A stretch of DNA of 64,000 bases from Waddliaceae bacterium (GTDB lineage Bacteria; Chlamydiota; Chlamydiia; Chlamydiales; Waddliaceae). Positions 1-64,000 of the stretch are shown here, in pieces. The stretch spans positions 352,001 through 416,000 of the forward strand of contig CAVRUH010000007.1 of the NCBI GenBank assembly GCA_963724325.1, written 5' to 3'. The notes under the pieces were generated by a model. That model was not told where the DNA came from and ran no database searches. It saw nothing but the letters and a program-made list of their open reading frames with translations. Each line of letters begins with the position of its first letter. Within the stretch, counting starts at the first letter, position 1. A program made the position numbers and the translations under genes.

Positions 1-1383
1 CCGAAGGATGACAGGGTCGACCCCAAAGAAGGGCTTTGTGGCGCATCCTGGCTTGATTGGATGGCTTCCAGGCAGGGGGGTGATCATAATCCCTCCTGTC
101 TCGGTTTGCCACCATGTATCGACTATTGGACACTTTCCCTTGCCAATGATCTCATAATACCACATCCAGGCCTCAGGATTTATGGGTTCGCCCACTGTAC
201 CAAGGATGCGCAGGGATGCAAGGCTGTATTTCATGGGGTAGTCGGGACCCATGCTTATCAGAGTTCGGATTGCCGTTGGGGCGGTATAAAATACTGTTAC
301 CTTGTATTTATCTATGATCTGCCAAAATCGACCTGCATCGGGATAAGTGGGGATCCCTTCAAACATCAGAGTTGCGGCACCGTTAGCCAGGGGACCATAA
401 ACACAATAGCTATGTCCCGTGACCCATCCGATGTCGGCTGTGCACCAGTAAATGTCATTTTCGTGAATGTCAAAGACGTATTTATGCGTCAAAGCTGCAT
501 GTAAAAGATATCCGGCCTGAGTATGGACTACTCCTTTGGGTTTTCCAGTGGAACCTGAAGTATACAAGATAAAAAGGGGATCCTCAGCATTCATAACTTC
601 GGGATCTGCGGTTTCCGCAACACCTTCTATGATTTCGTGCCACCATAGGTCACGCCCTTGGGTCATGTGGCAATGGTCGTCGGTCCGTTTAAAAACAATT
701 ACTTTCTCAATCGAAGGGCAGTGAGGGAGCGCCTCATCCGCTATCCCTTTCAGGGGAATATGCTTCCCTCCACGTAAAGAAATATTGGATGTGATCAAAA
801 GTTTGCATTGAGAATCATTAATGCGATGCACGAGAGATTCGGCGCTAAAACCTCCGAAAACAATCGAATGAACGGCCCCAATGCGCGCACAGGCTAACAT
901 CGCGATGGCAAGCTCGGGAATCATCGGCATATAAATGCAAATGCGGTCTCCTTTTTTGATTCCGAGAGAACGGAGAACATTTGAAAATTTACAAACTTGT
1001 TTGTGAAGCTCAGAATAGCTTAGGATTTGCCTGTCATCGTCTCGTTCTCCTTGCCATATGATTGCTGGTTTGCCTGATAGGTGCCTGTCTAGGCAATTGA
1101 TGCTGACATTGAGTTTCCCGTCTTCGAACCATGTGTGGCGAATCGTGTTTGAGGCACTGTTCCAGTCGTATTTGCATGCCATTGCGGGCTTTTGAAACCA
1201 TTCCAATGTTTTCGACTGCTCTAACCAGAAGGCATCGGGCTCTTCTATCGAGCGGCGGTACATTTCTCGATATTCTTGAAGGTTTTGAATATGTGCTCCC
1301 TTCGACAGTGCAGCTGGAGGTAGAAAAATGCGATCCTCATGCATGAGGTTCATCACACTTATGTCTTGATTTTTCTTTTTCAT
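1..1383 (-). CDS. acs: Acetyl-CoA synthetase, 5' part (runs off the window start)
   Basis: Not in the ORF track; translated by hand from ATG at 1383: MKKKNQDISV...YRRSIEEPDAFW...WFEDGKLNVSINCLDRHL, later LYTSGSTGKPKGV (AMP-binding motif) and DTWWQTETGG. Confidence 0.93.
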   Translation of the reverse strand, partial: MKKKNQDISVMNLMHEDRIFLPPAALSKGAHIQNLQEYREMYRRSIEEPDAFWLEQSKTLEWFQKPAMACKYDWNSASNTIRHTWFEDGKLNVSINCLDRHLSGKPAIIWQGERDDDRQILSYSELHKQVCKFSNVLRSLGIKKGDRICIYMPMIPELAIAMLACARIGAVHSIVFGGFSAESLVHRINDSQCKLLITSNISLRGGKHIPLKGIADEALPHCPSIEKVIVFKRTDDHCHMTQGRDLWWHEIIEGVAETADPEVMNAEDPLFILYTSGSTGKPKGVVHTQAGYLLHAALTHKYVFDIHENDIYWCTADIGWVTGHSYCVYGPLANGAATLMFEGIPTYPDAGRFWQIIDKYKVTVFYTAPTAIRTLISMGPDYPMKYSLASLRILGTVGEPINPEAWMWYYEIIGKGKCPIVDTWWQTETGGIMITPLPGSHPIKPGCATKPFFGVDPVILR

Positions 1384-1504
1384 AATGCGTAACATTAACC
1401 GCAATTTCGAATTTTTTTTCAAGGATCAAAATTTCTCTTGGCAAATTCAAGGCAAATAGTGTATAGCTCTTGGCTTAAGAAAAAATAAAACAAAGGAACG
1501 TAAA

Positions 1505-1711
1505 ATGATCACTTCATGCCCTAGATGTAACTCAAAGTCTCTTAAAAGAAACGGATTCACACGGCACGGCAAGCAAAATCAACGCTGCTTGGACTGTGGA
1601 AAGCAATTTTCATCCGAACCAAATGTGTCCATCGTCGTCGTTTCGGAAGACGAAGTGAGCAATAAAACCGCTGAATCATGCCCATTTATGGCATCTTTTA
1701 AAACAGAGTGA
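1505..1711 (+). CDS. Small zinc-ribbon protein resembling the IS1 InsA N-terminus
   Basis: CPRCNS...KRNG...GKQNQRCLDCGKQF pattern; AAGGA RBS; GTGA overlap with the next gene. Confidence 0.65.
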   Translation: MITSCPRCNSKSLKRNGFTRHGKQNQRCLDCGKQFSSEPNVSIVVVSEDEVSNKTAESCPFMASFKTE

Positions 1712-2667
1712 TGAAACCCAAGCTGATTTCATCACAAAAAATTTGGGATGCAGAACCTCATTGTGCCATGACGGACCTGATCCATTTTCAAGAGAATTGG
1801 TTCTGTGCCTTCCGCGAGTCGGATAGGCACGTCCATGGCAGGGATGGGCTCATTCGAATCATCCAAAGCACCGATGGCATTGATTGGACAAATGCGATGT
1901 CCTTCGGTGAGCCGGGCGCTGATTTTCGCGACCCCAAATTTTCGTTGACTCCGGATGGGAGATTGATGCTCTTATTCGGCGTGACATATTACGAAAACAA
2001 AAAATATGTGTATAGACAGCCGCGCGTTAGTTTTTCTGCGGATGGTATTGAGTGGACCAAGCCTAAACCGATCTTGACGCCGCATGAATGGCTCTGGAGG
2101 GTTACGTGGCACGATGGCATCGCTTATGGAGCCTCTTATAGTCTCTCGAATATTGAAAACATGCGTGATGAATGGCACATCAAACTTTTTAAAAGCTCGG
2201 ATGGCATTGCCTATGATCTAATCACCCAATGGGATATTCCAGGGTATCCAAGCGAGGCTACGTTGCAATTTCTCAAGGACGGAACCATGATTGCTTTAGT
2301 TCGAAGAGAAAAACGAAACGACAATAATGCCTGGATCGGTTCTAGCGTCTTTCCATACAAGAGTTGGCAATGGAATGATGCTAAAAATCATTTAGGCGGA
2401 CCAAATTTTGTCATTCTCCCTCATGGAAATATGTGGGCGGCTGGCCGAATTGTAGAACCTACTCCTTATGGAGTATTTGAAAAAACGGCATTGGCGAAAA
2501 TGACGATGCATAAATTAAGTCCTGAGCTCTATTTACCGAGCGGCGGGGAAGATACAAGTTATCCGGGTTTGGTATATGATGATGGAGTCCTTTGGATGAG
2601 TTATTACTCATCACATGAAGGGACAACTGCCATTTATCTTGCTCGGATTCAGTTCAATCATATATAA
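1708..2667 (+). CDS. BNR/Asp-box beta-propeller (exo-sialidase-like) protein
   Basis: Asp-box repeats STDGIDW, SADGIEW, SSDGIAY; RDP motif; DTSYPG near the C-terminus. Confidence 0.75.
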   Translation: MMKPKLISSQKIWDAEPHCAMTDLIHFQENWFCAFRESDRHVHGRDGLIRIIQSTDGIDWTNAMSFGEPGADFRDPKFSLTPDGRLMLLFGVTYYENKKYVYRQPRVSFSADGIEWTKPKPILTPHEWLWRVTWHDGIAYGASYSLSNIENMRDEWHIKLFKSSDGIAYDLITQWDIPGYPSEATLQFLKDGTMIALVRREKRNDNNAWIGSSVFPYKSWQWNDAKNHLGGPNFVILPHGNMWAAGRIVEPTPYGVFEKTALAKMTMHKLSPELYLPSGGEDTSYPGLVYDDGVLWMSYYSSHEGTTAIYLARIQFNHI

Positions 2668-2691
2668 TCACCAAAAAAATAGGAGGAATCC

Positions 2692-3297
2692 ATGCGTCTT
2701 TTCAATCAATTTCTTATTTTAACATTTTTAACTACATGTTTTTTCACTCTATCATCTAACAAGGAAGCAACACCTATGCAAAATACAAAAGTAGAAAATC
2801 CGGTCGTACTCATGAAAACATCCATGGGGGACATTAAAATCGAGCTTTATCCAGACAAGGCTCCAATCACAGTGCAGAATTTTCTTCAGTATGTGAAAAG
2901 CGGGTATTATGAACACACAATTTTTCACCGTGTCATTGATGGCTTTATGATTCAAGGCGGAGGTTTTACAGCCAATATGTCCCAAAAGAGCAATCTTGCA
3001 CCGATTAAGAATGAAGCAGCCAATGGATTGAAGAATACCCGTGGTACGATTGCCATGGCACGAACTTCGGTTGTCGACAGTGCATCGTCACAGTTTTTCA
3101 TCAACGTCGCTGATAATGCATTTTTGAATTATAGAGGCAATAATCCTCAAGAATTTGGTTATTGCGTTTTTGGTAAAGTCATTGATGGAATGGATGTCGT
3201 AGATAAAATTAAGGCTGTAGATACAACGACCATTGGTCCAAATGCCAATGTGCCTGTTAAGCCAGTAGAAATTTTAAGTGTAACAGAAATAAAGTAA
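2692..3297 (+). CDS. ppiA: Cyclophilin-type peptidyl-prolyl isomerase with signal peptide
   Basis: [45 protein letters not shown]. Confidence 0.95.
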
Positions 3298-3303
3298 AGA
3301 AGT

Positions 3304-3332
3304 GATCGAGCCCAATAAATTTGGGCTCGATC
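3304..3332. terminator. Hairpin between convergent genes (REP-like; possible bidirectional terminator)
   Basis: GATCGAGCCCAA-TAAAT-TTGGGCTCGATC, 12-bp perfect stem. Confidence 0.65.
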
Positions 3333-3341
3333 TGTAATCAT

Positions 3342-3968
3342 TTAGAAATCAACGGCCATATCACTAAAATCAGTTTGAATACTATTCTGCTCAAGTGGTC
3401 CGTTTATGTCATTTTCATCCTTAAATTTTTTAAGGTTAATCGATAACAGTGCGAAAGCTTGACCCATAATTTCTGGATTTGTGAATGAACTATTCGCGGT
3501 AATTGTATCTAATAGTAACATCACTTTAAGAGGGGAATTATCCGTTGATGTTTTTAAGTCTTCCAAAAATTCGGTTGCTTTAGCTTGCAATTCGTTTGTC
3601 GAGTTTACATGTATTTGCAATGCACCATTTAAGAATGGAAACAATTGGTTTGCAACAGGCATGAGTGCATTGAAACTTTCCTGCTGTCTTTGTTCGCTCC
3701 AGTGAGCAAATACGCTTAATTGTTCTGGTCTTGGTGTATTACGCACAATAATTGCTGCTGGAATGGTATATAGAAGTCCAACAACGCTTAATACGAGGGC
3801 TAGTGCTAGCAGTATTCTGATTGCAACGCAGTAAATTTTTTTCTCTTGAACGCCGCGACCATCGGCTCTTGGAGTAATTTCTCTTCCTCCTAACATGCCG
3901 CGTAGGCCTTTTGTGAATTTTTGACCTGCTGTCTCTGTGCCATAAGTGTCTAGTTTTGTGATTTGCAT
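3342..3968 (-). CDS. Hypothetical protein with one long hydrophobic hairpin (Inc-like candidate effector)
   Basis: GGAGA RBS; hydrophobic stretch IYCVAIRILLALALVLSVVGLLYTIPAAIIV; AT-rich upstream region. Confidence 0.6.
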   Translation of the reverse strand: MQITKLDTYGTETAGQKFTKGLRGMLGGREITPRADGRGVQEKKIYCVAIRILLALALVLSVVGLLYTIPAAIIVRNTPRPEQLSVFAHWSEQRQQESFNALMPVANQLFPFLNGALQIHVNSTNELQAKATEFLEDLKTSTDNSPLKVMLLLDTITANSSFTNPEIMGQAFALLSINLKKFKDENDINGPLEQNSIQTDFSDMAVDF

Positions 3969-4071
3969 AATTTTATCTCCTTTAATTATTTTTTAAGTTT
4001 ATTTTATCATTTATATATTTAATTATATACTAAAAATGTTAAGAAATAATAAAGAATTTGTTGTGCATAGG

Positions 4072-4114
4072 AAAAAAGGACCAAAATGCACTTCTTGGGT
4101 CCTTTTGGTCCTTT
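4072..4114 (-). terminator. Intrinsic terminator of the T3SS operon
   Basis: Inverted repeat AAAGGACCAAAA (4075-4086) / TTTTGGTCCTTT (4103-4114), with a T-run on the minus strand, ~20 bp after the scc1 stop. Confidence 0.65.
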
Positions 4115-4134
4115 CGGGTATTTGGCGGCTGAGT

Positions 4135-4611
4135 TTACATAAGCCCGCCGAAGAAGCCGCGGGAGCGGCCGCCGGCGCTGATATTTTCTAGGGTGGTGGC
4201 GACTGGTATTTGGTTGTTATTGAGGAGCTCTTTCCAGGCAAGGGCTCTTTTCATTAGAGGCGTCAAGAAATCGGCCACGCGCTCTCCGGTGAGGTTCTTC
4301 ATGGGTAAAAACTGAAACAAGACAAGCTGTTCATTGCCTGCGGAGTAGGCAAAGGTGCCATATCGCGGGTAGGGGAATCCATTGGCCTTTAAGGCCTCGC
4401 GAAGAACATCCTCACGGTATCTTCCTGGAGGCAATTCGCCGAGTTTCGTATATAAAAGCAAATCTTCTCCACTAGCAGCGGGCTCAACATATACTTCTAA
4501 ACCATTTGGAAATTTGATCAGGCAGGTATTATGTTCATCTAGGCTGAGGTCCTTGATATTCAGAGATGATCCTAATTCTTGCAGTATTGAATCAAAGGCA
4601 TTGGCAACCAT
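4135..4611 (-). CDS. scc1: Type III secretion chaperone, CesT/SycE family (Scc1-like)
   Basis: LSLDEHNTCLIKF...EALKANG...GTFAYS; directly downstream of copN as in other chlamydiae. Confidence 0.85.
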   Translation of the reverse strand: MVANAFDSILQELGSSLNIKDLSLDEHNTCLIKFPNGLEVYVEPAASGEDLLLYTKLGELPPGRYREDVLREALKANGFPYPRYGTFAYSAGNEQLVLFQFLPMKNLTGERVADFLTPLMKRALAWKELLNNNQIPVATTLENISAGGRSRGFFGGLM

Positions 4612-5810
4612 TATTTATCCTCCTTTTCTTCTTCTTCAATTTCATCTACGAAGGCACTCTTCTTTTCTTCTTCCTCTTCTTCTTCCTCGAATTCTTCTTC
4701 AAGATCTTCAAGGGCTTCGATGATGGCCATGAAAAGCTCATCACGGTGTTGTAGGCTGCGGTAAATTTGAAGCATCGAAAGTTCGCGAACTGAGTCGCGG
4801 AATTGGCTGAAGGCAATGATTTTTGCTAGAATCCAGTCATCGATATCTAAGGTTTTTCCTTGTCCTTTTACTTTGTCGGAAGAAGGATATCGCTCTGAAA
4901 CGAGGTTCATGAAGGCTTTGGCCATGGCTTCGAAGGTCAGTCCCTTCGGCATTTTCATGCCGCCTTTGGCGAATAGTTTTTCCATGAGTTTCATGCGGCC
5001 TTTGAAGAAACGGTAAACTCCCATGATTGCCTGGAAGACTTTGACCTCATTAATAAGCATAGCAAGTTCGCCTGGAGGTATCGATGGTCCTTTGGCCTTC
5101 ATGTCGGCGCCCAAAGAGTGGAATAAGAAGTTGACAACCTTCGTAAGCTCTTTGTAGCCATATTTCGAAGAGAGTTCGGTAAAGAGAGTCTGAGCATCGC
5201 GAGGATTTCCTGTAACATCGCGGTACATATCGCGCATTGAGGTGGGAGTTCCAAGTCCTTTTTCTGCTGCGGCTCGAGCTTGTTCGGAGATGTTGCGGCC
5301 AGCAGAAATTTCACGGCCTTTGTTATCGTTGAGCATGTCTTTGGCTTTTTGGACCGTTTGGTGCAGTTCGCCTTCGGTGGTGTCGAGGAGAAATTCCAAT
5401 GCTTCGTCAGCAAGAGAGGGGTCTTGATAGAATTCTTCGAGTTTTTCGAGGATTTCTTCTTCCGTGTCACCTGGTTTGATTTTTTCACGAAGGAGGACTA
5501 GAACTTTTGCTTGAAGCTCGGGATTTTTGTGTTCGTATTTTGCAGCGTCATCCGACATTTTTTCGACGGGCATGAGACGCTTATCTTTCATGGCCTCTTT
5601 GAGTTTACTGATATTTGAGGACCTAGCCTTGATTGGTTTCTCTTTTTTTTCGGCCCTCGGGCGTATGACAGTTTCTGAAGCCTCTAATTGTGCAGACTTC
5701 TGAGCACTAATTTTCTCGGCAGCAAGTTCCTGACGGTCTTCGTTGCCGACTTCAGCGAAGGCGGCGGAAGTAACGTCTTGTCTTTGAACTGACATATCAT
5801 CGCCAGGCAT
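4611..5810 (-). CDS. copN: T3SS gatekeeper CopN/SctW
   Basis: HrpJ-like DPSLADEALEFL, GREISAGRNI, TyeA-like C-terminus; position after sctV. Confidence 0.88.
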   Translation of the reverse strand: MPGDDMSVQRQDVTSAAFAEVGNEDRQELAAEKISAQKSAQLEASETVIRPRAEKKEKPIKARSSNISKLKEAMKDKRLMPVEKMSDDAAKYEHKNPELQAKVLVLLREKIKPGDTEEEILEKLEEFYQDPSLADEALEFLLDTTEGELHQTVQKAKDMLNDNKGREISAGRNISEQARAAAEKGLGTPTSMRDMYRDVTGNPRDAQTLFTELSSKYGYKELTKVVNFLFHSLGADMKAKGPSIPPGELAMLINEVKVFQAIMGVYRFFKGRMKLMEKLFAKGGMKMPKGLTFEAMAKAFMNLVSERYPSSDKVKGQGKTLDIDDWILAKIIAFSQFRDSVRELSMLQIYRSLQHRDELFMAIIEALEDLEEEFEEEEEEEEKKSAFVDEIEEEEKEDK

Positions 5811-5823
5811 CTTGGACTCCTAC

Positions 5824-7998
5824 TTAACTAAGTTGTATACGTCCTAGTGGTTGTATGCGGATTTCAGGCACAATTTCCTGATATGAAACCACAGAAATAT
5901 CAGAAAATTCCATTTCTACTAATTTACGAACAAATCGGCGAACGTCGATTGCCGTCAGCAACACAGGAGATTGACCTCCCGGAGGTGGCGGCGACACAGT
6001 ATTGCGGATTCCTTGCAGGATCAATTGTACTGTATCTGGATCCAACGCAAGGTAGGATCCGGCCGAAGTTTGTTTGATAGCGCCACGGACAAGGTCTTCG
6101 ATTTCAGGGTCCAGAATATATACCGAAAGGACTGACTGACCTTGTGAATACTTATAACTGATGTATCGCTTGAGAGATGAACGGACATATTCCGTCAGAA
6201 GAACGGTATCTTTTTCTGTTTGCGCCCATTCTGTAAGCGATTCTAATATCGTGCGAAGGTCTTTTACCGAAATTTGCTCTTGTATGAGCCTTTTAAATAT
6301 ATCTGTCAATTTCTGTAGAGGAATAAGTCTAGTGACTTCTTTAACAAGATCTGGAAATGATTTTTCCATAAATTCCAACATTGATTTCACTTCTTGAATT
6401 CCTACGAACTCATTGGCATATCTTCTAAAGAAGTAAGATAAGTGCAGAATCATCACTTCCAATGATGACCAATATTTAATTCCCGCCTTATCCAAAAGAT
6501 CTTTATTTTTTTCCTCAATCCACAACGAGGGCATCCCAAGCGAGTTTTTATAAGCTGTAAATGCCAAATTGTATCGGTTCAAGTTCTCAGCCGATTCATT
6601 CGTCAAGACATAACCCTGCAATACCTTTCCTCGTACTACTGGAACTTCATTTAAATGGATGGAATACTCATCTTTTTCCAAAATGGGGGAGTCAGTTCTG
6701 ACGTGAACCCCGGAAAATCTGACGCCAAGGTCAGAATAGAGAGCTTGACGCATTCTTGGAATCATTTGATCGACAAAGCTTCTGCCTCGTTGAGCCCTCT
6801 TGATTTCACCACTCAGTCCCGTTCCGCATTCAAGAATAACTGGCAGTGTCAAGGCGTAACTGTCAACACCGCCACCTGTAACAGCTGTGTGTTCCGCAAC
6901 GGCTGTATCGGACGTCGGACCAGCCGATTCGACGGAGGCGCCGCCTTCTGCTGCCTGTAGTCCGCCAGCTTCAAGTCTTTGTTGACGCGTGGTCCATAGG
7001 GCATATCCAATGAGACCAAATAGAGCTGAAAGTACCAAGAATGGAGGCTTTGGGAAGCCAGGAAGGGCAGCTAATGCTAGGCAAAATCCTGCAGCAATCA
7101 TCAAGGCTTTTGGCTGACCCATGATTTGCGAGCTTATTTCTCTACCCAAGTTAGCATTTTTAGCTTCACTCGTTACCCGCGTGGTAACGAAACCGGCAGT
7201 AATAGAAATGAGCAGCGCTGGAATTTGTGTAACCAGACCGTCACCAATGGTCAAAATGGAATACGTTTGAATCGCCTCGGTTGCAGACATGCCGTTAATT
7301 CCCATACCGATTGACAAACCACCAATAATATTGACCAAGGTAATGACGATACCGGCGATTGCATCTCCTTTAACGAACTTCATGGCACCATCCATAGCAC
7401 CATAGAGCTGGCTTTCCTTTTGAATGGCTAAACGTTTTTCACGGGCTTGGTTGGAGTCCAATATACCCGCACGCATGTCGGCATCAATACTCATCTGCTT
7501 ACCAGGCATAGCATCCAAAGTAAATCGGGCTGCTACCTCAGCAACACGCTCAGCACCCTTAACAATAACGATAAACTGCACCATCGCAATGATCACGAAA
7601 ACAACACCACCAACAATAAAGTTACCACCGACCACAAAGTTACCAAACTGGAAAATGATGTCCCCAGCGTGGGCGTGCAGCAAAATTTGCCGTGTCGCAG
7701 CAATGTTCAACGACAGGCGGTACAAAGTAGTAATCAAAAGCAGCGAGGGGAATATAGACAACTGGACAGCACTCTGGATATACAAGGCAACCATCAAAAG
7801 ACAAACAGAGGCCGATAAGTTGACCGCAATTAAGTAATCGATAACATCAGGAGGAACGGGCAAAATAATAATGGCCAAAATCATAAGGATAATCATCGCA
7901 AGGGCGACATCGCTTGACCTAGAAATTGTTGCCAACGATCGCTCTCCACCCAGCCTTGCGGTGATTCCATCTAGAACTTTTCTAATTGACTGAAACAT
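5824..7998 (-). CDS. sctV: T3SS export apparatus SctV (LcrD/FlhA family)
   Basis: KGAERVAEVAARFTLDAMPGKQMSIDAD; YGAMDGAMKFVKGD. Confidence 0.97.
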   Translation of the reverse strand: MFQSIRKVLDGITARLGGERSLATISRSSDVALAMIILMILAIIILPVPPDVIDYLIAVNLSASVCLLMVALYIQSAVQLSIFPSLLLITTLYRLSLNIAATRQILLHAHAGDIIFQFGNFVVGGNFIVGGVVFVIIAMVQFIVIVKGAERVAEVAARFTLDAMPGKQMSIDADMRAGILDSNQAREKRLAIQKESQLYGAMDGAMKFVKGDAIAGIVITLVNIIGGLSIGMGINGMSATEAIQTYSILTIGDGLVTQIPALLISITAGFVTTRVTSEAKNANLGREISSQIMGQPKALMIAAGFCLALAALPGFPKPPFLVLSALFGLIGYALWTTRQQRLEAGGLQAAEGGASVESAGPTSDTAVAEHTAVTGGGVDSYALTLPVILECGTGLSGEIKRAQRGRSFVDQMIPRMRQALYSDLGVRFSGVHVRTDSPILEKDEYSIHLNEVPVVRGKVLQGYVLTNESAENLNRYNLAFTAYKNSLGMPSLWIEEKNKDLLDKAGIKYWSSLEVMILHLSYFFRRYANEFVGIQEVKSMLEFMEKSFPDLVKEVTRLIPLQKLTDIFKRLIQEQISVKDLRTILESLTEWAQTEKDTVLLTEYVRSSLKRYISYKYSQGQSVLSVYILDPEIEDLVRGAIKQTSAGSYLALDPDTVQLILQGIRNTVSPPPPGGQSPVLLTAIDVRRFVRKLVEMEFSDISVVSYQEIVPEIRIQPLGRIQLS

Positions 7999-8016
7999 GA
8001 AATAATCTCCAAAATG

Positions 8017-9114
8017 TTACTTTTTATCTAATTTAGGTGTATCCTTCAACTCAATATCCACTTCTTCTCCCTCTTTGTCCAAAGAGGCAATCCAGCTTAG
8101 GATCTCTGCAATTGCTTCGTAAGTGTCCTCGGGAACATATTCATAAACGTCTCCATTTGCCCATAATTTGTGCGCTAAATCTATGTTTCTAATTACTGGA
8201 ATATTGTACTGTTCAGCGAAAAATATAATTCGTTCAGCAAGAAGTCCCTCTCCCATAGTCGTAATGTAGGGCGCTGCATCAAGATCTCGATTGTATCCAA
8301 TCGCAATTGCTAGATGGGTTGGATTGGTAACAACGGCTGCAGATTTTTTCACTCCTCCAGCTGGACCTTCCGAATAAGCAATCTCGTGAGCAATCTGTTT
8401 ACGTTTTCCCTTAATTTGAGGGTCGCCCTCAGTATTCTTATACTCTTGTTTGACCTCGAATTTTTCCATCATCATTTCCTTGCCAAAGGTATATTTCTGA
8501 TAAGCGAAGTCGATAACAGCAATAACAAGAAAGAATACCCCAACCTTAATGACTACTTCCATCAAGAAAGTCTCAAAAATAATCGCCGCACCACTCAGTG
8601 GCATCGCAACAGCTTTGGATATGACGGGAAGGCTTTTAATAACGACGCCATAAATCAGGTAGCAAGCAATGCTGATTTTTAGCATAGATTTTATCAATTC
8701 CACGAGAGTTTTCATTTTGAATTTGGCCTTTAAATTCTGGACCGGATCAAATTTTTTCATATCAAATTTGAAGACTTCAAGTGAGAATACAGGGCCAACC
8801 GCCAGGAAATTGATAATAACACCTACAAGCGCTACCCCGGCCATAATAGGAATTGAAGTAACGTAAATGACATACATTGCCTCGGTAAACATAGCAGGCA
8901 AAACTTTATCAAGTCCTGAATTAGATGACATTTTAAATGTGGTAACGAAAAATGTTCCAAGATAACTATACAGAGTAGACGCCATTGCAACAGTAATTGC
9001 TATTGAAACCACAAAAGTAAAGGCTGAAGGCAAATCCTGGGACTTAGCCACCTGCCCCTTTTTCCTGGCGTCTCTTAACTTCTTCGGCGTCGCTTTTTCA
9101 GTCTTCTCTGACAT
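8017..9114 (-). CDS. sctU: T3SS switch protein SctU (YscU/FlhB family)
   Basis: MSEKTEKATPKKLRDARKKGQV; EGDPQIK; NPTH autocleavage motif. Confidence 0.97.
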   Translation of the reverse strand: MSEKTEKATPKKLRDARKKGQVAKSQDLPSAFTFVVSIAITVAMASTLYSYLGTFFVTTFKMSSNSGLDKVLPAMFTEAMYVIYVTSIPIMAGVALVGVIINFLAVGPVFSLEVFKFDMKKFDPVQNLKAKFKMKTLVELIKSMLKISIACYLIYGVVIKSLPVISKAVAMPLSGAAIIFETFLMEVVIKVGVFFLVIAVIDFAYQKYTFGKEMMMEKFEVKQEYKNTEGDPQIKGKRKQIAHEIAYSEGPAGGVKKSAAVVTNPTHLAIAIGYNRDLDAAPYITTMGEGLLAERIIFFAEQYNIPVIRNIDLAHKLWANGDVYEYVPEDTYEAIAEILSWIASLDKEGEEVDIELKDTPKLDKK

Positions 9115-9143
9115 AATTAGGTAACTCCGTTCACTCTATCTTT

Positions 9144-9173
9144 AGTATATAACTTATTTTAGGTCTTTGTCAA
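9144..9173 (-). promoter_or_regulatory. Sigma66/70-type promoter of the sctU operon
   Basis: Minus strand TTGACA-18 bp-TATACT upstream of sctU. Confidence 0.55.
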
Positions 9174-9253
9174 GTAAATTTTGGAGTGGTAATTTACACA
9201 CGCTCCGTTTATCATAATATAACATTTAATGATTAAATTTGGTGCAAATTATT

Positions 9254-10351
9254 ATGCCTACACAGTTATCCTGCGGAATCGTCGGTCTTCCCAATGTGGG
9301 GAAATCCACATTATTTAACGCCTTAACGGCTAATCAAGCTCCATCATCAAACTACCCATTTTGCACAATTGAGCCAAATGTTGGTATTGTAGAGGTGCTA
9401 GATCCCCGTATTAAACAATTATCAGACCTTTCAAAAAGCCAAAAACTGGTCTATGCAACGGTAAAATTCGTTGATATTGCCGGTTTGGTCAAGGGAGCCT
9501 CGAAAGGGGAGGGCCTAGGGAATAAATTCCTGACCAATATTCGAGAAACGGATGCCATTTGCCATGTTGTAAGATGTTTTGATTCAACAGATATCATCCA
9601 CGTCGCAGGAACCGTTGACCCAATTGCCGATATCGAGGTCATTAACCTAGAACTTTGCCTCTCCGACCTCCAATCGGCCGAAAATATCATCGAAAGACTA
9701 GAAAAACAGGTAAAAAGCAAAAAAGAGCTCATTCCTGCATTGGATGCTATGAAAAAAGTGAGCGAACATCTCAACAAAAGTTTGCCAATGCGAACATTGG
9801 AATTGACCGATAAAGAGAAAGAGGCCCTAAAACCCTACCCCTTTTTGACCTCTAAAAAAGTTCTTTATGTGGCCAATGTCTCCGAAAACGACCTGCCTTC
9901 CATGGAAAATGCCTACGTACAAAAGGTGCGCGCATATGCCCAATCCGAAGGAAATAGCGTCATTACCATCTGCGCCAGGCTTGAAGAAGAAATTTCACAG
10001 CTTCCCAAGGAAGAACAAAAAGGATTTTTAGAGACATTGGGATTGACTGAATCAGGATTGAACCGGCTCGCAAGGGAATCATTCCATATGCTAGATCTAA
10101 TTACTTATCTAACCACTGGAGAGATCGAAACCCGCGCCTGGACCATTCACAAAGGGATGTCAGCCGTCGAAGCCGCCGCCGAAATCCACACAGATATCTC
10201 AAAAGGATTCATTCGAGCCGAAGTAGTATCATTTGATGACATGATAAAATACAGCAGCCGCGTGGCCGCCCGCGAACACGGCAAAGCCCGTTCCGAAGGG
10301 AAAGAATACACCGTAAAAGATGGGGATGTTATCCTATTTATGCATAATTGA
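9254..10351 (+). CDS. ychF: Redox-regulated ATPase YchF
   Basis: GIVGLPNVGKSTLFNALT, NYPFCTIEPN, DIAGLV, TGS domain; ATG at 9254 preferred as start. Confidence 0.97.
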   Translation: MPTQLSCGIVGLPNVGKSTLFNALTANQAPSSNYPFCTIEPNVGIVEVLDPRIKQLSDLSKSQKLVYATVKFVDIAGLVKGASKGEGLGNKFLTNIRETDAICHVVRCFDSTDIIHVAGTVDPIADIEVINLELCLSDLQSAENIIERLEKQVKSKKELIPALDAMKKVSEHLNKSLPMRTLELTDKEKEALKPYPFLTSKKVLYVANVSENDLPSMENAYVQKVRAYAQSEGNSVITICARLEEEISQLPKEEQKGFLETLGLTESGLNRLARESFHMLDLITYLTTGEIETRAWTIHKGMSAVEAAAEIHTDISKGFIRAEVVSFDDMIKYSSRVAAREHGKARSEGKEYTVKDGDVILFMHN

Positions 10352-10352
10352 G

Positions 10353-10386
10353 TTGAATAAATAATCTATATCAACTATCATAGTTG
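10353..10386 (+). promoter_or_regulatory. TA promoter with overlapping palindromic operator
   Basis: TTGAAT-17 bp-TATCAT; inverted repeat CAACTAT-C-ATAGTTG (10372-10386) overlaps the -10 box. Confidence 0.6.
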
Positions 10387-10406
10387 TATGAGATGTGGAG
10401 GTTATT

Positions 10407-10670
10407 ATGCCAATAGATATTGGAACGGATGAGGTTCGTAAAAAAATGGGAGAAATCCTTGATTGTGTTTATTTGCGAGGTGATGAATTCATTATTAGCA
10501 GGAAAAGTAAAGCTCTCGCTGCTCTTATCCCAGTGCAAAAACTTAATGCTTTAAACTCAGCTGCTAAACGCTATCTCCTAGAATATATGAACGAACAGAA
10601 GGGAAAGATTTCAGCTAAAGAAATGAATAAAATCATTGATGAAGCCAAAAATAAAATTCGTAAATCTTGA
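10407..10670 (+). CDS. Phd/YefM-family antitoxin
   Basis: IGTDEVRKKMGEILDCVYLRGDEFIISRKSKALAALIP; GGAGG RBS; upstream of a PIN gene. Confidence 0.8.
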   Translation: MPIDIGTDEVRKKMGEILDCVYLRGDEFIISRKSKALAALIPVQKLNALNSAAKRYLLEYMNEQKGKISAKEMNKIIDEAKNKIRKS

Positions 10671-10676
10671 TAAAGA

Positions 10677-11120
10677 ATGAAAATTCGTATTGTATTAGAC
10701 ACAAAAGTGCTAGCTAGCGCATTAATGAATTCAGCTAGCGCACCTGGTAAGGTGCTTAAGCGCTTAATTGCTAATCCTACTTTTGAAATTGTTGTATCAG
10801 AGCCTATTTTGACAGAATTAAAAAGAGTCTTATTTTATCCCAAGGTTAGATGCAGAATTAAAGGCACAGATGATGACATTCACCATTGGGTTGAAGCAAT
10901 TACAATTGTCGCTCATTTTGTTACCCCCATATTTGACTACAATACTATAATAGTAAAGGATGATCCAGATGGCGACAAATTCATTATTGCAGCCATTGAA
11001 GGTCTAGCAAAATATATAGTCAGTGGAGACGAACATTTGCTGCATCTTAAAAAATATCAAAACATCGAAATTCTCAATCCAAGAGATTTCATAATCCAGT
11101 GTGAAACCAATGATATTTAA
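10677..11120 (+). CDS. PIN-domain toxin (PIN_3-type)
   Basis: IVLDTKV, EL, DPDGDKFIIAA, YIVSGDEHLL motifs. Confidence 0.85.
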   Translation: MKIRIVLDTKVLASALMNSASAPGKVLKRLIANPTFEIVVSEPILTELKRVLFYPKVRCRIKGTDDDIHHWVEAITIVAHFVTPIFDYNTIIVKDDPDGDKFIIAAIEGLAKYIVSGDEHLLHLKKYQNIEILNPRDFIIQCETNDI

Positions 11121-12393
11121 AATTTTTTATGAATTAGGTTTGATAGTGTTGGCATTAGTTGCCATGCCAATGTTTTTGTATCGACTTATCTTTGAAAAGA
11201 AATACCGATCCAATATTCTGCACCGACTCGGATTCGATTTTCCAAAAATCAATAAACAAAATAGACCTCTTATTTGGATCCATGCTGCATCCATTGGCGA
11301 AACCAAAGCCATTGCCACCCTTGCAAAAAAAATAAAAATAGAATGGGATAATCCCATCATCCTCATATCTTCAGTAACCGAAACAGGACACGCTGAAGCA
11401 CTCAAAAGTATCCCAGAAGCAGATTTCCACGCATACCTTCCTTTTGACTTCGGATGGATCATCAGACCAATCGTCAAAAGAATCCAACCAAACCTCGTCA
11501 TCCTCTCCGAATCAGAATTTTGGTTTAATTTTCTCGACGCTAGCAAAAAAAACAAAGCCAAAGTAGTCCTAGTTAATGGAAAACTATCTCTCCGCTCGCT
11601 TAACAGATTCTCCAAATTCCACTGGGCTGTTGACCCCTTTTTTAATAGCATTGACCTCTTCTGCGTTCAAGGCGAACTCTATGCCGAACGTTTCAGACAA
11701 CTCGGAATTCCCCAAGAAAAAATCAGTGTGACCGGCAACCTGAAATTCGACGAAAAAGATGATTCAATGCCCCCTGAAGAGAGAGAACAATGGAGAAATA
11801 CCTTAGGAATCGACTCTAACCGCCCAATTTTGGTCCTAGGTTCAACTCATGACCCCGAAGAAAAACTTTTTCTTGATCAGCTCGAAGAAGTATGGAAGAA
11901 ATTCCCAAGTTTAGCTGTGATTATCGTCCCGAGGCATAAAGAACGATTTAATGAGGTTGCCAGCCTGCTTGACGCACAAAAGATACCATTTGCTATTTTC
12001 TCTCTCAAAACACCTTGTGAAGGCAAAAAAGTGCTTTTGATGGATGCAATGGGAGTGCTTAGAAAATGCTATCAAATTGCAAATATTGCCTTCGTTGGAG
12101 GCACCTATACACCAAAAGTAGGGGGCCATAGCATCATTGAACCTGCTAGGTATGGAGTCCCAGTAATTTATGGGCCGTACATGTACTCGCAACCCGATAT
12201 GATTGAACTCGTTCAGAGATACAAAGCAGGCCTCCAAGTACCTTCAGAGGCTGTTTCTGCAACGCTTATCGACCTCCTTTCTTCACCAGCAAAAGTGAGT
12301 GAAATGGGGGCATCTGGACTGCGAATGCTGGCTGATTTACAAGGAATTACAAATAAAACAGAAAAGTGCTTGAAAGAAATTACCCGAACGTAG
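11110..12393 (+). CDS. waaA: 3-deoxy-D-manno-octulosonic acid (Kdo) transferase
   Basis: IWIHAASIGE, LPFD, SESEFW, VTGNLKFD, GSTH, IVPRH, GGHSIIEPA. Confidence 0.95.
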   Translation: MIFKIFYELGLIVLALVAMPMFLYRLIFEKKYRSNILHRLGFDFPKINKQNRPLIWIHAASIGETKAIATLAKKIKIEWDNPIILISSVTETGHAEALKSIPEADFHAYLPFDFGWIIRPIVKRIQPNLVILSESEFWFNFLDASKKNKAKVVLVNGKLSLRSLNRFSKFHWAVDPFFNSIDLFCVQGELYAERFRQLGIPQEKISVTGNLKFDEKDDSMPPEEREQWRNTLGIDSNRPILVLGSTHDPEEKLFLDQLEEVWKKFPSLAVIIVPRHKERFNEVASLLDAQKIPFAIFSLKTPCEGKKVLLMDAMGVLRKCYQIANIAFVGGTYTPKVGGHSIIEPARYGVPVIYGPYMYSQPDMIELVQRYKAGLQVPSEAVSATLIDLLSSPAKVSEMGASGLRMLADLQGITNKTEKCLKEITRT

Positions 12394-12416
12394 TATTGTT
12401 ATTGTTCATTGATTGA

Positions 12417-12489
12417 CGCGGGGTGGAGCAGGGGTTAGCTCGTTGGGCTCATAACCCAAAGGCCGGTGGTTCGAATCCACCCCCCGCTA
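12417..12489 (+). tRNA. tRNA-fMet (CAT), initiator
   Basis: CGCGGGG acceptor with unpaired C1, GGG/CCC anticodon stem, CTCATAA loop, TTCGAAT T-loop; CCA not encoded. Confidence 0.95.
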
Positions 12490-12498
12490 TTGTTCTTC

Positions 12499-12571
12499 AG
12501 CGGTATAGCTCAGTGGTTAGAGCAGCGGAATCATAATCCGTTGGTCGCTGGTTCAAGTCCGGCTACCGCTA
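12499..12571 (+). tRNA. tRNA-Met (CAT), probably elongator (Ile2 not excluded)
   Basis: AGCGGTA/TACCGCT acceptor stem, GCGGA-ATCATAA-TCCGT anticodon arm, GGTTCAAGTCC T arm. Confidence 0.9.
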
Positions 12572-12605
12572 ACATCTTAAGTCCTCTAAGCTATACTGGT
12601 TTCTA

Positions 12606-13136
12606 ATGAATAAAAAACAAAGACCTAAAATCTCCATTTATATTGCGCTAAGTATTGACGGATATATTGCCCGTAAAGACGACAGTCTGGATTGGCTTGA
12701 CCGCGTCGCGGGATATGAAGAAGACTATGGATTGCGAGAGTTGCTTGCTAGCATTGATGCATTGATTATCGGCCGTAAAACGTATGAAGTTGCTTCGACC
12801 GTTCAGGATCCTTATCCAGGCAAAAGAGTGTTAGTTTTAAGTAACAGTCTAGAAGCTGTGAAGCCTGGAATGGAGCTTTATAGAGGGGATTTAGGAGATT
12901 TAGTTGCGAGGTTGCATAATGAAGGAATCAAACATATTTGGGTTGATGGAGGGCATACAATTTCTCAATTCCTCTCGCAACAGCTTGTTGACGAAATGAC
13001 GCTATCAGTGATACCTATAGTGCTCGGTGGTGGAATTCCTTTATTCCATGCAATGGAAGAGATTCCTTGTCGACTAATATCATCCCAATCCTATCAGAGC
13101 GGACTCGCCCAGCTGCATTATGAAATCGTCAAGTAG
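12606..13136 (+). CDS. Dihydrofolate reductase / RibD C-terminal family protein
   Basis: YIALSIDGYIA, IGRKTY, IWVDGG, LVDEMTLSVIPIVLGGGIPLF. Confidence 0.9.
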   Translation: MNKKQRPKISIYIALSIDGYIARKDDSLDWLDRVAGYEEDYGLRELLASIDALIIGRKTYEVASTVQDPYPGKRVLVLSNSLEAVKPGMELYRGDLGDLVARLHNEGIKHIWVDGGHTISQFLSQQLVDEMTLSVIPIVLGGGIPLFHAMEEIPCRLISSQSYQSGLAQLHYEIVK

Positions 13137-13158
13137 TTGCTCACTATACGATGAAAAA

Positions 13159-13373
13159 CTGTGGCCTGCACTCTCCGAGTGCAGGTTTGGTATTGGCCGA
13201 TAGGAAGGCAAATAATTGGTATAGGAAGATTTTCAAATGCTGGTGCGTTTCTATGGGTAACTTCCTTAATGTCGTTGTATACCAAACCTGCTCTCGGAGA
13301 GAGCAGTCCACAGCGTAACTTCCTTAATGTCGTTGTATACCAAACCTGCTCTCGGAGAGAGCAGTCCACAGCG
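13159..13373. repeat. REP/REPIN-like cluster: one GTGG-hairpin on the plus strand facing two tandem 58-bp copies on the minus strand
   Basis: GTGG-CCTGCACTC-TCC-GAGTGCAGG at 13161-13185; exact 58-bp duplication 13257-13314 / 13315-13372 carries the inverted variant. Confidence 0.8.
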
Positions 13374-13455
13374 CAATAGAGTCACTTGACAAAAACCTAG
13401 GCGTTTCGTTAAGTTGTGTTGTGTTGATTTAAAAACTTTACGAAGGAGGATAATT

Positions 13456-13752
13456 ATGAATGAACATAACATGTTAGTTACATTGGGAGGATTTTTGGGT
13501 GCTTTGTCAACTTGGCCGTGGATGACAAAGGAACTCGTTCATAATTCTTTAGCGGATGCTGTCAGTGCTGTGGCAGCTGGTGCGCTTGTTGGTGCAGGCA
13601 TCATGAGCATAGGCTGTGCAGCGATCAAACGTGTTGAACAACTAGAAATAAACAGTACGTTATCAGGGGGACTAACTGTAGTTCTACAAGTTGCAACTGT
13701 AGTTGCAGTCCAGTTTACATCCATGAGTGTCGCAAACTACGTAACACTCTAG
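13456..13752 (+). CDS. Small hydrophobic hypothetical protein
   Basis: AGGAGG RBS before ATG 13456; TTGACA at 13387; three hydrophobic segments. Confidence 0.6.
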   Translation: MNEHNMLVTLGGFLGALSTWPWMTKELVHNSLADAVSAVAAGALVGAGIMSIGCAAIKRVEQLEINSTLSGGLTVVLQVATVVAVQFTSMSVANYVTL

Positions 13753-13914
13753 TAAAAAAATGAAAAAGTTTCGGTCATTTTCTCCGTAGCTTTGCGACTC
13801 CGCGTCGTCGCATTGATTCAATTAGATAAATATTTTTGTTTGCTGACGGCTGCAAATAAGAGTTGCAAAAATGGGGTGTTTTATGCAATATTGTTTCTTA
13901 AAAAGGAGCAAATA

Positions 13915-14862
13915 ATGAATTTATTATCCTCAGTCTCTAAAATTGAAGTTAAACCTGAATGTTCTCAATTTTCCGATTTAAACGAGTGGAATCATCATGA
14001 TTGTGAGCACTCATGCCTATTTACTTTTCAATGGAAACATGAGAATTCCGCAGAGCAATCTCCTAAGTCTATTGAATGGAAAGACTCTGTTGATCTCTGT
14101 GGTTCTGAAATACATTGCCTTATTCAAGGATTAACTGAAAACACTATCCAGCCTCATGCAACGCTTCCATGGATGAAACTTCATTTTAAGCATATTCAGC
14201 GCAAACATTTTCCTCATGGAAGAGCTTTGGATATTATCGAAAAGGTTTATAATATTGTAGAAAGTAAATTGAAAAGAGTAACTCGAATTCCCTTAGTTGA
14301 ATGTAAAGGTTTTATCGATGATGAAAACTATAGGAAAAATATAGAAAATTTGATCATTTCGAAAAAATCTAAACTATTGGGAAATGAAGTGAAATATTTC
14401 TCTGGTGGAATACATCAGATGGACAATGAGGCTAATCTAATTGCTTTTACAACATTTAATGTGTTCGAGGCAGATTTGCACGGCACGGATCTTCATGTTA
14501 CCGTGGAGAATTGTTATTCACCGGTGTGGGCTGTAGAAGTGTGTTGGGTTCCTCCAGAAAATGGAGAAAGAATGACTCTATGGCTGGTTGATAGGTCTAA
14601 TAAAAAACCTGATTTAGGCTCAACAATTCATGCGTCTAAAATGAGAATCAGGGTGCCTGTGTCACAGCTATTAAAAGAGCACAAAGTTATAGATATAGCA
14701 GCCAGACGACCGCCATCTTTGAAGGTGGATTCTTATGGAAATAATGTTCATGAATTGCAGCTTATTCTATCATCAGAAAAAATTTTGCTTGCCACGTTGG
14801 AAATCGACGATTCATCAGAGCATGAGGGAGAGTCTGATCACAAGAGAGCTAAAGTCGACTAA
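13915..14862 (+). CDS. Hypothetical protein
   Basis: AAGGAG RBS before ATG 13915; long ORF, no recognised family; ends HKRAKVD. Confidence 0.65.
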
Positions 14863-15428
14863 TTCAAGCTAAGGTCTTCTGGGATCATGGCGAGGGTGGC
14901 GTATTTGCCGCCCATTTCGCGGAGAAGGGTCTGCCAGAGCTTTTCTGGGGGGACCTGGAAGATGTGACGCTTGGAAGCAGGATAAAGGTACCAACCGCCA
15001 TCCAGGAATTCACGTTCTAGCTGACCAGCGCCCCAGCCGCAATAGCCAAAGCAAAGAAGAACTTCAGGTCCTTCAGGATTGGATATTATTTCTTGCAAAA
15101 ATTGCAGATCGCCGCCTAAAAAAACGTCCTGGCATACTTCAAGGGTCTGCTCAATGATCTTATTAGAAGTATGCAGCAACATCATCTGATTCGTCTGTAC
15201 GGGCCCGCCGGCACGTATGCCAACATTTGGATTCGCTAGGTTGCTCACACTGACGATTTCTTCTGGCAATTCCAAATTAAGACTCTTATTGATTACCAAA
15301 CCAAATGATCCATTAGGATTGTGTTCGCAAATGAGAACCACACTTCGAAAAAATATCCCTCCCTCAACGTCTGGAGTGGATATCATAAAGGTTCCTTTCT
15401 GAATTTGACTATAGGGTAGGTTTTCCAA
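14859..15428 (-). CDS. YqgE/AlgH family protein
   Basis: [37 protein letters not shown]. Confidence 0.92.
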
Positions 15429-15430
15429 GA

Positions 15431-16429
15431 TTATTCTCCATTAACAAGCTGTGTGTTATACATTCTAATCTCTTCTTCAAGTGCGGTCACCCGCCTCATG
15501 AGTTCAATATATACTTTAGTAAATTCTTTGTCCTCAATGAGGTTGCATTGGGCGGATTTGTCCATGACCATTGAGACACGTGCGAGAGAGGTTTGAATTT
15601 GATTGATTTCATCGTTGAAGTAATTTCTAAATTCCTGAGGAGTGGATAATTTTTCGAGAAGGTTCATCCGGCGTGCGCGGAGCCGTTGCCATCCTTTATC
15701 GTTTTGGAATAGGATTCCATAGTGGTTAATGTCATCAAGAATAGTCTCACCTTTCCCTAGAAGGGCCATGGTGTTCAGGTAGAGTTCGTCATTAGAAAAT
15801 ATTTTTCCGGCGGTTCCTTTGCCTTCTTTTACGTTAGCAATAATTTGATTCATATTGTCTATAGCATCACCGATATTTTCCCAGGCCTTTTTTTCATCAA
15901 GCGTCACAAATGCCGAGTGAATCTTGTCTAAGAGTAAATCAAGACGAGCGGCAACATCTTTAAATTCTTTAAAGGTATCTTCGACGGTTCCTACTTTTTC
16001 TGAGTACATGATTTCATTTTTTGTGACGAGTTTGAGTTTCTGACCTGGTTTTAGTGGTACGGGGTCAATAGCGACAGACCTTTCACCTAGCAGACCGGCA
16101 GTTCTGAGTACGATTTTATCAGTGGTATATACTTTAATCGAGCTATCTATAGCTAATATAAGTTCATAGGGATAGATGTCTCCGCCATGTTGAGCACGAT
16201 AGATGATGGCATCGGGTACTTCGTTGATGACGGTGACTTCTCCAACTGGTTTTCCTGCGAAGAGGACACGAGTCCCGACGTTGACCTTATCTATATCTGC
16301 AAATAGTACTCGGATGTTTTGAGCTTCGTCGCCTATGTATGGATGTATAAAGAGCAGCATACAGATGATCACGCCAATGGCAGTAAAGACGAAAATCCCT
16401 ATAAGCAAATTCTTTATTCTATCTGGCAT
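15431..16429 (-). CDS. mlaD: MCE/MlaD family protein
   Basis: N-terminal [23 protein letters not shown]; in an operon with mlaE and mlaF. Confidence 0.85.
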
Positions 16430-16435
16430 AAAACA

Positions 16436-17206
16436 TTAACTCCTTTTATTATCACCCTTAATTACATCTTCTGTCAGTAAAGCGTAATTTAAGAACTTTT
16501 GCAATAGCGGATCTTGAATTTTCATAAATTCTTCTTTTGTGGCAATATGTAGTATTTTTCCTTCTGCATGGAATGCTAATCTGTCGCAAATTTCGAGCGC
16601 ATAGCGAATTTCATGTGTGACGACAATGCTTGTGGCTTTGAGTTCTTTTTGGGCCTTATTGATAAGTTCGGTGATGTGCATGGCGGTTATTGGGTCGAGC
16701 CCGGTGGTTGGTTCGTCGTATAATACGATATTTGGTCTATAGATGATCATCCGGGCTAGGGCGGCGCGTTTTTTCATTCCGCCTGAAAGATTTGAGGGCA
16801 TTTTTTCCCGCACATCTGTTAGGTCGACCATCTTAAGTGCTTCTAGAACACGCTCTTGTATTTCTTTTTCTTTCAAGCCAGGCTGGTGTTCTCTTAAATA
16901 AAAGGAAACATTGTCTCCGACATTCATAGAATCAAATAATGCAGAACTTTGAAAAAGCATTCCCATTTTCATAGTTTCTATTTCTCTGTCTTTAGTAGAA
17001 AGTAAGCCTAGATTTTTACCATGAACTTCAATATGACCTTTATCTGGTTTTTCGATTCCGATGATTTGTCGCAGAAGAACGCTTTTTCCTACACCCGATC
17101 TGCCTAATATGACTAATGTTTCACCTTCTGCAACTGTCAAATTTAGTCCAGTGAGTACCTTTTGCTCACCATAACTTTTCCAGAGGTCATGTACATTGAT
17201 TGCCAT
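16436..17206 (-). CDS. mlaF: MlaF-type ABC ATPase
   Basis: GRSGVGKS, LSGGMKKRAALAR, LYDEPTTGLDP. Confidence 0.9.
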   Translation of the reverse strand: MAINVHDLWKSYGEQKVLTGLNLTVAEGETLVILGRSGVGKSVLLRQIIGIEKPDKGHIEVHGKNLGLLSTKDREIETMKMGMLFQSSALFDSMNVGDNVSFYLREHQPGLKEKEIQERVLEALKMVDLTDVREKMPSNLSGGMKKRAALARMIIYRPNIVLYDEPTTGLDPITAMHITELINKAQKELKATSIVVTHEIRYALEICDRLAFHAEGKILHIATKEEFMKIQDPLLQKFLNYALLTEDVIKGDNKRS

Positions 17207-17207
17207 A

Positions 17208-18002
17208 TTATGCTACCCACCCTGGAAAATTCTCTTTTAGGAACATATAGGATTCATTTAATCCCATTGTGAGGAAAAAATTGGTGATCAATATTGCCGA
17301 GTAGCAAATCACCACGCTATTCGTAGTTGCCCTTCCAACCCCGGCTGCGCCGCCTTTCGTGATCATTCCTCGGTAGCATGAGATGGTGACGATGATGATG
17401 CCGAAAAAGACTGCTTTTGCGAATCCGCTAAAGATATCAAAATTTCGAACATAAACTTTCACTGGGTCGAAAAATGAGATATAGGTCATTTTGTAATAGT
17501 AGACAGCGATCACATAACCACCAGCTATACCCATAATGCAGCTGAAAATAGTGAGAATGGGAAGCATAAATGTTCCAGCGATGAAGCGTGGTGCGACCAG
17601 ATATTGAAGGGGATTAACGGACATTGAGGAAAGAGCATCTATTTGTTCGGTTACGCGCATGGTGCCTAGTTCGGCGCACATAGCTGCTCCAACCCTTCCT
17701 GTGACCATGAATGCAGTGAGGATTGGTCCGAGTTCGACAAGCATGGCTTTGGTTACCATGAGTCCTGTAATCCCTGAGAGCCCTTTATCTGATAGTTGGA
17801 AGAAAGATTGAGCTGCCAGAACCATTCCTGTCGAGAATCCTGTAAAGGCCACTACGGGAAGTGAAAGAACTCCGATTTCGTACATTTGATTTCTGATAAG
17901 TTTAAGAGAAGGGGGATGGGCAATGCTTAGCCACACGACCTCTAGAGTCATGTTGATATAATCGCCTAGGGCAACAAATCCGTTGGCCAATTTTTTAAGC
18001 AT
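17208..18002 (-). CDS. mlaE: MlaE-type ABC permease
   Basis: ELGPILTA...GRVGAAMCAELGTMRVTEQIDAL; GGAAGVGRATT. Confidence 0.93.
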   Translation of the reverse strand: MLKKLANGFVALGDYINMTLEVVWLSIAHPPSLKLIRNQMYEIGVLSLPVVAFTGFSTGMVLAAQSFFQLSDKGLSGITGLMVTKAMLVELGPILTAFMVTGRVGAAMCAELGTMRVTEQIDALSSMSVNPLQYLVAPRFIAGTFMLPILTIFSCIMGIAGGYVIAVYYYKMTYISFFDPVKVYVRNFDIFSGFAKAVFFGIIIVTISCYRGMITKGGAAGVGRATTNSVVICYSAILITNFFLTMGLNESYMFLKENFPGWVA

Positions 18003-18038
18003 ACCGTGATTCCTGAAAAATCAATTCTTTTTTTCATA

Positions 18039-19802
18039 TTAGAGTAATTGAGATTTTTTTTCGAGGAATTCCCATCTATCGTAGAGTGTTTCGAGTGTTT
18101 TTTGGGCTTTTTCGATTTCTTTATAGATTTTCTGATCACCAGATTCCACTTTTTGAAGTAGGTCACTGAGTGTCAGTTCTGCGGTTTCTATGGCTTTTTG
18201 TATTCCGTTGAGTTCGTGCTGTTCGGTATAGCTGAGTTTTTTTGCAGGAGTGGCTTGTTTGACTGGTTTAGCTTCTTTCGCTTTTGGTTTGGCCTTTTCC
18301 TCTTTGCGGGCCTCTTCCCATTGTGCGTAGTCGGCATAGAGTTGGCTTTCGCAATTTTCGCCAAGACCGATCACTTGAGTGCAAACGCGGTCCATGAGGT
18401 AGCGGTCGTGAGAGATCAGGACAACGGCCCCTGGAAATTCTCGAATGCTATCTTCGATCACCTCGAGAGTAGGGATATCGAGGTCGTTTGTTGGTTCGTC
18501 AAGGAATAGGATGTCTGCCGGTTCGAGCATGAGACGGGCGATGAGAATTCGAGCTCGCTCTCCACCAGATAAATAGCCTACAGGGAGTTCTAAACGATCG
18601 GAGGCAAATAAAAAACGTCGTGCCCATCCGTTTACATGGATAGGACGTCCCAGGTAGGTCACCGTATCGCTGTTGGGAGCAAGGGCACGGCGAAGGGTGA
18701 CGTCAGTGGGAACTCTTTCTCGATGTTGGTCGAAATAGACAAGCTTGAGCTCGTCGGCATATTTGATGGTTCCTGTATCTGGAGCTATCTGTTTGGCTAG
18801 CATCCTCATTAGTGTGGTTTTTCCTGTTCCATTGGCGCCAACGATGCCTAGGCAGGATCCAGGAGATAGCGTGAGGTCGATTCCTTTGAAGAGTTGTTTT
18901 CCTCCAAGGGATTTTGAGATGTTTTTTGCTACAAGGAGCTTACGAGTTTCCCTATCAGAAGCAGCAAAATCAATATCGACACGGTCATTTTTGTTTCGAC
19001 GTTTAAGATCGCCAAGTTCTTGGATCAGTCCCTCGGCTCGATCGATGCGGGAGCGTGATTTTGTTGTGCGTGCTTTTGGAGAACGGCGAAGCCAGTCGAT
19101 TTCATCTTTTACAACACCTCGGAGAGCTCGTTCTTGTTCTTCTTGTCCTCTCAGGAATTCTTCGCGTAGTTCGACAAAAGTACTGAGTTTGCCTTCACAG
19201 GCAAAGATCCCTTGGGGATAACATTTATTTAATTCGATAGTCCGGTTGGTGACGTGTTCGAGAAAATATCGATCATGGCTAACAACGATGTATGAAACTT
19301 TTTCTTTTTGAAGAAATTGTTCCAACCAAAGGATGCCTTCGAGGTCTAGGTGATTTGTTGGTTCGTCAAGAAGAAGCAAATCGGGCTTTTTCATGAGGGC
19401 CATGAGAATATCGAGACGCTTTTTCCAGCCCCCTGAAAGTTTAGAAGCATGTTGATCGTTGTCAGTAAATCCTGCTTTGCTAAGCAGAATGCGCGCAAGA
19501 GTGTGTTTTTCGTATTCATCACCCTCGATTCCATTTTTTACAAGTACATCTTCGACGGGTTCATCCGGAAATTCCGGTTCTTGCGAGGCATATCCCAGTC
19601 GGAGTCCTCCTGTACGGGAAATTTGACCGCTGTCAGGCGGCTCAATTCCCATCAGGATTTTCATTAACGTGGATTTACCGGCCCCGTTAGGGCCAACAAT
19701 GCCAATGCGATCGCCGTCGGAGACGGTAAATGAAATCCCTTCAAAGAGGGTTTGCGAGCCGAATGACTTGCCTAAGTTTTGAATGCCGATTAAAAGAGCC
19801 AT
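18039..19802 (-). CDS. uup: ABC-F family ATPase (Uup-like)
   Basis: Two ABC domains (GPNGAGKS, GANGTGKT), DEPTNHLD / DEPTNDLD, linker WLRRSPKARTTKS. Confidence 0.88.
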   Translation of the reverse strand: MALLIGIQNLGKSFGSQTLFEGISFTVSDGDRIGIVGPNGAGKSTLMKILMGIEPPDSGQISRTGGLRLGYASQEPEFPDEPVEDVLVKNGIEGDEYEKHTLARILLSKAGFTDNDQHASKLSGGWKKRLDILMALMKKPDLLLLDEPTNHLDLEGILWLEQFLQKEKVSYIVVSHDRYFLEHVTNRTIELNKCYPQGIFACEGKLSTFVELREEFLRGQEEQERALRGVVKDEIDWLRRSPKARTTKSRSRIDRAEGLIQELGDLKRRNKNDRVDIDFAASDRETRKLLVAKNISKSLGGKQLFKGIDLTLSPGSCLGIVGANGTGKTTLMRMLAKQIAPDTGTIKYADELKLVYFDQHRERVPTDVTLRRALAPNSDTVTYLGRPIHVNGWARRFLFASDRLELPVGYLSGGERARILIARLMLEPADILFLDEPTNDLDIPTLEVIEDSIREFPGAVVLISHDRYLMDRVCTQVIGLGENCESQLYADYAQWEEARKEEKAKPKAKEAKPVKQATPAKKLSYTEQHELNGIQKAIETAELTLSDLLQKVESGDQKIYKEIEKAQKTLETLYDRWEFLEKKSQLL

Positions 19803-20987
19803 TTATACCATATTAAAAATTTCGCTAACGATGACCGCAATGCCCACCAAGACAGACAATCCAATCAGCCATTTTTTTTCCAATTCTGGATAATGGTATT
19901 TGTGCTGTCCGATACGCCCTAAGAGGTATATTGGCAATAAAACGGCTATTATAGCCAAGATCATACCCGCAAATCCCAAGGCTGCAATGAAGGCGTTAGG
20001 TACATATATTACCACAAAATAGGCAGGAAGTATAGTAACAATTGCAGATATTAAGCGATTTTTGAATAGCGTAGCTTGCAGCGTTTCACAAAGTCCAACT
20101 CCAACTCCAATAACCGAAGTGGCAATAGCCAATAGTGAAATCCACCATACTAATAATTGAACGGCGTGCCATTTTGCGATACTGCTCAATGCCTGTATGA
20201 GTTCGCCAACTTCTACGTTGCCCAAGGTCATTTGAGTGTAGAAAGAGGGATTATCGTGATAAACGACGCTCAAAACACAGCTTGTCCAGAGAACATACAC
20301 AATAGCTGGGATTAAACTTCCCCAAAAGAAGGCTAATTTGAGCATTTTTATATTCTTATGGCAGTAGTTTGTCAGGGTGTGAAAGATTACCTGAAATCCG
20401 AATGAGGTGAATACAACGGGGATAATTGCTGCCCAAACTTTGATATCGGTATAGTTTTCTGAAAACAGGGGTAAATGCGACCAATCGACAGCGATAACCA
20501 AGCCGCCAAGTAAAATAGCGACCACGGCAAGTAAACCCACGAATAAGAACCGGTTGAGATAGTCAATCCATCGGATTGGTAGTAATAGAAGGGCGGTGGC
20601 CCCCATTGCGTAGCAGCCAGCTATATAATCGAAAGCATATGTTTTGCCAAAGTGGGTAGTGATGAGCTCTTGTGTGACAGATGAGCCTCCGTATATAAAT
20701 ACGGCAAGAAGTGAATATGAAAGGAGCTTAAGGCAGCTAGTTCCAATAAATTCAGCAATTTTACCTGAAAATAGTTTTCCGAGTGCGCCAAGTGATAGCC
20801 CGTGGCCTGCGCGGAGGTTTAGTTCTAGATTGACCAATGAAGTGTAATACATGATGACCCAGATAAAAAGCATAAGCAATATGCTAGGGACTAGGCCCAA
20901 TTTAGCTAATACCATGGGGAGTGCGATCATCCCGCTGCCTATACATGTTCCCGCGACAAGAAGAATAGCACCAACTGTCTTTTGCAT
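19803..20987 (-). CDS. Aromatic amino acid permease (TyrP/Mtr family)
   Basis: GAILLVAGTCIGSGMIALP; FTSFGFQ; ~11 TM segments. Confidence 0.88.
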   Translation of the reverse strand: MQKTVGAILLVAGTCIGSGMIALPMVLAKLGLVPSILLMLFIWVIMYYTSLVNLELNLRAGHGLSLGALGKLFSGKIAEFIGTSCLKLLSYSLLAVFIYGGSSVTQELITTHFGKTYAFDYIAGCYAMGATALLLLPIRWIDYLNRFLFVGLLAVVAILLGGLVIAVDWSHLPLFSENYTDIKVWAAIIPVVFTSFGFQVIFHTLTNYCHKNIKMLKLAFFWGSLIPAIVYVLWTSCVLSVVYHDNPSFYTQMTLGNVEVGELIQALSSIAKWHAVQLLVWWISLLAIATSVIGVGVGLCETLQATLFKNRLISAIVTILPAYFVVIYVPNAFIAALGFAGMILAIIAVLLPIYLLGRIGQHKYHYPELEKKWLIGLSVLVGIAVIVSEIFNMV

Positions 20988-21042
20988 AATAATACCTCGT
21001 CAATCCCAACATTCTAACAGAAAATGCCAAATGTTTCAAATA

Positions 21043-21079
21043 GGAATATACCAAAAATTTGACAAATAATTAATTTAAT
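21043..21079 (+). repeat. 37-bp direct repeat, copy 1 (copy 2 is split by the IS: 21810-21829 plus 23675-23691)
   Basis: GGAATATACCAAAAATTTGACAAATAATTAATTTAAT. Confidence 0.85.
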
Positions 21080-21444
21080 TTCTTAAAAGTGTTAGTGGGT
21101 AAATGTTGAGCATCATTGAGAATTTTTTCAAGTTGCAAGATTAGCTTTGGGATTTCTTCGGAAAGAGCCTGCCAGACAATGTCGTAGTCAATATCAAAAT
21201 AGGCGTGAATTAATCTATTGCGCATTCCTACGATTGCTCGCCATTGAATTTTGGGGTATTTTAACTGAAATGATTTTGAGATATTAGCAGCTGCCTCACC
21301 TACGATTTCTAATGCTCTAATAACCGCAAAACAAAGCATTCTGTCTCTTTCAAGTTCTTTACGCTCTTTGTTTTTTCCAAATTCAAGAGAAGCCTGTGCG
21401 GCTTCTAGCATATGTTTAAGTCGTACAAAATCGTTCTTTTCCAT
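21070..21444 (-). CDS. HEPN/DUF86 RNase toxin (HepT-like)
   Basis: LEIVGEAA; WRAIVGMRNRLIHAYF (RX4HXY motif). Confidence 0.92.
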   Translation of the reverse strand: MEKNDFVRLKHMLEAAQASLEFGKNKERKELERDRMLCFAVIRALEIVGEAAANISKSFQLKYPKIQWRAIVGMRNRLIHAYFDIDYDIVWQALSEEIPKLILQLEKILNDAQHLPTNTFKKLN

Positions 21445-21751
21445 ATAATTGGTATGCCTCAGCGATAACTTCGTTTCTAAAATAGGGACTTAAATCTTTT
21501 GGAGTGCGTAGGTCAACTCTTCTGCCGATAATTTCTTCTAATTCAAACTCCATTTCAGATATTCCGAGAAGTCCAGGTATATGTTTTGAATCGAATTCAA
21601 CTAACATATCAACATCACTTTTTTTGCGAAAACGTCGAGTTAATATTGAGCCAAATAAGGCAAGCTTTCGTATGTGGTTTCTTGAGCAAAATCTTTTAAT
21701 CCTTTCTAGAGGGATTTCAAGATTTGACTGTATTGTATTGATTGTCTCCAT
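21416..21751 (-). CDS. Minimal nucleotidyltransferase antitoxin (MntA-like)
   Basis: LFGS...SDVDMLVEF, GRRVDL; start at METINT (ATG 21751) preferred to the ORF-track start inside the IS end. Confidence 0.9.
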   Translation of the reverse strand: METINTIQSNLEIPLERIKRFCSRNHIRKLALFGSILTRRFRKKSDVDMLVEFDSKHIPGLLGISEMEFELEEIIGRRVDLRTPKDLSPYFRNEVIAEAYQLYGKERFCTT

Positions 21752-21829
21752 ATCAAAAATACTAGCAGAATGTGATGAATATTTCAATATTCTTTTTCCC
21801 AGCAGGTATGGAATATACCAAAAATTTGA

Positions 21830-23659
21830 CGGGAAAGTAGGGGCACATGTTGACCCCCCTACCACCTATGATAAGATTAAATTAAAGTGTTTAGGAACCA
21901 AATATAAAGAGAAATTAATGTATGCAATGAAAGTTTATTATGAAGATATAAAAATAATTTTAAACATTCCTAGAAAAATTTGAATATAATAAGGCAATGA
22001 AAATTAAAGTTGGCTTCGATTGTGCATTGCCACCACTGCCCTGCGAAATTCTGCTGGTTGTATGGTTAGCGATAAATCATCCCCTGTTATTTTATCTTTC
22101 ACATACTTCTCATAAACGTTCAGGCTTTGCCAAGGATGATCTTTCATAAATAGCTTGAGAAATTCGAGATTGTTATGACAGTTATCGTTTACTACGGGAG
22201 AGCCGTCTTTGAGTAGCTTATGTATCCACCCCCCGATATTTTTGATTTGTTTTCCTTCGTGTATTCTTTTATAGGCAAATTTCACTACATCTACTAAGCG
22301 TTGTGAATGGTATTTTCTAGTCCAATAATTAAGAGTGTCATCATCTACATTAAGCTTTTGCTTCTTTAGCCATAAATATACCCTATTTTGTTCCGCGGTT
22401 AATTTGTAGGGTGACTTGCTGTTGATTTCGTTGGTTTTACTGGTATTATTCAGATGCATACTTCTACCTCCAAATTGGCATGCAATATGCATATTTATAT
22501 CAAGAATTTGTTTTAAAAAAAAGACTTCATTACTAGGATGACCTTCGAGTAAAGGAGGCATCCGTAATGAAGTCAAAACATGAACCAACACCGTACTGTA
22601 ATATGGTTAACAAAAGAAGTAAAGCAGAACAAGAGGCAATTCGCTTGCAAATGGTGAGATATGCCGAAAAACATGGGAAAAATGCTACCGAAAAGAAATT
22701 TGGGTGTAGCAAAAATACTGTTGATCTTTGGGTTGAAAGATATAAAATTGAAGGACGTTCCGGACTAGTTAATCGTAGCCGGGCCCCTAAGAATATTCCA
22801 CATAAAACATCTCAGGAAGACGAAGATTATATCGTTAAGTGTCGCAAGGAAGTTCCGTGTTACGGACCGAAACGACTGAAATGGTTTTTTGAGATTAAGG
22901 CTTCTGAAGATGCTATAAGAAGGATTCTTAAGTCCAGGGGCTTGGCAAGAAAGCGAAAGAAAAAGCACCATACAAAAAACGATCTCCGAGCAATTAAGGC
23001 AAAATATAAAGCACTCACACACCATCAAGAAGATGTTAAGCATCTGAAGGACATTCCGTATTATTGGACACAAATGCAATCACTAGGCCTTCCTAAATAT
23101 CAATATACGATTAGAGATACGAAAAGTGGTGGTACAGTTTTAGGATTCGCTGATGAATACAGTGAACAGTATTCAATACTATTCACTTCGTTTTATTTAG
23201 ATTGGCTAAAGTATTTCAAGGTTGATTTGAGTGAAGTAATTGTGCAGACGGACAATGGAAGCGAATTTGGTGGTGGAAGGCAACGCGGTGTAAAGGTGGA
23301 TGGATTTGTCGATCTTATAGAGAGTCGGTTTGGTGCCAAGCATAATTATATTCCTCCGAGTATGAGCAATGCGAATGCAGATGTCGAAAGTATACACAAT
23401 ACGATTGAAGTTGAATTTTTTGATTTAGAGAAGTTCAGTTCAAGGGATGATTTCTTCATAAAGACTCAAATGTATCAAAATTTCTATAATTTTTCGCGAC
23501 CTAACTTTTCTAAAAAAGCTAAGACACCTGTACAAATAATAACAGAAGATAGAAATATTAGCCCGTCCGTGTTATTTACACCTATAGTTGATCTCGATAA
23601 ATTATATAGAAGTCAGTTTTTCCCTGGAGAGGGGGGTCAACATGTTCCCAATTTGTCCG
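21830..23659 (+). mobile_element. IS481-like insertion element (1830 bp) with passenger ORF and 15-bp target-site duplication
   Basis: Imperfect terminal IRs CGG...ACATGTTGACCCCCCT / AGGGGGGTCAACATGT...CCG; ATACCAAAAATTTGA on both flanks (21815-21829, 23660-23674); DDE transposase inside. Confidence 0.88.
22004..22591 (-). CDS. Passenger hypothetical protein inside the IS (true start uncertain, possibly an internal ATG)
   Basis: ORF lies wholly between the IRs, divergent from the transposase; helical basic protein with IKNIGGWIHKLL. Confidence 0.55.
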   Translation of the reverse strand: MLVHVLTSLRMPPLLEGHPSNEVFFLKQILDINMHIACQFGGRSMHLNNTSKTNEINSKSPYKLTAEQNRVYLWLKKQKLNVDDDTLNYWTRKYHSQRLVDVVKFAYKRIHEGKQIKNIGGWIHKLLKDGSPVVNDNCHNNLEFLKLFMKDHPWQSLNVYEKYVKDKITGDDLSLTIQPAEFRRAVVAMHNRSQL

Positions 23660-23685
23660 ATACCAAAAATTTGACAAATAATTAA
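22567..23685 (+). CDS. IS481-family-like DDE transposase
   Basis: N-terminal HTH (WVERYKIEGRSGLVNRSRAP), YGPKRL, catalytic QEDVK / QTDNGSEF / NADVES; stop lies outside the right IR. Confidence 0.9.
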   Translation: MKSKHEPTPYCNMVNKRSKAEQEAIRLQMVRYAEKHGKNATEKKFGCSKNTVDLWVERYKIEGRSGLVNRSRAPKNIPHKTSQEDEDYIVKCRKEVPCYGPKRLKWFFEIKASEDAIRRILKSRGLARKRKKKHHTKNDLRAIKAKYKALTHHQEDVKHLKDIPYYWTQMQSLGLPKYQYTIRDTKSGGTVLGFADEYSEQYSILFTSFYLDWLKYFKVDLSEVIVQTDNGSEFGGGRQRGVKVDGFVDLIESRFGAKHNYIPPSMSNANADVESIHNTIEVEFFDLEKFSSRDDFFIKTQMYQNFYNFSRPNFSKKAKTPVQIITEDRNISPSVLFTPIVDLDKLYRSQFFPGEGGQHVPNLSDTKNLTNN

Positions 23686-23734
23686 TTTAATGTTTTAATA
23701 GTTATAGGTAGATTGTAATAATTAGAGGTGTTTT

Positions 23735-24427
23735 ATGTCAGACATGAATATTAGATCACATTTAAATCAGACTAATTCAATAGGTGAATTAAAGAATCTG
23801 GTAGGTGGCTTAGATCGCCAAATAGGCAAGTGGGGAGGGAGGGAAGTCACTTTGAAAGGATTTGAAGGAAACGTTGCATTGAAAGATGTTGTTAAAAAAT
23901 TTCTCGAGATCTCTAAGACCCTTGATCCAAAAAACACAGCAGAGATTGCTGACTTTAAAGAGCTAAAAGAAAAAATTATTACTATTAGTAAAGATTTGAA
24001 TAAAAAACATGAAAAGGCAACCGATAGTAAAGTAATACCATTTTTTGCACGGCACTTTGGTAAGAATGATAAACTTGATGTATTTAAATTTGAAATGGCA
24101 GCACTCTCACCAACTGATAAAGAATCAATAAAAACAGCTTATACTGGGTCAATTAGTAATGAACTAAAAATGTTGTCGAAAAATAAAGTAGGTGAAGCTA
24201 CCGTTAAGAAGCATATGCCGAAGACATATCGGTTATTGAAGCAACTCGCATCGAGTACTAAAACTGAGGATGAACTCGGTGAACTAAGATTGAAATTGGC
24301 GGATACATATCAATTAGAACGAAGAAAAGTTCAAGGTAAACTTTTTTCTGGTCACTTGGACAAAGCAATAGACAATGAATTGTCATTTATTAGCATTATT
24401 CAAAAAATAAAGTCAACTCTTAGCTAA
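23735..24427 (+). CDS. Lysine-rich hypothetical protein (candidate effector)
   Basis: GAGGTG RBS; TTGACA-17 bp-TTTAAT upstream; no recognised domain. Confidence 0.65.
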   Translation: MSDMNIRSHLNQTNSIGELKNLVGGLDRQIGKWGGREVTLKGFEGNVALKDVVKKFLEISKTLDPKNTAEIADFKELKEKIITISKDLNKKHEKATDSKVIPFFARHFGKNDKLDVFKFEMAALSPTDKESIKTAYTGSISNELKMLSKNKVGEATVKKHMPKTYRLLKQLASSTKTEDELGELRLKLADTYQLERRKVQGKLFSGHLDKAIDNELSFISIIQKIKSTLS

Positions 24428-24455
24428 TATAATATTCACAGGTTCATGTAGCATT

Positions 24456-26723
24456 TTAATATTCTTTTTTCCAGATTAGGTTTGCTTGACCATTGCCGTC
24501 GTCGTCTACTTCGGCTTGGAATTTTATGTTTTTGCGAAGGATGGTTTCGATGCCAACGCTATGGACATCTTCGGTGGTGCTGGTATTTGTATTGCGACTT
24601 AAGGTCAGAAAGGTCTTCTTTGAAATATATTTGCCGACTTGAAGATTGACCCCATCAGTGCCATTTGATCCGGAAAATTCCAAACGATCGATTCCCAGGG
24701 ACGTTTGCAGGCGTGTCAATAGGTCCTGGCTGTTGTCAGCAGACTTTATCAGGTCAGTGATTGATTCATTTAGTTGCGTTCCCTGGAATTGTGAAATGTC
24801 TGAAAGTCCCTTGTTAAATAGAATCCATGAAAGAATTTCACGTTGAGACATTGGGGGCGTGGATCGAAAAGATATTGCAGGGTTTTGGGTCGACCCTTTT
24901 ACGATCACTTGGACGGTCACTCTATCAATTTCCATTTCAGCAATAACATACATGGTTGTATCTTTTTCGATATCTCCTTTGAATTCAATGGAACCAGATT
25001 TAATATCAAATTGCTTTCCGCGAAACAGGTAGGAACCCTCTTTTAGGCGCATTTCACCATTGACTAAGTATTCGTCGACATTCCCTGTAATGACTGCTTT
25101 TCCCTTCCATTCGGATTTTAATCCAGTCCCAGTTACTGAAGCTTCTTTATTCACTTTGACCTTTATATTGAATTCCAAAGGCCATCCTAGACCTGATTTT
25201 TTGAACTTCGTGGGAAGCGGCTCATTGGCAGGTTGATTGATGTATGAGACCTCCAAATTTTTTCTATTTGTCGGAGCTTGATCTGGAATATGAAACTTGA
25301 TAGAGTCAGCTACTATTTCAGCTTCTATGACGGCTCCTTCGAAATTTCCTTTGAATGTGACATCTCCTGTAGCATAGGCCTTGAAGATGTCTAGGTTGAA
25401 AATTTCAGTATTTTCAATTTTTAAACGCACTTCAAATGGAAAATGTTCATGGAGGCTTAATTTCATTTCCCCGTTGCCAGAAAATTTTCCTTCTGTGGTG
25501 TCGGTTCCTTTTATTTGGCTAAGGGTAACTTTTTCTCCCTCAATAATCACCTTGCATTCGATATCTTTGAATGAACATCCAAGATCATAGCTTTCATAGG
25601 CAAAATTCTTAATGTCAATATCGCAAAGAGGCGTACCATTTGAAAAGTCAACTCCAAATGAAAGCTGCCCATGAATGTTTGAGGTATCGGCACCAATCAG
25701 TCTGATGATGTCGGCTATTTCGAGCGATGCTACAAATTTGGGTGAAAGAGGGGAATCCCAGGTCATGTTTCCTGAGAAATGGTATTCCCGTCCATCTTTG
25801 ATGAAGTCTAGCCCCAATTTGCTTTGAGTCGATACGATAATTGCAATTTTTTCAAAAATATCATTTCCATTTTGAATTCTATCGCTAAAAAACTCTGCAT
25901 GCAGCTTGGGATTTAAAATATTGCCGCTCAACTGAATATTCCCTTTGAAGTTTCCTTGAACTCGAGTAAAATTGGACAGCTCAAGGGATTTAATGACAAC
26001 ATTCGACCGAAGGATTTTCCAGTCTTTGTCGATATCAAGCTCTCCTTCCCACAGGACGGGACCCGCTCGCCCTTTTAATTCACTAAGATTGGTGATTCCA
26101 TTATTCATAAACACAAATTTGCCTTCTAGAGTATCAGCTGTCGGCAGGGTTAATCGAAAATGGCCTACATCCTTTAAAAGCGAAAGAGTTGTTTGGAAGG
26201 TTTTTCCTGGGACATTAGCATTTGTAAATCTGAGAATTCCATTAAAATAATCGATTTCCGGATCTATGGAAACGTTTCCTTCGAGAATGCTTTTCTCTGT
26301 GTAAATATTGAGGTCATCGAATGGGGATTTGACGTTTTGAATTTTCAGGTCATTGATAATGATTTTGAAGGGGAGAGAGCCGGAACTTTTGGAGACTTCG
26401 GGAATTTTTTTTATGTCGATATCATCAATGTGAAGATAATGAAAGGTCAGATTTCCGTTTATGATGAAGTCAATGGGTGATACTTTGAGGCTTAAGGAAT
26501 GGATTTCTGCGTCATGGTTTATATGAATATTAGTTGCTGTAACGTGGAAGGGGGGAAGTAAACTGATTTCACCAATGGTGATTTGAAAATCGGTATTTTC
26601 TTTCGTCCAATTTTCGATATAGCTTTTTACGTAATTTTTAACAGCATCTGTGTGCAAACAAGCAAAAAGAAGGAGATAGCTCCCAAGAATAAATGCGGCG
26701 ATGTATGTAAAAAACTTCCTCAA
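24456..26723 (-). CDS. tamB: Translocation/assembly module TamB-like protein
   Basis: N-terminal anchor, beta-rich body, C-terminal STPPMSQREILSWILF / VGKYIS; follows a TamA-like gene. Confidence 0.82.
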   Translation of the reverse strand: MRKFFTYIAAFILGSYLLLFACLHTDAVKNYVKSYIENWTKENTDFQITIGEISLLPPFHVTATNIHINHDAEIHSLSLKVSPIDFIINGNLTFHYLHIDDIDIKKIPEVSKSSGSLPFKIIINDLKIQNVKSPFDDLNIYTEKSILEGNVSIDPEIDYFNGILRFTNANVPGKTFQTTLSLLKDVGHFRLTLPTADTLEGKFVFMNNGITNLSELKGRAGPVLWEGELDIDKDWKILRSNVVIKSLELSNFTRVQGNFKGNIQLSGNILNPKLHAEFFSDRIQNGNDIFEKIAIIVSTQSKLGLDFIKDGREYHFSGNMTWDSPLSPKFVASLEIADIIRLIGADTSNIHGQLSFGVDFSNGTPLCDIDIKNFAYESYDLGCSFKDIECKVIIEGEKVTLSQIKGTDTTEGKFSGNGEMKLSLHEHFPFEVRLKIENTEIFNLDIFKAYATGDVTFKGNFEGAVIEAEIVADSIKFHIPDQAPTNRKNLEVSYINQPANEPLPTKFKKSGLGWPLEFNIKVKVNKEASVTGTGLKSEWKGKAVITGNVDEYLVNGEMRLKEGSYLFRGKQFDIKSGSIEFKGDIEKDTTMYVIAEMEIDRVTVQVIVKGSTQNPAISFRSTPPMSQREILSWILFNKGLSDISQFQGTQLNESITDLIKSADNSQDLLTRLQTSLGIDRLEFSGSNGTDGVNLQVGKYISKKTFLTLSRNTNTSTTEDVHSVGIETILRKNIKFQAEVDDDGNGQANLIWKKEY

Positions 26724-28471
26724 AACGATTGCCCCACACTGAAATACAGTTGAAAACTATTATCTTTTCCTGGTCGTTTATTTAGTGGAAAAGCGACATC
26801 AAGTCTAAGTGGTCCTACAGGAGTATAATATCTAGCACCCACTCCAAAAGATTTCAATAGCCTTTTATTAAAATTTGGAATGGCTGGCCTGTAAACGTTA
26901 CCGGCGTCCATAAATAAGACTGCACCCCAAGTGTCAGTCAACTTCCAACGTCCCTCTAAAGTATATATAATCATGGAACGGCCTCCAATTGGCTCGTGCT
27001 TTTCATACGGACTTACAGTATAATATTTATAGCCTCGCAGAGTACTTTCGGATCCAGCAAAAAAACGCTCTGGGGTGGGTATAATTCCTTCTGGAGCGCC
27101 CAGAATAGACCCCACATTTATTTTGGAAGCAATGACGAAGGAACCATCAGATTTGACTGGATAGTAGGCTGATCCAATAAATTGATTGACTTCATAAAAG
27201 AACTTGCCATTCAAAAATTGGAAAGTTGGGACAGTTCTAAAAAATAGAGAATAACCAGTGGTGGGATCAAGTAAATCGTCGGTATTATTAAGTTTATACT
27301 GAAAGGGTGTTTTCAAAAGACTAAAACTTCCATTGTTGTCAGAATCGCTTGTTTGAAGCTGCTTGTAGGTAATTCCAAGAGAAACGCGCGATTTTTTTGT
27401 CAGCTGCCTCTCTAAAGCGGCTCCTATTGTTCCCGATCTTTCTGTGTATCCTTCGGTTACATCGTGCTTTAATTCGACATTAGAAACCAAATCTTGATTC
27501 AGCATCAAAAAATCGGGTTTTAAAAAGTTAAGTTTTAACTCCTGCGTTTTTTGCAGTATGTTCGCTTCGAAAAACAATTTTTCTCCCATGGAAAATAAAT
27601 TGCGATGGCTCCATTCAAGCGTAACACCTGCACCCCGTTGCGTTGAGTAACAGACTCCAAAAGCTATGCTTCGATGTTTTGACTCAGACACATCAATTTC
27701 TATAGGTAAAATATTGCCCTCCAGAACATCATCAGCAGGAATGATTGCAATAGATTTGAAAAGTCCTGTTGACTCCAAAGCTGCTAAAGTAAGATCAATT
27801 CTGTCTGGATCATATTCTTCTCCCTCACACCAGTAGATTTTATTGCGAATAAAAATTTCCAAAACATCGTCATTCCCTTTAATTGTTGCGGGTCCGAAAT
27901 AGGCTAGAGGGCCTGCTTCAACTTCAATAGTGACATTAATTTGTTTGGTTGACTGATCTGCAACGACAGATCTTTTGACGATTTTTGCGAGTGGATGTCC
28001 CTGTTTCTTCAAAAGATAGATAAGGTTTTTTTCAGCTTCCAAAATAGTGCCAGGAAGGGCTGGCAAGGGAAGGGCAAGATCCAGATCTTCGGGTGATATT
28101 TTTAAAGATTCGGGCAGGATTTTAAATGAATTTAATGGATAAATCGGACCTGTTTCGACATTGACAATCACAACAGCAGGGGTTTGTGAGAAATCGTATT
28201 TCATTTCGACACGTGCATTATAATAGGCCATGCTATGGAGGGCATCGACGAGGCGGGCGACATCATCTTCGGCGCGGTGGCGGAGGGCCAAGTCGGAACC
28301 TGGAGACCTCTCCTGTAGTTTTACCAAATCCGATCTTTCCATCAATGTACTGATTATTGATGCATCTTCCGTTCCTTCAAATTTCACTTCGTAACCATCA
28401 GCAAAGCAACCAGTAAAAACAAAAAGGAATAGAACGAAAAGCACCCGTCTTACTTTCGTCATCATATCCAA
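26720..28471 (-). CDS. tamA: Omp85/TamA-family outer membrane protein
   Basis: POTRA-like repeats, RFFAGSESTLRGY, YYTPVGPLRLDVAFP, terminal GQSF. Confidence 0.88.
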   Translation of the reverse strand: MDMMTKVRRVLFVLFLFVFTGCFADGYEVKFEGTEDASIISTLMERSDLVKLQERSPGSDLALRHRAEDDVARLVDALHSMAYYNARVEMKYDFSQTPAVVIVNVETGPIYPLNSFKILPESLKISPEDLDLALPLPALPGTILEAEKNLIYLLKKQGHPLAKIVKRSVVADQSTKQINVTIEVEAGPLAYFGPATIKGNDDVLEIFIRNKIYWCEGEEYDPDRIDLTLAALESTGLFKSIAIIPADDVLEGNILPIEIDVSESKHRSIAFGVCYSTQRGAGVTLEWSHRNLFSMGEKLFFEANILQKTQELKLNFLKPDFLMLNQDLVSNVELKHDVTEGYTERSGTIGAALERQLTKKSRVSLGITYKQLQTSDSDNNGSFSLLKTPFQYKLNNTDDLLDPTTGYSLFFRTVPTFQFLNGKFFYEVNQFIGSAYYPVKSDGSFVIASKINVGSILGAPEGIIPTPERFFAGSESTLRGYKYYTVSPYEKHEPIGGRSMIIYTLEGRWKLTDTWGAVLFMDAGNVYRPAIPNFNKRLLKSFGVGARYYTPVGPLRLDVAFPLNKRPGKDNSFQLYFSVGQSF

Positions 28472-28587
28472 TAATTATCGCTCAAGAGAATCATTTTTGT
28501 ATACAAAATATGCATTTATATGGTAGAATTGTATTAATAACATTTTTAACGTTATTATTATGATTAATTAATGTTTCTAACAATAAG

Positions 28588-29301
28588 GTGAAATTAATGA
28601 AAATTTTAATGAAATTGATTGTAACTTTTATAATGATAATGTCAACCACTACTCCTGGAGTCTCTTTTGCCTCGAAAATTAATGAAGAAGACTTGGTGGA
28701 GGTCACAGGAATCTCTTTTAAAGGTTTAAAAATTTGCCATCAAAATGAATGGCGTAATCTGTCCATTAATATGGAGTATGAAGCAGATGCTGGTGGAAAT
28801 TCCATGGATCTTCAGGCAATGAAAAAACACATCCGTCTTTTTTTAGAAAATTACCCCAATCCTAATGATTTTTGGGAAGTAATGAACACAAATCTTGTGC
28901 ATTCATTGAGACAATCGTATCCTGATATTATTTCGATAAAGAACACTCTAACATTAGCACCCGATCGAACTCTACTTTTTCCTCGTGAATCTATCGTGAG
29001 ATCTCATAGAAATTCGGATTTTCTTAGAGAATCTTTTAACTTCACTAAGCTAAATTATATTATTTGCCAAGAAACCTTTCGTTCCCTAAATATTAATGTA
29101 GCTTGGAGTATAAAGGAAAATCCAGCTATGTCGGATTATCCCGACTATCTATGGATAAATGAGGCAATGGACGAGTTCTTTAAGATGCACCCAGTGAGTC
29201 TTTCGAACTGGAAAAGCCTTAAGCCTAAACTACAGTTACATCTTCTCGAGCGTTTTCCATCTCTGATTGCCTTAGATATTGAGGTTGCCATAGCAGAATA
29301 G
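28588..29301 (+). CDS. Exported hypothetical protein with an internal duplication
   Basis: Signal-peptide-like N-terminus; two similar ~100-aa halves; start could be ATG 28597 or 28609. Confidence 0.6.
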   Translation: MKLMKILMKLIVTFIMIMSTTTPGVSFASKINEEDLVEVTGISFKGLKICHQNEWRNLSINMEYEADAGGNSMDLQAMKKHIRLFLENYPNPNDFWEVMNTNLVHSLRQSYPDIISIKNTLTLAPDRTLLFPRESIVRSHRNSDFLRESFNFTKLNYIICQETFRSLNINVAWSIKENPAMSDYPDYLWINEAMDEFFKMHPVSLSNWKSLKPKLQLHLLERFPSLIALDIEVAIAE

Positions 29302-29336
29302 TTTGCTTTAGTTTAAAAAATTTAAAAGGAGATTTT

Positions 29337-30470
29337 ATGAATCCTGCAAATAACTCATATGAGTCTATGTCACAGTTTAGCTCGCGTATACCCGTTGTCG
29401 ATCTTCGTGACTTCTACGACCCTGCATCAAGGAGCAGGTTTGTTCAGAAGTTGGGGACGGCTTTTCAAAATCATGGTTTTGCAGCAGTAATAAATGCAAA
29501 GATAGACCAATCAATTCTCAATAAGGCATACAGCGCCGTCAGAGATTTTTTTGCCCAGAATATTGAATATAAACGTACTATTCAAAGTACTATAAATAGT
29601 GGCGAGCGGGGTTATGTGACCGGAGAGACACCCAAAAACCAACCGATTGAAGTGACCGATTTTAAGGAAATTCTCCATGTGGGAAGAGAATTTTCCAATG
29701 ACCTCCAGCAGGAACAATTTGACTATCCAAAAAATCTTTGGCCTGAAAACTCCGATATGAAAGATTCCGTAATGCCTTTGTATGAACCAATGGAAGAGAT
29801 AATGCAACCAATTGCATGTGCTGCCGCCGAATACCTAGGGGAGTCTTCGGAACTCTTCTCTAAAATGATGGGAGGAGGCGATCACCTCTTACGGTTTCTT
29901 CACTATTTACGAAGCCCTAATCAAAGTAAACCTTGGGCAGCAGCACATACTGACATGAATTTTCTAACATTTATTCCCAGGAGTTCTTCTGAGGGGCTTC
30001 AAGTGCAGCTTGTAGACCAGTCGTGGGAGGATGTAGTTGTGCCTGAAGATGCATTAGTAATCAATGTCGGAGATAGTCTTGAAAATTTAACAAATGGTTT
30101 CTACCGAAGCGGGGTTCACAGGGTAATATCGAAGCCTGGAAATGATTCAGAACGCTGGTCTGTAGTCTTTCACGGTCACACACGCCATGATCTCGATATG
30201 GGACCTATTTCGAGTACAATACTGAGTAATAACGGCGTACAACGGTTTCCCGATGCAAAAGGATGGGAATTACTTTACTCTCAAATAGCTGCTGTTGGGA
30301 GGGCTTCTCCTTCAATGCTGGAGTCTCTTTCGAAGAGTGGTGTTATGGATCGTATGATAAAATATGGAAAAGCAAGTGAAAAGGTAATGAGAATTCTTGA
30401 CGAACAAAAACTGGCGAGCGAATTGGTATTGGCAGAGCTTGCTCGCATTAATCAAAAAGGATTTAAATAA
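29337..30470 (+). CDS. 2-oxoglutarate/Fe(II) oxygenase, isopenicillin N synthase family
   Basis: IPVVDL, HGF, AHTD, GLQV, VINVGDSLENLTNG, HRV, RWS. Confidence 0.92.
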   Translation: MNPANNSYESMSQFSSRIPVVDLRDFYDPASRSRFVQKLGTAFQNHGFAAVINAKIDQSILNKAYSAVRDFFAQNIEYKRTIQSTINSGERGYVTGETPKNQPIEVTDFKEILHVGREFSNDLQQEQFDYPKNLWPENSDMKDSVMPLYEPMEEIMQPIACAAAEYLGESSELFSKMMGGGDHLLRFLHYLRSPNQSKPWAAAHTDMNFLTFIPRSSSEGLQVQLVDQSWEDVVVPEDALVINVGDSLENLTNGFYRSGVHRVISKPGNDSERWSVVFHGHTRHDLDMGPISSTILSNNGVQRFPDAKGWELLYSQIAAVGRASPSMLESLSKSGVMDRMIKYGKASEKVMRILDEQKLASELVLAELARINQKGFK

Positions 30471-30471
30471 T

Positions 30472-30969
30472 ATGAATACAAGAAGCTTAAAAATTGTAAT
30501 CACTATTTCAATTGCATTAATGTTCACTTTTATCGCGTTTAACAATATAAGTGATTACTGTACTAACTTCAGATTTGTTAGAACTGTTCTTAATATGGAA
30601 TCCATTAAAGCTACAGACATCCAGTGGCGGGCTATAACGAGTCCATTATTGCAACAGGCCTTCTATTTATTCATAATAATTTGGGAAGCCCTCACGGCAA
30701 TCGTTTGTTGGGGAGGTGCTGTGATGATGTTCAGAAATGTAAGTTATAATAGAGGCAAAATGATTGCAACGGCAGGCTTGACTTTGGGATTTTCCCTTTT
30801 TATGATTGGCTTTGTCATTGTTGCGGGTGAATGGTTTTATTTGTGGGATTCTCTTTTGAATACCATGCATTCAAAAGCTATATTGCTTGCACTCTTCCTC
30901 GGCACCTTCGCCTGTTTTGTATCACAAAAAGATGATGTTGAATATTTTTGTGCTATTCCCAAGGATTAA
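30472..30969 (+). CDS. DUF2165-type membrane protein
   Basis: FNNISDYCTNFRFVRTVLNM, WRAITSP, GFVIVAGEWF; ATG at 30472. Confidence 0.8.
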   Translation: MNTRSLKIVITISIALMFTFIAFNNISDYCTNFRFVRTVLNMESIKATDIQWRAITSPLLQQAFYLFIIIWEALTAIVCWGGAVMMFRNVSYNRGKMIATAGLTLGFSLFMIGFVIVAGEWFYLWDSLLNTMHSKAILLALFLGTFACFVSQKDDVEYFCAIPKD

Positions 30970-31369
30970 TAATAGGTATCCCAACCTCTGTAAAGTCTTT
31001 GGTGTTTAGCGTAACAAGTTCTAGTCCGTGTGACTTAGCAGTAGCGGCGATATAGAGATCTTGTACTCCAAGCGTTATACCTCTTTTAAGTAATTGTGAG
31101 TTCATTGTCCCCCACTCTTTTGCAATACGATCATCGATAGATAGAATCATGTCCTTGAAACGACTATAGATGTCACCATAAAACCAATCTTCTAAGTCTT
31201 TCTTTTTCTTAGATGGCGATAGTCTTTCGATGCCATCCCACAATTCTGCTATAGTTACAACACTTATGTAAAATAAGTCTTGGTTCTTGCTCTCAAACCA
31301 TATTTGGGTCTTCAAGGGAACCTTACCTCTTAGTTCGCTTAGTGTGCATGTGTCTAATAAATAACTCAT
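30953..31369 (-). CDS. vapC: VapC PIN-domain toxin
   Basis: YLLDT, SVVTIAEL, DLYIAATA, LVTLNTKDF, INPW. Confidence 0.92.
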   Translation of the reverse strand: MSYLLDTCTLSELRGKVPLKTQIWFESKNQDLFYISVVTIAELWDGIERLSPSKKKKDLEDWFYGDIYSRFKDMILSIDDRIAKEWGTMNSQLLKRGITLGVQDLYIAATAKSHGLELVTLNTKDFTEVGIPIINPWE

Positions 31370-31614
31370 AATTTTACGTTTCTTGGGAGATCTTTTCTTC
31401 GTTTAATAGGAATTTTAACTTTTCGATGAGGGGATCGTTGAAAAAAATCCACTATACTTTCACGACGCTGGACTAATTTTGCATAATCTTTTTCCGAAAT
31501 AATCCAAGCATTCGGTTCACCGCGATAGGTGATCCTTTGCGGTCCTTCATTTAAGGCAAAGCGAATAACTTCGCTTAAATGTTGTTTTACTTCCTGAATT
31601 TGCCAACTTTTCAT
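31366..31614 (-). CDS. Phd/YefM-family antitoxin
   Basis: WQIQEVKQHLSEVIRFALNEGPQRIT; ATGA coupling to vapC. Confidence 0.9.
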   Translation of the reverse strand: MKSWQIQEVKQHLSEVIRFALNEGPQRITYRGEPNAWIISEKDYAKLVQRRESIVDFFQRSPHRKVKIPIKRRKDLPRNVKL

Positions 31615-31624
31615 AAAAACCTCA

Positions 31625-31653
31625 TGTCTAGTCTGTCTAGGTGTATTATAGCA
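31625..31653 (-). promoter_or_regulatory. Extended -10 promoter and probable operator of the phd-vapC pair
   Basis: Minus strand TGCTATAAT (31645-31653) followed by two TGTCTAG copies (31625-31631, 31634-31640). Confidence 0.5.
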
Positions 31654-31742
31654 TATAGGTTGAATTGTTGTATACGAACAATTATTCTTGTGTATATATT
31701 CTCATTTGGGATATATATGTTGGTTGGAGTTTATCGATTCAC

Positions 31743-32150
31743 ATGAGTAAGCAAAGCATTAAAGACCTGGGTGATTCTCTCAAACAGAGAAGAAAAGAAC
31801 GCAATCTTTCTTTGAAAGAGGCAGAAAATGCTACCTCCATCCGAATGAATTTCCTACAAGCCATAGAAGAAGGCGAGATAAGCAAACTTATTTCCCCAGT
31901 ATACGCTCAAGGGTTTATCAAACAGTATTCTTCTTTCCTCGGTATAGACTCAGACAAGGTCTACCGAGAACACCCCGAAATCTTCGGCAAACCCGAAGTT
32001 CAAGATTTCTCCTATGGCATCGGCACCATGGAAATGCGCGGCAACCCAGGGGCTAGTGTTAAGTGGGTCCCAAATGTCATCTGGATAAGCGCGTTCGTCC
32101 TTGTACTCGCTGCAGCTTATTTCTTTGCTAGGTTCCTTGAGGTTGTTTAA
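31743..32150 (+). CDS. RodZ-like HTH membrane protein
   Basis: LGDSLKQRRKERNLSL...AIEEG...YAQGFIKQYSSFLG; C-terminal TM. Confidence 0.85.
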   Translation: MSKQSIKDLGDSLKQRRKERNLSLKEAENATSIRMNFLQAIEEGEISKLISPVYAQGFIKQYSSFLGIDSDKVYREHPEIFGKPEVQDFSYGIGTMEMRGNPGASVKWVPNVIWISAFVLVLAAAYFFARFLEVV

Positions 32151-33046
32151 TGGCATCTGCCCCAAGACTGAGGTCTCCTAAAGACTGGTTGCGTCAGCTA
32201 TTTTACGGAATGTGCATGGGTGTTGCAGACGTAGTTCCAGGTATTTCTGGAGGTACAGTTGCATTTATCATGGGATTTTACGAAGATCTACTCAAAAGCA
32301 TCAAAAGTTTTCGTTTTCCGTTAAAGAATTTTGCCTGGGATTTCTTATTAGCTACGGTTATAGGAATAGCTTTTTCGATTATTTGCATGGCTAATTTTAT
32401 TACAAGCCTCCTAAACCATGATATTTATCGAATTTATCTTTATTCAGGTTTTATGGGGCTTATTTTGGCCTCTATCTTATTCTGTGCTAAGCAGGTAACG
32501 AAGTGGCATCTTCGTTATATTCTTGCATTTGTTGTTGGAGCCACAATAGCATTTATTTTTAGCGGTGATAGGTCTCAATTTGTGTCTGAACGGGTGCCGA
32601 CTTTGATAGATCCGTGGTTAATTATCTGCGGCGTTGTTGCTATTTCTGCTCTGTTATTGCCCGGAGTTTCTGGTTCTTATATGTTGACCATATTAGGGGT
32701 ATATCCTAGCATTCTAGCTGCACTTGCATCTTTTGTTAACAATGCCAAGGTGCTTGTGTTCGATATCGATTCATTTTTGATACTAGCGAATTTAGGTGCT
32801 GGTCTTGTAGTTGGGGCGATCCTTTTTTCCAGGGTGATTAGTTGGCTTTTGGCCAATTATCATCAAATAACCTTATCTCTTTTAACAGGATTTCTTGCTG
32901 GCTCCCTACGGGTTGTTTGGCCTTATCAAAGTATTCCCACGGATGTGGGGCAAATTCTTTTATCTACCATTTTAATTATAGGCGGATTTACCCTCGTCTT
33001 CGTGATGGAGTCCATGGTAAAAAACAGAGAAAGGCTCGCGTCCTAA
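32150..33046 (+). CDS. DUF368 family membrane protein
   Basis: MGVADVVPGISGGTVA; LLPGVSGS. Confidence 0.9.
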   Translation: MASAPRLRSPKDWLRQLFYGMCMGVADVVPGISGGTVAFIMGFYEDLLKSIKSFRFPLKNFAWDFLLATVIGIAFSIICMANFITSLLNHDIYRIYLYSGFMGLILASILFCAKQVTKWHLRYILAFVVGATIAFIFSGDRSQFVSERVPTLIDPWLIICGVVAISALLLPGVSGSYMLTILGVYPSILAALASFVNNAKVLVFDIDSFLILANLGAGLVVGAILFSRVISWLLANYHQITLSLLTGFLAGSLRVVWPYQSIPTDVGQILLSTILIIGGFTLVFVMESMVKNRERLAS

Positions 33047-33054
33047 AATAGTTA

Positions 33055-34594
33055 GTTTGACGCTTACGTATTTCCGGTTTGGAGTGACCCAATTTATTGG
33101 GTCTTTTTCCGAGCCGAATTTATTCGGCTCGGTGGAGGGCGACACCTTGCCCTCCTTAGGTGAATGGCGAAATCTTGCCATGCACAGGGCCGAATAAATT
33201 CAGCCCTGAAAAAGACCTAATGAATTAGGTCACTCCAAATTAGACTGAGCGTTGAGTTAGGCAACGGCCCCGGTTTGACGCTTACGTATTTCCGGTTTGG
33301 AGTGACCCAATTTATTGGGTCTTTTTCCGAGCCGAATTTATTCGGCTCGGTGGAGGGCGACACCTTGCCCTCCTTAGGTGAATGGCGAAATCTTGCCATG
33401 CACAGGGCCGAATAAATTCAGCCCTGAAAAAGACCTAATGAATTAGGTCACTCCAAATTAGACTGAGCGTTGAGTTAGGCAACGGCCCCGGTTTGACGCT
33501 TACGTATTTCCGGTTTGGAGTGACCCAATTTATTGGGTCTTTTTCCGAGCCGAATTTATTCGGCTCGGTGGAGGGCGACACCTTGCCCTCCTTAGGTGAA
33601 TGGCGAAATCTTGCCATGCACAGGGCCGAATAAATTCAGCCCTGAAAAAGACCTAATGAATTAGGTCACTCCAAATTAGACTGAGCGTTGAGTTAGGCAA
33701 CGGCCCCGGTTTGACGCTTACGTATTTCCGGTTTGGAGTGACCCAATTTATTGGGTCTTTTTCCGAGCCGAATTTATTCGGCTCGGTGGCGGGCGACACC
33801 TTGCCCTCCTTAGGTGAATGGCGAAATCTTGCCATGCACAGGGCCGAATAAATTCAGCCCTGAAAAAGACCTAATGAATTAGGTCACTCCAAATTAGACT
33901 GAGCGTTGAGTTAGGCAACGGCCCCGGTTTGACGTTTACGTATTTCCGGTTTGGAGTGACCCAATTTATTGGGTCTTTTTCCGAGCCGAATTTATTCGGC
34001 TCGGTGGAGGGCGACACCTTGCCCTCCTTAGGTGAATGGCGAAATCTTGCCATGCACAGGGCCGAATAAATTCAGCCCTGAAAAAGACCTAATGAATTAG
34101 GTCACTCCAAATTAGACTGAGCGTTGAGTTAGGCAACGGCCCCGGTTTGACGTTTACGTATTTCCGGTTTGGAGTGACCCAATTTATTGGGTCTTTTTCC
34201 GAGCCGAATTTATTCGGCTCGGTGGAGGGCGACACCTTGCCCTCCTTAGGTGAATGGCGAAATCTTGCCATGCACAGGGCCGAATAAATTCAGCCCTGAA
34301 AAAGACCTAATGAATTAGGTCACTCCAAATTAGACTGAGCGTTGAGTTAGGCAACGGCCCCGGTTTGACGCTTACGTATTTCCGGTTTGGAGTGACCCAA
34401 TTTATTGGGTCTTTTTCCGAGCCGAATTTATTCGGCTCGGTGGAGGGCGACACCTTGCCCTCCTTAGGTGAATGGCGAAATCTTGCCATGCACAGGGCTG
34501 AATAAATTCAGCCCTGAAAAAGACCTAATGAATTAGGTCACTCCAAATTAGACTGAGCGTTGAGTTAGGCAACGGCCCCGGTTTGACGCTTACG
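33055..34594. repeat. Tandem array of 7 x 218-bp palindromic units plus a 14-bp partial copy
   Basis: Unit starts at 33055, 33273, 33491, 33709, 33927, 34145, 34363 and partial 34581; variants seen at 33790, 33935, 34153, 34499; 57-bp inverted arms in each unit. Confidence 0.97.
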
Positions 34595-34707
34595 GCGCAC
34601 GTGAATTTGCTTTTTCCGTGGGGAGATTTGCCATTACGCCATTAAGAAGCTAGCTAAAAGGTATTTTTTCAAATTTCCCTCGTACATGATTTTCAATTGA
34701 TTATGCT

Positions 34708-35460
34708 TTAGCTTGTTGAATAAAAAACAGAGAAAAGGGTAAGGCCATGAGCTGGAGCGGTGACTCCTGCTAGGGTGCGATCTTTTTTGGAAAGTATAGT
34801 CTCCAGGCTTTCAACAAGAATTTTGCCGGTCCCGACGCCAATAAGTGTTCCAACGATATTGCGGACCATCTTATACAAAAAACTTCTTCCGGTGATCTTA
34901 ATCGTAATGCGATTGTCTTCGGTTTTTTCAATAATGATGCTTGTGATTTCTCGGATGGTATGTTCATAAGGCTCATTTTTTTTACTGTTGCAAAATGCAG
35001 CAAAGTCATGAGTTCCGATTAGTTTCGACGCTGCAATTTTCATTTTTTCTAGGTCCAGTTCTTGGGGCACATGCCAGTGGGTATATCTCTCTTTGGGCAT
35101 CACTACAGGGCCATTGCATATATGATAGCGGTATTCCTTGCCGATACAGTCGAGCGTTGGATGGAAATCGTTTGGAGCTTCCTCTACTGTCAGTACTGAA
35201 ATGTCTTTTGGCAAAAGATCGTTTAGATTTTTTAGAGAAATAAAAGGAGAATGTGTGAAAAAATTAACAACTTGACCTTGGGCATGGACCCCAGCATCAG
35301 TTCGACTAGCCGCCTGAATGGCAATTGGTTCTTGCAAAAGCGATTCAAGCGCCTCTTGCAAGGCGCCTTCAATGCTCGGACCAGTTTCTGTCTTCTGCCA
35401 ACCTAAGTAATTACTTCCATCATAGGCTAGCTTTAGGCGGATATTATGCAACGGTTGCAT
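34708..35460 (-). CDS. truA: tRNA pseudouridine(38-40) synthase
   Basis: LAYDGSNYLGWQ, SRTDAGVHA, GTHDF, FLYKMVRNIVG; ATG 35460. Confidence 0.95.
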   Translation of the reverse strand: MQPLHNIRLKLAYDGSNYLGWQKTETGPSIEGALQEALESLLQEPIAIQAASRTDAGVHAQGQVVNFFTHSPFISLKNLNDLLPKDISVLTVEEAPNDFHPTLDCIGKEYRYHICNGPVVMPKERYTHWHVPQELDLEKMKIAASKLIGTHDFAAFCNSKKNEPYEHTIREITSIIIEKTEDNRITIKITGRSFLYKMVRNIVGTLIGVGTGKILVESLETILSKKDRTLAGVTAPAHGLTLFSVFYSTS

Positions 35461-36043
35461 AGGTTTCAACAAATACTTTGATTCCATCAAGGAAGCGCTG
35501 AATGGCAAGTAAAATAAGGATCATCCCCATCAGCTTTTCTAAAGCCAGCAGCCCATTTTTTCCAATGACGCGCGAAAGGAATCGCGATGACATCAAAATT
35601 GCGCAAGCAGCAAGCCAGGCAATGAAGATCGCACTGAGCATGAGTCCTTGACTATTCTCCATGTGCGCATAAAGCATAATCGTTGCGACGAGCGATGGAC
35701 CGGCAACAAGAGGGACGGCTAATGGAATAACAAAAGGCTCATCTTTAGGTAAATTGCTTCGAATGCTATTTAAGTCGGGGAAAAGAATTTGCAAAGCCAC
35801 AAGAAATAGGATAATTCCCGAGGATATGCGTACAGTAGTTTCGGAAAGCTGCAGCAACGAAAAGATAACCTCGCCTATATAATTGAAGGCGATCATGATG
35901 ATCAGCGCAATCAACATCTCGCGCATAATGATGTAATTCTGTTTTTTTTTGTCCATCCCCTCGATCATCTTCAAAAATGATGAGATGTTTCCGATAGGAT
36001 CCATAATTAAAAATAGAACGATAGCAACGGTAAACAGTGACAT
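35444..36043 (-). CDS. MarC family membrane protein
   Basis: MDPIGN, PLAVPLVAGP, LEKLMG. Confidence 0.9.
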   Translation of the reverse strand: MSLFTVAIVLFLIMDPIGNISSFLKMIEGMDKKKQNYIIMREMLIALIIMIAFNYIGEVIFSLLQLSETTVRISSGIILFLVALQILFPDLNSIRSNLPKDEPFVIPLAVPLVAGPSLVATIMLYAHMENSQGLMLSAIFIAWLAACAILMSSRFLSRVIGKNGLLALEKLMGMILILLAIQRFLDGIKVFVETYATVA

Positions 36044-36059
36044 ATTGTGTAATCCTTAA

Positions 36060-36659
36060 TCAATGTAAAGTTTTTAAAAATAGTGACGCCCCTTTAACGA
36101 GCATTTCCACAGACATCATAGCAAGCATGAGTCCCATTAGCTGCTCAATGGCAACTAAGCCTCGTTTTCCTAGAATTTTTTGCAGGTAGGGGGCTAATAC
36201 CAATATAGTTGTGACTCCAATCCACGTGACGAGAATACAGGTTGTGAGGAGGAGGTGATTTGCAGTTTCAGCTGAAAATAGCATAATATTGGTCATAACT
36301 CCAGGGCCTGTGATGAGCGGGGTCGCGATTGGGACTAGGATTGGCATTTGTTTTATTGCGTGAGTTGCTCCGCTTTGTTGTTTGGGAAAGATCATGTTGA
36401 GGGCGACAATAAGATTTAAAACACCTCCGCAAGTACTTAGGGTGTATCTTTGGATCTCGAGGCTGTTGAGGAAAACGGTTCCCAGATATTGGAAGAATAG
36501 GGCAATAGCTAAGGCGAAAAACGATTCGCGAATCATGATTTTTTTTTGTGTTTCGAAGTCGAAATCTTTGATCAGATTGATGATTGCCGGTACGTTTCCT
36601 ATGGGATTGGCGATTAAGAAAAGCGCAACTGATATTGAAATAACTGTAAAAATTTCCAT
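36060..36659 (-). CDS. MarC family membrane protein
   Basis: ANPIGN, VPIATPLITGPG, IEQLMG. Confidence 0.9.
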   Translation of the reverse strand: MEIFTVISISVALFLIANPIGNVPAIINLIKDFDFETQKKIMIRESFFALAIALFFQYLGTVFLNSLEIQRYTLSTCGGVLNLIVALNMIFPKQQSGATHAIKQMPILVPIATPLITGPGVMTNIMLFSAETANHLLLTTCILVTWIGVTTILVLAPYLQKILGKRGLVAIEQLMGLMLAMMSVEMLVKGASLFLKTLH

Positions 36660-36671
36660 TTATCCTCTATT

Positions 36672-37109
36672 TTAAACGTTGTTTTGGATTTTATGCCATT
36701 TATGTTGGAGAATGGGGCTCAAGTAAATACCTAATATAATTCCACCTATTAAACCAACTATGGGATTGAGAAATGACAGTGTAAAAACAGCTAAAGCGGC
36801 AATAATTTTTATGAAAAAAAATTTTTGATCGAACTTACAAATACGTTCCCCGATGGATTTATTAATAAAAATTGCTGTAAACTTCCAAGCCAAGATTCCT
36901 AGGGTTGCGCCATAAAAGGGAAGGGCTTGCGTCAGCGAAAAAATATTTATAACGGCACCTGTGATGGCTATAATAATCATCTGAGGGGGATTTTTAACAA
37001 AATTCCACACAACTCTTCCTGCTCCTACAGCATTATTTACTCTATTGCTCATAATGACTATGAATGTTATCACAAATCCAAAAAGAATTGCAATACTTTT
37101 ATAGTGCAA
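36672..37109 (-). CDS. Hypothetical membrane protein
   Basis: Several hydrophobic segments; sits between dapA and marC in the same orientation. Confidence 0.55.
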   Translation of the reverse strand: MHYKSIAILFGFVITFIVIMSNRVNNAVGAGRVVWNFVKNPPQMIIIAITGAVINIFSLTQALPFYGATLGILAWKFTAIFINKSIGERICKFDQKFFFIKIIAALAVFTLSFLNPIVGLIGGIILGIYLSPILQHKWHKIQNNV

Positions 37110-37983
37110 CTGTTTGCAATCCCTCTAAGACTATTTTTAACTTTTGGAGGTTTTCTGATTGCATATCGCAGAGGGGGGTGCGGCAGCTTCCTGCGGCCAA
37201 TCCGACCATGGACATAGCGGCTTTTATGGACATTGGATTAGTTTCAAGAGACAAAGCGCGGAAAAGCGGGCCGAGCTCGTGGTGAATTTTGCGAGCTGAA
37301 GTATAATCCTGAACTTCAAGTGTTCTGACAAGGGTCACCATTTCTTGAGGTATCAAATTGCTTGCAACTGAAAAGATCCCATGTCCTCCCATTGCCATAA
37401 GAGGCAATGTAAATGGATCATCGCCGGCAAGAACTGAAAAATTATTTGTTTTTTCTATTATTTCACTCACTTGAAAGGGATTTCCAGAGACCTCTTTGAC
37501 TCCGACAATATTGCGAATTTTGGAGAGTTCAATAATAGTTTCTGTCGAAATATTGACTCCGCATCTTCCAGGATGGTTGTAAAGGATGATAGGGATGTCA
37601 ACAGCTTCAGCAATTGCTTTGAAATGTAGGTAGATCCCTTTTTGTGTTGGTTTATTGTAGTAGGGGGTCACAATGAGTGCGAAGTCTGCACCCATTTTTT
37701 TTGCATGGAGGGTGTTTTGAATGGTGACGTCAGTGGCATTGGATCCGGTTCCGATAACAAATGAAATTTTACCGAAAATTTGCTCTTTGGCAATTTCTAG
37801 AATGGTATTTTTTTCTGCTGAGGAAAGGGTTGGGGTCTCGCCGGTAGTCCCTAAAAGAACTAGGCCGTCGACACCTGATTCAATCTGTTCTCTGATGTTA
37901 TCTATAAGCCCTTTTGTGTCGAGGCACCCGTCATGGTCAAAGGGTGTTATCAGTGCTGTGTATATTCCTTTTAATTGTGTCAT
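37099..37983 (-). CDS. dapA: 4-hydroxy-tetrahydrodipicolinate synthase
   Basis: ALITPF, GTTGE, TPYYNKP, ILYN, VGVKE. Confidence 0.96.
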   Translation of the reverse strand: MTQLKGIYTALITPFDHDGCLDTKGLIDNIREQIESGVDGLVLLGTTGETPTLSSAEKNTILEIAKEQIFGKISFVIGTGSNATDVTIQNTLHAKKMGADFALIVTPYYNKPTQKGIYLHFKAIAEAVDIPIILYNHPGRCGVNISTETIIELSKIRNIVGVKEVSGNPFQVSEIIEKTNNFSVLAGDDPFTLPLMAMGGHGIFSVASNLIPQEMVTLVRTLEVQDYTSARKIHHELGPLFRALSLETNPMSIKAAMSMVGLAAGSCRTPLCDMQSENLQKLKIVLEGLQTVAL

Positions 37984-38645
37984 TATTGAAACATCTCCTC
38001 AATGGTAAAAATTCCCTTTTTGTTGTTGATCCATTCGGCAGCCATGATGGATCCTTCTGCAAAGCCCTCTCTGTTCCGAGCTTGGTGAGTGAGTGTGATG
38101 GTATCGATGGGGGAGTCGAAGATTATAGTATGTGTTCCTGGAATAGAACCACAGCGGAGGCTTGTAAATGTAATTTCCTTGCCGGCATTGTCTTTAATTA
38201 TTTTGGTCAGGTCCAATGCGGTTCCGGAAGGGGCGTCAAGTTTTTGATTGTGATGTTCTTCTATACCGGCAATATCGTATTGCGGATATAGTTTGGCCCA
38301 TTTTGCAGCTTCTGCTAGGATTTTTCGGAAAATTTGGACACCGATTGAGAAATTTCCTGAATAAAGCAGGCCGATATTATTTGTTTTGACAATGGATTCG
38401 ACTTTTGGGAGGTCTGCATGCCAACCTGTGGTTCCAATAATGAGATTCTTCCCTTGCGCGGCCGATCTTTTAATATTTGCGAGTACAGAATGTGGATTTG
38501 TGAAGTCAATGCAAACTTCGGCATTACCTAAATCAAAGGCTTTTTGATTAGAATCGATGACGGCGACAATTTCATGTTTTCTTGCAAGGGCCATTTTTTC
38601 GACCATTTTACCCATTTTTCCATACCCAATCAGTGCAATTTTCAT
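37983..38645 (-). CDS. dapB: 4-hydroxy-tetrahydrodipicolinate reductase
   Basis: GYGKMG, IDFT, GTTG, EHHNQKLDAPSGTA. Confidence 0.95.
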   Translation of the reverse strand: MKIALIGYGKMGKMVEKMALARKHEIVAVIDSNQKAFDLGNAEVCIDFTNPHSVLANIKRSAAQGKNLIIGTTGWHADLPKVESIVKTNNIGLLYSGNFSIGVQIFRKILAEAAKWAKLYPQYDIAGIEEHHNQKLDAPSGTALDLTKIIKDNAGKEITFTSLRCGSIPGTHTIIFDSPIDTITLTHQARNREGFAEGSIMAAEWINNKKGIFTIEEMFQ

Positions 38646-38762
38646 GATCAACCTCCTAAACTGCGGATCATAGCCGAAATGGGAATTTTGAGCTCCTATT
38701 TTATTGACTTCCTATAACTAAACATGATAGAGCTAACGTGTATATTTTGATGGGAATTCTTT

Positions 38763-41700
38763 ATGATAAAATGTCCGCATTGCAAGCAAGAATGTCCTGA
38801 TGGGTCAAAGTTCTGTCCATCTTGCGGTAAACCCATGCAAAAAAAATGCCCCTCATGCGGACATATGGTAGACCCTAAGGACCATTTTTGCCCGGAATGC
38901 GGCACTTCATTGAAGGCTGAAACATCACCTCCTCCTCCTGAAAAGAAACCTGAAGCGTCTCCTAAGGCGGTTGACCAATTTGAAGGTAGCAGAAAACACG
39001 TGACTATATTCTTCTCGGATGTTGCCGGTTCGACAGCCCTAAGTGCGGGGCTTGATCCCGAAAAGGTGCGTGAAATGATGGAGCCAGTATTAAAAGCAAT
39101 GAACAGTGCCGTTCAACAATATGGGGGAACCGTAATTAAAGCTGCAGGTGATGGGATTATGGCTCTCTTCGGCGCCCCGATTTCATATGAAGATCATCCC
39201 CTGAGAGCATGCCACGCAGCATTGCTTTTGCAAAAAACAATAAAGGAACTTGAATCTCAAATATCGGTTAGAGTGGGCATTAATTCCGGAGAAGCCATTG
39301 TTGATCTAATAGACAGCGATACCCGAAAAGAGTACGATGCAATGGGTACAGCCGTTTCTCTTGCCTCACGTATGGAACAAATGGCAAAACCTGGGTCTGT
39401 GCAAATTTCTATAGAAACTTATCAATTGGTAAAAGATGCTGTTCTTGTGAAGTCCAATGGAGTGCAGGAAGTTAAAGGTTTTCCTGAACCTATGGAAATT
39501 TTTGAGTTAACTGGGGTTAAAAAAGATTTTACCAGATTCGTACAGCTTAAGACTTCGCAATTGACTAAATTTCAGGGACGTACCAAAGAAATGTCACTGC
39601 TTAATTCTACTTTAGCAATGGCTATGCAGGGGCAAGGTAAAATCATTGGGGTTGTGGGTGAACCCGGGGAGGGTAAATCGAGACTTGTTTATGAATTCAT
39701 GAATTTTTCGGAAGCAAAAGATCATGTACAATACATATCTCAGTGTCAAGCAATGATGAATAACAACTCATTTTTCTCTGCTAGACAGATTTTACGGAGT
39801 ATATTCAATGTTTTTGATCAGCCTCCAGAGGAACAGCAGGCAAGCATTAGGAAAACCTTGGATGTGTTTAAAGAAGATTTTAATGAGTTTCTCAATGTTT
39901 CATTTGCAATTTTAAATTTTCCCTTAACTGACCCAGAATGGACATCATTGTCACCTGAATTTAAGCGTGTTAAAATCCTAAATGGCTTTGTTAAGTTAAT
40001 CATTGCCATGGATATGCAAAAGCCAATTATTTTGTTAATTGAAGATATGCAATGGATTGATGAGGATACCCTTGAATGCGTGAATAGGCTTGCTAAGCAA
40101 CTTATAAATCACAAAATCCTACTTATCCTGACCTATCGACCCGAGTTTCATGATAGTGCTTTTGACAGAAACTATTTTACCAGAATTCCCTTAGATCCTT
40201 TGGCGGAAGATAATTTTTATGAATTAGTAAGTACTATTTTAGGGTCAGATGCTGGCCTAGAGCCATTGAAACAAAAGCTGGTCGAACGTTGTCACGGCAA
40301 CCCATTTTTTCTTGAGGAAACCATCCTTTCCTTGAAAGATCATAATGACCTTGAAGGTAGCCAGGGCAACTATTATTTAACCCATCCTGTTGAGAAAATT
40401 GACCTTCCCAACTCAGTCCAGTCTGTTTTGGAAGCACGTGTAGAACTGTTAGATTTTCAGGAAAAAAAGATCATTCGAACTTGCGCAGTCATAGGAAAGA
40501 CTATTCCTATTAATTTACTCAAGTTGGTGGCCAACGTAAAAGACGAAGATTTGGAATTGTCTTTAAATAAGATCAAGGAAAAAAAATTCATTTCAAAAAC
40601 ACAAGAATTTCCCGAAATCATGTTTTCTTTTACACATGATGTTGTTTTAGACACCATTTATAAAAGCATTCTAAACACACAGAAAAAGGTCTTGCATTTA
40701 AGTTTGCTTCGGAGTTTGGAAAAAAACTATCAAAGCAATGATCTCGAACAATTGACTATTAAAGCCCACCATGCGTTCAGAGGAGAAGACTGGGATAAAG
40801 CGCTCAATTACTATTTTGCATTACAGTGGGATGCTCATCAGCGATCTTCCCCATTCGAAGCCATCGTACACTTTGATAGGGCCACTGAGGCATATTACAA
40901 TATAGTAAATCCAACTCAAGAGCAAATAAAGCGTTATTTAACTGCCCTTAATCTGAAAGTGCACGAGTGTGTGTGGCTGGGAAGATATAATGAAGTTATT
41001 TTGTTATTTGATTCAGGAAAAGATGTAATTAGTGAATTGCATGACAAACTAAAAGAAGTTGAATTATACGCTTTTTTAGGTAATATGGGCAGTACCGGAT
41101 CAGGTGATTACATTAATGCGCTTAAGTACGCCGAGAAGGCATCAGAAATTTTAGCTGAAGTAGAAAAAGAAACCGGAACAAAGTATCAAGATTTACGAGT
41201 TTTAGTATGTCTGGCATTAGTGCATGGATACCATTATGCTGGAGAATACCGCAAAGAGATTAATTATGGCTTGAGCGCTTTGGAATTATTACAAGATCCT
41301 ACAAAAAGTGATAAAACAACCGGTGGGCCTATTTGGACAATTATTCAGGTTTGGGTACTCATGGCATCCGCCTTAATCGGAGATAGCGTTGTAGGTAAAA
41401 AATGTGAAACCGACCTATTGCGATTTTTAAAGATTGAAAAACCGTCTGCTGCTTTACATGTTAGTTACTTCGGATTGTGTATTTATTACGCCAGGATTAA
41501 AGATTGGGAACAGGCATTAAAATATGCAGATTTAGCGAGAGAAATCGGACATCAACTTGGTATTACCTTGGCTTTAAATGCAGTCTTAAGTGTGCAAGGC
41601 TACATTTACACTTTGCACAATAAAAATAAAGAAGCTGAAGACCTCCTTGATAAGGCTTATGAAATGGATAAACAGGGTAATTTTAATTTTTTCGCATCAA

Positions 41701-41972
41701 GATGTCTTGAATTACTTTGTGAGGGGTATATTAATCTCAAAAAAATTGAACCGGGAAAAGCTATTGTCGAAAAAATGTTTGAACTTGCTGAGAAACAGAA
41801 GCACAAAGTAATGGAAGTCTATGCATGGCGATGTAAAGCTGAAATCGATAAGATTGAAGGTATAGTGCCGCCAAACGAAGTGGAAGAAGAATTCAAAAAG
41901 GCCCTCAATCTTGCCGAATCAATGGGAATGCTACCCGAAGTCGAACGTTTAAAAAAGAACATCCTTAATTGA
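38763..41972 (+). CDS. Double zinc ribbon + class III nucleotide cyclase + STAND/AAA ATPase + TPR protein, copy 1
   Basis: Four CxxC; FSDVAGST, GDGIMALFG; Walker A GEPGEGKS, Walker B LLIEDMQW, GNPFF; helical-repeat C-terminus. Confidence 0.9.
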   Translation: MIKCPHCKQECPDGSKFCPSCGKPMQKKCPSCGHMVDPKDHFCPECGTSLKAETSPPPPEKKPEASPKAVDQFEGSRKHVTIFFSDVAGSTALSAGLDPEKVREMMEPVLKAMNSAVQQYGGTVIKAAGDGIMALFGAPISYEDHPLRACHAALLLQKTIKELESQISVRVGINSGEAIVDLIDSDTRKEYDAMGTAVSLASRMEQMAKPGSVQISIETYQLVKDAVLVKSNGVQEVKGFPEPMEIFELTGVKKDFTRFVQLKTSQLTKFQGRTKEMSLLNSTLAMAMQGQGKIIGVVGEPGEGKSRLVYEFMNFSEAKDHVQYISQCQAMMNNNSFFSARQILRSIFNVFDQPPEEQQASIRKTLDVFKEDFNEFLNVSFAILNFPLTDPEWTSLSPEFKRVKILNGFVKLIIAMDMQKPIILLIEDMQWIDEDTLECVNRLAKQLINHKILLILTYRPEFHDSAFDRNYFTRIPLDPLAEDNFYELVSTILGSDAGLEPLKQKLVERCHGNPFFLEETILSLKDHNDLEGSQGNYYLTHPVEKIDLPNSVQSVLEARVELLDFQEKKIIRTCAVIGKTIPINLLKLVANVKDEDLELSLNKIKEKKFISKTQEFPEIMFSFTHDVVLDTIYKSILNTQKKVLHLSLLRSLEKNYQSNDLEQLTIKAHHAFRGEDWDKALNYYFALQWDAHQRSSPFEAIVHFDRATEAYYNIVNPTQEQIKRYLTALNLKVHECVWLGRYNEVILLFDSGKDVISELHDKLKEVELYAFLGNMGSTGSGDYINALKYAEKASEILAEVEKETGTKYQDLRVLVCLALVHGYHYAGEYRKEINYGLSALELLQDPTKSDKTTGGPIWTIIQVWVLMASALIGDSVVGKKCETDLLRFLKIEKPSAALHVSYFGLCIYYARIKDWEQALKYADLAREIGHQLGITLALNAVLSVQGYIYTLHNKNKEAEDLLDKAYEMDKQGNFNFFASRCLELLCEGYINLKKIEPGKAIVEKMFELAEKQKHKVMEVYAWRCKAEIDKIEGIVPPNEVEEEFKKALNLAESMGMLPEVERLKKNILN

Positions 41973-42025
41973 CTTCTTATCCCCAAATACAATATAGATA
42001 GTATGGATTGACATAGGAAAATCTA

Positions 42026-45000
42026 ATGATAAAATGTCCGCATTGCAACCAAGAATGTCCTGATGGGTCAAAGTTCTGTCCATCTTGCGGTAAACCCATG
42101 CAAAAAAAATGCCCCTCATGCGGACATATGGTAGACCCTAAGGACCAATTTTGCCCGGAATGCGGCACTTCATTGAAGGCTGAAACATCACCTCCTCCTC
42201 CTCCTCCTCCTGAAAAGAAACCTGAAGCGTCTCCTAAGGCGGTTGACCAATTTGAAGGTAGCAGAAAACACGTGACTATATTCTTCTCGGATGTTGCCGG
42301 TTCGACAGCCCTAAGTGCGGGGCTTGATCCCGAAAAGGTACGTGAAATGATGGAGCCAGTATTAAAAGCAATGAACAGTGCCGTTCAACAATATGGGGGA
42401 ACCGTAATTAAAGCTGCAGGTGATGGGATTATGGCTCTCTTCGGCGCCCCGATTTCATATGAAGATCATCCCCTGAGAGCATGCCACGCAGCATTGCTTT
42501 TGCAAAAAACAATAAAGGAACTTGAATCTCAAATATCGGTTAGAGTGGGCATTAATTCCGGAGAAGCCATTGTTGATCTAATAGACAGCGATACCCGAAA
42601 AGAGTACGATGCAATGGGTACAGCCGTTGCTCTTGCCTCACGTATGGAACAAATGGCAAAACCTGGGTCTGTGCAAATTTCTATAGAAACTTATCAATTG
42701 GTAAAAGATGCTGTTCTTGTGAAGTCCAATGGAGTGCAGGAAGTTAAAGGTTTTCCTGAACCTATGGAAATTTTTGAGTTAACTGGGGTTAAAAAAGATT
42801 TTACCAGATTCGTACAGCTTAAGACTTCGCAATTGACTAAATTTCAGGGACGTACCAAAGAAATGTCACTGCTTAATTCTACTTTAGCAATGGCTATGCA
42901 GGGGCAAGGTAAAATCATTGGGATTATGGGGGAACCAGGGGAAGGTAAATCGAGATTGGTTTATGAATTCATGAATTTTTCTAGTGCGAAAGATCATGTA
43001 CAATACATATCTCAGTGTCAAGCAATGATGCATAACAACTCATTTTTCTCTGCTAAACAGATTTTACGAGGTATATTTGGGATTTTCGATCAGCCTCCAG
43101 AGGAACAGCAGGCAATTATCAGAAAAACCTTGGAGGTCTTTAAAGAAGATTTTAAGGAATATCTCAATGTTTCATTTGCGATTTTGAATTTTCCCTTAAA
43201 TGATCCTGAATGGACAGCATTGTCACCAGAATTTAAGCGTGTAAAGATCCTAAATGGCTTTGTTAAGTTAATAATTGCCATGGATTTACAAAAGTCGATT
43301 ATTTTGTTAATTGAAGATATGCAATGGATTGATGAAGATTCCCTTGAATGTGTAAATAGGCTTGCTAAGCAGATTATGAATCACAAAATTCTACTTATTC
43401 TGACTTATCGACCAGAATTTGACGATAGTGTTTTTGACAGAAACTATTTTACGAGAATCCCCATTGTTCCTTTGGCTGGTGATAATTTTTATGAATTGAC
43501 AACTAGTATTTTAGGGCCAGATGCTGGACTAGAACCTTTGAAGCGAAAGCTGGTCGAACGTTGTCATGGCAACCCATTTTTTCTTGAGGAAACGGTCCGT
43601 TCTTTAAAGGATCATGGTGATCTAGAAGGGAGTCAAGGAAACTACTTTTTGACTCATCCTGTTGAAAAAATTGATCTTCCCAACTCGGTCCAATCCGTTT
43701 TGGAGGCCCGAGTAGAGTTGCTAGAATCCCAGGACAAAAAGATCATTCGAACATGTGCAATTATCGGAAAAATGATACCATTTAATTTATTAAAATTGGT
43801 TGCCACTATAAACGATATAGATTTAGAACAGGCTTTAACAAGGATTTCTGATAAAAAATTTATTTCAAAAACACAAGAATTTCCAGAAACAATTTACATG
43901 TTTATTCACGAAGTTGTTTTAGATACCATCTACAAAAGTATTTTAAATACGCAAAAAAAAGCTGTGCATTTAAGCTTACTGCACAGTTTAGAAATAAACT
44001 ACCAAGGAAATGATCTCGAACAAATGACTATCAAGGCTCACCACGCATTTAGGGGAGAAGACTGGGATAAAGCTCTTTATTATTACGTTGCATTACAGTG
44101 GGATGCTCACCAGCGATCTTCCCCCTTAGAAGCTATTGTGCACTTTGATAAGGCCACCGAGGCATACTACAACATAGTAAATCCTACGAAAGAGCAAATA
44201 CAGCGATATTTGAACGCACTTAATAGGAAAGCGCACGAGTGTATTTGGTTGGCAAGATATCAAGAGATAATATTATTATTCGAATCGGGGAAAGAATTAA
44301 TTGCTGAATCCAATGATAAAATTGCAGAAATTGAATTAAATGCATTTCTAGGTAGCATAGGTAATCTTCTTTCAGGAGAGTACGTTGAAGCGCTTAAATA
44401 TGCAGAAAAAGCATTAGCAGCCTTAGATGAGTTAGAAAAAGAGACTGGAACAAAATATGAAGATTTACGAGTCATAGTATATCAGGCACTAGTGCATGCA
44501 TACCACTATGCGGGAGAATACCGCAAAGAGATAGATTATGGCTTGAGTGCTTTGGAGTTATTACAAGATCCCACAAAAAGTGATAAAACAAGTGGGGGAC
44601 CTGTTTGGACAATTATTCAGGTTTGGGTTATCATGGCTTCTGCCTTGGTCGGAGATACCCATGCAGGTAAAAAATGTGAAACTGACCTATTGCGTTTTTT
44701 AAAGATTGAAAAACCGTCAGCTGCTTTACATATTTGTTATTTCGGATTGTGTATTTATTACGCCAATATTGCAGACTGGGAACAGGCATTAAAATATGCA
44801 GATTTATCTAGAGAAATCGGACATCAACTGGGTATTATCTTAGCTTTAAATACAGTCTTAAGTGTACAAGGCTACATATATACTTTGCAAAACAAAAATA
44901 AAGAAGCAGAAGAACTACTTGATCAAGCATATGAGCTCGATAAAAAGGGCAATTTTAATTTCTTTGCATCACGATGTCTTGAATTTGTTTGTCATGGGTA

Positions 45001-45244
45001 TATTAATCTCAAAAAAAATGAACCGGCAAAAGCTATTGTCGAAAAAATGTTTGAACTGGCTGAGAAACAGAAGCACAAAGTAATGGAAGTCTATGCATGG
45101 CGATGTAAAGCTGAAATCGATAAGATTGAAGGTAAAGTGCCGCCAAACGAAGTGGAAGAAGAATTCAAAAAGGCCCTCAATCTTGCCGAATCAATGGGAA
45201 TGCTACCCGAAGTCGAACGAATAAAAAAGAGCATCCTTCATTGA
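42026..45244 (+). CDS. Zinc ribbon-cyclase-STAND-TPR protein, copy 2
   Basis: Same motifs; N-terminal ~0.9 kb almost identical to copy 1. Confidence 0.9.
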   Translation: MIKCPHCNQECPDGSKFCPSCGKPMQKKCPSCGHMVDPKDQFCPECGTSLKAETSPPPPPPPEKKPEASPKAVDQFEGSRKHVTIFFSDVAGSTALSAGLDPEKVREMMEPVLKAMNSAVQQYGGTVIKAAGDGIMALFGAPISYEDHPLRACHAALLLQKTIKELESQISVRVGINSGEAIVDLIDSDTRKEYDAMGTAVALASRMEQMAKPGSVQISIETYQLVKDAVLVKSNGVQEVKGFPEPMEIFELTGVKKDFTRFVQLKTSQLTKFQGRTKEMSLLNSTLAMAMQGQGKIIGIMGEPGEGKSRLVYEFMNFSSAKDHVQYISQCQAMMHNNSFFSAKQILRGIFGIFDQPPEEQQAIIRKTLEVFKEDFKEYLNVSFAILNFPLNDPEWTALSPEFKRVKILNGFVKLIIAMDLQKSIILLIEDMQWIDEDSLECVNRLAKQIMNHKILLILTYRPEFDDSVFDRNYFTRIPIVPLAGDNFYELTTSILGPDAGLEPLKRKLVERCHGNPFFLEETVRSLKDHGDLEGSQGNYFLTHPVEKIDLPNSVQSVLEARVELLESQDKKIIRTCAIIGKMIPFNLLKLVATINDIDLEQALTRISDKKFISKTQEFPETIYMFIHEVVLDTIYKSILNTQKKAVHLSLLHSLEINYQGNDLEQMTIKAHHAFRGEDWDKALYYYVALQWDAHQRSSPLEAIVHFDKATEAYYNIVNPTKEQIQRYLNALNRKAHECIWLARYQEIILLFESGKELIAESNDKIAEIELNAFLGSIGNLLSGEYVEALKYAEKALAALDELEKETGTKYEDLRVIVYQALVHAYHYAGEYRKEIDYGLSALELLQDPTKSDKTSGGPVWTIIQVWVIMASALVGDTHAGKKCETDLLRFLKIEKPSAALHICYFGLCIYYANIADWEQALKYADLSREIGHQLGIILALNTVLSVQGYIYTLQNKNKEAEELLDQAYELDKKGNFNFFASRCLEFVCHGYINLKKNEPAKAIVEKMFELAEKQKHKVMEVYAWRCKAEIDKIEGKVPPNEVEEEFKKALNLAESMGMLPEVERIKKSILH

Positions 45245-45297
45245 CTTCTAATCCTCAAATACAATATAGATAGTATGGATTGACATAGGAAAATTTA

Positions 45298-48200
45298 ATG
45301 ATAAAATGTCCGCATTGCAACCAAGAATGCCCTGAGGGTTCAAAGTTCTGCCCGTCGTGTGGCAATCCCATGCAAAAAAAATGCCCATCTTGCGGGCATA
45401 TGGTAGACCCTAATGATCATTTTTGCCCCGAATGCGGCACTTCATTGACTACGGCACCCCCACCTCCTCACCCTGAAAAGAAGCCTGAAGCAGCCACTAA
45501 GGCAATTGATCAATTTGAAGGCAGCAGGAAACACGTGACTATTTTTTTCTCGGATGTTGCCGGTTCGACAGCCCTAAGCGCGGGGCTTGATGCTGAAAAA
45601 GTGCGTGAAATGATGGAGCCAGTATTAAAAGCAATGAGCAGTGCCGTTCACCAATATGGGGGTACCGTAATTAAAGCTGCAGGTGATGGTATTATGGCTC
45701 TATTCGGTGCCCCGATTTCCTACGAGGATCATCCCCTAAGAGCATGCCATGCGGCATTACTTCTGCAAAAAACAATAAAGGAACTTGAATCACAAATATC
45801 GGTCAGAGTGGGCATTAACTCCGGAGAAGCTATTGTCGATCTAATAGGCAGTGACACCCGAAAAGAGTTCGATGCGATGGGTACAGCCGTCTCTCTTGCC
45901 GCACGCATGGAACAAATGGCGAAACCTGGGACTGTGCAAATTTCTACAGACACTTATCAATTGGTAAAAGATGCTGTTCTTGTGAAGTCCAATGGTGTGC
46001 AAGAAGTTAAAGGTTTTCCCGAACCTATGGAAATTTTTGAGTTAACAGGGGTTAAAAAGAATTTTACCCGATTTGTGCAGCTCAAGACTTCGCAACTGAC
46101 TATATTTCAGGGACGTGCGAAAGAGATGTCGCTGCTTAGCTCTACTTTAGCAATGGCAATGCAGGAACATGGTAAAATCATTGGGATTGTAGGTGAACCT
46201 GGGGAGGGTAAATCGAGACTGGTTTATGAATTCATGAATTTTTCAGAAGCAAAAGATCATGTACAATATATATCTCAGTGTCAGGCAATGATGAATAACA
46301 ACTCATTTTTCTCTGCTAGACAGATTTTACGAGGTCTATTTGGCATTTTTGATCAGCCTCCAGAAGAACAACAGGAAATCATCAAAAAAACCTTGGAGCC
46401 CTTCAAAGAAGATTTTAATGAGTTTCTCAATATTTCATTTGCGATTTTGAATTTTCCTTTAGCAGATCCAGAATGGACATCATTGTCACCTGAATTTAAA
46501 CGTGTAAAAATCCTAAATGGCTTTGTTAAGTTAATAATTGCCATGGATTTACAAAAGCCCATTATTTTGTTAATTGAAGATATGCAATGGATCGATGATG
46601 ATTCCCTTGAATGCGTAAATAGGCTTGCTAAGCAGCTTATGACTCACAAAATCCTACTTATCCTGACCTATCGACCTGAGTTTGATGATAGTGCTTTTGA
46701 CAAAAACTATTTTACCCGAATTCCCATAGATCCTTTAGCTGGTGATAATTTTTATGAATTGGTATCTAATATTTTAGGACCAGATGCCGGCCTAGAACCA
46801 TTGAAACAAAAACTGGTCGCACGTTGCCATGGCAACCCATTTTTTCTTGAGGAAACCATTCGTTCCTTGAAAGATCATAATGATCTTGAAGGGAGCCAGG
46901 GCAACTATTATTTAACCCATCCTGTGGAGAAAATCGATCTTCCCAACTCAGTCCAGTCTGTTTTGGAAGCACGTGTAGAACTGTTAGATCTTCAGGAAAA
47001 AAAGATCATTCGAACCTGTGCTGTCATCGGAAAGACTATACCTCTTAATTTACTCAAGTTGGTTGCCAATGTAAAAGACGAAGATTTGGAATTATCTTTA
47101 AATAAGATTGAGGAAAAGAAATTCATTTCAAAAACACAAGAATTTCCTGAAATTATGTTTTCTTTTATACACGATGTTGTTTTAGACACAATCTACAAAA
47201 GTATTTTAAACACACAGAAAAAGACCTTGCATTTAAGTTTGCTTCGAAATTTGGAAAAAAACTATCAAGGCAATGATCTTGAATTATTGGCAATTAAGGC
47301 GCACCACGCATTTCGGGGAGAAGACTGGGATAAAGCTCTAAATTATTATGTTGCATTACAGTGGGATGCCCATCAGCGATCTTCCCCATTGGAAGCTATT
47401 ACACACTTTGACAGGGCTACCGAGGCATATTATAATATAGCAAATCCTACGAAAGAGCAGATACAGCGATATTTAACTGCCCTGAATAGAAAAGTCCATG
47501 AGTGTGTTTGGTTGGGAAGATTTCAAGAAGTTATTTTGTTATTTGAATCAGGAAAAGATTTAATTTTAAATCTAAATGATAAAAAACTAGAAGTGGAGTT
47601 AAATGCCTTCTTGGGTAATGTTGGATATATTGGATCTGGGAAATATGTTGAAGGCCTCAAATGTGCTGAGAATGCATTAGCGATTCTGGAAGAAATGGAA
47701 AAGACAACCGGAACCAAAGATGAAGGATTATCCGTTTTGGTAAACGCGGCATTATTGCGCGGATATCATTATGCCGGAGAATACCGTAAGGAAATAAATT
47801 CTGGTTTAAGTGCCTTAGAATATTTACCTGATCCCACTGAAAGGGATAAATCAACTGGCGGACCTGTTTGGGCTATTATAAAGATGTGGGTCATCATGGC
47901 CTCTGCAGTTGTTGGTGATACGGATATAGCAAAAAAATGCGAGACTGATCTTTTGCGATTTACAAAATTTGAAAAACCATCAACCTCCTTATATATATCT
48001 TATGTTGGCCTTTGTATATACTACGCTAGGATTAGCGATTGGGAAAATGCTTTGAAATTTGCAGATTTAGCTAGAGAATTGGGTTTTCAATTGGGACTTA
48101 GTCTGGCCTTAAATGCTGTTCTAGGTATAAAAGGATATATTTTTACTTTACAAAATAAAAATGAAGAGGCTGAAGGCCTTCTTGACGAAGCTTATGATAT

Positions 48201-48507
48201 CGCAAAAAGGGGCAATTTTATCTTTTTTGCTTCAAGGGGCATTGACATTATCTGTGAGGGGTATATTAATCTCAAAAAATTCGAACCGGCAAAGGCTATT
48301 GTCGATAAGATGTTTGAACTTGCTGAGAAACAGAAGCACAAAGTCATGGAAGCCTATGGATGGAGATTGAAAGCTGAAATCGACAGGCTCGAAGGTAAAG
48401 TTCCGCCAAATGAAGTGGAAGAAGAATTCAAAAAGGCCCTCAATCTTGCCGAATCAATGGGAATGCTTCCCGAAATTGAACGAATTAAAAAAGTATCAAT
48501 GCACTGA
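45298..48507 (+). CDS. Zinc ribbon-cyclase-STAND-TPR protein, copy 3
   Basis: Same motifs; most divergent TPR region. Confidence 0.9.
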   Translation: MIKCPHCNQECPEGSKFCPSCGNPMQKKCPSCGHMVDPNDHFCPECGTSLTTAPPPPHPEKKPEAATKAIDQFEGSRKHVTIFFSDVAGSTALSAGLDAEKVREMMEPVLKAMSSAVHQYGGTVIKAAGDGIMALFGAPISYEDHPLRACHAALLLQKTIKELESQISVRVGINSGEAIVDLIGSDTRKEFDAMGTAVSLAARMEQMAKPGTVQISTDTYQLVKDAVLVKSNGVQEVKGFPEPMEIFELTGVKKNFTRFVQLKTSQLTIFQGRAKEMSLLSSTLAMAMQEHGKIIGIVGEPGEGKSRLVYEFMNFSEAKDHVQYISQCQAMMNNNSFFSARQILRGLFGIFDQPPEEQQEIIKKTLEPFKEDFNEFLNISFAILNFPLADPEWTSLSPEFKRVKILNGFVKLIIAMDLQKPIILLIEDMQWIDDDSLECVNRLAKQLMTHKILLILTYRPEFDDSAFDKNYFTRIPIDPLAGDNFYELVSNILGPDAGLEPLKQKLVARCHGNPFFLEETIRSLKDHNDLEGSQGNYYLTHPVEKIDLPNSVQSVLEARVELLDLQEKKIIRTCAVIGKTIPLNLLKLVANVKDEDLELSLNKIEEKKFISKTQEFPEIMFSFIHDVVLDTIYKSILNTQKKTLHLSLLRNLEKNYQGNDLELLAIKAHHAFRGEDWDKALNYYVALQWDAHQRSSPLEAITHFDRATEAYYNIANPTKEQIQRYLTALNRKVHECVWLGRFQEVILLFESGKDLILNLNDKKLEVELNAFLGNVGYIGSGKYVEGLKCAENALAILEEMEKTTGTKDEGLSVLVNAALLRGYHYAGEYRKEINSGLSALEYLPDPTERDKSTGGPVWAIIKMWVIMASAVVGDTDIAKKCETDLLRFTKFEKPSTSLYISYVGLCIYYARISDWENALKFADLARELGFQLGLSLALNAVLGIKGYIFTLQNKNEEAEGLLDEAYDIAKRGNFIFFASRGIDIICEGYINLKKFEPAKAIVDKMFELAEKQKHKVMEAYGWRLKAEIDRLEGKVPPNEVEEEFKKALNLAESMGMLPEIERIKKVSMH

Positions 48508-48586
48508 AAAATAACAATCTTATTTTATTGACTTTTTATACTTTTCGCTATTATTTATGGAAGTAGGTTGAGCAAGGAAAAAATTA

Positions 48587-51500
48587 ATGATAAGATGTCC
48601 AAATTGTAATAAAGAATGTCCAGACGGATCAAAGTTCTGTCGGTCTTGTGGTAAGCTGATACAAAAAACATGCCCTTCTTGCGGACTTGTAGTGGACCCT
48701 CAGGACAGTTTTTGTCAACAATGCGGCACTTCATTGACTGCCGCAACACCGCCTTCATTTGAAAAAACAACAGAAGAAGAATCCAAAGAGATTGATCAAT
48801 TTGAGGGTAGCAGGAAACATGTGACTATATTTTTCTCTGATGTCACAGGATCTACAGTGCTCAGTTCAGGGCTTGATCCCGAAAAAATACGTGAAATGAT
48901 GGTGCCGGTATTAAAAGCAATGAGCAGTGCTGTTCACGAATATGGGGGTACCGTAATTAAAGCTGCAGGTGATGGTATTATGGCTCTCTTCGGCGCCCCG
49001 ATTTCCTACGAAGATCATCCCCTGAGGGCTTGCCATGCCGCATTACTTTTGCAAAAAACAATAAGGGAACTTAAATCTCAAATATCGGTACGAGTCGGCA
49101 TTAATTCCGGAGAAGCTATTGTCGATCTAATCGGTAGTGACGCCCGAAAAGAGTACGATGCGATGGGAACAGCTGTTGCTCTTGCCGCACGCATGGAACA
49201 AATGGCACTACCTGGAACTGTGCAAATTTCTACAGACACCTATCAATTAGTAAAGGATGCAGTTCTTGTGAAGTCCAATGGGATGCAGCTAGTGAAAGGC
49301 TTTCCAGAACCTATGGAAATTTTTGAGTTGACCGGGGTAAAGAAGGATTTTACCCGATTTGTGCAGCTCAAGACTTCGCAACTGACTAGATTTCAGGGAC
49401 GTACCAAAGAGATGTCGTTGCTTAATTCTACTTTAGCTATGGCTATACAGGGGCAAGGTAGAATCATTGGTATTGTAGGTGAACCCGGGGAGGGTAAATC
49501 GAGACTGGTTTATGAATTCATGAATTTTTCTAGTGCGAAAGATCATGTCCAATACATATCTCAGTGTCAAGCGATGATGAATAACAACTCCTTTTTCTCT
49601 GTACGACAGATATTACGAGGCATATTTGGTATCTTTGATCAGCCTCCAGAGGAACAGCAAGCAATCGTCAGAAAAACCTTGGAAGTCTTTAAAGAAGATT
49701 ATAACGAATATCTCAATGTTTCATTTGCGATTTTGAATTTTCCATTAAAAGATCCTGAATGGGAATCATTATCACCTGAATTTAAACGTGTAAAAACCCT
49801 AAATGGCTTTGTTAAGTTAATAATTTCTATGGATTTACAAAAACCTATTATTTTGTTGATTGAAGATATCCAATGGATTGATGAAGATTCACTTGAATGC
49901 GTGAATAGGCTTGGCAAGCAGCTTATAAATCACAAAATTCTACTTATCCTGACTTATAGGCCTGAATTTGACGATAGTGCTTATGACAGGAACAATTTTG
50001 CGAGAATCCCCATTGTCCCTTTGCCTCGTGATAATTTTTATGAATTGGTAACTAATATTTTAGGGCCGGATGCTGGGCTAGAGCCATTAAAACAAAAGCT
50101 GGTCGAACGTTGTCATGGCAACCCATTTTTTCTTGAAGAAACTGTCCGCTCCTTAAAGGATCATGGTGAGCTAGAAGGGAGTCAAGGAAACTACTTTTTG
50201 ACTCATCCTGTTGATAACATTATTCTTCCCAACTCAGTCCAGTCCGTCTTGGAGGCCCGTGTAGAGTTGCTAGATTACGAGGACAAAAAAATCATTCGAA
50301 CATGTGCTGTTATTGGAAAGACGATACCCCTAAATTTATTAAAGTTAGTTTCCAACGTAAAGGAAGTTGATTTAGAACAAGCCTTGGCAAAGATTTCGGA
50401 TAAAAAATTCATTTCGAAAACGCAAGAATTCCCAGAAATCATTTATACGTTTATTCATGATGTTGTTTTGGACACCATCTACAAAGGGATTCTAAAAAAG
50501 CAAAAAAAAATAATTCATTTAAGCTTGCTGCATAGTCTTGAAATAAATTATCAAGGAAATGATCTCGAACAAATGACAATCAAGGCTCACCACGCATTTA
50601 GGGGGGAAAACTGGGATAAAGCGCTTAATTACTACATTGCATTGCAATTGAATGCGCACCTCCGATCTTCGCCATTGGAAGCCATCGCACACTTTGACAA
50701 AGCTACTGATGCATACTACAACATAGTAAATCCTACGAAGGAGCAGACACAGCGATATTTGAATGCACTTTATAGGAAGGGGCATGAATGTATTTGGCTG
50801 GGAAGGAATCAAGAGGTAATATTATTATTTGAAACGGGGAAAGACTTAATTACTGCTTCAAGTGATAAAATTGCGGAAATCGAATTAAATGCATTTCTAG
50901 GCAACCTAGGTAACTTGGGTTCAGGAAAGTACATTGAAGCGCTTAAATATGCAGAAAAAGCATTAGCAGTCTTAGAAGAGGTAGAAAAAGAGACCAGAGC
51001 AAATTATGAAGATTTACGAGTTTTAGTATATCAGGCACTCGTACATGCATACCATTATTCTGATGAATATCGTAAAGAGATAGATTATGGTCTTAGTGCT
51101 TTGGAATTTTTACAAGATCCTACAAAAAGTGATAAAACGACAGGCGGGCCTGTTTGGACAATTATTCAGGTTTGGATTATCATGGCTTCTGCCTTGATCG
51201 GAGATACTATTGTAGGTAAAAAATGTGAAACCGACCTATTGCGTTTTTTAAAGATTGAAAAACCATCTGCTGCTTTACATATTTGTTATTTCGGATTGTG
51301 TGTCTATTACGCCAATATTGCAGATTGGGAACAGGCATTAAAATATGCAGATTTGTCTAGAGAAATTGGACGTCAACTAGGTATTACCTTAGCTTTAAAT
51401 GCAGTCTTAAGCGTGCAAGGCTACATTTACTCTTTGCAAAATAAAAATAAAGAAGCAGAAGTCCTTCTTGATAGAGCTTACGAGATGGATAAAGAAGGAG

Positions 51501-51796
51501 ATTTCATTTTCTTTGCATCACGAAGTCTTGATTTCCTCTGTCAGGGGTATATTAATCTCAAAAAAATCGAACGGGCGAAAGCTATTGTCGATAGGATGTT
51601 TGAACTTGCTGAGAAACAGAAGCACAAAGTTATGGAAGTCTATGGATGGAGGTTTAAAGCTGAAATTGACAGGCTTGAAGGTAAAGTTCCGCCAAATGAA
51701 GTGGAAGATGAATTCAAAAAAGCGCTCAATCTTGCCGAATCAATGGGAATGCTTCCCGAAGTTGAACGGATTCGGACAAGCATGGCCATCCATTAA
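48587..51796 (+). CDS. Zinc ribbon-cyclase-STAND-TPR protein, copy 4
   Basis: Same motifs; most divergent zinc-ribbon region. Confidence 0.9.
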   Translation: MIRCPNCNKECPDGSKFCRSCGKLIQKTCPSCGLVVDPQDSFCQQCGTSLTAATPPSFEKTTEEESKEIDQFEGSRKHVTIFFSDVTGSTVLSSGLDPEKIREMMVPVLKAMSSAVHEYGGTVIKAAGDGIMALFGAPISYEDHPLRACHAALLLQKTIRELKSQISVRVGINSGEAIVDLIGSDARKEYDAMGTAVALAARMEQMALPGTVQISTDTYQLVKDAVLVKSNGMQLVKGFPEPMEIFELTGVKKDFTRFVQLKTSQLTRFQGRTKEMSLLNSTLAMAIQGQGRIIGIVGEPGEGKSRLVYEFMNFSSAKDHVQYISQCQAMMNNNSFFSVRQILRGIFGIFDQPPEEQQAIVRKTLEVFKEDYNEYLNVSFAILNFPLKDPEWESLSPEFKRVKTLNGFVKLIISMDLQKPIILLIEDIQWIDEDSLECVNRLGKQLINHKILLILTYRPEFDDSAYDRNNFARIPIVPLPRDNFYELVTNILGPDAGLEPLKQKLVERCHGNPFFLEETVRSLKDHGELEGSQGNYFLTHPVDNIILPNSVQSVLEARVELLDYEDKKIIRTCAVIGKTIPLNLLKLVSNVKEVDLEQALAKISDKKFISKTQEFPEIIYTFIHDVVLDTIYKGILKKQKKIIHLSLLHSLEINYQGNDLEQMTIKAHHAFRGENWDKALNYYIALQLNAHLRSSPLEAIAHFDKATDAYYNIVNPTKEQTQRYLNALYRKGHECIWLGRNQEVILLFETGKDLITASSDKIAEIELNAFLGNLGNLGSGKYIEALKYAEKALAVLEEVEKETRANYEDLRVLVYQALVHAYHYSDEYRKEIDYGLSALEFLQDPTKSDKTTGGPVWTIIQVWIIMASALIGDTIVGKKCETDLLRFLKIEKPSAALHICYFGLCVYYANIADWEQALKYADLSREIGRQLGITLALNAVLSVQGYIYSLQNKNKEAEVLLDRAYEMDKEGDFIFFASRSLDFLCQGYINLKKIERAKAIVDRMFELAEKQKHKVMEVYGWRFKAEIDRLEGKVPPNEVEDEFKKALNLAESMGMLPEVERIRTSMAIH

Positions 51797-52593
51797 ACGT
51801 ATTTAGCGAACACAAGAGAGATCATTGATATCGATACCTTATTAACCTCCCTACAAAAGGAAAACAGGATATGCAGGATCGCAAGCGGCAGGATATGAAC
51901 GATAAATGTAACTTCTTACCCTGCTTTAAAATAAAAAGTAATTGACATCATCTTCCTAAAATCCTTCATATCCTGCCGCTTGCGATCCTGCATATCCTGT
52001 TTTCCTTTTGCAGCGAGGTTAACCAATGATCTCTCTTGTGTTCTCTGTGGTAAAAGATATTTTAGGTTGATGATTTGTTATTTTCGGCGTTGAACGGATT
52101 CGGACAAGCATGGCCATCCATTAAACGTATTCAGCGAACACAAGAGAGATCATTGCTATCTTGTTATTTCTTAAAAAAAACAGGATATGCAGGATCGCAA
52201 GCGGCAGGATTTGAATGATAAATGTAACTTCTTACCCTGCTTTAAAATAAAAAGTAATTGACATCATCTTTCTATAATCCTTCATATCCTGCCGCTTGCG
52301 ATCTTGCATATCCTGTTTTCCTTAACACAAGAGAGATCATTGCTATCTTGTTATTTCTGAAAAATAACAGGATATGCAAGATCGCAAGCGGCAGGATTTG
52401 AACGATATATGTAACATCTTACCCTGCTTTAAAATAAAAAGTAATTGACATCATCTTTCTATAATCCTTCATATCCTGCCGCTTGCGATCTTGCATATCC
52501 TGTTTTCCTTTTGCAGCGAGGTTAACCAATGATCTCTCTTGTGTTCTCTGTGGTAAAAGATATTTTAGGTTGATGATTTGTTATTTTCGGCGT
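51761..52593. repeat. Triplicated nested long inverted repeat (MITE-like), with duplicated 3' ends of both flanking genes
   Basis: 46-bp perfect IR 51854-51899 / 51965-52010; 20-bp outer IR 51808-51827 / 52024-52043; further copies at ~52177-52319 and ~52366-52505. Confidence 0.92.
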
Positions 52594-53602
52594 CTGAATC
52601 TAAAATTATGGTTCTCCACATAGTTTGGAGCTTGATGCACTGTTCCTGGTTTAGCTGTGGAAGGACCACGAAACAGTCATTGTTTTTCTCGAAGGCGGCA
52701 AGGGTCCAGTTGGCTGAGCCAAAAACAAGAGTCTCCTGATCAATGAGCACCATCTTGTGGTGCAGTAGACCTGAGCCCTCGTTTAGACTCACGGGGATTC
52801 CTTCTTCTCTGAGTAATTTTGTGACTTTGCTGCTCACTCCATTTGATGAATTGCGATCCAGAGCGACTTCAACTTGTATCCCTCTTTGGTGTGCTTCTAT
52901 GAGCTCTTGTGCTAGGTCTATGCGGGTCCAGGTGAACATAGCAACCTGAATAGTTTTCTGGGCGGTTCTAATCAGTTGTTTTATCCTTGCAACAGCATCT
53001 TTGTCATCAGGAAGAAGCCACAATTCAGGATTTTGGCCATTTATCGAAAATGAGCGGTGTGTATATTCATATTTCAATCCTGTATGGATCATAGATTCGC
53101 TCTTTTGACGTAAATACGCAGCCATTTCTGGAGAATAAAATCCTGCGACTAAGTTTCCATGAATCAGTAAAGATTGGGGCGTCATATTTGCAGATCCTAA
53201 CCATACCCTATTGCTATCTGTTACTAGAATTTTGATGTGCATGATCCCTTGACCACGTCGTTTGTAGGTTTTTACTTGTGACCCCAGGCGCCGTTCCACT
53301 CCAACAGAGGCCTCAGGATCACAAATAACTGTCACATCGATCCCTTCACTAGCCTTTTGCTTGAGGTTTGAAATCAAGGTCTTATCCGTCAGGCTATAAA
53401 TTATCAAAAGGATGGACTCATGCGCCTCATTTATAGCTTGGCTAAAAGTCTGTTTAAGGTCATCATCGGCTTGATTTGAATAGAGAATAATTTGTTGATC
53501 TGTTTGAGGGAGCGAAACAATGCTTGAAATGTTGAATTTAAGAGCAGTGAAAAGTACGATTCCAAATAGAGCTAATATGACCGTTTTTCGAAACTGTTTC
53601 AT
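52565..53602 (-). CDS. Phospholipase D family protein (two HKD motifs)
   Basis: HIKILVTD...GSAN and HHKMVLID...GSAN; N-terminal TM/signal. Confidence 0.92.
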   Translation of the reverse strand: MKQFRKTVILALFGIVLFTALKFNISSIVSLPQTDQQIILYSNQADDDLKQTFSQAINEAHESILLIIYSLTDKTLISNLKQKASEGIDVTVICDPEASVGVERRLGSQVKTYKRRGQGIMHIKILVTDSNRVWLGSANMTPQSLLIHGNLVAGFYSPEMAAYLRQKSESMIHTGLKYEYTHRSFSINGQNPELWLLPDDKDAVARIKQLIRTAQKTIQVAMFTWTRIDLAQELIEAHQRGIQVEVALDRNSSNGVSSKVTKLLREEGIPVSLNEGSGLLHHKMVLIDQETLVFGSANWTLAAFEKNNDCFVVLPQLNQEQCIKLQTMWRTIILDSDAENNKSST

Positions 53603-55782
53603 AGCTTAGCATTCATCTCTTGCATGAATTGAAGAAGGCCTGTGTATCTCTTTTTGACTTCATCATTTTTAACGGCGATCACCAATGCTTTCGTTGTGCC
53701 TATCAGGATGACCAATTTTTTTCCTCTTGTGACACCTGTATAAAGCAAATTGCGGTGAAGCAATTTGAAGTGCGTTGTGTGGACTGGCATGATTATACAG
53801 GGACATTCACTTCCCTGGTACTTATGGACTGAAATTGCATAAGCTAAAGACAATTCATCGAGATCATTGAATTCATATATGACCTCACGATCGTCAATGG
53901 TTACAATCAGTTCCTGTTCGCCATGGTCAATGTCAGTAATTAGACCTATATCACCATTGAAGACCGTACGCGTATAATTATTTCTTAGCTGCATGACCTT
54001 GTCACCTAGGGCAAATCGTTTTCCGTAGCGGTACAATGGTGTATTTTTCGGATTTAAGGCTTCTTGAAGGGCTACGTTTAGATTTTCTGTACCAATAATT
54101 CCTTTTTTCATAGGTGCCAGTACCTGTATGTCCTTTAATGGATCAAAATTATACTTCTTTGGAACTCGTTGTGTTACCAATGCAATGATCGACTTCAAAA
54201 CATTTTCTGGCTCCTGTTCTTCGATAAAAAAGAAATCGCTGTCAGGTCTTTTTTTCGAATAGGGGACTATTCCCTGATTGATTTTGTGAGCATTAGTGAT
54301 GATATCAGATCCGGCGGCTTGTCTATAGATTTCGTTTAAAGTTGTGACCAGAAGGTAGCGCGAAGTGATAATATCCTTTAAAACATTTCCAGGACCTACA
54401 CTTGGGAGCTGATTGATATCGCCAACGAACACGACTCTTGCCTTTGTAGGAATTGCCTTCAACAAGCTGTACATGAGATAAGTATCAATCATGCTTGATT
54501 CATCAACGATAATAAGATCGCATTCAAGAGGAGAGTCGCGATTCTTTTTGAATCCTCCTTTGAAATCAAATTCTAAGAGGCTATGAATTGTCGAAGCCTT
54601 TTTCCCTGTGATTTCGCTCATTCGTTTGGCGGCCCTTCCAGTTGGAGCAGTGAGCAATATTTTGTCAGTTAATTTTTCGGTAATTGCCAAGATTGCCTTT
54701 GTGATGGTGCTCTTGCCGGTTCCTGGACCTCCTGTAATGATGCAAATTTTGTCCTCAAGAGCATTACCTACGGCACTTTTTTGATTTTCACCAAGCTTGA
54801 TTTTGAGCGTTTCTTCAACCCAATCAAGAGCTTTTTGCACATTTACAGTCCGAAGGTCGGCAATCCCTTTCTTGATCCTCCTTATTTCACGCGCTATTCC
54901 CGACTCCGTAACAAAAAGAGACTTGCTCCAAACAAAATCTTGCAGGGTTGCATCATAAACCATTTTTTCAATTTCAATGCAGTCCTCTTTTTTCAGTTGA
55001 TCCATTCCGTAGTCGATCAGTGTTTGAGTGACTTGAAGGGTTTCGATAGCGTGAGCAAAAAACTCAGTGAGAGGATAACAAACATGACCATTCTTTGATA
55101 ATTCCGCAAGAATAAACTCAAGACCAGCAACAATGCGCATAGGGGAGTCCTTGGCAATGCCCATTTTTCCTGCAATATCATCTGCGGTTTTGAATCCGAT
55201 GCCATGGATATTACGTGCTAAAGTATAAGGATTTTCCTTGACCACTTCAATGCTCTTATTGCCATACGTTTTAAAGATTTTTTGCGCATAAGTGGGACTT
55301 ACTCCATGGGATTGCAAAAAGATCATCACGTCGCGGATAGATTTTTGATCAGACCAGCAAGTAGTAATCAGTCCAATTCTTTTTTTGCCTAAACCCGCAA
55401 CCTCTTTAAGCCTTTCGGGCTCTTTATCTATGACATGGAGAGTATCAACCCCGAAGGTATCCACAATCCTCTGCGCATAAGTCGGTCCAATTCCTTTGAT
55501 CAACCCAGAACCCAGGTATTTTCTAATGCCATTGACATCTGCTGGGGTTTCAACCTGATATTTTTCAATTTCGAATTGATTTCCATACATGAGATGCGAC
55601 TTCCAAAAGCCGAAGCAACGTATGGACTCGCCGGGTTGGACGGAAGGCATAAATCCCACAATACAAGTGAGATCCGACTTCTTAGATTCCTGTAGTTGAG
55701 CAACAGTAAATCCTGTTTCAGGATTTTGAAAGGTAATGCGTTCGATGTATCCAAAGATATTGTTCTTCATGAAGTTAGTCAT
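53599..55782 (-). CDS. recD2: RecD2-like ATP-dependent helicase
   Basis: IKGIGP, NPY, GGPGTGKS, DESSM, QLPSVGPG, SVHKYQGSE, YTGVTR. Confidence 0.95.
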   Translation of the reverse strand: MTNFMKNNIFGYIERITFQNPETGFTVAQLQESKKSDLTCIVGFMPSVQPGESIRCFGFWKSHLMYGNQFEIEKYQVETPADVNGIRKYLGSGLIKGIGPTYAQRIVDTFGVDTLHVIDKEPERLKEVAGLGKKRIGLITTCWSDQKSIRDVMIFLQSHGVSPTYAQKIFKTYGNKSIEVVKENPYTLARNIHGIGFKTADDIAGKMGIAKDSPMRIVAGLEFILAELSKNGHVCYPLTEFFAHAIETLQVTQTLIDYGMDQLKKEDCIEIEKMVYDATLQDFVWSKSLFVTESGIAREIRRIKKGIADLRTVNVQKALDWVEETLKIKLGENQKSAVGNALEDKICIITGGPGTGKSTITKAILAITEKLTDKILLTAPTGRAAKRMSEITGKKASTIHSLLEFDFKGGFKKNRDSPLECDLIIVDESSMIDTYLMYSLLKAIPTKARVVFVGDINQLPSVGPGNVLKDIITSRYLLVTTLNEIYRQAAGSDIITNAHKINQGIVPYSKKRPDSDFFFIEEQEPENVLKSIIALVTQRVPKKYNFDPLKDIQVLAPMKKGIIGTENLNVALQEALNPKNTPLYRYGKRFALGDKVMQLRNNYTRTVFNGDIGLITDIDHGEQELIVTIDDREVIYEFNDLDELSLAYAISVHKYQGSECPCIIMPVHTTHFKLLHRNLLYTGVTRGKKLVILIGTTKALVIAVKNDEVKKRYTGLLQFMQEMNAKL

Positions 55783-55850
55783 TCTATGATAACGGAATTT
55801 CTTTTACAATATTAGACTTAAAGATTAAAAGGAAAGAGGAGGTAATATAT

Positions 55851-56078
55851 ATGAAAAAATTGATTTTTGGATTATTAATGATGACCCCAATGCTCTATGC
55901 TGAAGGAGATTTCTGCGAAGAAGACAAGCCTTGCGACGAAAAGCCAAAAGCTGAGAAAAAAGTACCACCAAAAACTGCCCAACACTATGTCCAAATTGAA
56001 GACATGGATGAAGCGGACAACACCGTCACATGGCCCGGCAAACTTGAAGATTCTTTTAACGATGCTTTGACACGATAA
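55851..56078 (+). CDS. Small exported hypothetical protein
   Basis: GAGGAGG RBS; signal peptide MKKLIFGLLMMTPMLYA. Confidence 0.65.
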   Translation: MKKLIFGLLMMTPMLYAEGDFCEEDKPCDEKPKAEKKVPPKTAQHYVQIEDMDEADNTVTWPGKLEDSFNDALTR

Positions 56079-56103
56079 TGGTCATTTTGTGTATAATAGC
56101 TGC

Positions 56104-57861
56104 ATGCCATTATATACAAAAGAAAGTCTAGATAATCTACGTCAACGCATCGACCTCGTTGAAGTGATGTCCCCTTATGTGGAATTCAAGCGCTCTGGAG
56201 CTGCCTACAAGGCCCTCTGCCCATTTCATGACGAAAAAACACCTTCATTTATGATTCAGAAAGGGGACCGTCACTATCATTGCTTCGGTTGCGGCGCACA
56301 TGGTGATGCAATCCAATTTCTTATTAATCACTTGAAAATGAATTTCATGGACGCTGTGACTTATCTTGCTGAAAAATTCCATGTTCATCTCGAAGTAATT
56401 GAAGGGGGCGAAGAATACAAGGGACCAAACAAAACAAAAATGAGAGAGGCCCTCCAAACTGCTTGTGAATTTTACCATTTTTATCTCCTACACACCCCTG
56501 AAGGACAGGAAGCACTTAAATATCTCAACTCACGCGGCATTGACCTCGACTTCATTAATCGATTCCAAATTGGCTTCGCACCAAACGTGCCAGGAATTTT
56601 TAGAAAAATCATGTTCGAAAAGAAATTTTCTGATGAAATCCTTATGGGTGCAGGACTCATTGCAGAATCAAACCATGGAGGCTATCGGGACTTTTTTTCC
56701 GACCGTATTACCTTTCCGATTCACCACGCCACAGGTACTATGGTGGGATTTTCAGCAAGGAAATACAAGGAAGAAACCTTCGGCGGCAAATATGTAAATA
56801 CCCCTGAAACACCACTATTTAAAAAATCACGCATCCTATTTGGACTCCACCATTCCCGTCGTAGAATCGCTAAAGAGAGAAAAGCTGTCGTTGTTGAAGG
56901 TCAAATCGACGCCCTAAGGCTCATACATTCGGGTATCGATATTACCGTTGCCTCACAAGGGACTGCCTTCGGAGAGGGTCACGTGAAGGAATTGATCTCT
57001 CTTGGTGTGAACAGAATTTATTTATGCATGGACTCTGACAATGCCGGAAAAGAAGCTGCTGTGAAAACTGGCGATTTATTCCAAAAGGAGGGGGTCGAGG
57101 TCACTGTCCTTCAACTTCCTGAGGGCCTAGACCCTGATGCATTCATCCTTAAAAAAGGTGTCGACAGCTTCAAAAATCTCATGGATACCAGCGGGGATTA
57201 CATAACCTTCCTAGTCGACCATTATTCAAAAGTCATCAATATTCAGACGCCAGCCGGAAAAAATGAGCTTGTAGAGCATATGGGGAAGCAAATCAGGCAA
57301 TGGAAGCAACCCTTGATGGTCCACGAATCCCTTCGGAAAATGGCGCATCTGCTTCATGTTCCTGAAGAAATGGTAGGACTTAATCAACATTTTATTCCTA
57401 ATATACATATTAGAAAGTCGGGTAATGTAGGCATTCACCAGATTAATCCCAACCGCATTCTTGAAGCCGATTGCCTGCGCTGGCTTCTTCGGATGCCGTC
57501 ATTAAAATCTCAATTCCTTGCTACTGCGAAAATGAATCTGTCACCTGAAAATTTCCATGATCCTATTTGCTCCAAATTATTTCAGAAATATCTCGATCAT
57601 CCCGAGCTAGAGATTTTAGATGTCATGGCCGATGATGAGGATCAAATTTTGGTCACGGAGCTCATGGAGAAAAAAGTAAATTTAGAAAAGGCCGAGGAGC
57701 ATTTCCTTGATACCATACAGAAGATACTCCATCGGAATTGGATGGTAAGGCGCCAGGAGCTTACTCAACGGATGCAAGATCCCTCCCTAAGTATGGACGA
57801 CTGTATGATCCTTGCAAAAGAGTTCGATGCCCTGCAAAAATCACCCCCAAAGGTACAATGA
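56104..57861 (+). CDS. dnaG: DNA primase
   Basis: CPFHDEKTPSF zinc finger, CFGCG, KYVNTPET, Toprim VVEG...DSDNAG, DPD. Confidence 0.97.
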   Translation: MPLYTKESLDNLRQRIDLVEVMSPYVEFKRSGAAYKALCPFHDEKTPSFMIQKGDRHYHCFGCGAHGDAIQFLINHLKMNFMDAVTYLAEKFHVHLEVIEGGEEYKGPNKTKMREALQTACEFYHFYLLHTPEGQEALKYLNSRGIDLDFINRFQIGFAPNVPGIFRKIMFEKKFSDEILMGAGLIAESNHGGYRDFFSDRITFPIHHATGTMVGFSARKYKEETFGGKYVNTPETPLFKKSRILFGLHHSRRRIAKERKAVVVEGQIDALRLIHSGIDITVASQGTAFGEGHVKELISLGVNRIYLCMDSDNAGKEAAVKTGDLFQKEGVEVTVLQLPEGLDPDAFILKKGVDSFKNLMDTSGDYITFLVDHYSKVINIQTPAGKNELVEHMGKQIRQWKQPLMVHESLRKMAHLLHVPEEMVGLNQHFIPNIHIRKSGNVGIHQINPNRILEADCLRWLLRMPSLKSQFLATAKMNLSPENFHDPICSKLFQKYLDHPELEILDVMADDEDQILVTELMEKKVNLEKAEEHFLDTIQKILHRNWMVRRQELTQRMQDPSLSMDDCMILAKEFDALQKSPPKVQ

Positions 57862-57867
57862 TTAACT

Positions 57868-58215
57868 ATGGAAACTATAAGACCAAAATATCTGTACAAA
57901 ATCATGTCAAATAAGATGTGGCATGCATCGCAAGAGAGAATGACGCTTGTTCTTTCGCCAGATGACAGTGCCTTCATTCACCTTGCAAAAGACGATCAGC
58001 TCAATCACGTCATCACTAAATATTGGGCAGATGCCCCAGATTTTGTTGTTCTAAAACTAGAGACGGCCAAACTCGAAGGAAATCTTGTTTATGAATCGAA
58101 TCCCGGCGGCAATAATAAGTACTATCATCTATACAAAGGACATATCCCCTTTGCATCTATCATCGAAACCAAGACCTTTCCTCACGACTCCACTGATTTC
58201 TGCTGTGGAGATTAA
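57868..58215 (+). CDS. DUF952 family protein
   Basis: LYKI...W...FIHL...Q...YE...YYHLY pattern. Confidence 0.8.
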   Translation: METIRPKYLYKIMSNKMWHASQERMTLVLSPDDSAFIHLAKDDQLNHVITKYWADAPDFVVLKLETAKLEGNLVYESNPGGNNKYYHLYKGHIPFASIIETKTFPHDSTDFCCGD

Positions 58216-58216
58216 T

Positions 58217-59296
58217 TTATACTCCTAGTTCCTTTTGGAGTATGGAATCGAGCGCTTTGACATCTACGATATAGTCGTGGAAATCGTGGATGAACTTGCC
58301 TGGATAGGTTCGAACTTGGTTCGACATTAAATTGTTGTACCTCAATGGAATTGACTCGGAAATTTCTTTGAAATCATGCATGTAACTCATAATGATATCA
58401 GATAACTCAACAACAAAAGCGCCCTGCGTCGCAAACACCAGATTTGCAAGCCCAGCTCCATGAGGCCCCACAATGACCGAAGCCTCAGAAAAAGTCTTTA
58501 TCTGATCTACAATACTCAAATTGCCCGGAATTACCCTCTCAAACTTATACTTGTCAAGAATTTCCAATACCTCTTTTTCATTGTGCATATTCCGACCAGA
58601 TACATCTTCTCTCGAAACATATATCCGCCTTCCAGTCTGGGGAACAAAATGCTTTGCAACCTTTTCTCTGAGCCATTCGCATGCAGGCTTTATTCCATAG
58701 GTCCCGCGAACATTCACCGGAACAATAAGGTCCTCACATTCAATCATCGAATTTGCAGGGGCTTTTATTAGGCGATCTTCTTTGATATCAAGAATATCAA
58801 AGAACTCACGTTGGAATTTATGAAGATTCTCATTGACCAATAAAGGAAGTTTTTTTAGTTCGGGAGCATTTTCAATAAGCGACAGCCTCATAAGGTATCG
58901 ATTGATCCAATGGCAGTAGTTTTCATCTCCCCCGAGGAAAATACAGGTCTGAGGAACATGAAATGTTGGGGCGGGTGGTTCCTCAATAACAGCATGTTTG
59001 ATATCTGTGGTTACTCTGTCGTTCACAATAGAAAGAGGATTTAAATTGCGTTGTGAAAGTTCGATCCAACAAATTTTGTCTTTGTCGAATAATATCCATC
59101 GCTCTGTAAAGAGTCTAACATTGCGCAGCTGTGCAATATGGGGGAGGATAAAGTCATTAGAGGCAAACCTACCCACCTGATAAAGTTTATATTTCTCCGA
59201 AAGGGGCTTGAAGCAAAGAAAAGCAGCAGCTGGGGTGTTTGCTTTCAGAAGCTTTATCCCATAATCATAGAGTTTTTGCCGTTCAGATGCATCCAT
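58217..59296 (-). CDS. Glycosyltransferase family 61-like protein
   Basis: NYCHW, RRIYVSR, NEKEV, DQIKTFSEA, GPHGAGLANLVF. Confidence 0.85.
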   Translation of the reverse strand: MDASERQKLYDYGIKLLKANTPAAAFLCFKPLSEKYKLYQVGRFASNDFILPHIAQLRNVRLFTERWILFDKDKICWIELSQRNLNPLSIVNDRVTTDIKHAVIEEPPAPTFHVPQTCIFLGGDENYCHWINRYLMRLSLIENAPELKKLPLLVNENLHKFQREFFDILDIKEDRLIKAPANSMIECEDLIVPVNVRGTYGIKPACEWLREKVAKHFVPQTGRRIYVSREDVSGRNMHNEKEVLEILDKYKFERVIPGNLSIVDQIKTFSEASVIVGPHGAGLANLVFATQGAFVVELSDIIMSYMHDFKEISESIPLRYNNLMSNQVRTYPGKFIHDFHDYIVDVKALDSILQKELGV

Positions 59297-59366
59297 TTCT
59301 TCACTTTCGCAAAGTCGATATTATTAATCAACAGCTTTTGCATGTAAGATTAGTTAAAAAACAAAT

Positions 59367-59396
59367 TTGACAAATTAAATTAAAAAGCATTATAAT
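59367..59396 (+). promoter_or_regulatory. Sigma66/70-type promoter
   Basis: TTGACA-18 bp-TATAAT upstream of the 59431 ORF. Confidence 0.6.
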
Positions 59397-59430
59397 TAGT
59401 TAACTGAAGAAATAGGAGTGAGGGATTTTT

Positions 59431-60411
59431 ATGAATTTTAACCATATTACGAATTTAAATAATGTTCATGAAACGGCAGCTTCAAGAGTTCAGACTTGGG
59501 TAGCAACCAAAGTCGATCTTTCTGGCCATACTGTTTCTGCTGACCCGGCAAAATTTACATTTAAAAGTTTAAGTCAATCTCAAAGGGCCCTGGTTATAAA
59601 AGCCTTTAGTGAGGGTGCAATAGAAGGCAAAGTAACATTTTCTGCAAAAGAATTAAAACAAGTCGACGCTCTTCTTGCCGGCAAGGTAAAAGAATACAAG
59701 AAAAACTTTTTTGCTACCGCTGTAAAGGGAATGGGAGGCGATAATCGCATAAAGGAATATGAAGTACAATCAAAAGTTGGTGAGTCAATTAGAAATGGAC
59801 AACTCAATAACTACATAAACTCTGCAGCGGGAAGACTTAATGACACGAATGCAAAATTTGATAAAGCATCCCTTACTAAAGAGTACAAAAAATTGGCAGA
59901 AACAGCTGTAGCATTTGCATTTGCAGTGATAATGACTCAAAGCTCAAAATCTGGCGTTTCTCTAACTGGATTTGAAGGATTTGAGAGGCTTAAGGAAATG
60001 AAGAACAATTTAGATTCTAAAGATAAAATAATAGACCATAAAAATGACACAAGGGAATTGGCCGGATTAAGTGATAAGGCAAATAATCTTATTGGACGAT
60101 TACAAGAATTAAAAATGTTTTTAAAAGCTGATGCAAATACAACAGAACAGGGAAAACTAAAGGAAGCATTGTTTTCAGAAATCAACAAAGTCGCAAAGGA
60201 ATTAGGTCTAGACAAGGAAGCTATGGACAGCCTAACTAAAACTTTAGAGGCGACTGATCAAAAATATACTCAGGCCCTTGACAAAAATTTCACCGAAGGA
60301 GTGAAAGCTCGAGAACAACAATCAAAAATTGATGATAAAAATGCTAAAGAGAGTCAAGGAAAAGGCGACTATGGAGCTTTGAAGAGAGCCGGCGGTAAAA
60401 AATTTATTTAA
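59431..60411 (+). CDS. Lysine-rich coiled-coil hypothetical protein (candidate effector)
   Basis: GGAG/GAGG RBS; N/T/S-rich N-terminus; helical composition. Confidence 0.65.
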   Translation: MNFNHITNLNNVHETAASRVQTWVATKVDLSGHTVSADPAKFTFKSLSQSQRALVIKAFSEGAIEGKVTFSAKELKQVDALLAGKVKEYKKNFFATAVKGMGGDNRIKEYEVQSKVGESIRNGQLNNYINSAAGRLNDTNAKFDKASLTKEYKKLAETAVAFAFAVIMTQSSKSGVSLTGFEGFERLKEMKNNLDSKDKIIDHKNDTRELAGLSDKANNLIGRLQELKMFLKADANTTEQGKLKEALFSEINKVAKELGLDKEAMDSLTKTLEATDQKYTQALDKNFTEGVKAREQQSKIDDKNAKESQGKGDYGALKRAGGKKFI

Positions 60412-60417
60412 AAGCAG

Positions 60418-61437
60418 TTAATTTTTTAATGGAATTCTTGGCATGGCTTCAAGTTGGTAGGTGTCGCCTATTTTGCGATGCAGGAAGTGGTGATAGCCTA
60501 GGCCGGCAATCATGGCGGCATTATCAAGGCTAAGACCTTTAGATGGCCAAAACAGGTTCAAATGAGGAGCAGCCTCGGCAAACATACGGCGCAACTTCTG
60601 ATTGTTAGTAACACCCCCCCCAAATATGATGTTTCGAGCCCCCTTTTCTGAGGCGGCAAGAATAGTTTTCTTGATCACATCGGTAAATACACTATGTTGA
60701 AATGAGGCAGCCAAATCGCATTTATCTGCCTCAGAAAGGGTGTTTACCCCTTGACCGTTCTGTCCCTTGACTGCATAAAGAACTCCCGTCTTAATGCCGC
60801 TAAATGAGAAATCCAGGGGATTACTCTTCACTCGTCCCGTCTTCAATGGGTATTTTTGATGATTTCCAACTTTCGATAGCCTTTCAACGTGAGGGCCTCC
60901 TGGATAAGGAAGGTCCATAACACGAGCCACCTTATCAAATGCTTCACCCAATGCATCATCAACTGTTTGCCCTAGTAGCTCGTAATTACCAATTCCCTGC
61001 ATATATACCAAATGAGTGTGGGCTCCAGACAAAACGACGCCAAGGCACGGGAACGAAAGGGGAGTGGCATGAGACATCAAAGCGGCATATAAGTGAGCCT
61101 CCACATGATTGACTCCAATATACGGGACGCCAAGAGCTAATGAAAGAGCTTTGGCGGCATTTAAACCCATCAAGATAGCACCCATAAGTCCTGGACCATA
61201 GGCAGCGGCGATCAAATCGATATCACTCAACTGAATACCTGCCTCGATCACTGCTTTGTGAATGATATGAATGATAACATCCGCATGACGTCGAGCGGCA
61301 ACCTCGGGAAAAACCCCGCCATAGGGCTCATGTAGCTTTTCTTGGGATGCTACGACATTCGAAAGAATCTCAATCCCGTCCCGAACCACCGAGCACGCGG
61401 TCTCATCGCATGTGCTTTCAATACCTAATACTAACAT
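60418..61437 (-). CDS. tsaD: tRNA N6-adenosine threonylcarbamoyltransferase
   Basis: LGIESTCDET, GGVFPE, NHVEAH, DDALGEAFDK, FSFSG, DNAAMI. Confidence 0.96.
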   Translation of the reverse strand: MLVLGIESTCDETACSVVRDGIEILSNVVASQEKLHEPYGGVFPEVAARRHADVIIHIIHKAVIEAGIQLSDIDLIAAAYGPGLMGAILMGLNAAKALSLALGVPYIGVNHVEAHLYAALMSHATPLSFPCLGVVLSGAHTHLVYMQGIGNYELLGQTVDDALGEAFDKVARVMDLPYPGGPHVERLSKVGNHQKYPLKTGRVKSNPLDFSFSGIKTGVLYAVKGQNGQGVNTLSEADKCDLAASFQHSVFTDVIKKTILAASEKGARNIIFGGGVTNNQKLRRMFAEAAPHLNLFWPSKGLSLDNAAMIAGLGYHHFLHRKIGDTYQLEAMPRIPLKN

Positions 61438-61450
61438 ATAGTAAAAGATT

Positions 61451-63703
61451 TTACACTAAAGTAGAATTTTTGACATTAGAAAATAGAGGAATTTCAAACC
61501 AAAACAGCGACCCTTCTCCTTCAGTTGAAGAAAATCCGATAGTTCCATTCATTAACTCCACCAGCTGTTTGCAAATTGCCAGTCCTAGTCCGGAGCCGCC
61601 AAACTTTCGGGTCATGGAAATATCCCCTTGAGAAAATTTTTGGAATAATTTACTTTTGTGTTCCTCAGAAATTCCCAAGCCTGTGTCGTAAATCTCAAAC
61701 AATACCATATCTTGATTCTTTTCATGTTTTTTACAGGTAACTTCAATGAGGACATATCCCTCTTTGGTGAATTTGATAGCATTTCCGATCAAATTAATGA
61801 GAATTTGCCGCATACGTACCGGATCAAAAACCTGTTGTGTCGGGGCCTCTGGAGCATACCTCAAAATGAGCTCGATATTCTTTTCATGGGCCTTCACAGA
61901 CAAAAGGTCCCAAAGTTCATGAGTTAGATCGCTCAAGTCATAAGGAATCGGGTCCAATTTGAGCTCTCCAGCCTCAATTTTTGAGAAATCGAGAATATCA
62001 TTAATGGTATCTAAGAGAATTTTCCCAGATAAATTGATTCTCTGAACATATTTTTCCTGTTTTTCGTCTAGAGGTGTAGACATGAGCAACGAGGTCATTC
62101 CAATGACCCCATTAAGAGGGGTGCGGATTTCATGACTCATATTGGCAAGAAATGCACTTTTGGCTGCATTGGCTTCCTGGAGCTTGATTTCGGTGAGTTT
62201 TCTCTCCGTAATGTCTGTTGAAATTCCACCTAGAGCAAATAATTGACCCATGACATCAAAAAGAGGGAATTTCACGGAAAGATAGGTGTGATTGCCAACG
62301 ACCTGTTCACGCGAAAATGCCTTTTTCGTGGCGATCACCTGGCGATCATCAGCCCGCATCTGCTCAGCAAGGTGCTCAGGGAATATTTCCATATCTTTAT
62401 GGCCAACGACTTTTTTCCTGTCTTGGTCAAACACTTGGAGAAATTGATTATTGATATCGAGGTATCGACCTCTAAGGTCTTTAATGTAAATAGGGGAGGC
62501 GGAATTGTCAACAACAGAACGGAAGCGCTGTTCGGCTTTTTCGGTCGCTTTCACCTGGTAATATGCCGATTGAGCAAAATAAACCCCCAAAAAAGTGGTG
62601 CTGGAGAGAAATACTCCCAAAATAAGGACAAATTTTGGGAGCGAACTGATACTTTTATCAATTAAACTCTTTAGAGGACTCAAAATTACAGTTAATTTTT
62701 TACCCTGAACATCGATCTGCTTTCCCTCGTTGCTTAAGGTGCCCTCCACAATGGTAACAATATAGTTTTGAAGGGTATCCTGCGCAAGCAGCCCATTGAC
62801 CATCGATTGGATACTGAAATAGCCCGATATTTCTCCAATAAGAACATTTTTAATATAAACAGGAATATGGACAGGCACACCGTCATTATTCCCTGCTTCA
62901 GGAACAACCCATCGTTCCTTAGATTTAAAATCTGTCCAAGCAATAGTTTGAAGGCCTTTTTCAGGTTCAACATATATGGAGGCATCTTGCTCCCATTCAT
63001 TTTTGGGGACGCCCCCTCTAATTTCCCATCTTGCCGCGATGTTTTGCAACGATTTAATTCTATCATCAACATAGGCCTGAATTGTCAATTTTACTTGCTC
63101 AACTTCCTGGTCATTAAGTCTTTGGAATTGAACATGTTCTTCACCAGTAAGCGCTTGCCACAAGAAGAAGGATGTCAAAAAAACACCACATGTTGTAGGC
63201 AACGGTAGAAATGGCGGCAATGCTTCTTGATAATTCTTCATGTATGTCCAAGCATATACGACAGTGGCTATTGCTGTTAAAAAAAATTCAAATGACGAGC
63301 GATTGTCTAACTGTGTGAACGCTGCCCAGCCTGGAGATGGATCAACACCTACAAAAAAGGTTGTAATAGAAAGGATGTTCAATGCCACAACGACAGCTCC
63401 CATAATTCGTATAATTATAGGAAATTTTTGAATGCTCATGAGGATCATAGCAATTCCAAGCAAAAAGAAGCAGAGCCGCGTATCCGGAGGCATCGTCCCA
63501 AGAAGACTATAGATAAGAACTCCTAAGGCCGGGAAAATAACCGGTGTATTAATTTTCATAGCCGCAAGCAGGATGGCAAGGCCGCTCATCAGAAAGCCAA
63601 TAGTGGTATTCCAATCCATAGGGCTGAGCAGAATGACCAGACATCCAAAGATCTTAAGAATAAGTATCGCTTTTTCGCCCGGAGGGTAATAAGTTGTCGA
63701 CAT
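61451..63703 (-). CDS. Membrane sensor histidine kinase (multi-TM, CHASE-like, PAS, HisKA, HATPase; no receiver)
   Basis: [51 protein letters not shown]. Confidence 0.92.
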
Positions 63704-63918
63704 ATTCCATCAGTATTTATATTCAAATATATCCATCTATCAATAAAAAAATCTTTTGTCAAGAATTAAAAAAACGAACGTGTGAATCCAATTAATCGAG
63801 TTGTTTTCACATACAATTCATTATTAATAATAAATCCGTGATAATATACGATTTAATAAAGTATTTTAAAATAAATAGTAACATGTTATAATAAAGGTAA
63901 CACTAAAGAGGATATAAA

Positions 63919-64000
63919 ATGTCCATAAGAAATGGTGTCAATATTTCAATTCCCTGGGCTATGAATTATATAGGTGATTACGCTAAAAAGGGCATAGAAA
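63919..64000 (+). CDS. Start of a hypothetical ORF (runs off the window end)
   Basis: AGAGG RBS then ATG; open to the window end; AT-rich upstream region. Confidence 0.4.
   Translation, partial: MSIRNGVNISIPWAMNYIGDYAKKGIE

Follow-up and report, generated by a model that had tools for sequence, protein, structure and literature searches.

Four tandem paralogs at positions 38763-51796 of the window, the whole stretch of 64,000 nucleotides from an environmental chlamydia analysed here (C7:390763-403796 on the contig), are quite probably ligand-gated STAND adenylate cyclases that serve the bacterium's own cAMP network. All four lie on the + strand: copy 1 at 38763..41972 (1069 aa), copy 2 at 42026..45244 (1072 aa, with three additional prolines in the linker), copy 3 at 45298..48507 (1069 aa) and copy 4, the most divergent of the four, at 48587..51796 (1069 aa). 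The open reading frames contain no internal stops, in agreement with the first-pass annotation of four intact paralogs of about 1070 residues, and their translations and Pfam matches give each the same layout of double zinc ribbon (DZR), class III cyclase, AAA_16 STAND ATPase and helical repeats. Sequence comparison finds the first two spacers (41973..42025, 53 nt, and 45245-45297) near-identical, and the third (48508-48586, 79 nt) different from both. The copy number is supported by soil-metagenome contigs from two studies that match, without a single difference, sequence specific to each of the four copies, these contigs being short and of low depth, none spanning the whole array and one sample possibly being the source of the assembly. 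The database gene call for copy 1 (P0005, 1045 aa) begins at Met25 of the 1069-aa frame; the first zinc knuckle (C4/C7) lies upstream of this methionine and is retained in 110 of 120 relatives.

The zinc ribbon, cyclase and ATPase that had been read from the sequence all match Pfam models above cut-off in every copy. In copy 1, the double zinc ribbon (38772..38903, aa 4-47; DZR, 45.6 bits, matching the same residues in all four copies) carries eight cysteines as four CxxC motifs, kept in 110-113 of 120 relatives. The class III cyclase domain (38994..39509, aa 78-249), with residues D86, K126, D130, D192, S199 and R203, scores 100.4 bits on Guanylate_cyc (PF00211; 94-100 bits across the copies, cut-off 21.9), matches CyaB (3r5g) with an E-value of 1.1e-29 and superposes on solved cyclases in Foldseek with TM scores of 0.82-0.89. 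The STAND NTPase (39567..40109, aa 269-449) scores 52.6 bits on AAA_16 (47-53 bits across the copies, cut-off 32.6), corresponds to an alpha/beta NOD at aa 270-476 of the AlphaFold model (pLDDT 82.5), and contains an upstream FQGRxKE motif (read as FQGRTKE), the Walker A motif GEPGEGKS and the Walker B motif ILLIED; P-loop residues G299, G302, G304 and K305 are invariant in all 70 relatives aligned. A helical arm with the HGNPFF motif and a winged-helix region follow (40206..40727, aa 482-655), as delimited by secondary structure in the model and by alignment to the STAND-TPR protein 6mfv. The motifs named earlier are thus all present, with FFSD and AAGDG supplying D86 and D130. The C-terminal repeats (40743..41966, aa 661-1068), which presumably form the sensor and vary more than any other part, were borne out as 22 paired helices in the model but not by the TPR profiles, which stay below cut-off (TPR_12 20.6-26 bits against 30.1; TPR_MalT 20.6 against 45); the repeats are too diverged for these thresholds, which relatives such as P0007 and P0008 exceed.

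The likeness to MalT-type STAND proteins proposed in the first-pass annotation is further supported by the top Foldseek match of the whole model, PH0952 of Pyrococcus horikoshii (6mfv; E 1.4e-13, 815 columns, TM 0.49 on the target, 14% sequence identity). The model reproduces the order NOD, helical arm, winged helix and repeat sensor that is found in PH0952 and in E. coli MalT, whereas the effector of those proteins is a DNA-binding domain and here it is a cyclase behind zinc ribbons. STAND activation has been outlined as release of autoinhibition, ADP-to-ATP exchange and multimerisation (PMC6468293), a scheme that would carry over to the window copies, whose AAA_16 family has the MalT-type P-loop. 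Ligand binding by the C-terminal repeats would then relieve autoinhibition of the ATPase, and nucleotide exchange would be followed by multimerisation, as in MalT and PH0952. Class III catalysis requires cyclase-domain dimers, and multimerisation would pair the cyclase domains of separate chains; the paired domains would convert ATP to cAMP, which would act on the bacterium's own cyclic-nucleotide-binding (CNB) proteins.

The four copies form a single clade (support 1.0) and therefore arose by duplication within their own lineage. Protein identity to copy 1 is 87% for copy 2, 85% for copy 3 and 81% for copy 4, a span of 81-87%. Differences had been described as concentrated in the repeats; they are indeed densest there (32-45% variable columns at aa 661-1000, against 28% in the arm and winged helix), but variation is not confined to them, reaching 38% in the zinc ribbons and 48% in the linker. 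Likewise, the description of the cyclase and ATPase as nearly invariant fits the cyclase (13%) and not the NTPase (22%), and their uniformity arises partly because the copies recombine, besides constraint. In sliding identity, a tract at the 5' end of copy 1 (38763..39650, + strand) matches 42026-42922 of copy 2 at 99-100% DNA identity, with five differences in the first 900 aligned nucleotides versus 359 in the remaining 2319 (permutation p <= 0.0005); the copies have thus exchanged segments after duplicating. Purifying selection acts throughout, with dN/dS at 0.06-0.24 for each domain and the strongest constraint on the cyclase (omega 0.07-0.11), and pN/pS exceeds 1 in just one of 600 40-codon windows. 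These values lend no support to the proposed diversified receptor array, though the cues sensed may differ between the four copies.

Genes of this architecture are known elsewhere, as had been stated: the DZR-cyclase-AAA_16-TPR family has more than 4,000 matches, is routinely annotated (by JGI as 'class 3 adenylate cyclase/tetratricopeptide (TPR) repeat protein'), and is common in soil bacteria, where it is often tandemly duplicated, with tandem copies also in other phyla. To our knowledge no member has been characterised, and a literature search found none. Family members from soil and groundwater have the same domain order and similar length (about 1110-1130 aa), align end to end with the window copies (99% query cover, 29-32% identity), and share their eight zinc-ribbon cysteines, metal aspartates, arginine, Walker A motif and GNPFF; they too occur in multiple copies per genome, including same-strand tandems (L091, L096 and L109). 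Unlike those of the wider family, the genomes that carry the clade of the four copies with P0006, P0007 and P0083 are AT-rich. In a sample of the phylum, the architecture is present in one of 400 genomes and no full-length relative was found among the 400; from these comparisons the array appears to be a gain specific to its own lineage. The suggestion that such genes are unexpected in a chlamydial lineage therefore holds for the architecture but not more broadly, since class III cyclases occur in 26 of 41 related genomes (seven in one of them) and tandem arrays of repeat proteins have been reported in Parachlamydiaceae (PMC4209131).

Comparable combinations of domains are found in more distant proteins. 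M. tuberculosis Rv0386 (1085 aa), along with Rv1358 and Rv2488c, is described as a class IIIc cyclase followed by a MalT-type ATPase, TPRs and a LuxR HTH (bioRxiv 10.1101/2024.03.06.583649). The window copies share the N-terminal cyclase and the succeeding AAA_16 ATPase and TPR-like region, but end in repeat helices (no HTH or GerE Pfam match at E <= 0.01), have a Lys/Asp substrate pair rather than the Gln/Asn cited for Rv0386, and carry a double zinc ribbon that is absent from the published Rv0386 domain description, the basis of this comparison. Mammalian ADCY10 (sAC) is likewise described with class III cyclase followed by a long P-loop region and degenerate TPR motifs (PMC3475452), and its catalytic domain (4clf) weakly matches the window cyclase (E 6.5e-6); sAC, however, lacks the zinc ribbon and forms a pseudo-heterodimer from two tandem cyclase domains, whereas each window copy has one, so that pairing between chains would be needed. 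Other chlamydiae also join a STAND ATPase to a class III cyclase, in Pkinase-AAA_16-GAF-cyclase proteins such as a 1781-aa frame of G001, from the same genus. These have the reverse order, with an N-terminal kinase, GAF and then a C-terminal cyclase, and they lack the zinc ribbon; they align with the window copies over the NTPase only (22-28% identity), and a search of the window's genome with the query used here found no such gene.

The cyclase domain belongs to the class III family by sequence and fold, with the residue pattern D-K-D-D-S/A-R in the four copies. The metal-binding aspartates D86 and D130 and the transition-state arginine R203 are invariant in all 120 relatives. K126, which aligns with the CyaB lysine, and D192 are present in every copy and form what we take to be an adenylyl-type substrate pair, which predicts ATP rather than pyrimidines as the substrate. 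This pair is shared with P0006 and P0007, while P0083 has His/Asp and, in 107 of the 120 relatives, the first position is Gln or Asn and the second Thr or Ser. The transition-state asparagine (N of VNLASR in CyaB) is replaced by Ser in copies 1 and 3 and by Ala in copies 2 and 4, which may make catalysis slow or unusual; the nearest relative with Asn is P0007. Most relatives (109/120) have His at this position, and together with their altered substrate pair this indicates that the whole family departs from the canonical active site.

This toggling between paralogs at the asparagine position, and the substitutions in the wider family, would fit a weak or inactive cyclase-homology domain that binds nucleotides or mediates dimerisation within the STAND scaffold and does not supply cAMP. 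We consider this unlikely, given the retention of both metal aspartates, Lys126, Asp192 and Arg203, the constraint on the cyclase as the most conserved part of the protein, and the activity cited for Rv0386 despite its non-canonical Gln/Asn pair (bioRxiv 10.1101/2024.03.06.583649). Genomic content also argues for a working cyclase. A PF00211 search, which covers class III cyclases, gave four matches in the genome, all within the array; at 84.6% completeness, the assembly may lack a further cyclase. The same genome encodes 14 CNB domains (PF00027) in nine proteins, including two-CNB/2Fe-2S/flavin reductase proteins, an M50-like membrane protease, two large membrane proteins and two single-domain proteins. 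Among 41 related genomes, 23 have both cyclase and CNB, 12 have neither, three have a cyclase alone and three CNB alone, counts that are not independent between kin and that include one CNB-alone genome whose match falls below the Pfam cut-off; within the family of eight genomes, three have both and five neither. The four genes thus likely supply cAMP to the bacterium's nine CNB proteins, as judged from gene content. CNB domains could alternatively sense host cAMP. A further explanation, that cAMP or the proteins themselves are delivered into an amoeba or other host to change host signalling, as in a report on Rv0386, draws on the lineage-specific gain of the array and on five TLC nucleotide-transporter genes, which indicate an obligate intracellular lifestyle. 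We regard such delivery as very improbable: the co-occurrence of cyclases with the bacteria's own CNB receptors favours internal use, the model shows a folded zinc ribbon at the N-terminus with no obviously disordered secretion signal, and no route of cAMP export was identified.

An antiviral role, in which an Avs/NLR-like or Pycsar-like array would recognise invader proteins through its repeats and activate a killing effector through a cyclase-made alarm nucleotide, is suggested by several features. The effector-NTPase-repeat logic is that of Avs1-5 and bacterial NACHT proteins, Avs3 (8dgc) and CED-4 are among the weaker Foldseek matches, the tandem paralogs are most variable in the sensor, pN/pS is near 1 in one codon window (about 771-820, copies 2 vs 4), PADLOC PycC models match the cyclase (best 1.3e-17, 61.9 bits), and downstream lie a PLD protein that matches DrmC models (2.5e-29) and a RecD2-type helicase. 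Yet the PycC scores fall below the 100 bits of the general Pfam model for cyclases and therefore reflect generic homology; for P0001 and P0004, PADLOC gives no other matches, and none of its STAND, Avs and NACHT models matches. The Avs3 superposition (E 3.6e-10) has a TM score of 0.10-0.17, and Avs and NACHT effectors are nucleases, proteases or NADases, where the window copies have a signalling cyclase. The Lys/Asp pair speaks against a pyrimidine product of the Pycsar type, and omega far below 1 throughout against an antiviral role. The locus itself has no defence-island context at its flanks, which are the housekeeping genes dapA/dapB, the PLD-RecD2 pair and dnaG, with RecD2 matching its housekeeping equivalog at 902 bits. 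Between dapB and the PLD-RecD2 pair, the array occupies a slot of variable content, where relatives have other genes; in two genomes without the array, G004 and G006, the pair also adjoins dapB, at 1.2 and 2.7 kb respectively, with unrelated genes in between. No CNB domain (PF00027) was found within the window, the nearest being tens of kb away at C7:299163 and C7:459217, and none among 148 neighbouring genes at 37 related loci, so that the Pycsar layout of a cyclase gene with an adjoining CNB effector was found neither here nor there. Restriction-modification genes stand beside one of the 37 loci, and no recurring partner gene was found at them; with neither CNB neighbour nor recurrent partner, the proteins look self-contained. 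The phage sensing proposed earlier therefore finds no backing here, and we judge an antiviral system highly unlikely.

Supply of cAMP for the bacterium's own use thus remains our preferred reading. While the gene type and its tandem duplication are already common in other bacteria, the new points are local: the slot occupied by the array, the rarity of the architecture in the phylum, and the detection of these four as the sole class III cyclases in a genome with 14 CNB domains, in line with the co-occurrence across the 41 relatives. A bolder and rather doubtful extension is that an obligate intracellular chlamydia acquired a STAND-cyclase gene in place of the usual cyclases of its group and expanded it into four segment-shuffling copies, which alone would provide cAMP for an unusually large set of receptors. 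The array would then be a four-channel NLR-style intracellular receptor bank, possibly of mixed oligomers, reading host-cell or developmental cues. If this were true, its output would drive redox enzymes, a membrane protease and transporter-like proteins.

Four plus-strand ORFs lie in tandem in the window, at 38763-41972 (copy 1, 1069 aa), 42026-45244 (copy 2, 1072 aa, 87% identity to copy 1), 45298-48507 (copy 3, 1069 aa, 85%) and 48587-51796 (copy 4, 1069 aa, 81%), separated by spacers of 53, 53 and 79 nt, of which the first two have almost the same sequence. These are the four paralogs of about 1070 aa claimed by the first-pass annotation, and the motifs that it quoted are present (FFSD, AAGDG, GEPGEGKS, ILLIED and HGNPFF). 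The HMM annotation proposed there finds the same Pfam set in each copy: DZR at aa 4-47, Guanylate_cyc at about aa 78-249 (94-100 bits, cut-off 21.9) and AAA_16 at about aa 269-449 (47-53 bits, cut-off 32.6), with TPR models scoring below their cut-offs only. An AlphaFold2 model of copy 1 (input alignment of 70 sequences, mean pLDDT 82.5) comprises two zinc ribbons (aa 1-50), a disordered linker (aa 53-74), a cyclase fold (aa 75-252), an alpha/beta NOD (aa 270-476) and a helical arm (aa 482-526), followed by a winged-helix region to about aa 655 and 22 helices at aa 661-1068. The top Foldseek match to this model is 6mfv (E 1.4e-13, 815 aligned columns), the crystal structure of PH0952, a STAND protein that has a TPR sensor. 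Next come solved class III cyclases, at TM 0.82-0.89 on the target, with Avs3 and CED-4 ranking lower. The Pfam, model and Foldseek results thus bear out both the observation and its description as an effector-STAND-repeat layout.

Short, low-depth Logan contigs match all four copies, and none of them spans the array. Promoter-like sites in the region number 47, against 41.2 +/- 6.4 in shuffles, and terminator-like sites are fewer than in shuffles. The site TTGACA-16-TAAAAT (11/12, with TG) occurs in spacers 1 and 2 (42008-42035 and 45280-45307), where its -10 element falls within the first codons of copies 2 and 3; transcripts from these sites, if used, would start downstream of the annotated ATG. 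Rfam and tRNA scans gave no match within or beside the array.

The array proteins belong to a known family, which is very large and still uncharacterised. When 5.8 billion proteins were searched, 4153 of the 8000 candidates scored were matches; most of the best 120 are about 1110-1130 aa long, with 99% query cover, 29-32% identity and the same Pfam set, and many are annotated 'class 3 adenylate cyclase/tetratricopeptide (TPR) repeat protein'. The domain set recurs in Atlas clusters of 52-276 members. At least 603 relatives are found in species-representative genomes (8 of 64 parts scanned), the best 80 of them in Methylomirabilota/Rokubacteria, Burkholderiales, Binatia, Alphaproteobacteria, Planctomycetota and other groups, a single MAG often carrying several loci. 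At 8 of 80 relatives' loci, two or more cyclase-domain matches fall within 10 kb, and three of the five inspected (L091, L096 and L109) have adjoining same-strand copies with four N-terminal CxxC; Pfam was run on one of these tandem-copy loci (L091:9986-12199). Tandem copies of zinc-ribbon/cyclase/STAND/repeat genes therefore recur beyond the window, and the architecture is common. Among published relatives the best known is M. tuberculosis Rv0386 (1085 aa), in which a class IIIc cyclase is combined with a MalT-type ATPase, TPR and a LuxR HTH; work on it has covered the cyclase and neither the ATPase nor the TPR (bioRxiv 10.1101/2024.03.06.583649). The window proteins differ from Rv0386 in having no HTH. 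In the literature searched, no ligand, ATPase role or oligomeric state is reported for any STAND-coupled class III cyclase.

The active site was examined in an alignment of the four copies with 116 relatives (120 sequences) and against P. aeruginosa CyaB (3r5g). The copies carry D86, K126, D130, D192, Ser or Ala at position 199, and R203. Both metal-binding Asp residues and the Arg are invariant in all 120 sequences. The Lys/Asp pair, the adenylyl-cyclase signature in class III cyclases, is rare in this family (K in 7/120, D in 8/120), the bulk having Gln/Asn and Thr/Ser, and because of this pair we predict ATP as the substrate. Position 199 aligns with the transition-state Asn; copies 1 and 3 have Ser there, copies 2 and 4 have Ala, the full-length relative P0007 has Asn, and 109 of the 120 sequences have His.

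Variation among the copies is unevenly distributed, with variable amino-acid columns making up 13% of the cyclase, 22% of the NTPase, 28% of the arm and winged helix, 32-45% of aa 661-1000, 38% of the zinc ribbons and 48% of the linker. Synonymous divergence climbs along the protein in parallel. By the Nei-Gojobori method, whole genes have omega 0.125-0.173, and all domains that allow an estimate lie at 0.06-0.24; pN/pS exceeds 1 in one of 600 windows of 40 codons (about codons 781-820, copy 2 versus copy 4). The protein is under purifying selection along all of its length, with some relaxation in the repeats. These values, which come from four recombining sequences and have little power, speak against diversifying selection on the sensor, for which the first-pass annotation had proposed a per-domain dN/dS check; the repeats carry no diversifying signature.

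Recombination has made mosaics of the copies. Between copies 1 and 2, 5 of the first 900 aligned bases differ, as do 359 of the other 2319; their longest identical run spans 56 polymorphic sites (permutation p <= 0.0005). Parsimony-informative sites group the copies as (1,2)(3,4) in nt 1-900 (counts 40:2:0), as (1,3)(2,4) in nt 901-2400 (89 sites versus 14 and 14) and once more as (1,2)(3,4) in nt 3001-3219 (15:0:0). The middle block fits duplication of a two-gene unit, and the end blocks later gene conversion or unequal crossing-over. The mosaic blocks indicate that the N-terminal uniformity comes partly from homogenisation and partly from constraint. The earlier view of the cyclase and ATPase part as nearly invariant thus holds for the cyclase; it overstates the uniformity of the NTPase, and homogenisation contributes besides constraint.

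Five TLC nucleotide-transporter genes lie in the genome to which the window belongs (2.37 Mb, 11 contigs, 84.6% complete) and none was found in 14 control genomes, which helps to support the chlamydial label given earlier; the Chlam_OMP6 marker has no match in this genome or in any control. Searched with the array query, this genome yields the four copies only, and in 40 relatives the only matches are to the cyclase domain or the NTPase alone, in proteins with different architectures. In 400 genomes of the order, the STAND-repeat part matches only NTPases, at 22-28% in 11 genomes, in ORFs of 755-1837 aa, most about 1500-1840 aa. P0007 is the nearest full-length outsider from a large contig, and when it was used as query against 400 genomes of the phylum, only the window's genome matched at E <= 1e-40. 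In JGI metagenome contigs, the closest relative of the copy proteins has 26% identity. A tree of 70 family members places the four copies in one clade (support 1.0), with P0006 (45% identity), P0007 (36%) and P0083 as successive sisters; these three have an amino-acid bias typical of AT-rich genomes, unlike other family members. A sister species in the same genus, G001, has instead Pkinase-AAA_16-GAF-cyclase (1781 aa) and GAF-cyclase proteins. The giant lies at L129:3895-9240, and a split form consists of a Pkinase-AAA_16 (1196 aa) followed by a GAF-cyclase (562 aa). Giants of this kind are present in other chlamydiae too, as ORFs of about 1500-1840 aa in 11 of the 400 genomes of the order, and are a second STAND-coupled cyclase type within the phylum.

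Synteny shows that the array occupies a variable slot between dapB and the PLD-RecD2 gene pair. The slot measures 13.9 kb in the window; among relatives without the array, G004 has dapA-dapB, one 381-aa gene of unknown kind and PLD-RecD2, and G006 has a beta-lactamase-family gene and one unknown gene from dapB to PLD. From the patchiness and the variable slot we infer horizontal acquisition, and the most economical reading is gain of a single gene in the lineage, probably by transfer, then tandem amplification. Copy 4 and the PLD gene are separated by 768 nt (51797-52564) that hold three copies of a hairpin element, with arms at 51842-51903/51961-52022, 52177-52219/52277-52325 and 52366-52406/52464-52525. 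The arms are 62 nt long and about 57 nt apart, and a genome-wide search gives 166 matches to the arm (>=35 nt, >=85%). Elsewhere in the window we note two adjoining MarC/NAAT-family membrane protein paralogs upstream of dapA (35444-36659, minus strand, 199 aa each), two tRNA-Met (CAT) genes in tandem with 10 nt between them (12417-12571) and a VapC-like PIN-domain gene (30953-31369, 138 aa) for which no adjoining antitoxin ORF of >=120 aa was found.

The four array genes are the only PF00211 matches in the 84.6% complete genome, which also has 14 matches to the cNMP-binding (CNB) domain PF00027 in nine ORFs, the most among 41 related genomes. Four of the nine carry two CNB domains and a BFD-type 2Fe-2S domain, to which two of the four add an FAD/NAD reductase; one has two CNB and an M50-like membrane domain, two are large membrane proteins whose C-terminus is a CNB (HEAT repeats occur in one of them) and two are single-domain. 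Most of these CNB domains keep the Gly-Glu ... Arg cassette, the phosphate-binding cassette of cNMP-binding domains. The two-CNB/BFD paralogs (C5:271887-273935, C5:277625-281065, C7:268955-270484 and C7:297501-299531, with the reductase module in two) may be a cyclic-nucleotide-gated redox enzyme family in chlamydia. Three CNB genes lie within 10 kb on contig C5. The multi-pass membrane proteins with a CNB at the end (C7:28867-31806, 980 aa; C7:523715-526108, 798 aa) have no Pfam family for their membrane part. Across the 41 genomes, cyclase and CNB occur together in 23, neither in 12, cyclase only in 3 and CNB only in 3 (one resting on a below-cut-off match); within the family of 8 genomes, 3 have both and 5 neither. 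This co-occurrence, counted over kin that are not independent, is the pattern expected of a self-contained bacterial cAMP system.

Class III cyclase catalysis requires dimers. In the best-supported route, whose steps beyond the architecture we infer, ligand binding by the repeat sensor would release autoinhibition, the NOD would then swap ADP for ATP and multimerise, and multimerisation would pair the N-terminal cyclase domains into dimers; the cAMP produced would act on the bacterium's own CNB proteins. Internal use of cAMP is proposed because the array genes are the only PF00211 genes detected, because of the 14 CNB domains and because of the co-occurrence pattern. Autoinhibition release, ADP/ATP exchange and multimerisation are shown for MalT and proposed from PH0952 (PMC6468293).

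Other readings give the nucleotide, or the cyclase domain, a different role. Rv0386 is cited for host-directed cAMP in the same preprint (bioRxiv 10.1101/2024.03.06.583649) and the present bacterium is intracellular, so the array might likewise affect a host; the co-occurrence of internal CNB receptors with cyclases argues for internal use, and we regard this reading as quite improbable. It is unlikely that the cyclase domain is a catalytically weak or inactive pseudo-cyclase, a reading based on the Ser/Ala at position 199 and opposed by the strong constraint on the domain.

An antiviral or defence sensor array emitting an alarm nucleotide, in keeping with the phage sensing suggested by the first-pass annotation, is very unlikely. 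For the array proteins, the PADLOC matches are confined to PycC at the cyclase domain, which scores lower (61.9 bits) than the general Pfam model does; no STAND model matches. No CNB effector gene lies near the array, and at 37 related loci none of 148 neighbours, which are mixed metabolic genes, has a CNB domain; type I R-M genes adjoin one of the 37. The DrmC-like PLD and RecD2 genes downstream stay beside dapB in relatives without the array. The defence reading, and phage sensing with it, thus finds no support in PADLOC, the window flanks, the related loci or synteny.

The finding adds no new category. Four points are of local interest: a gene gain specific to this chlamydial lineage, the mosaic structure left by recombination, an active site with the canonical Lys/Asp pair but no Asn, and an unusually rich CNB repertoire for which no cyclase source other than the array was detected. 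In soil bacteria, STAND-coupled class III cyclases rank with the commonest large proteins of signalling, and this genome offers a compact test case: it is small, four close paralogs are its sole detected class III cyclases, and it has nine candidate receivers. Since the paralogs differ mainly in the sensor, they are natural chimeras for specificity mapping. More broadly, 26 of the 41 genomes sampled have predicted cAMP signalling, which is thus widespread among environmental chlamydiae, and species within one genus can have different cyclase types.
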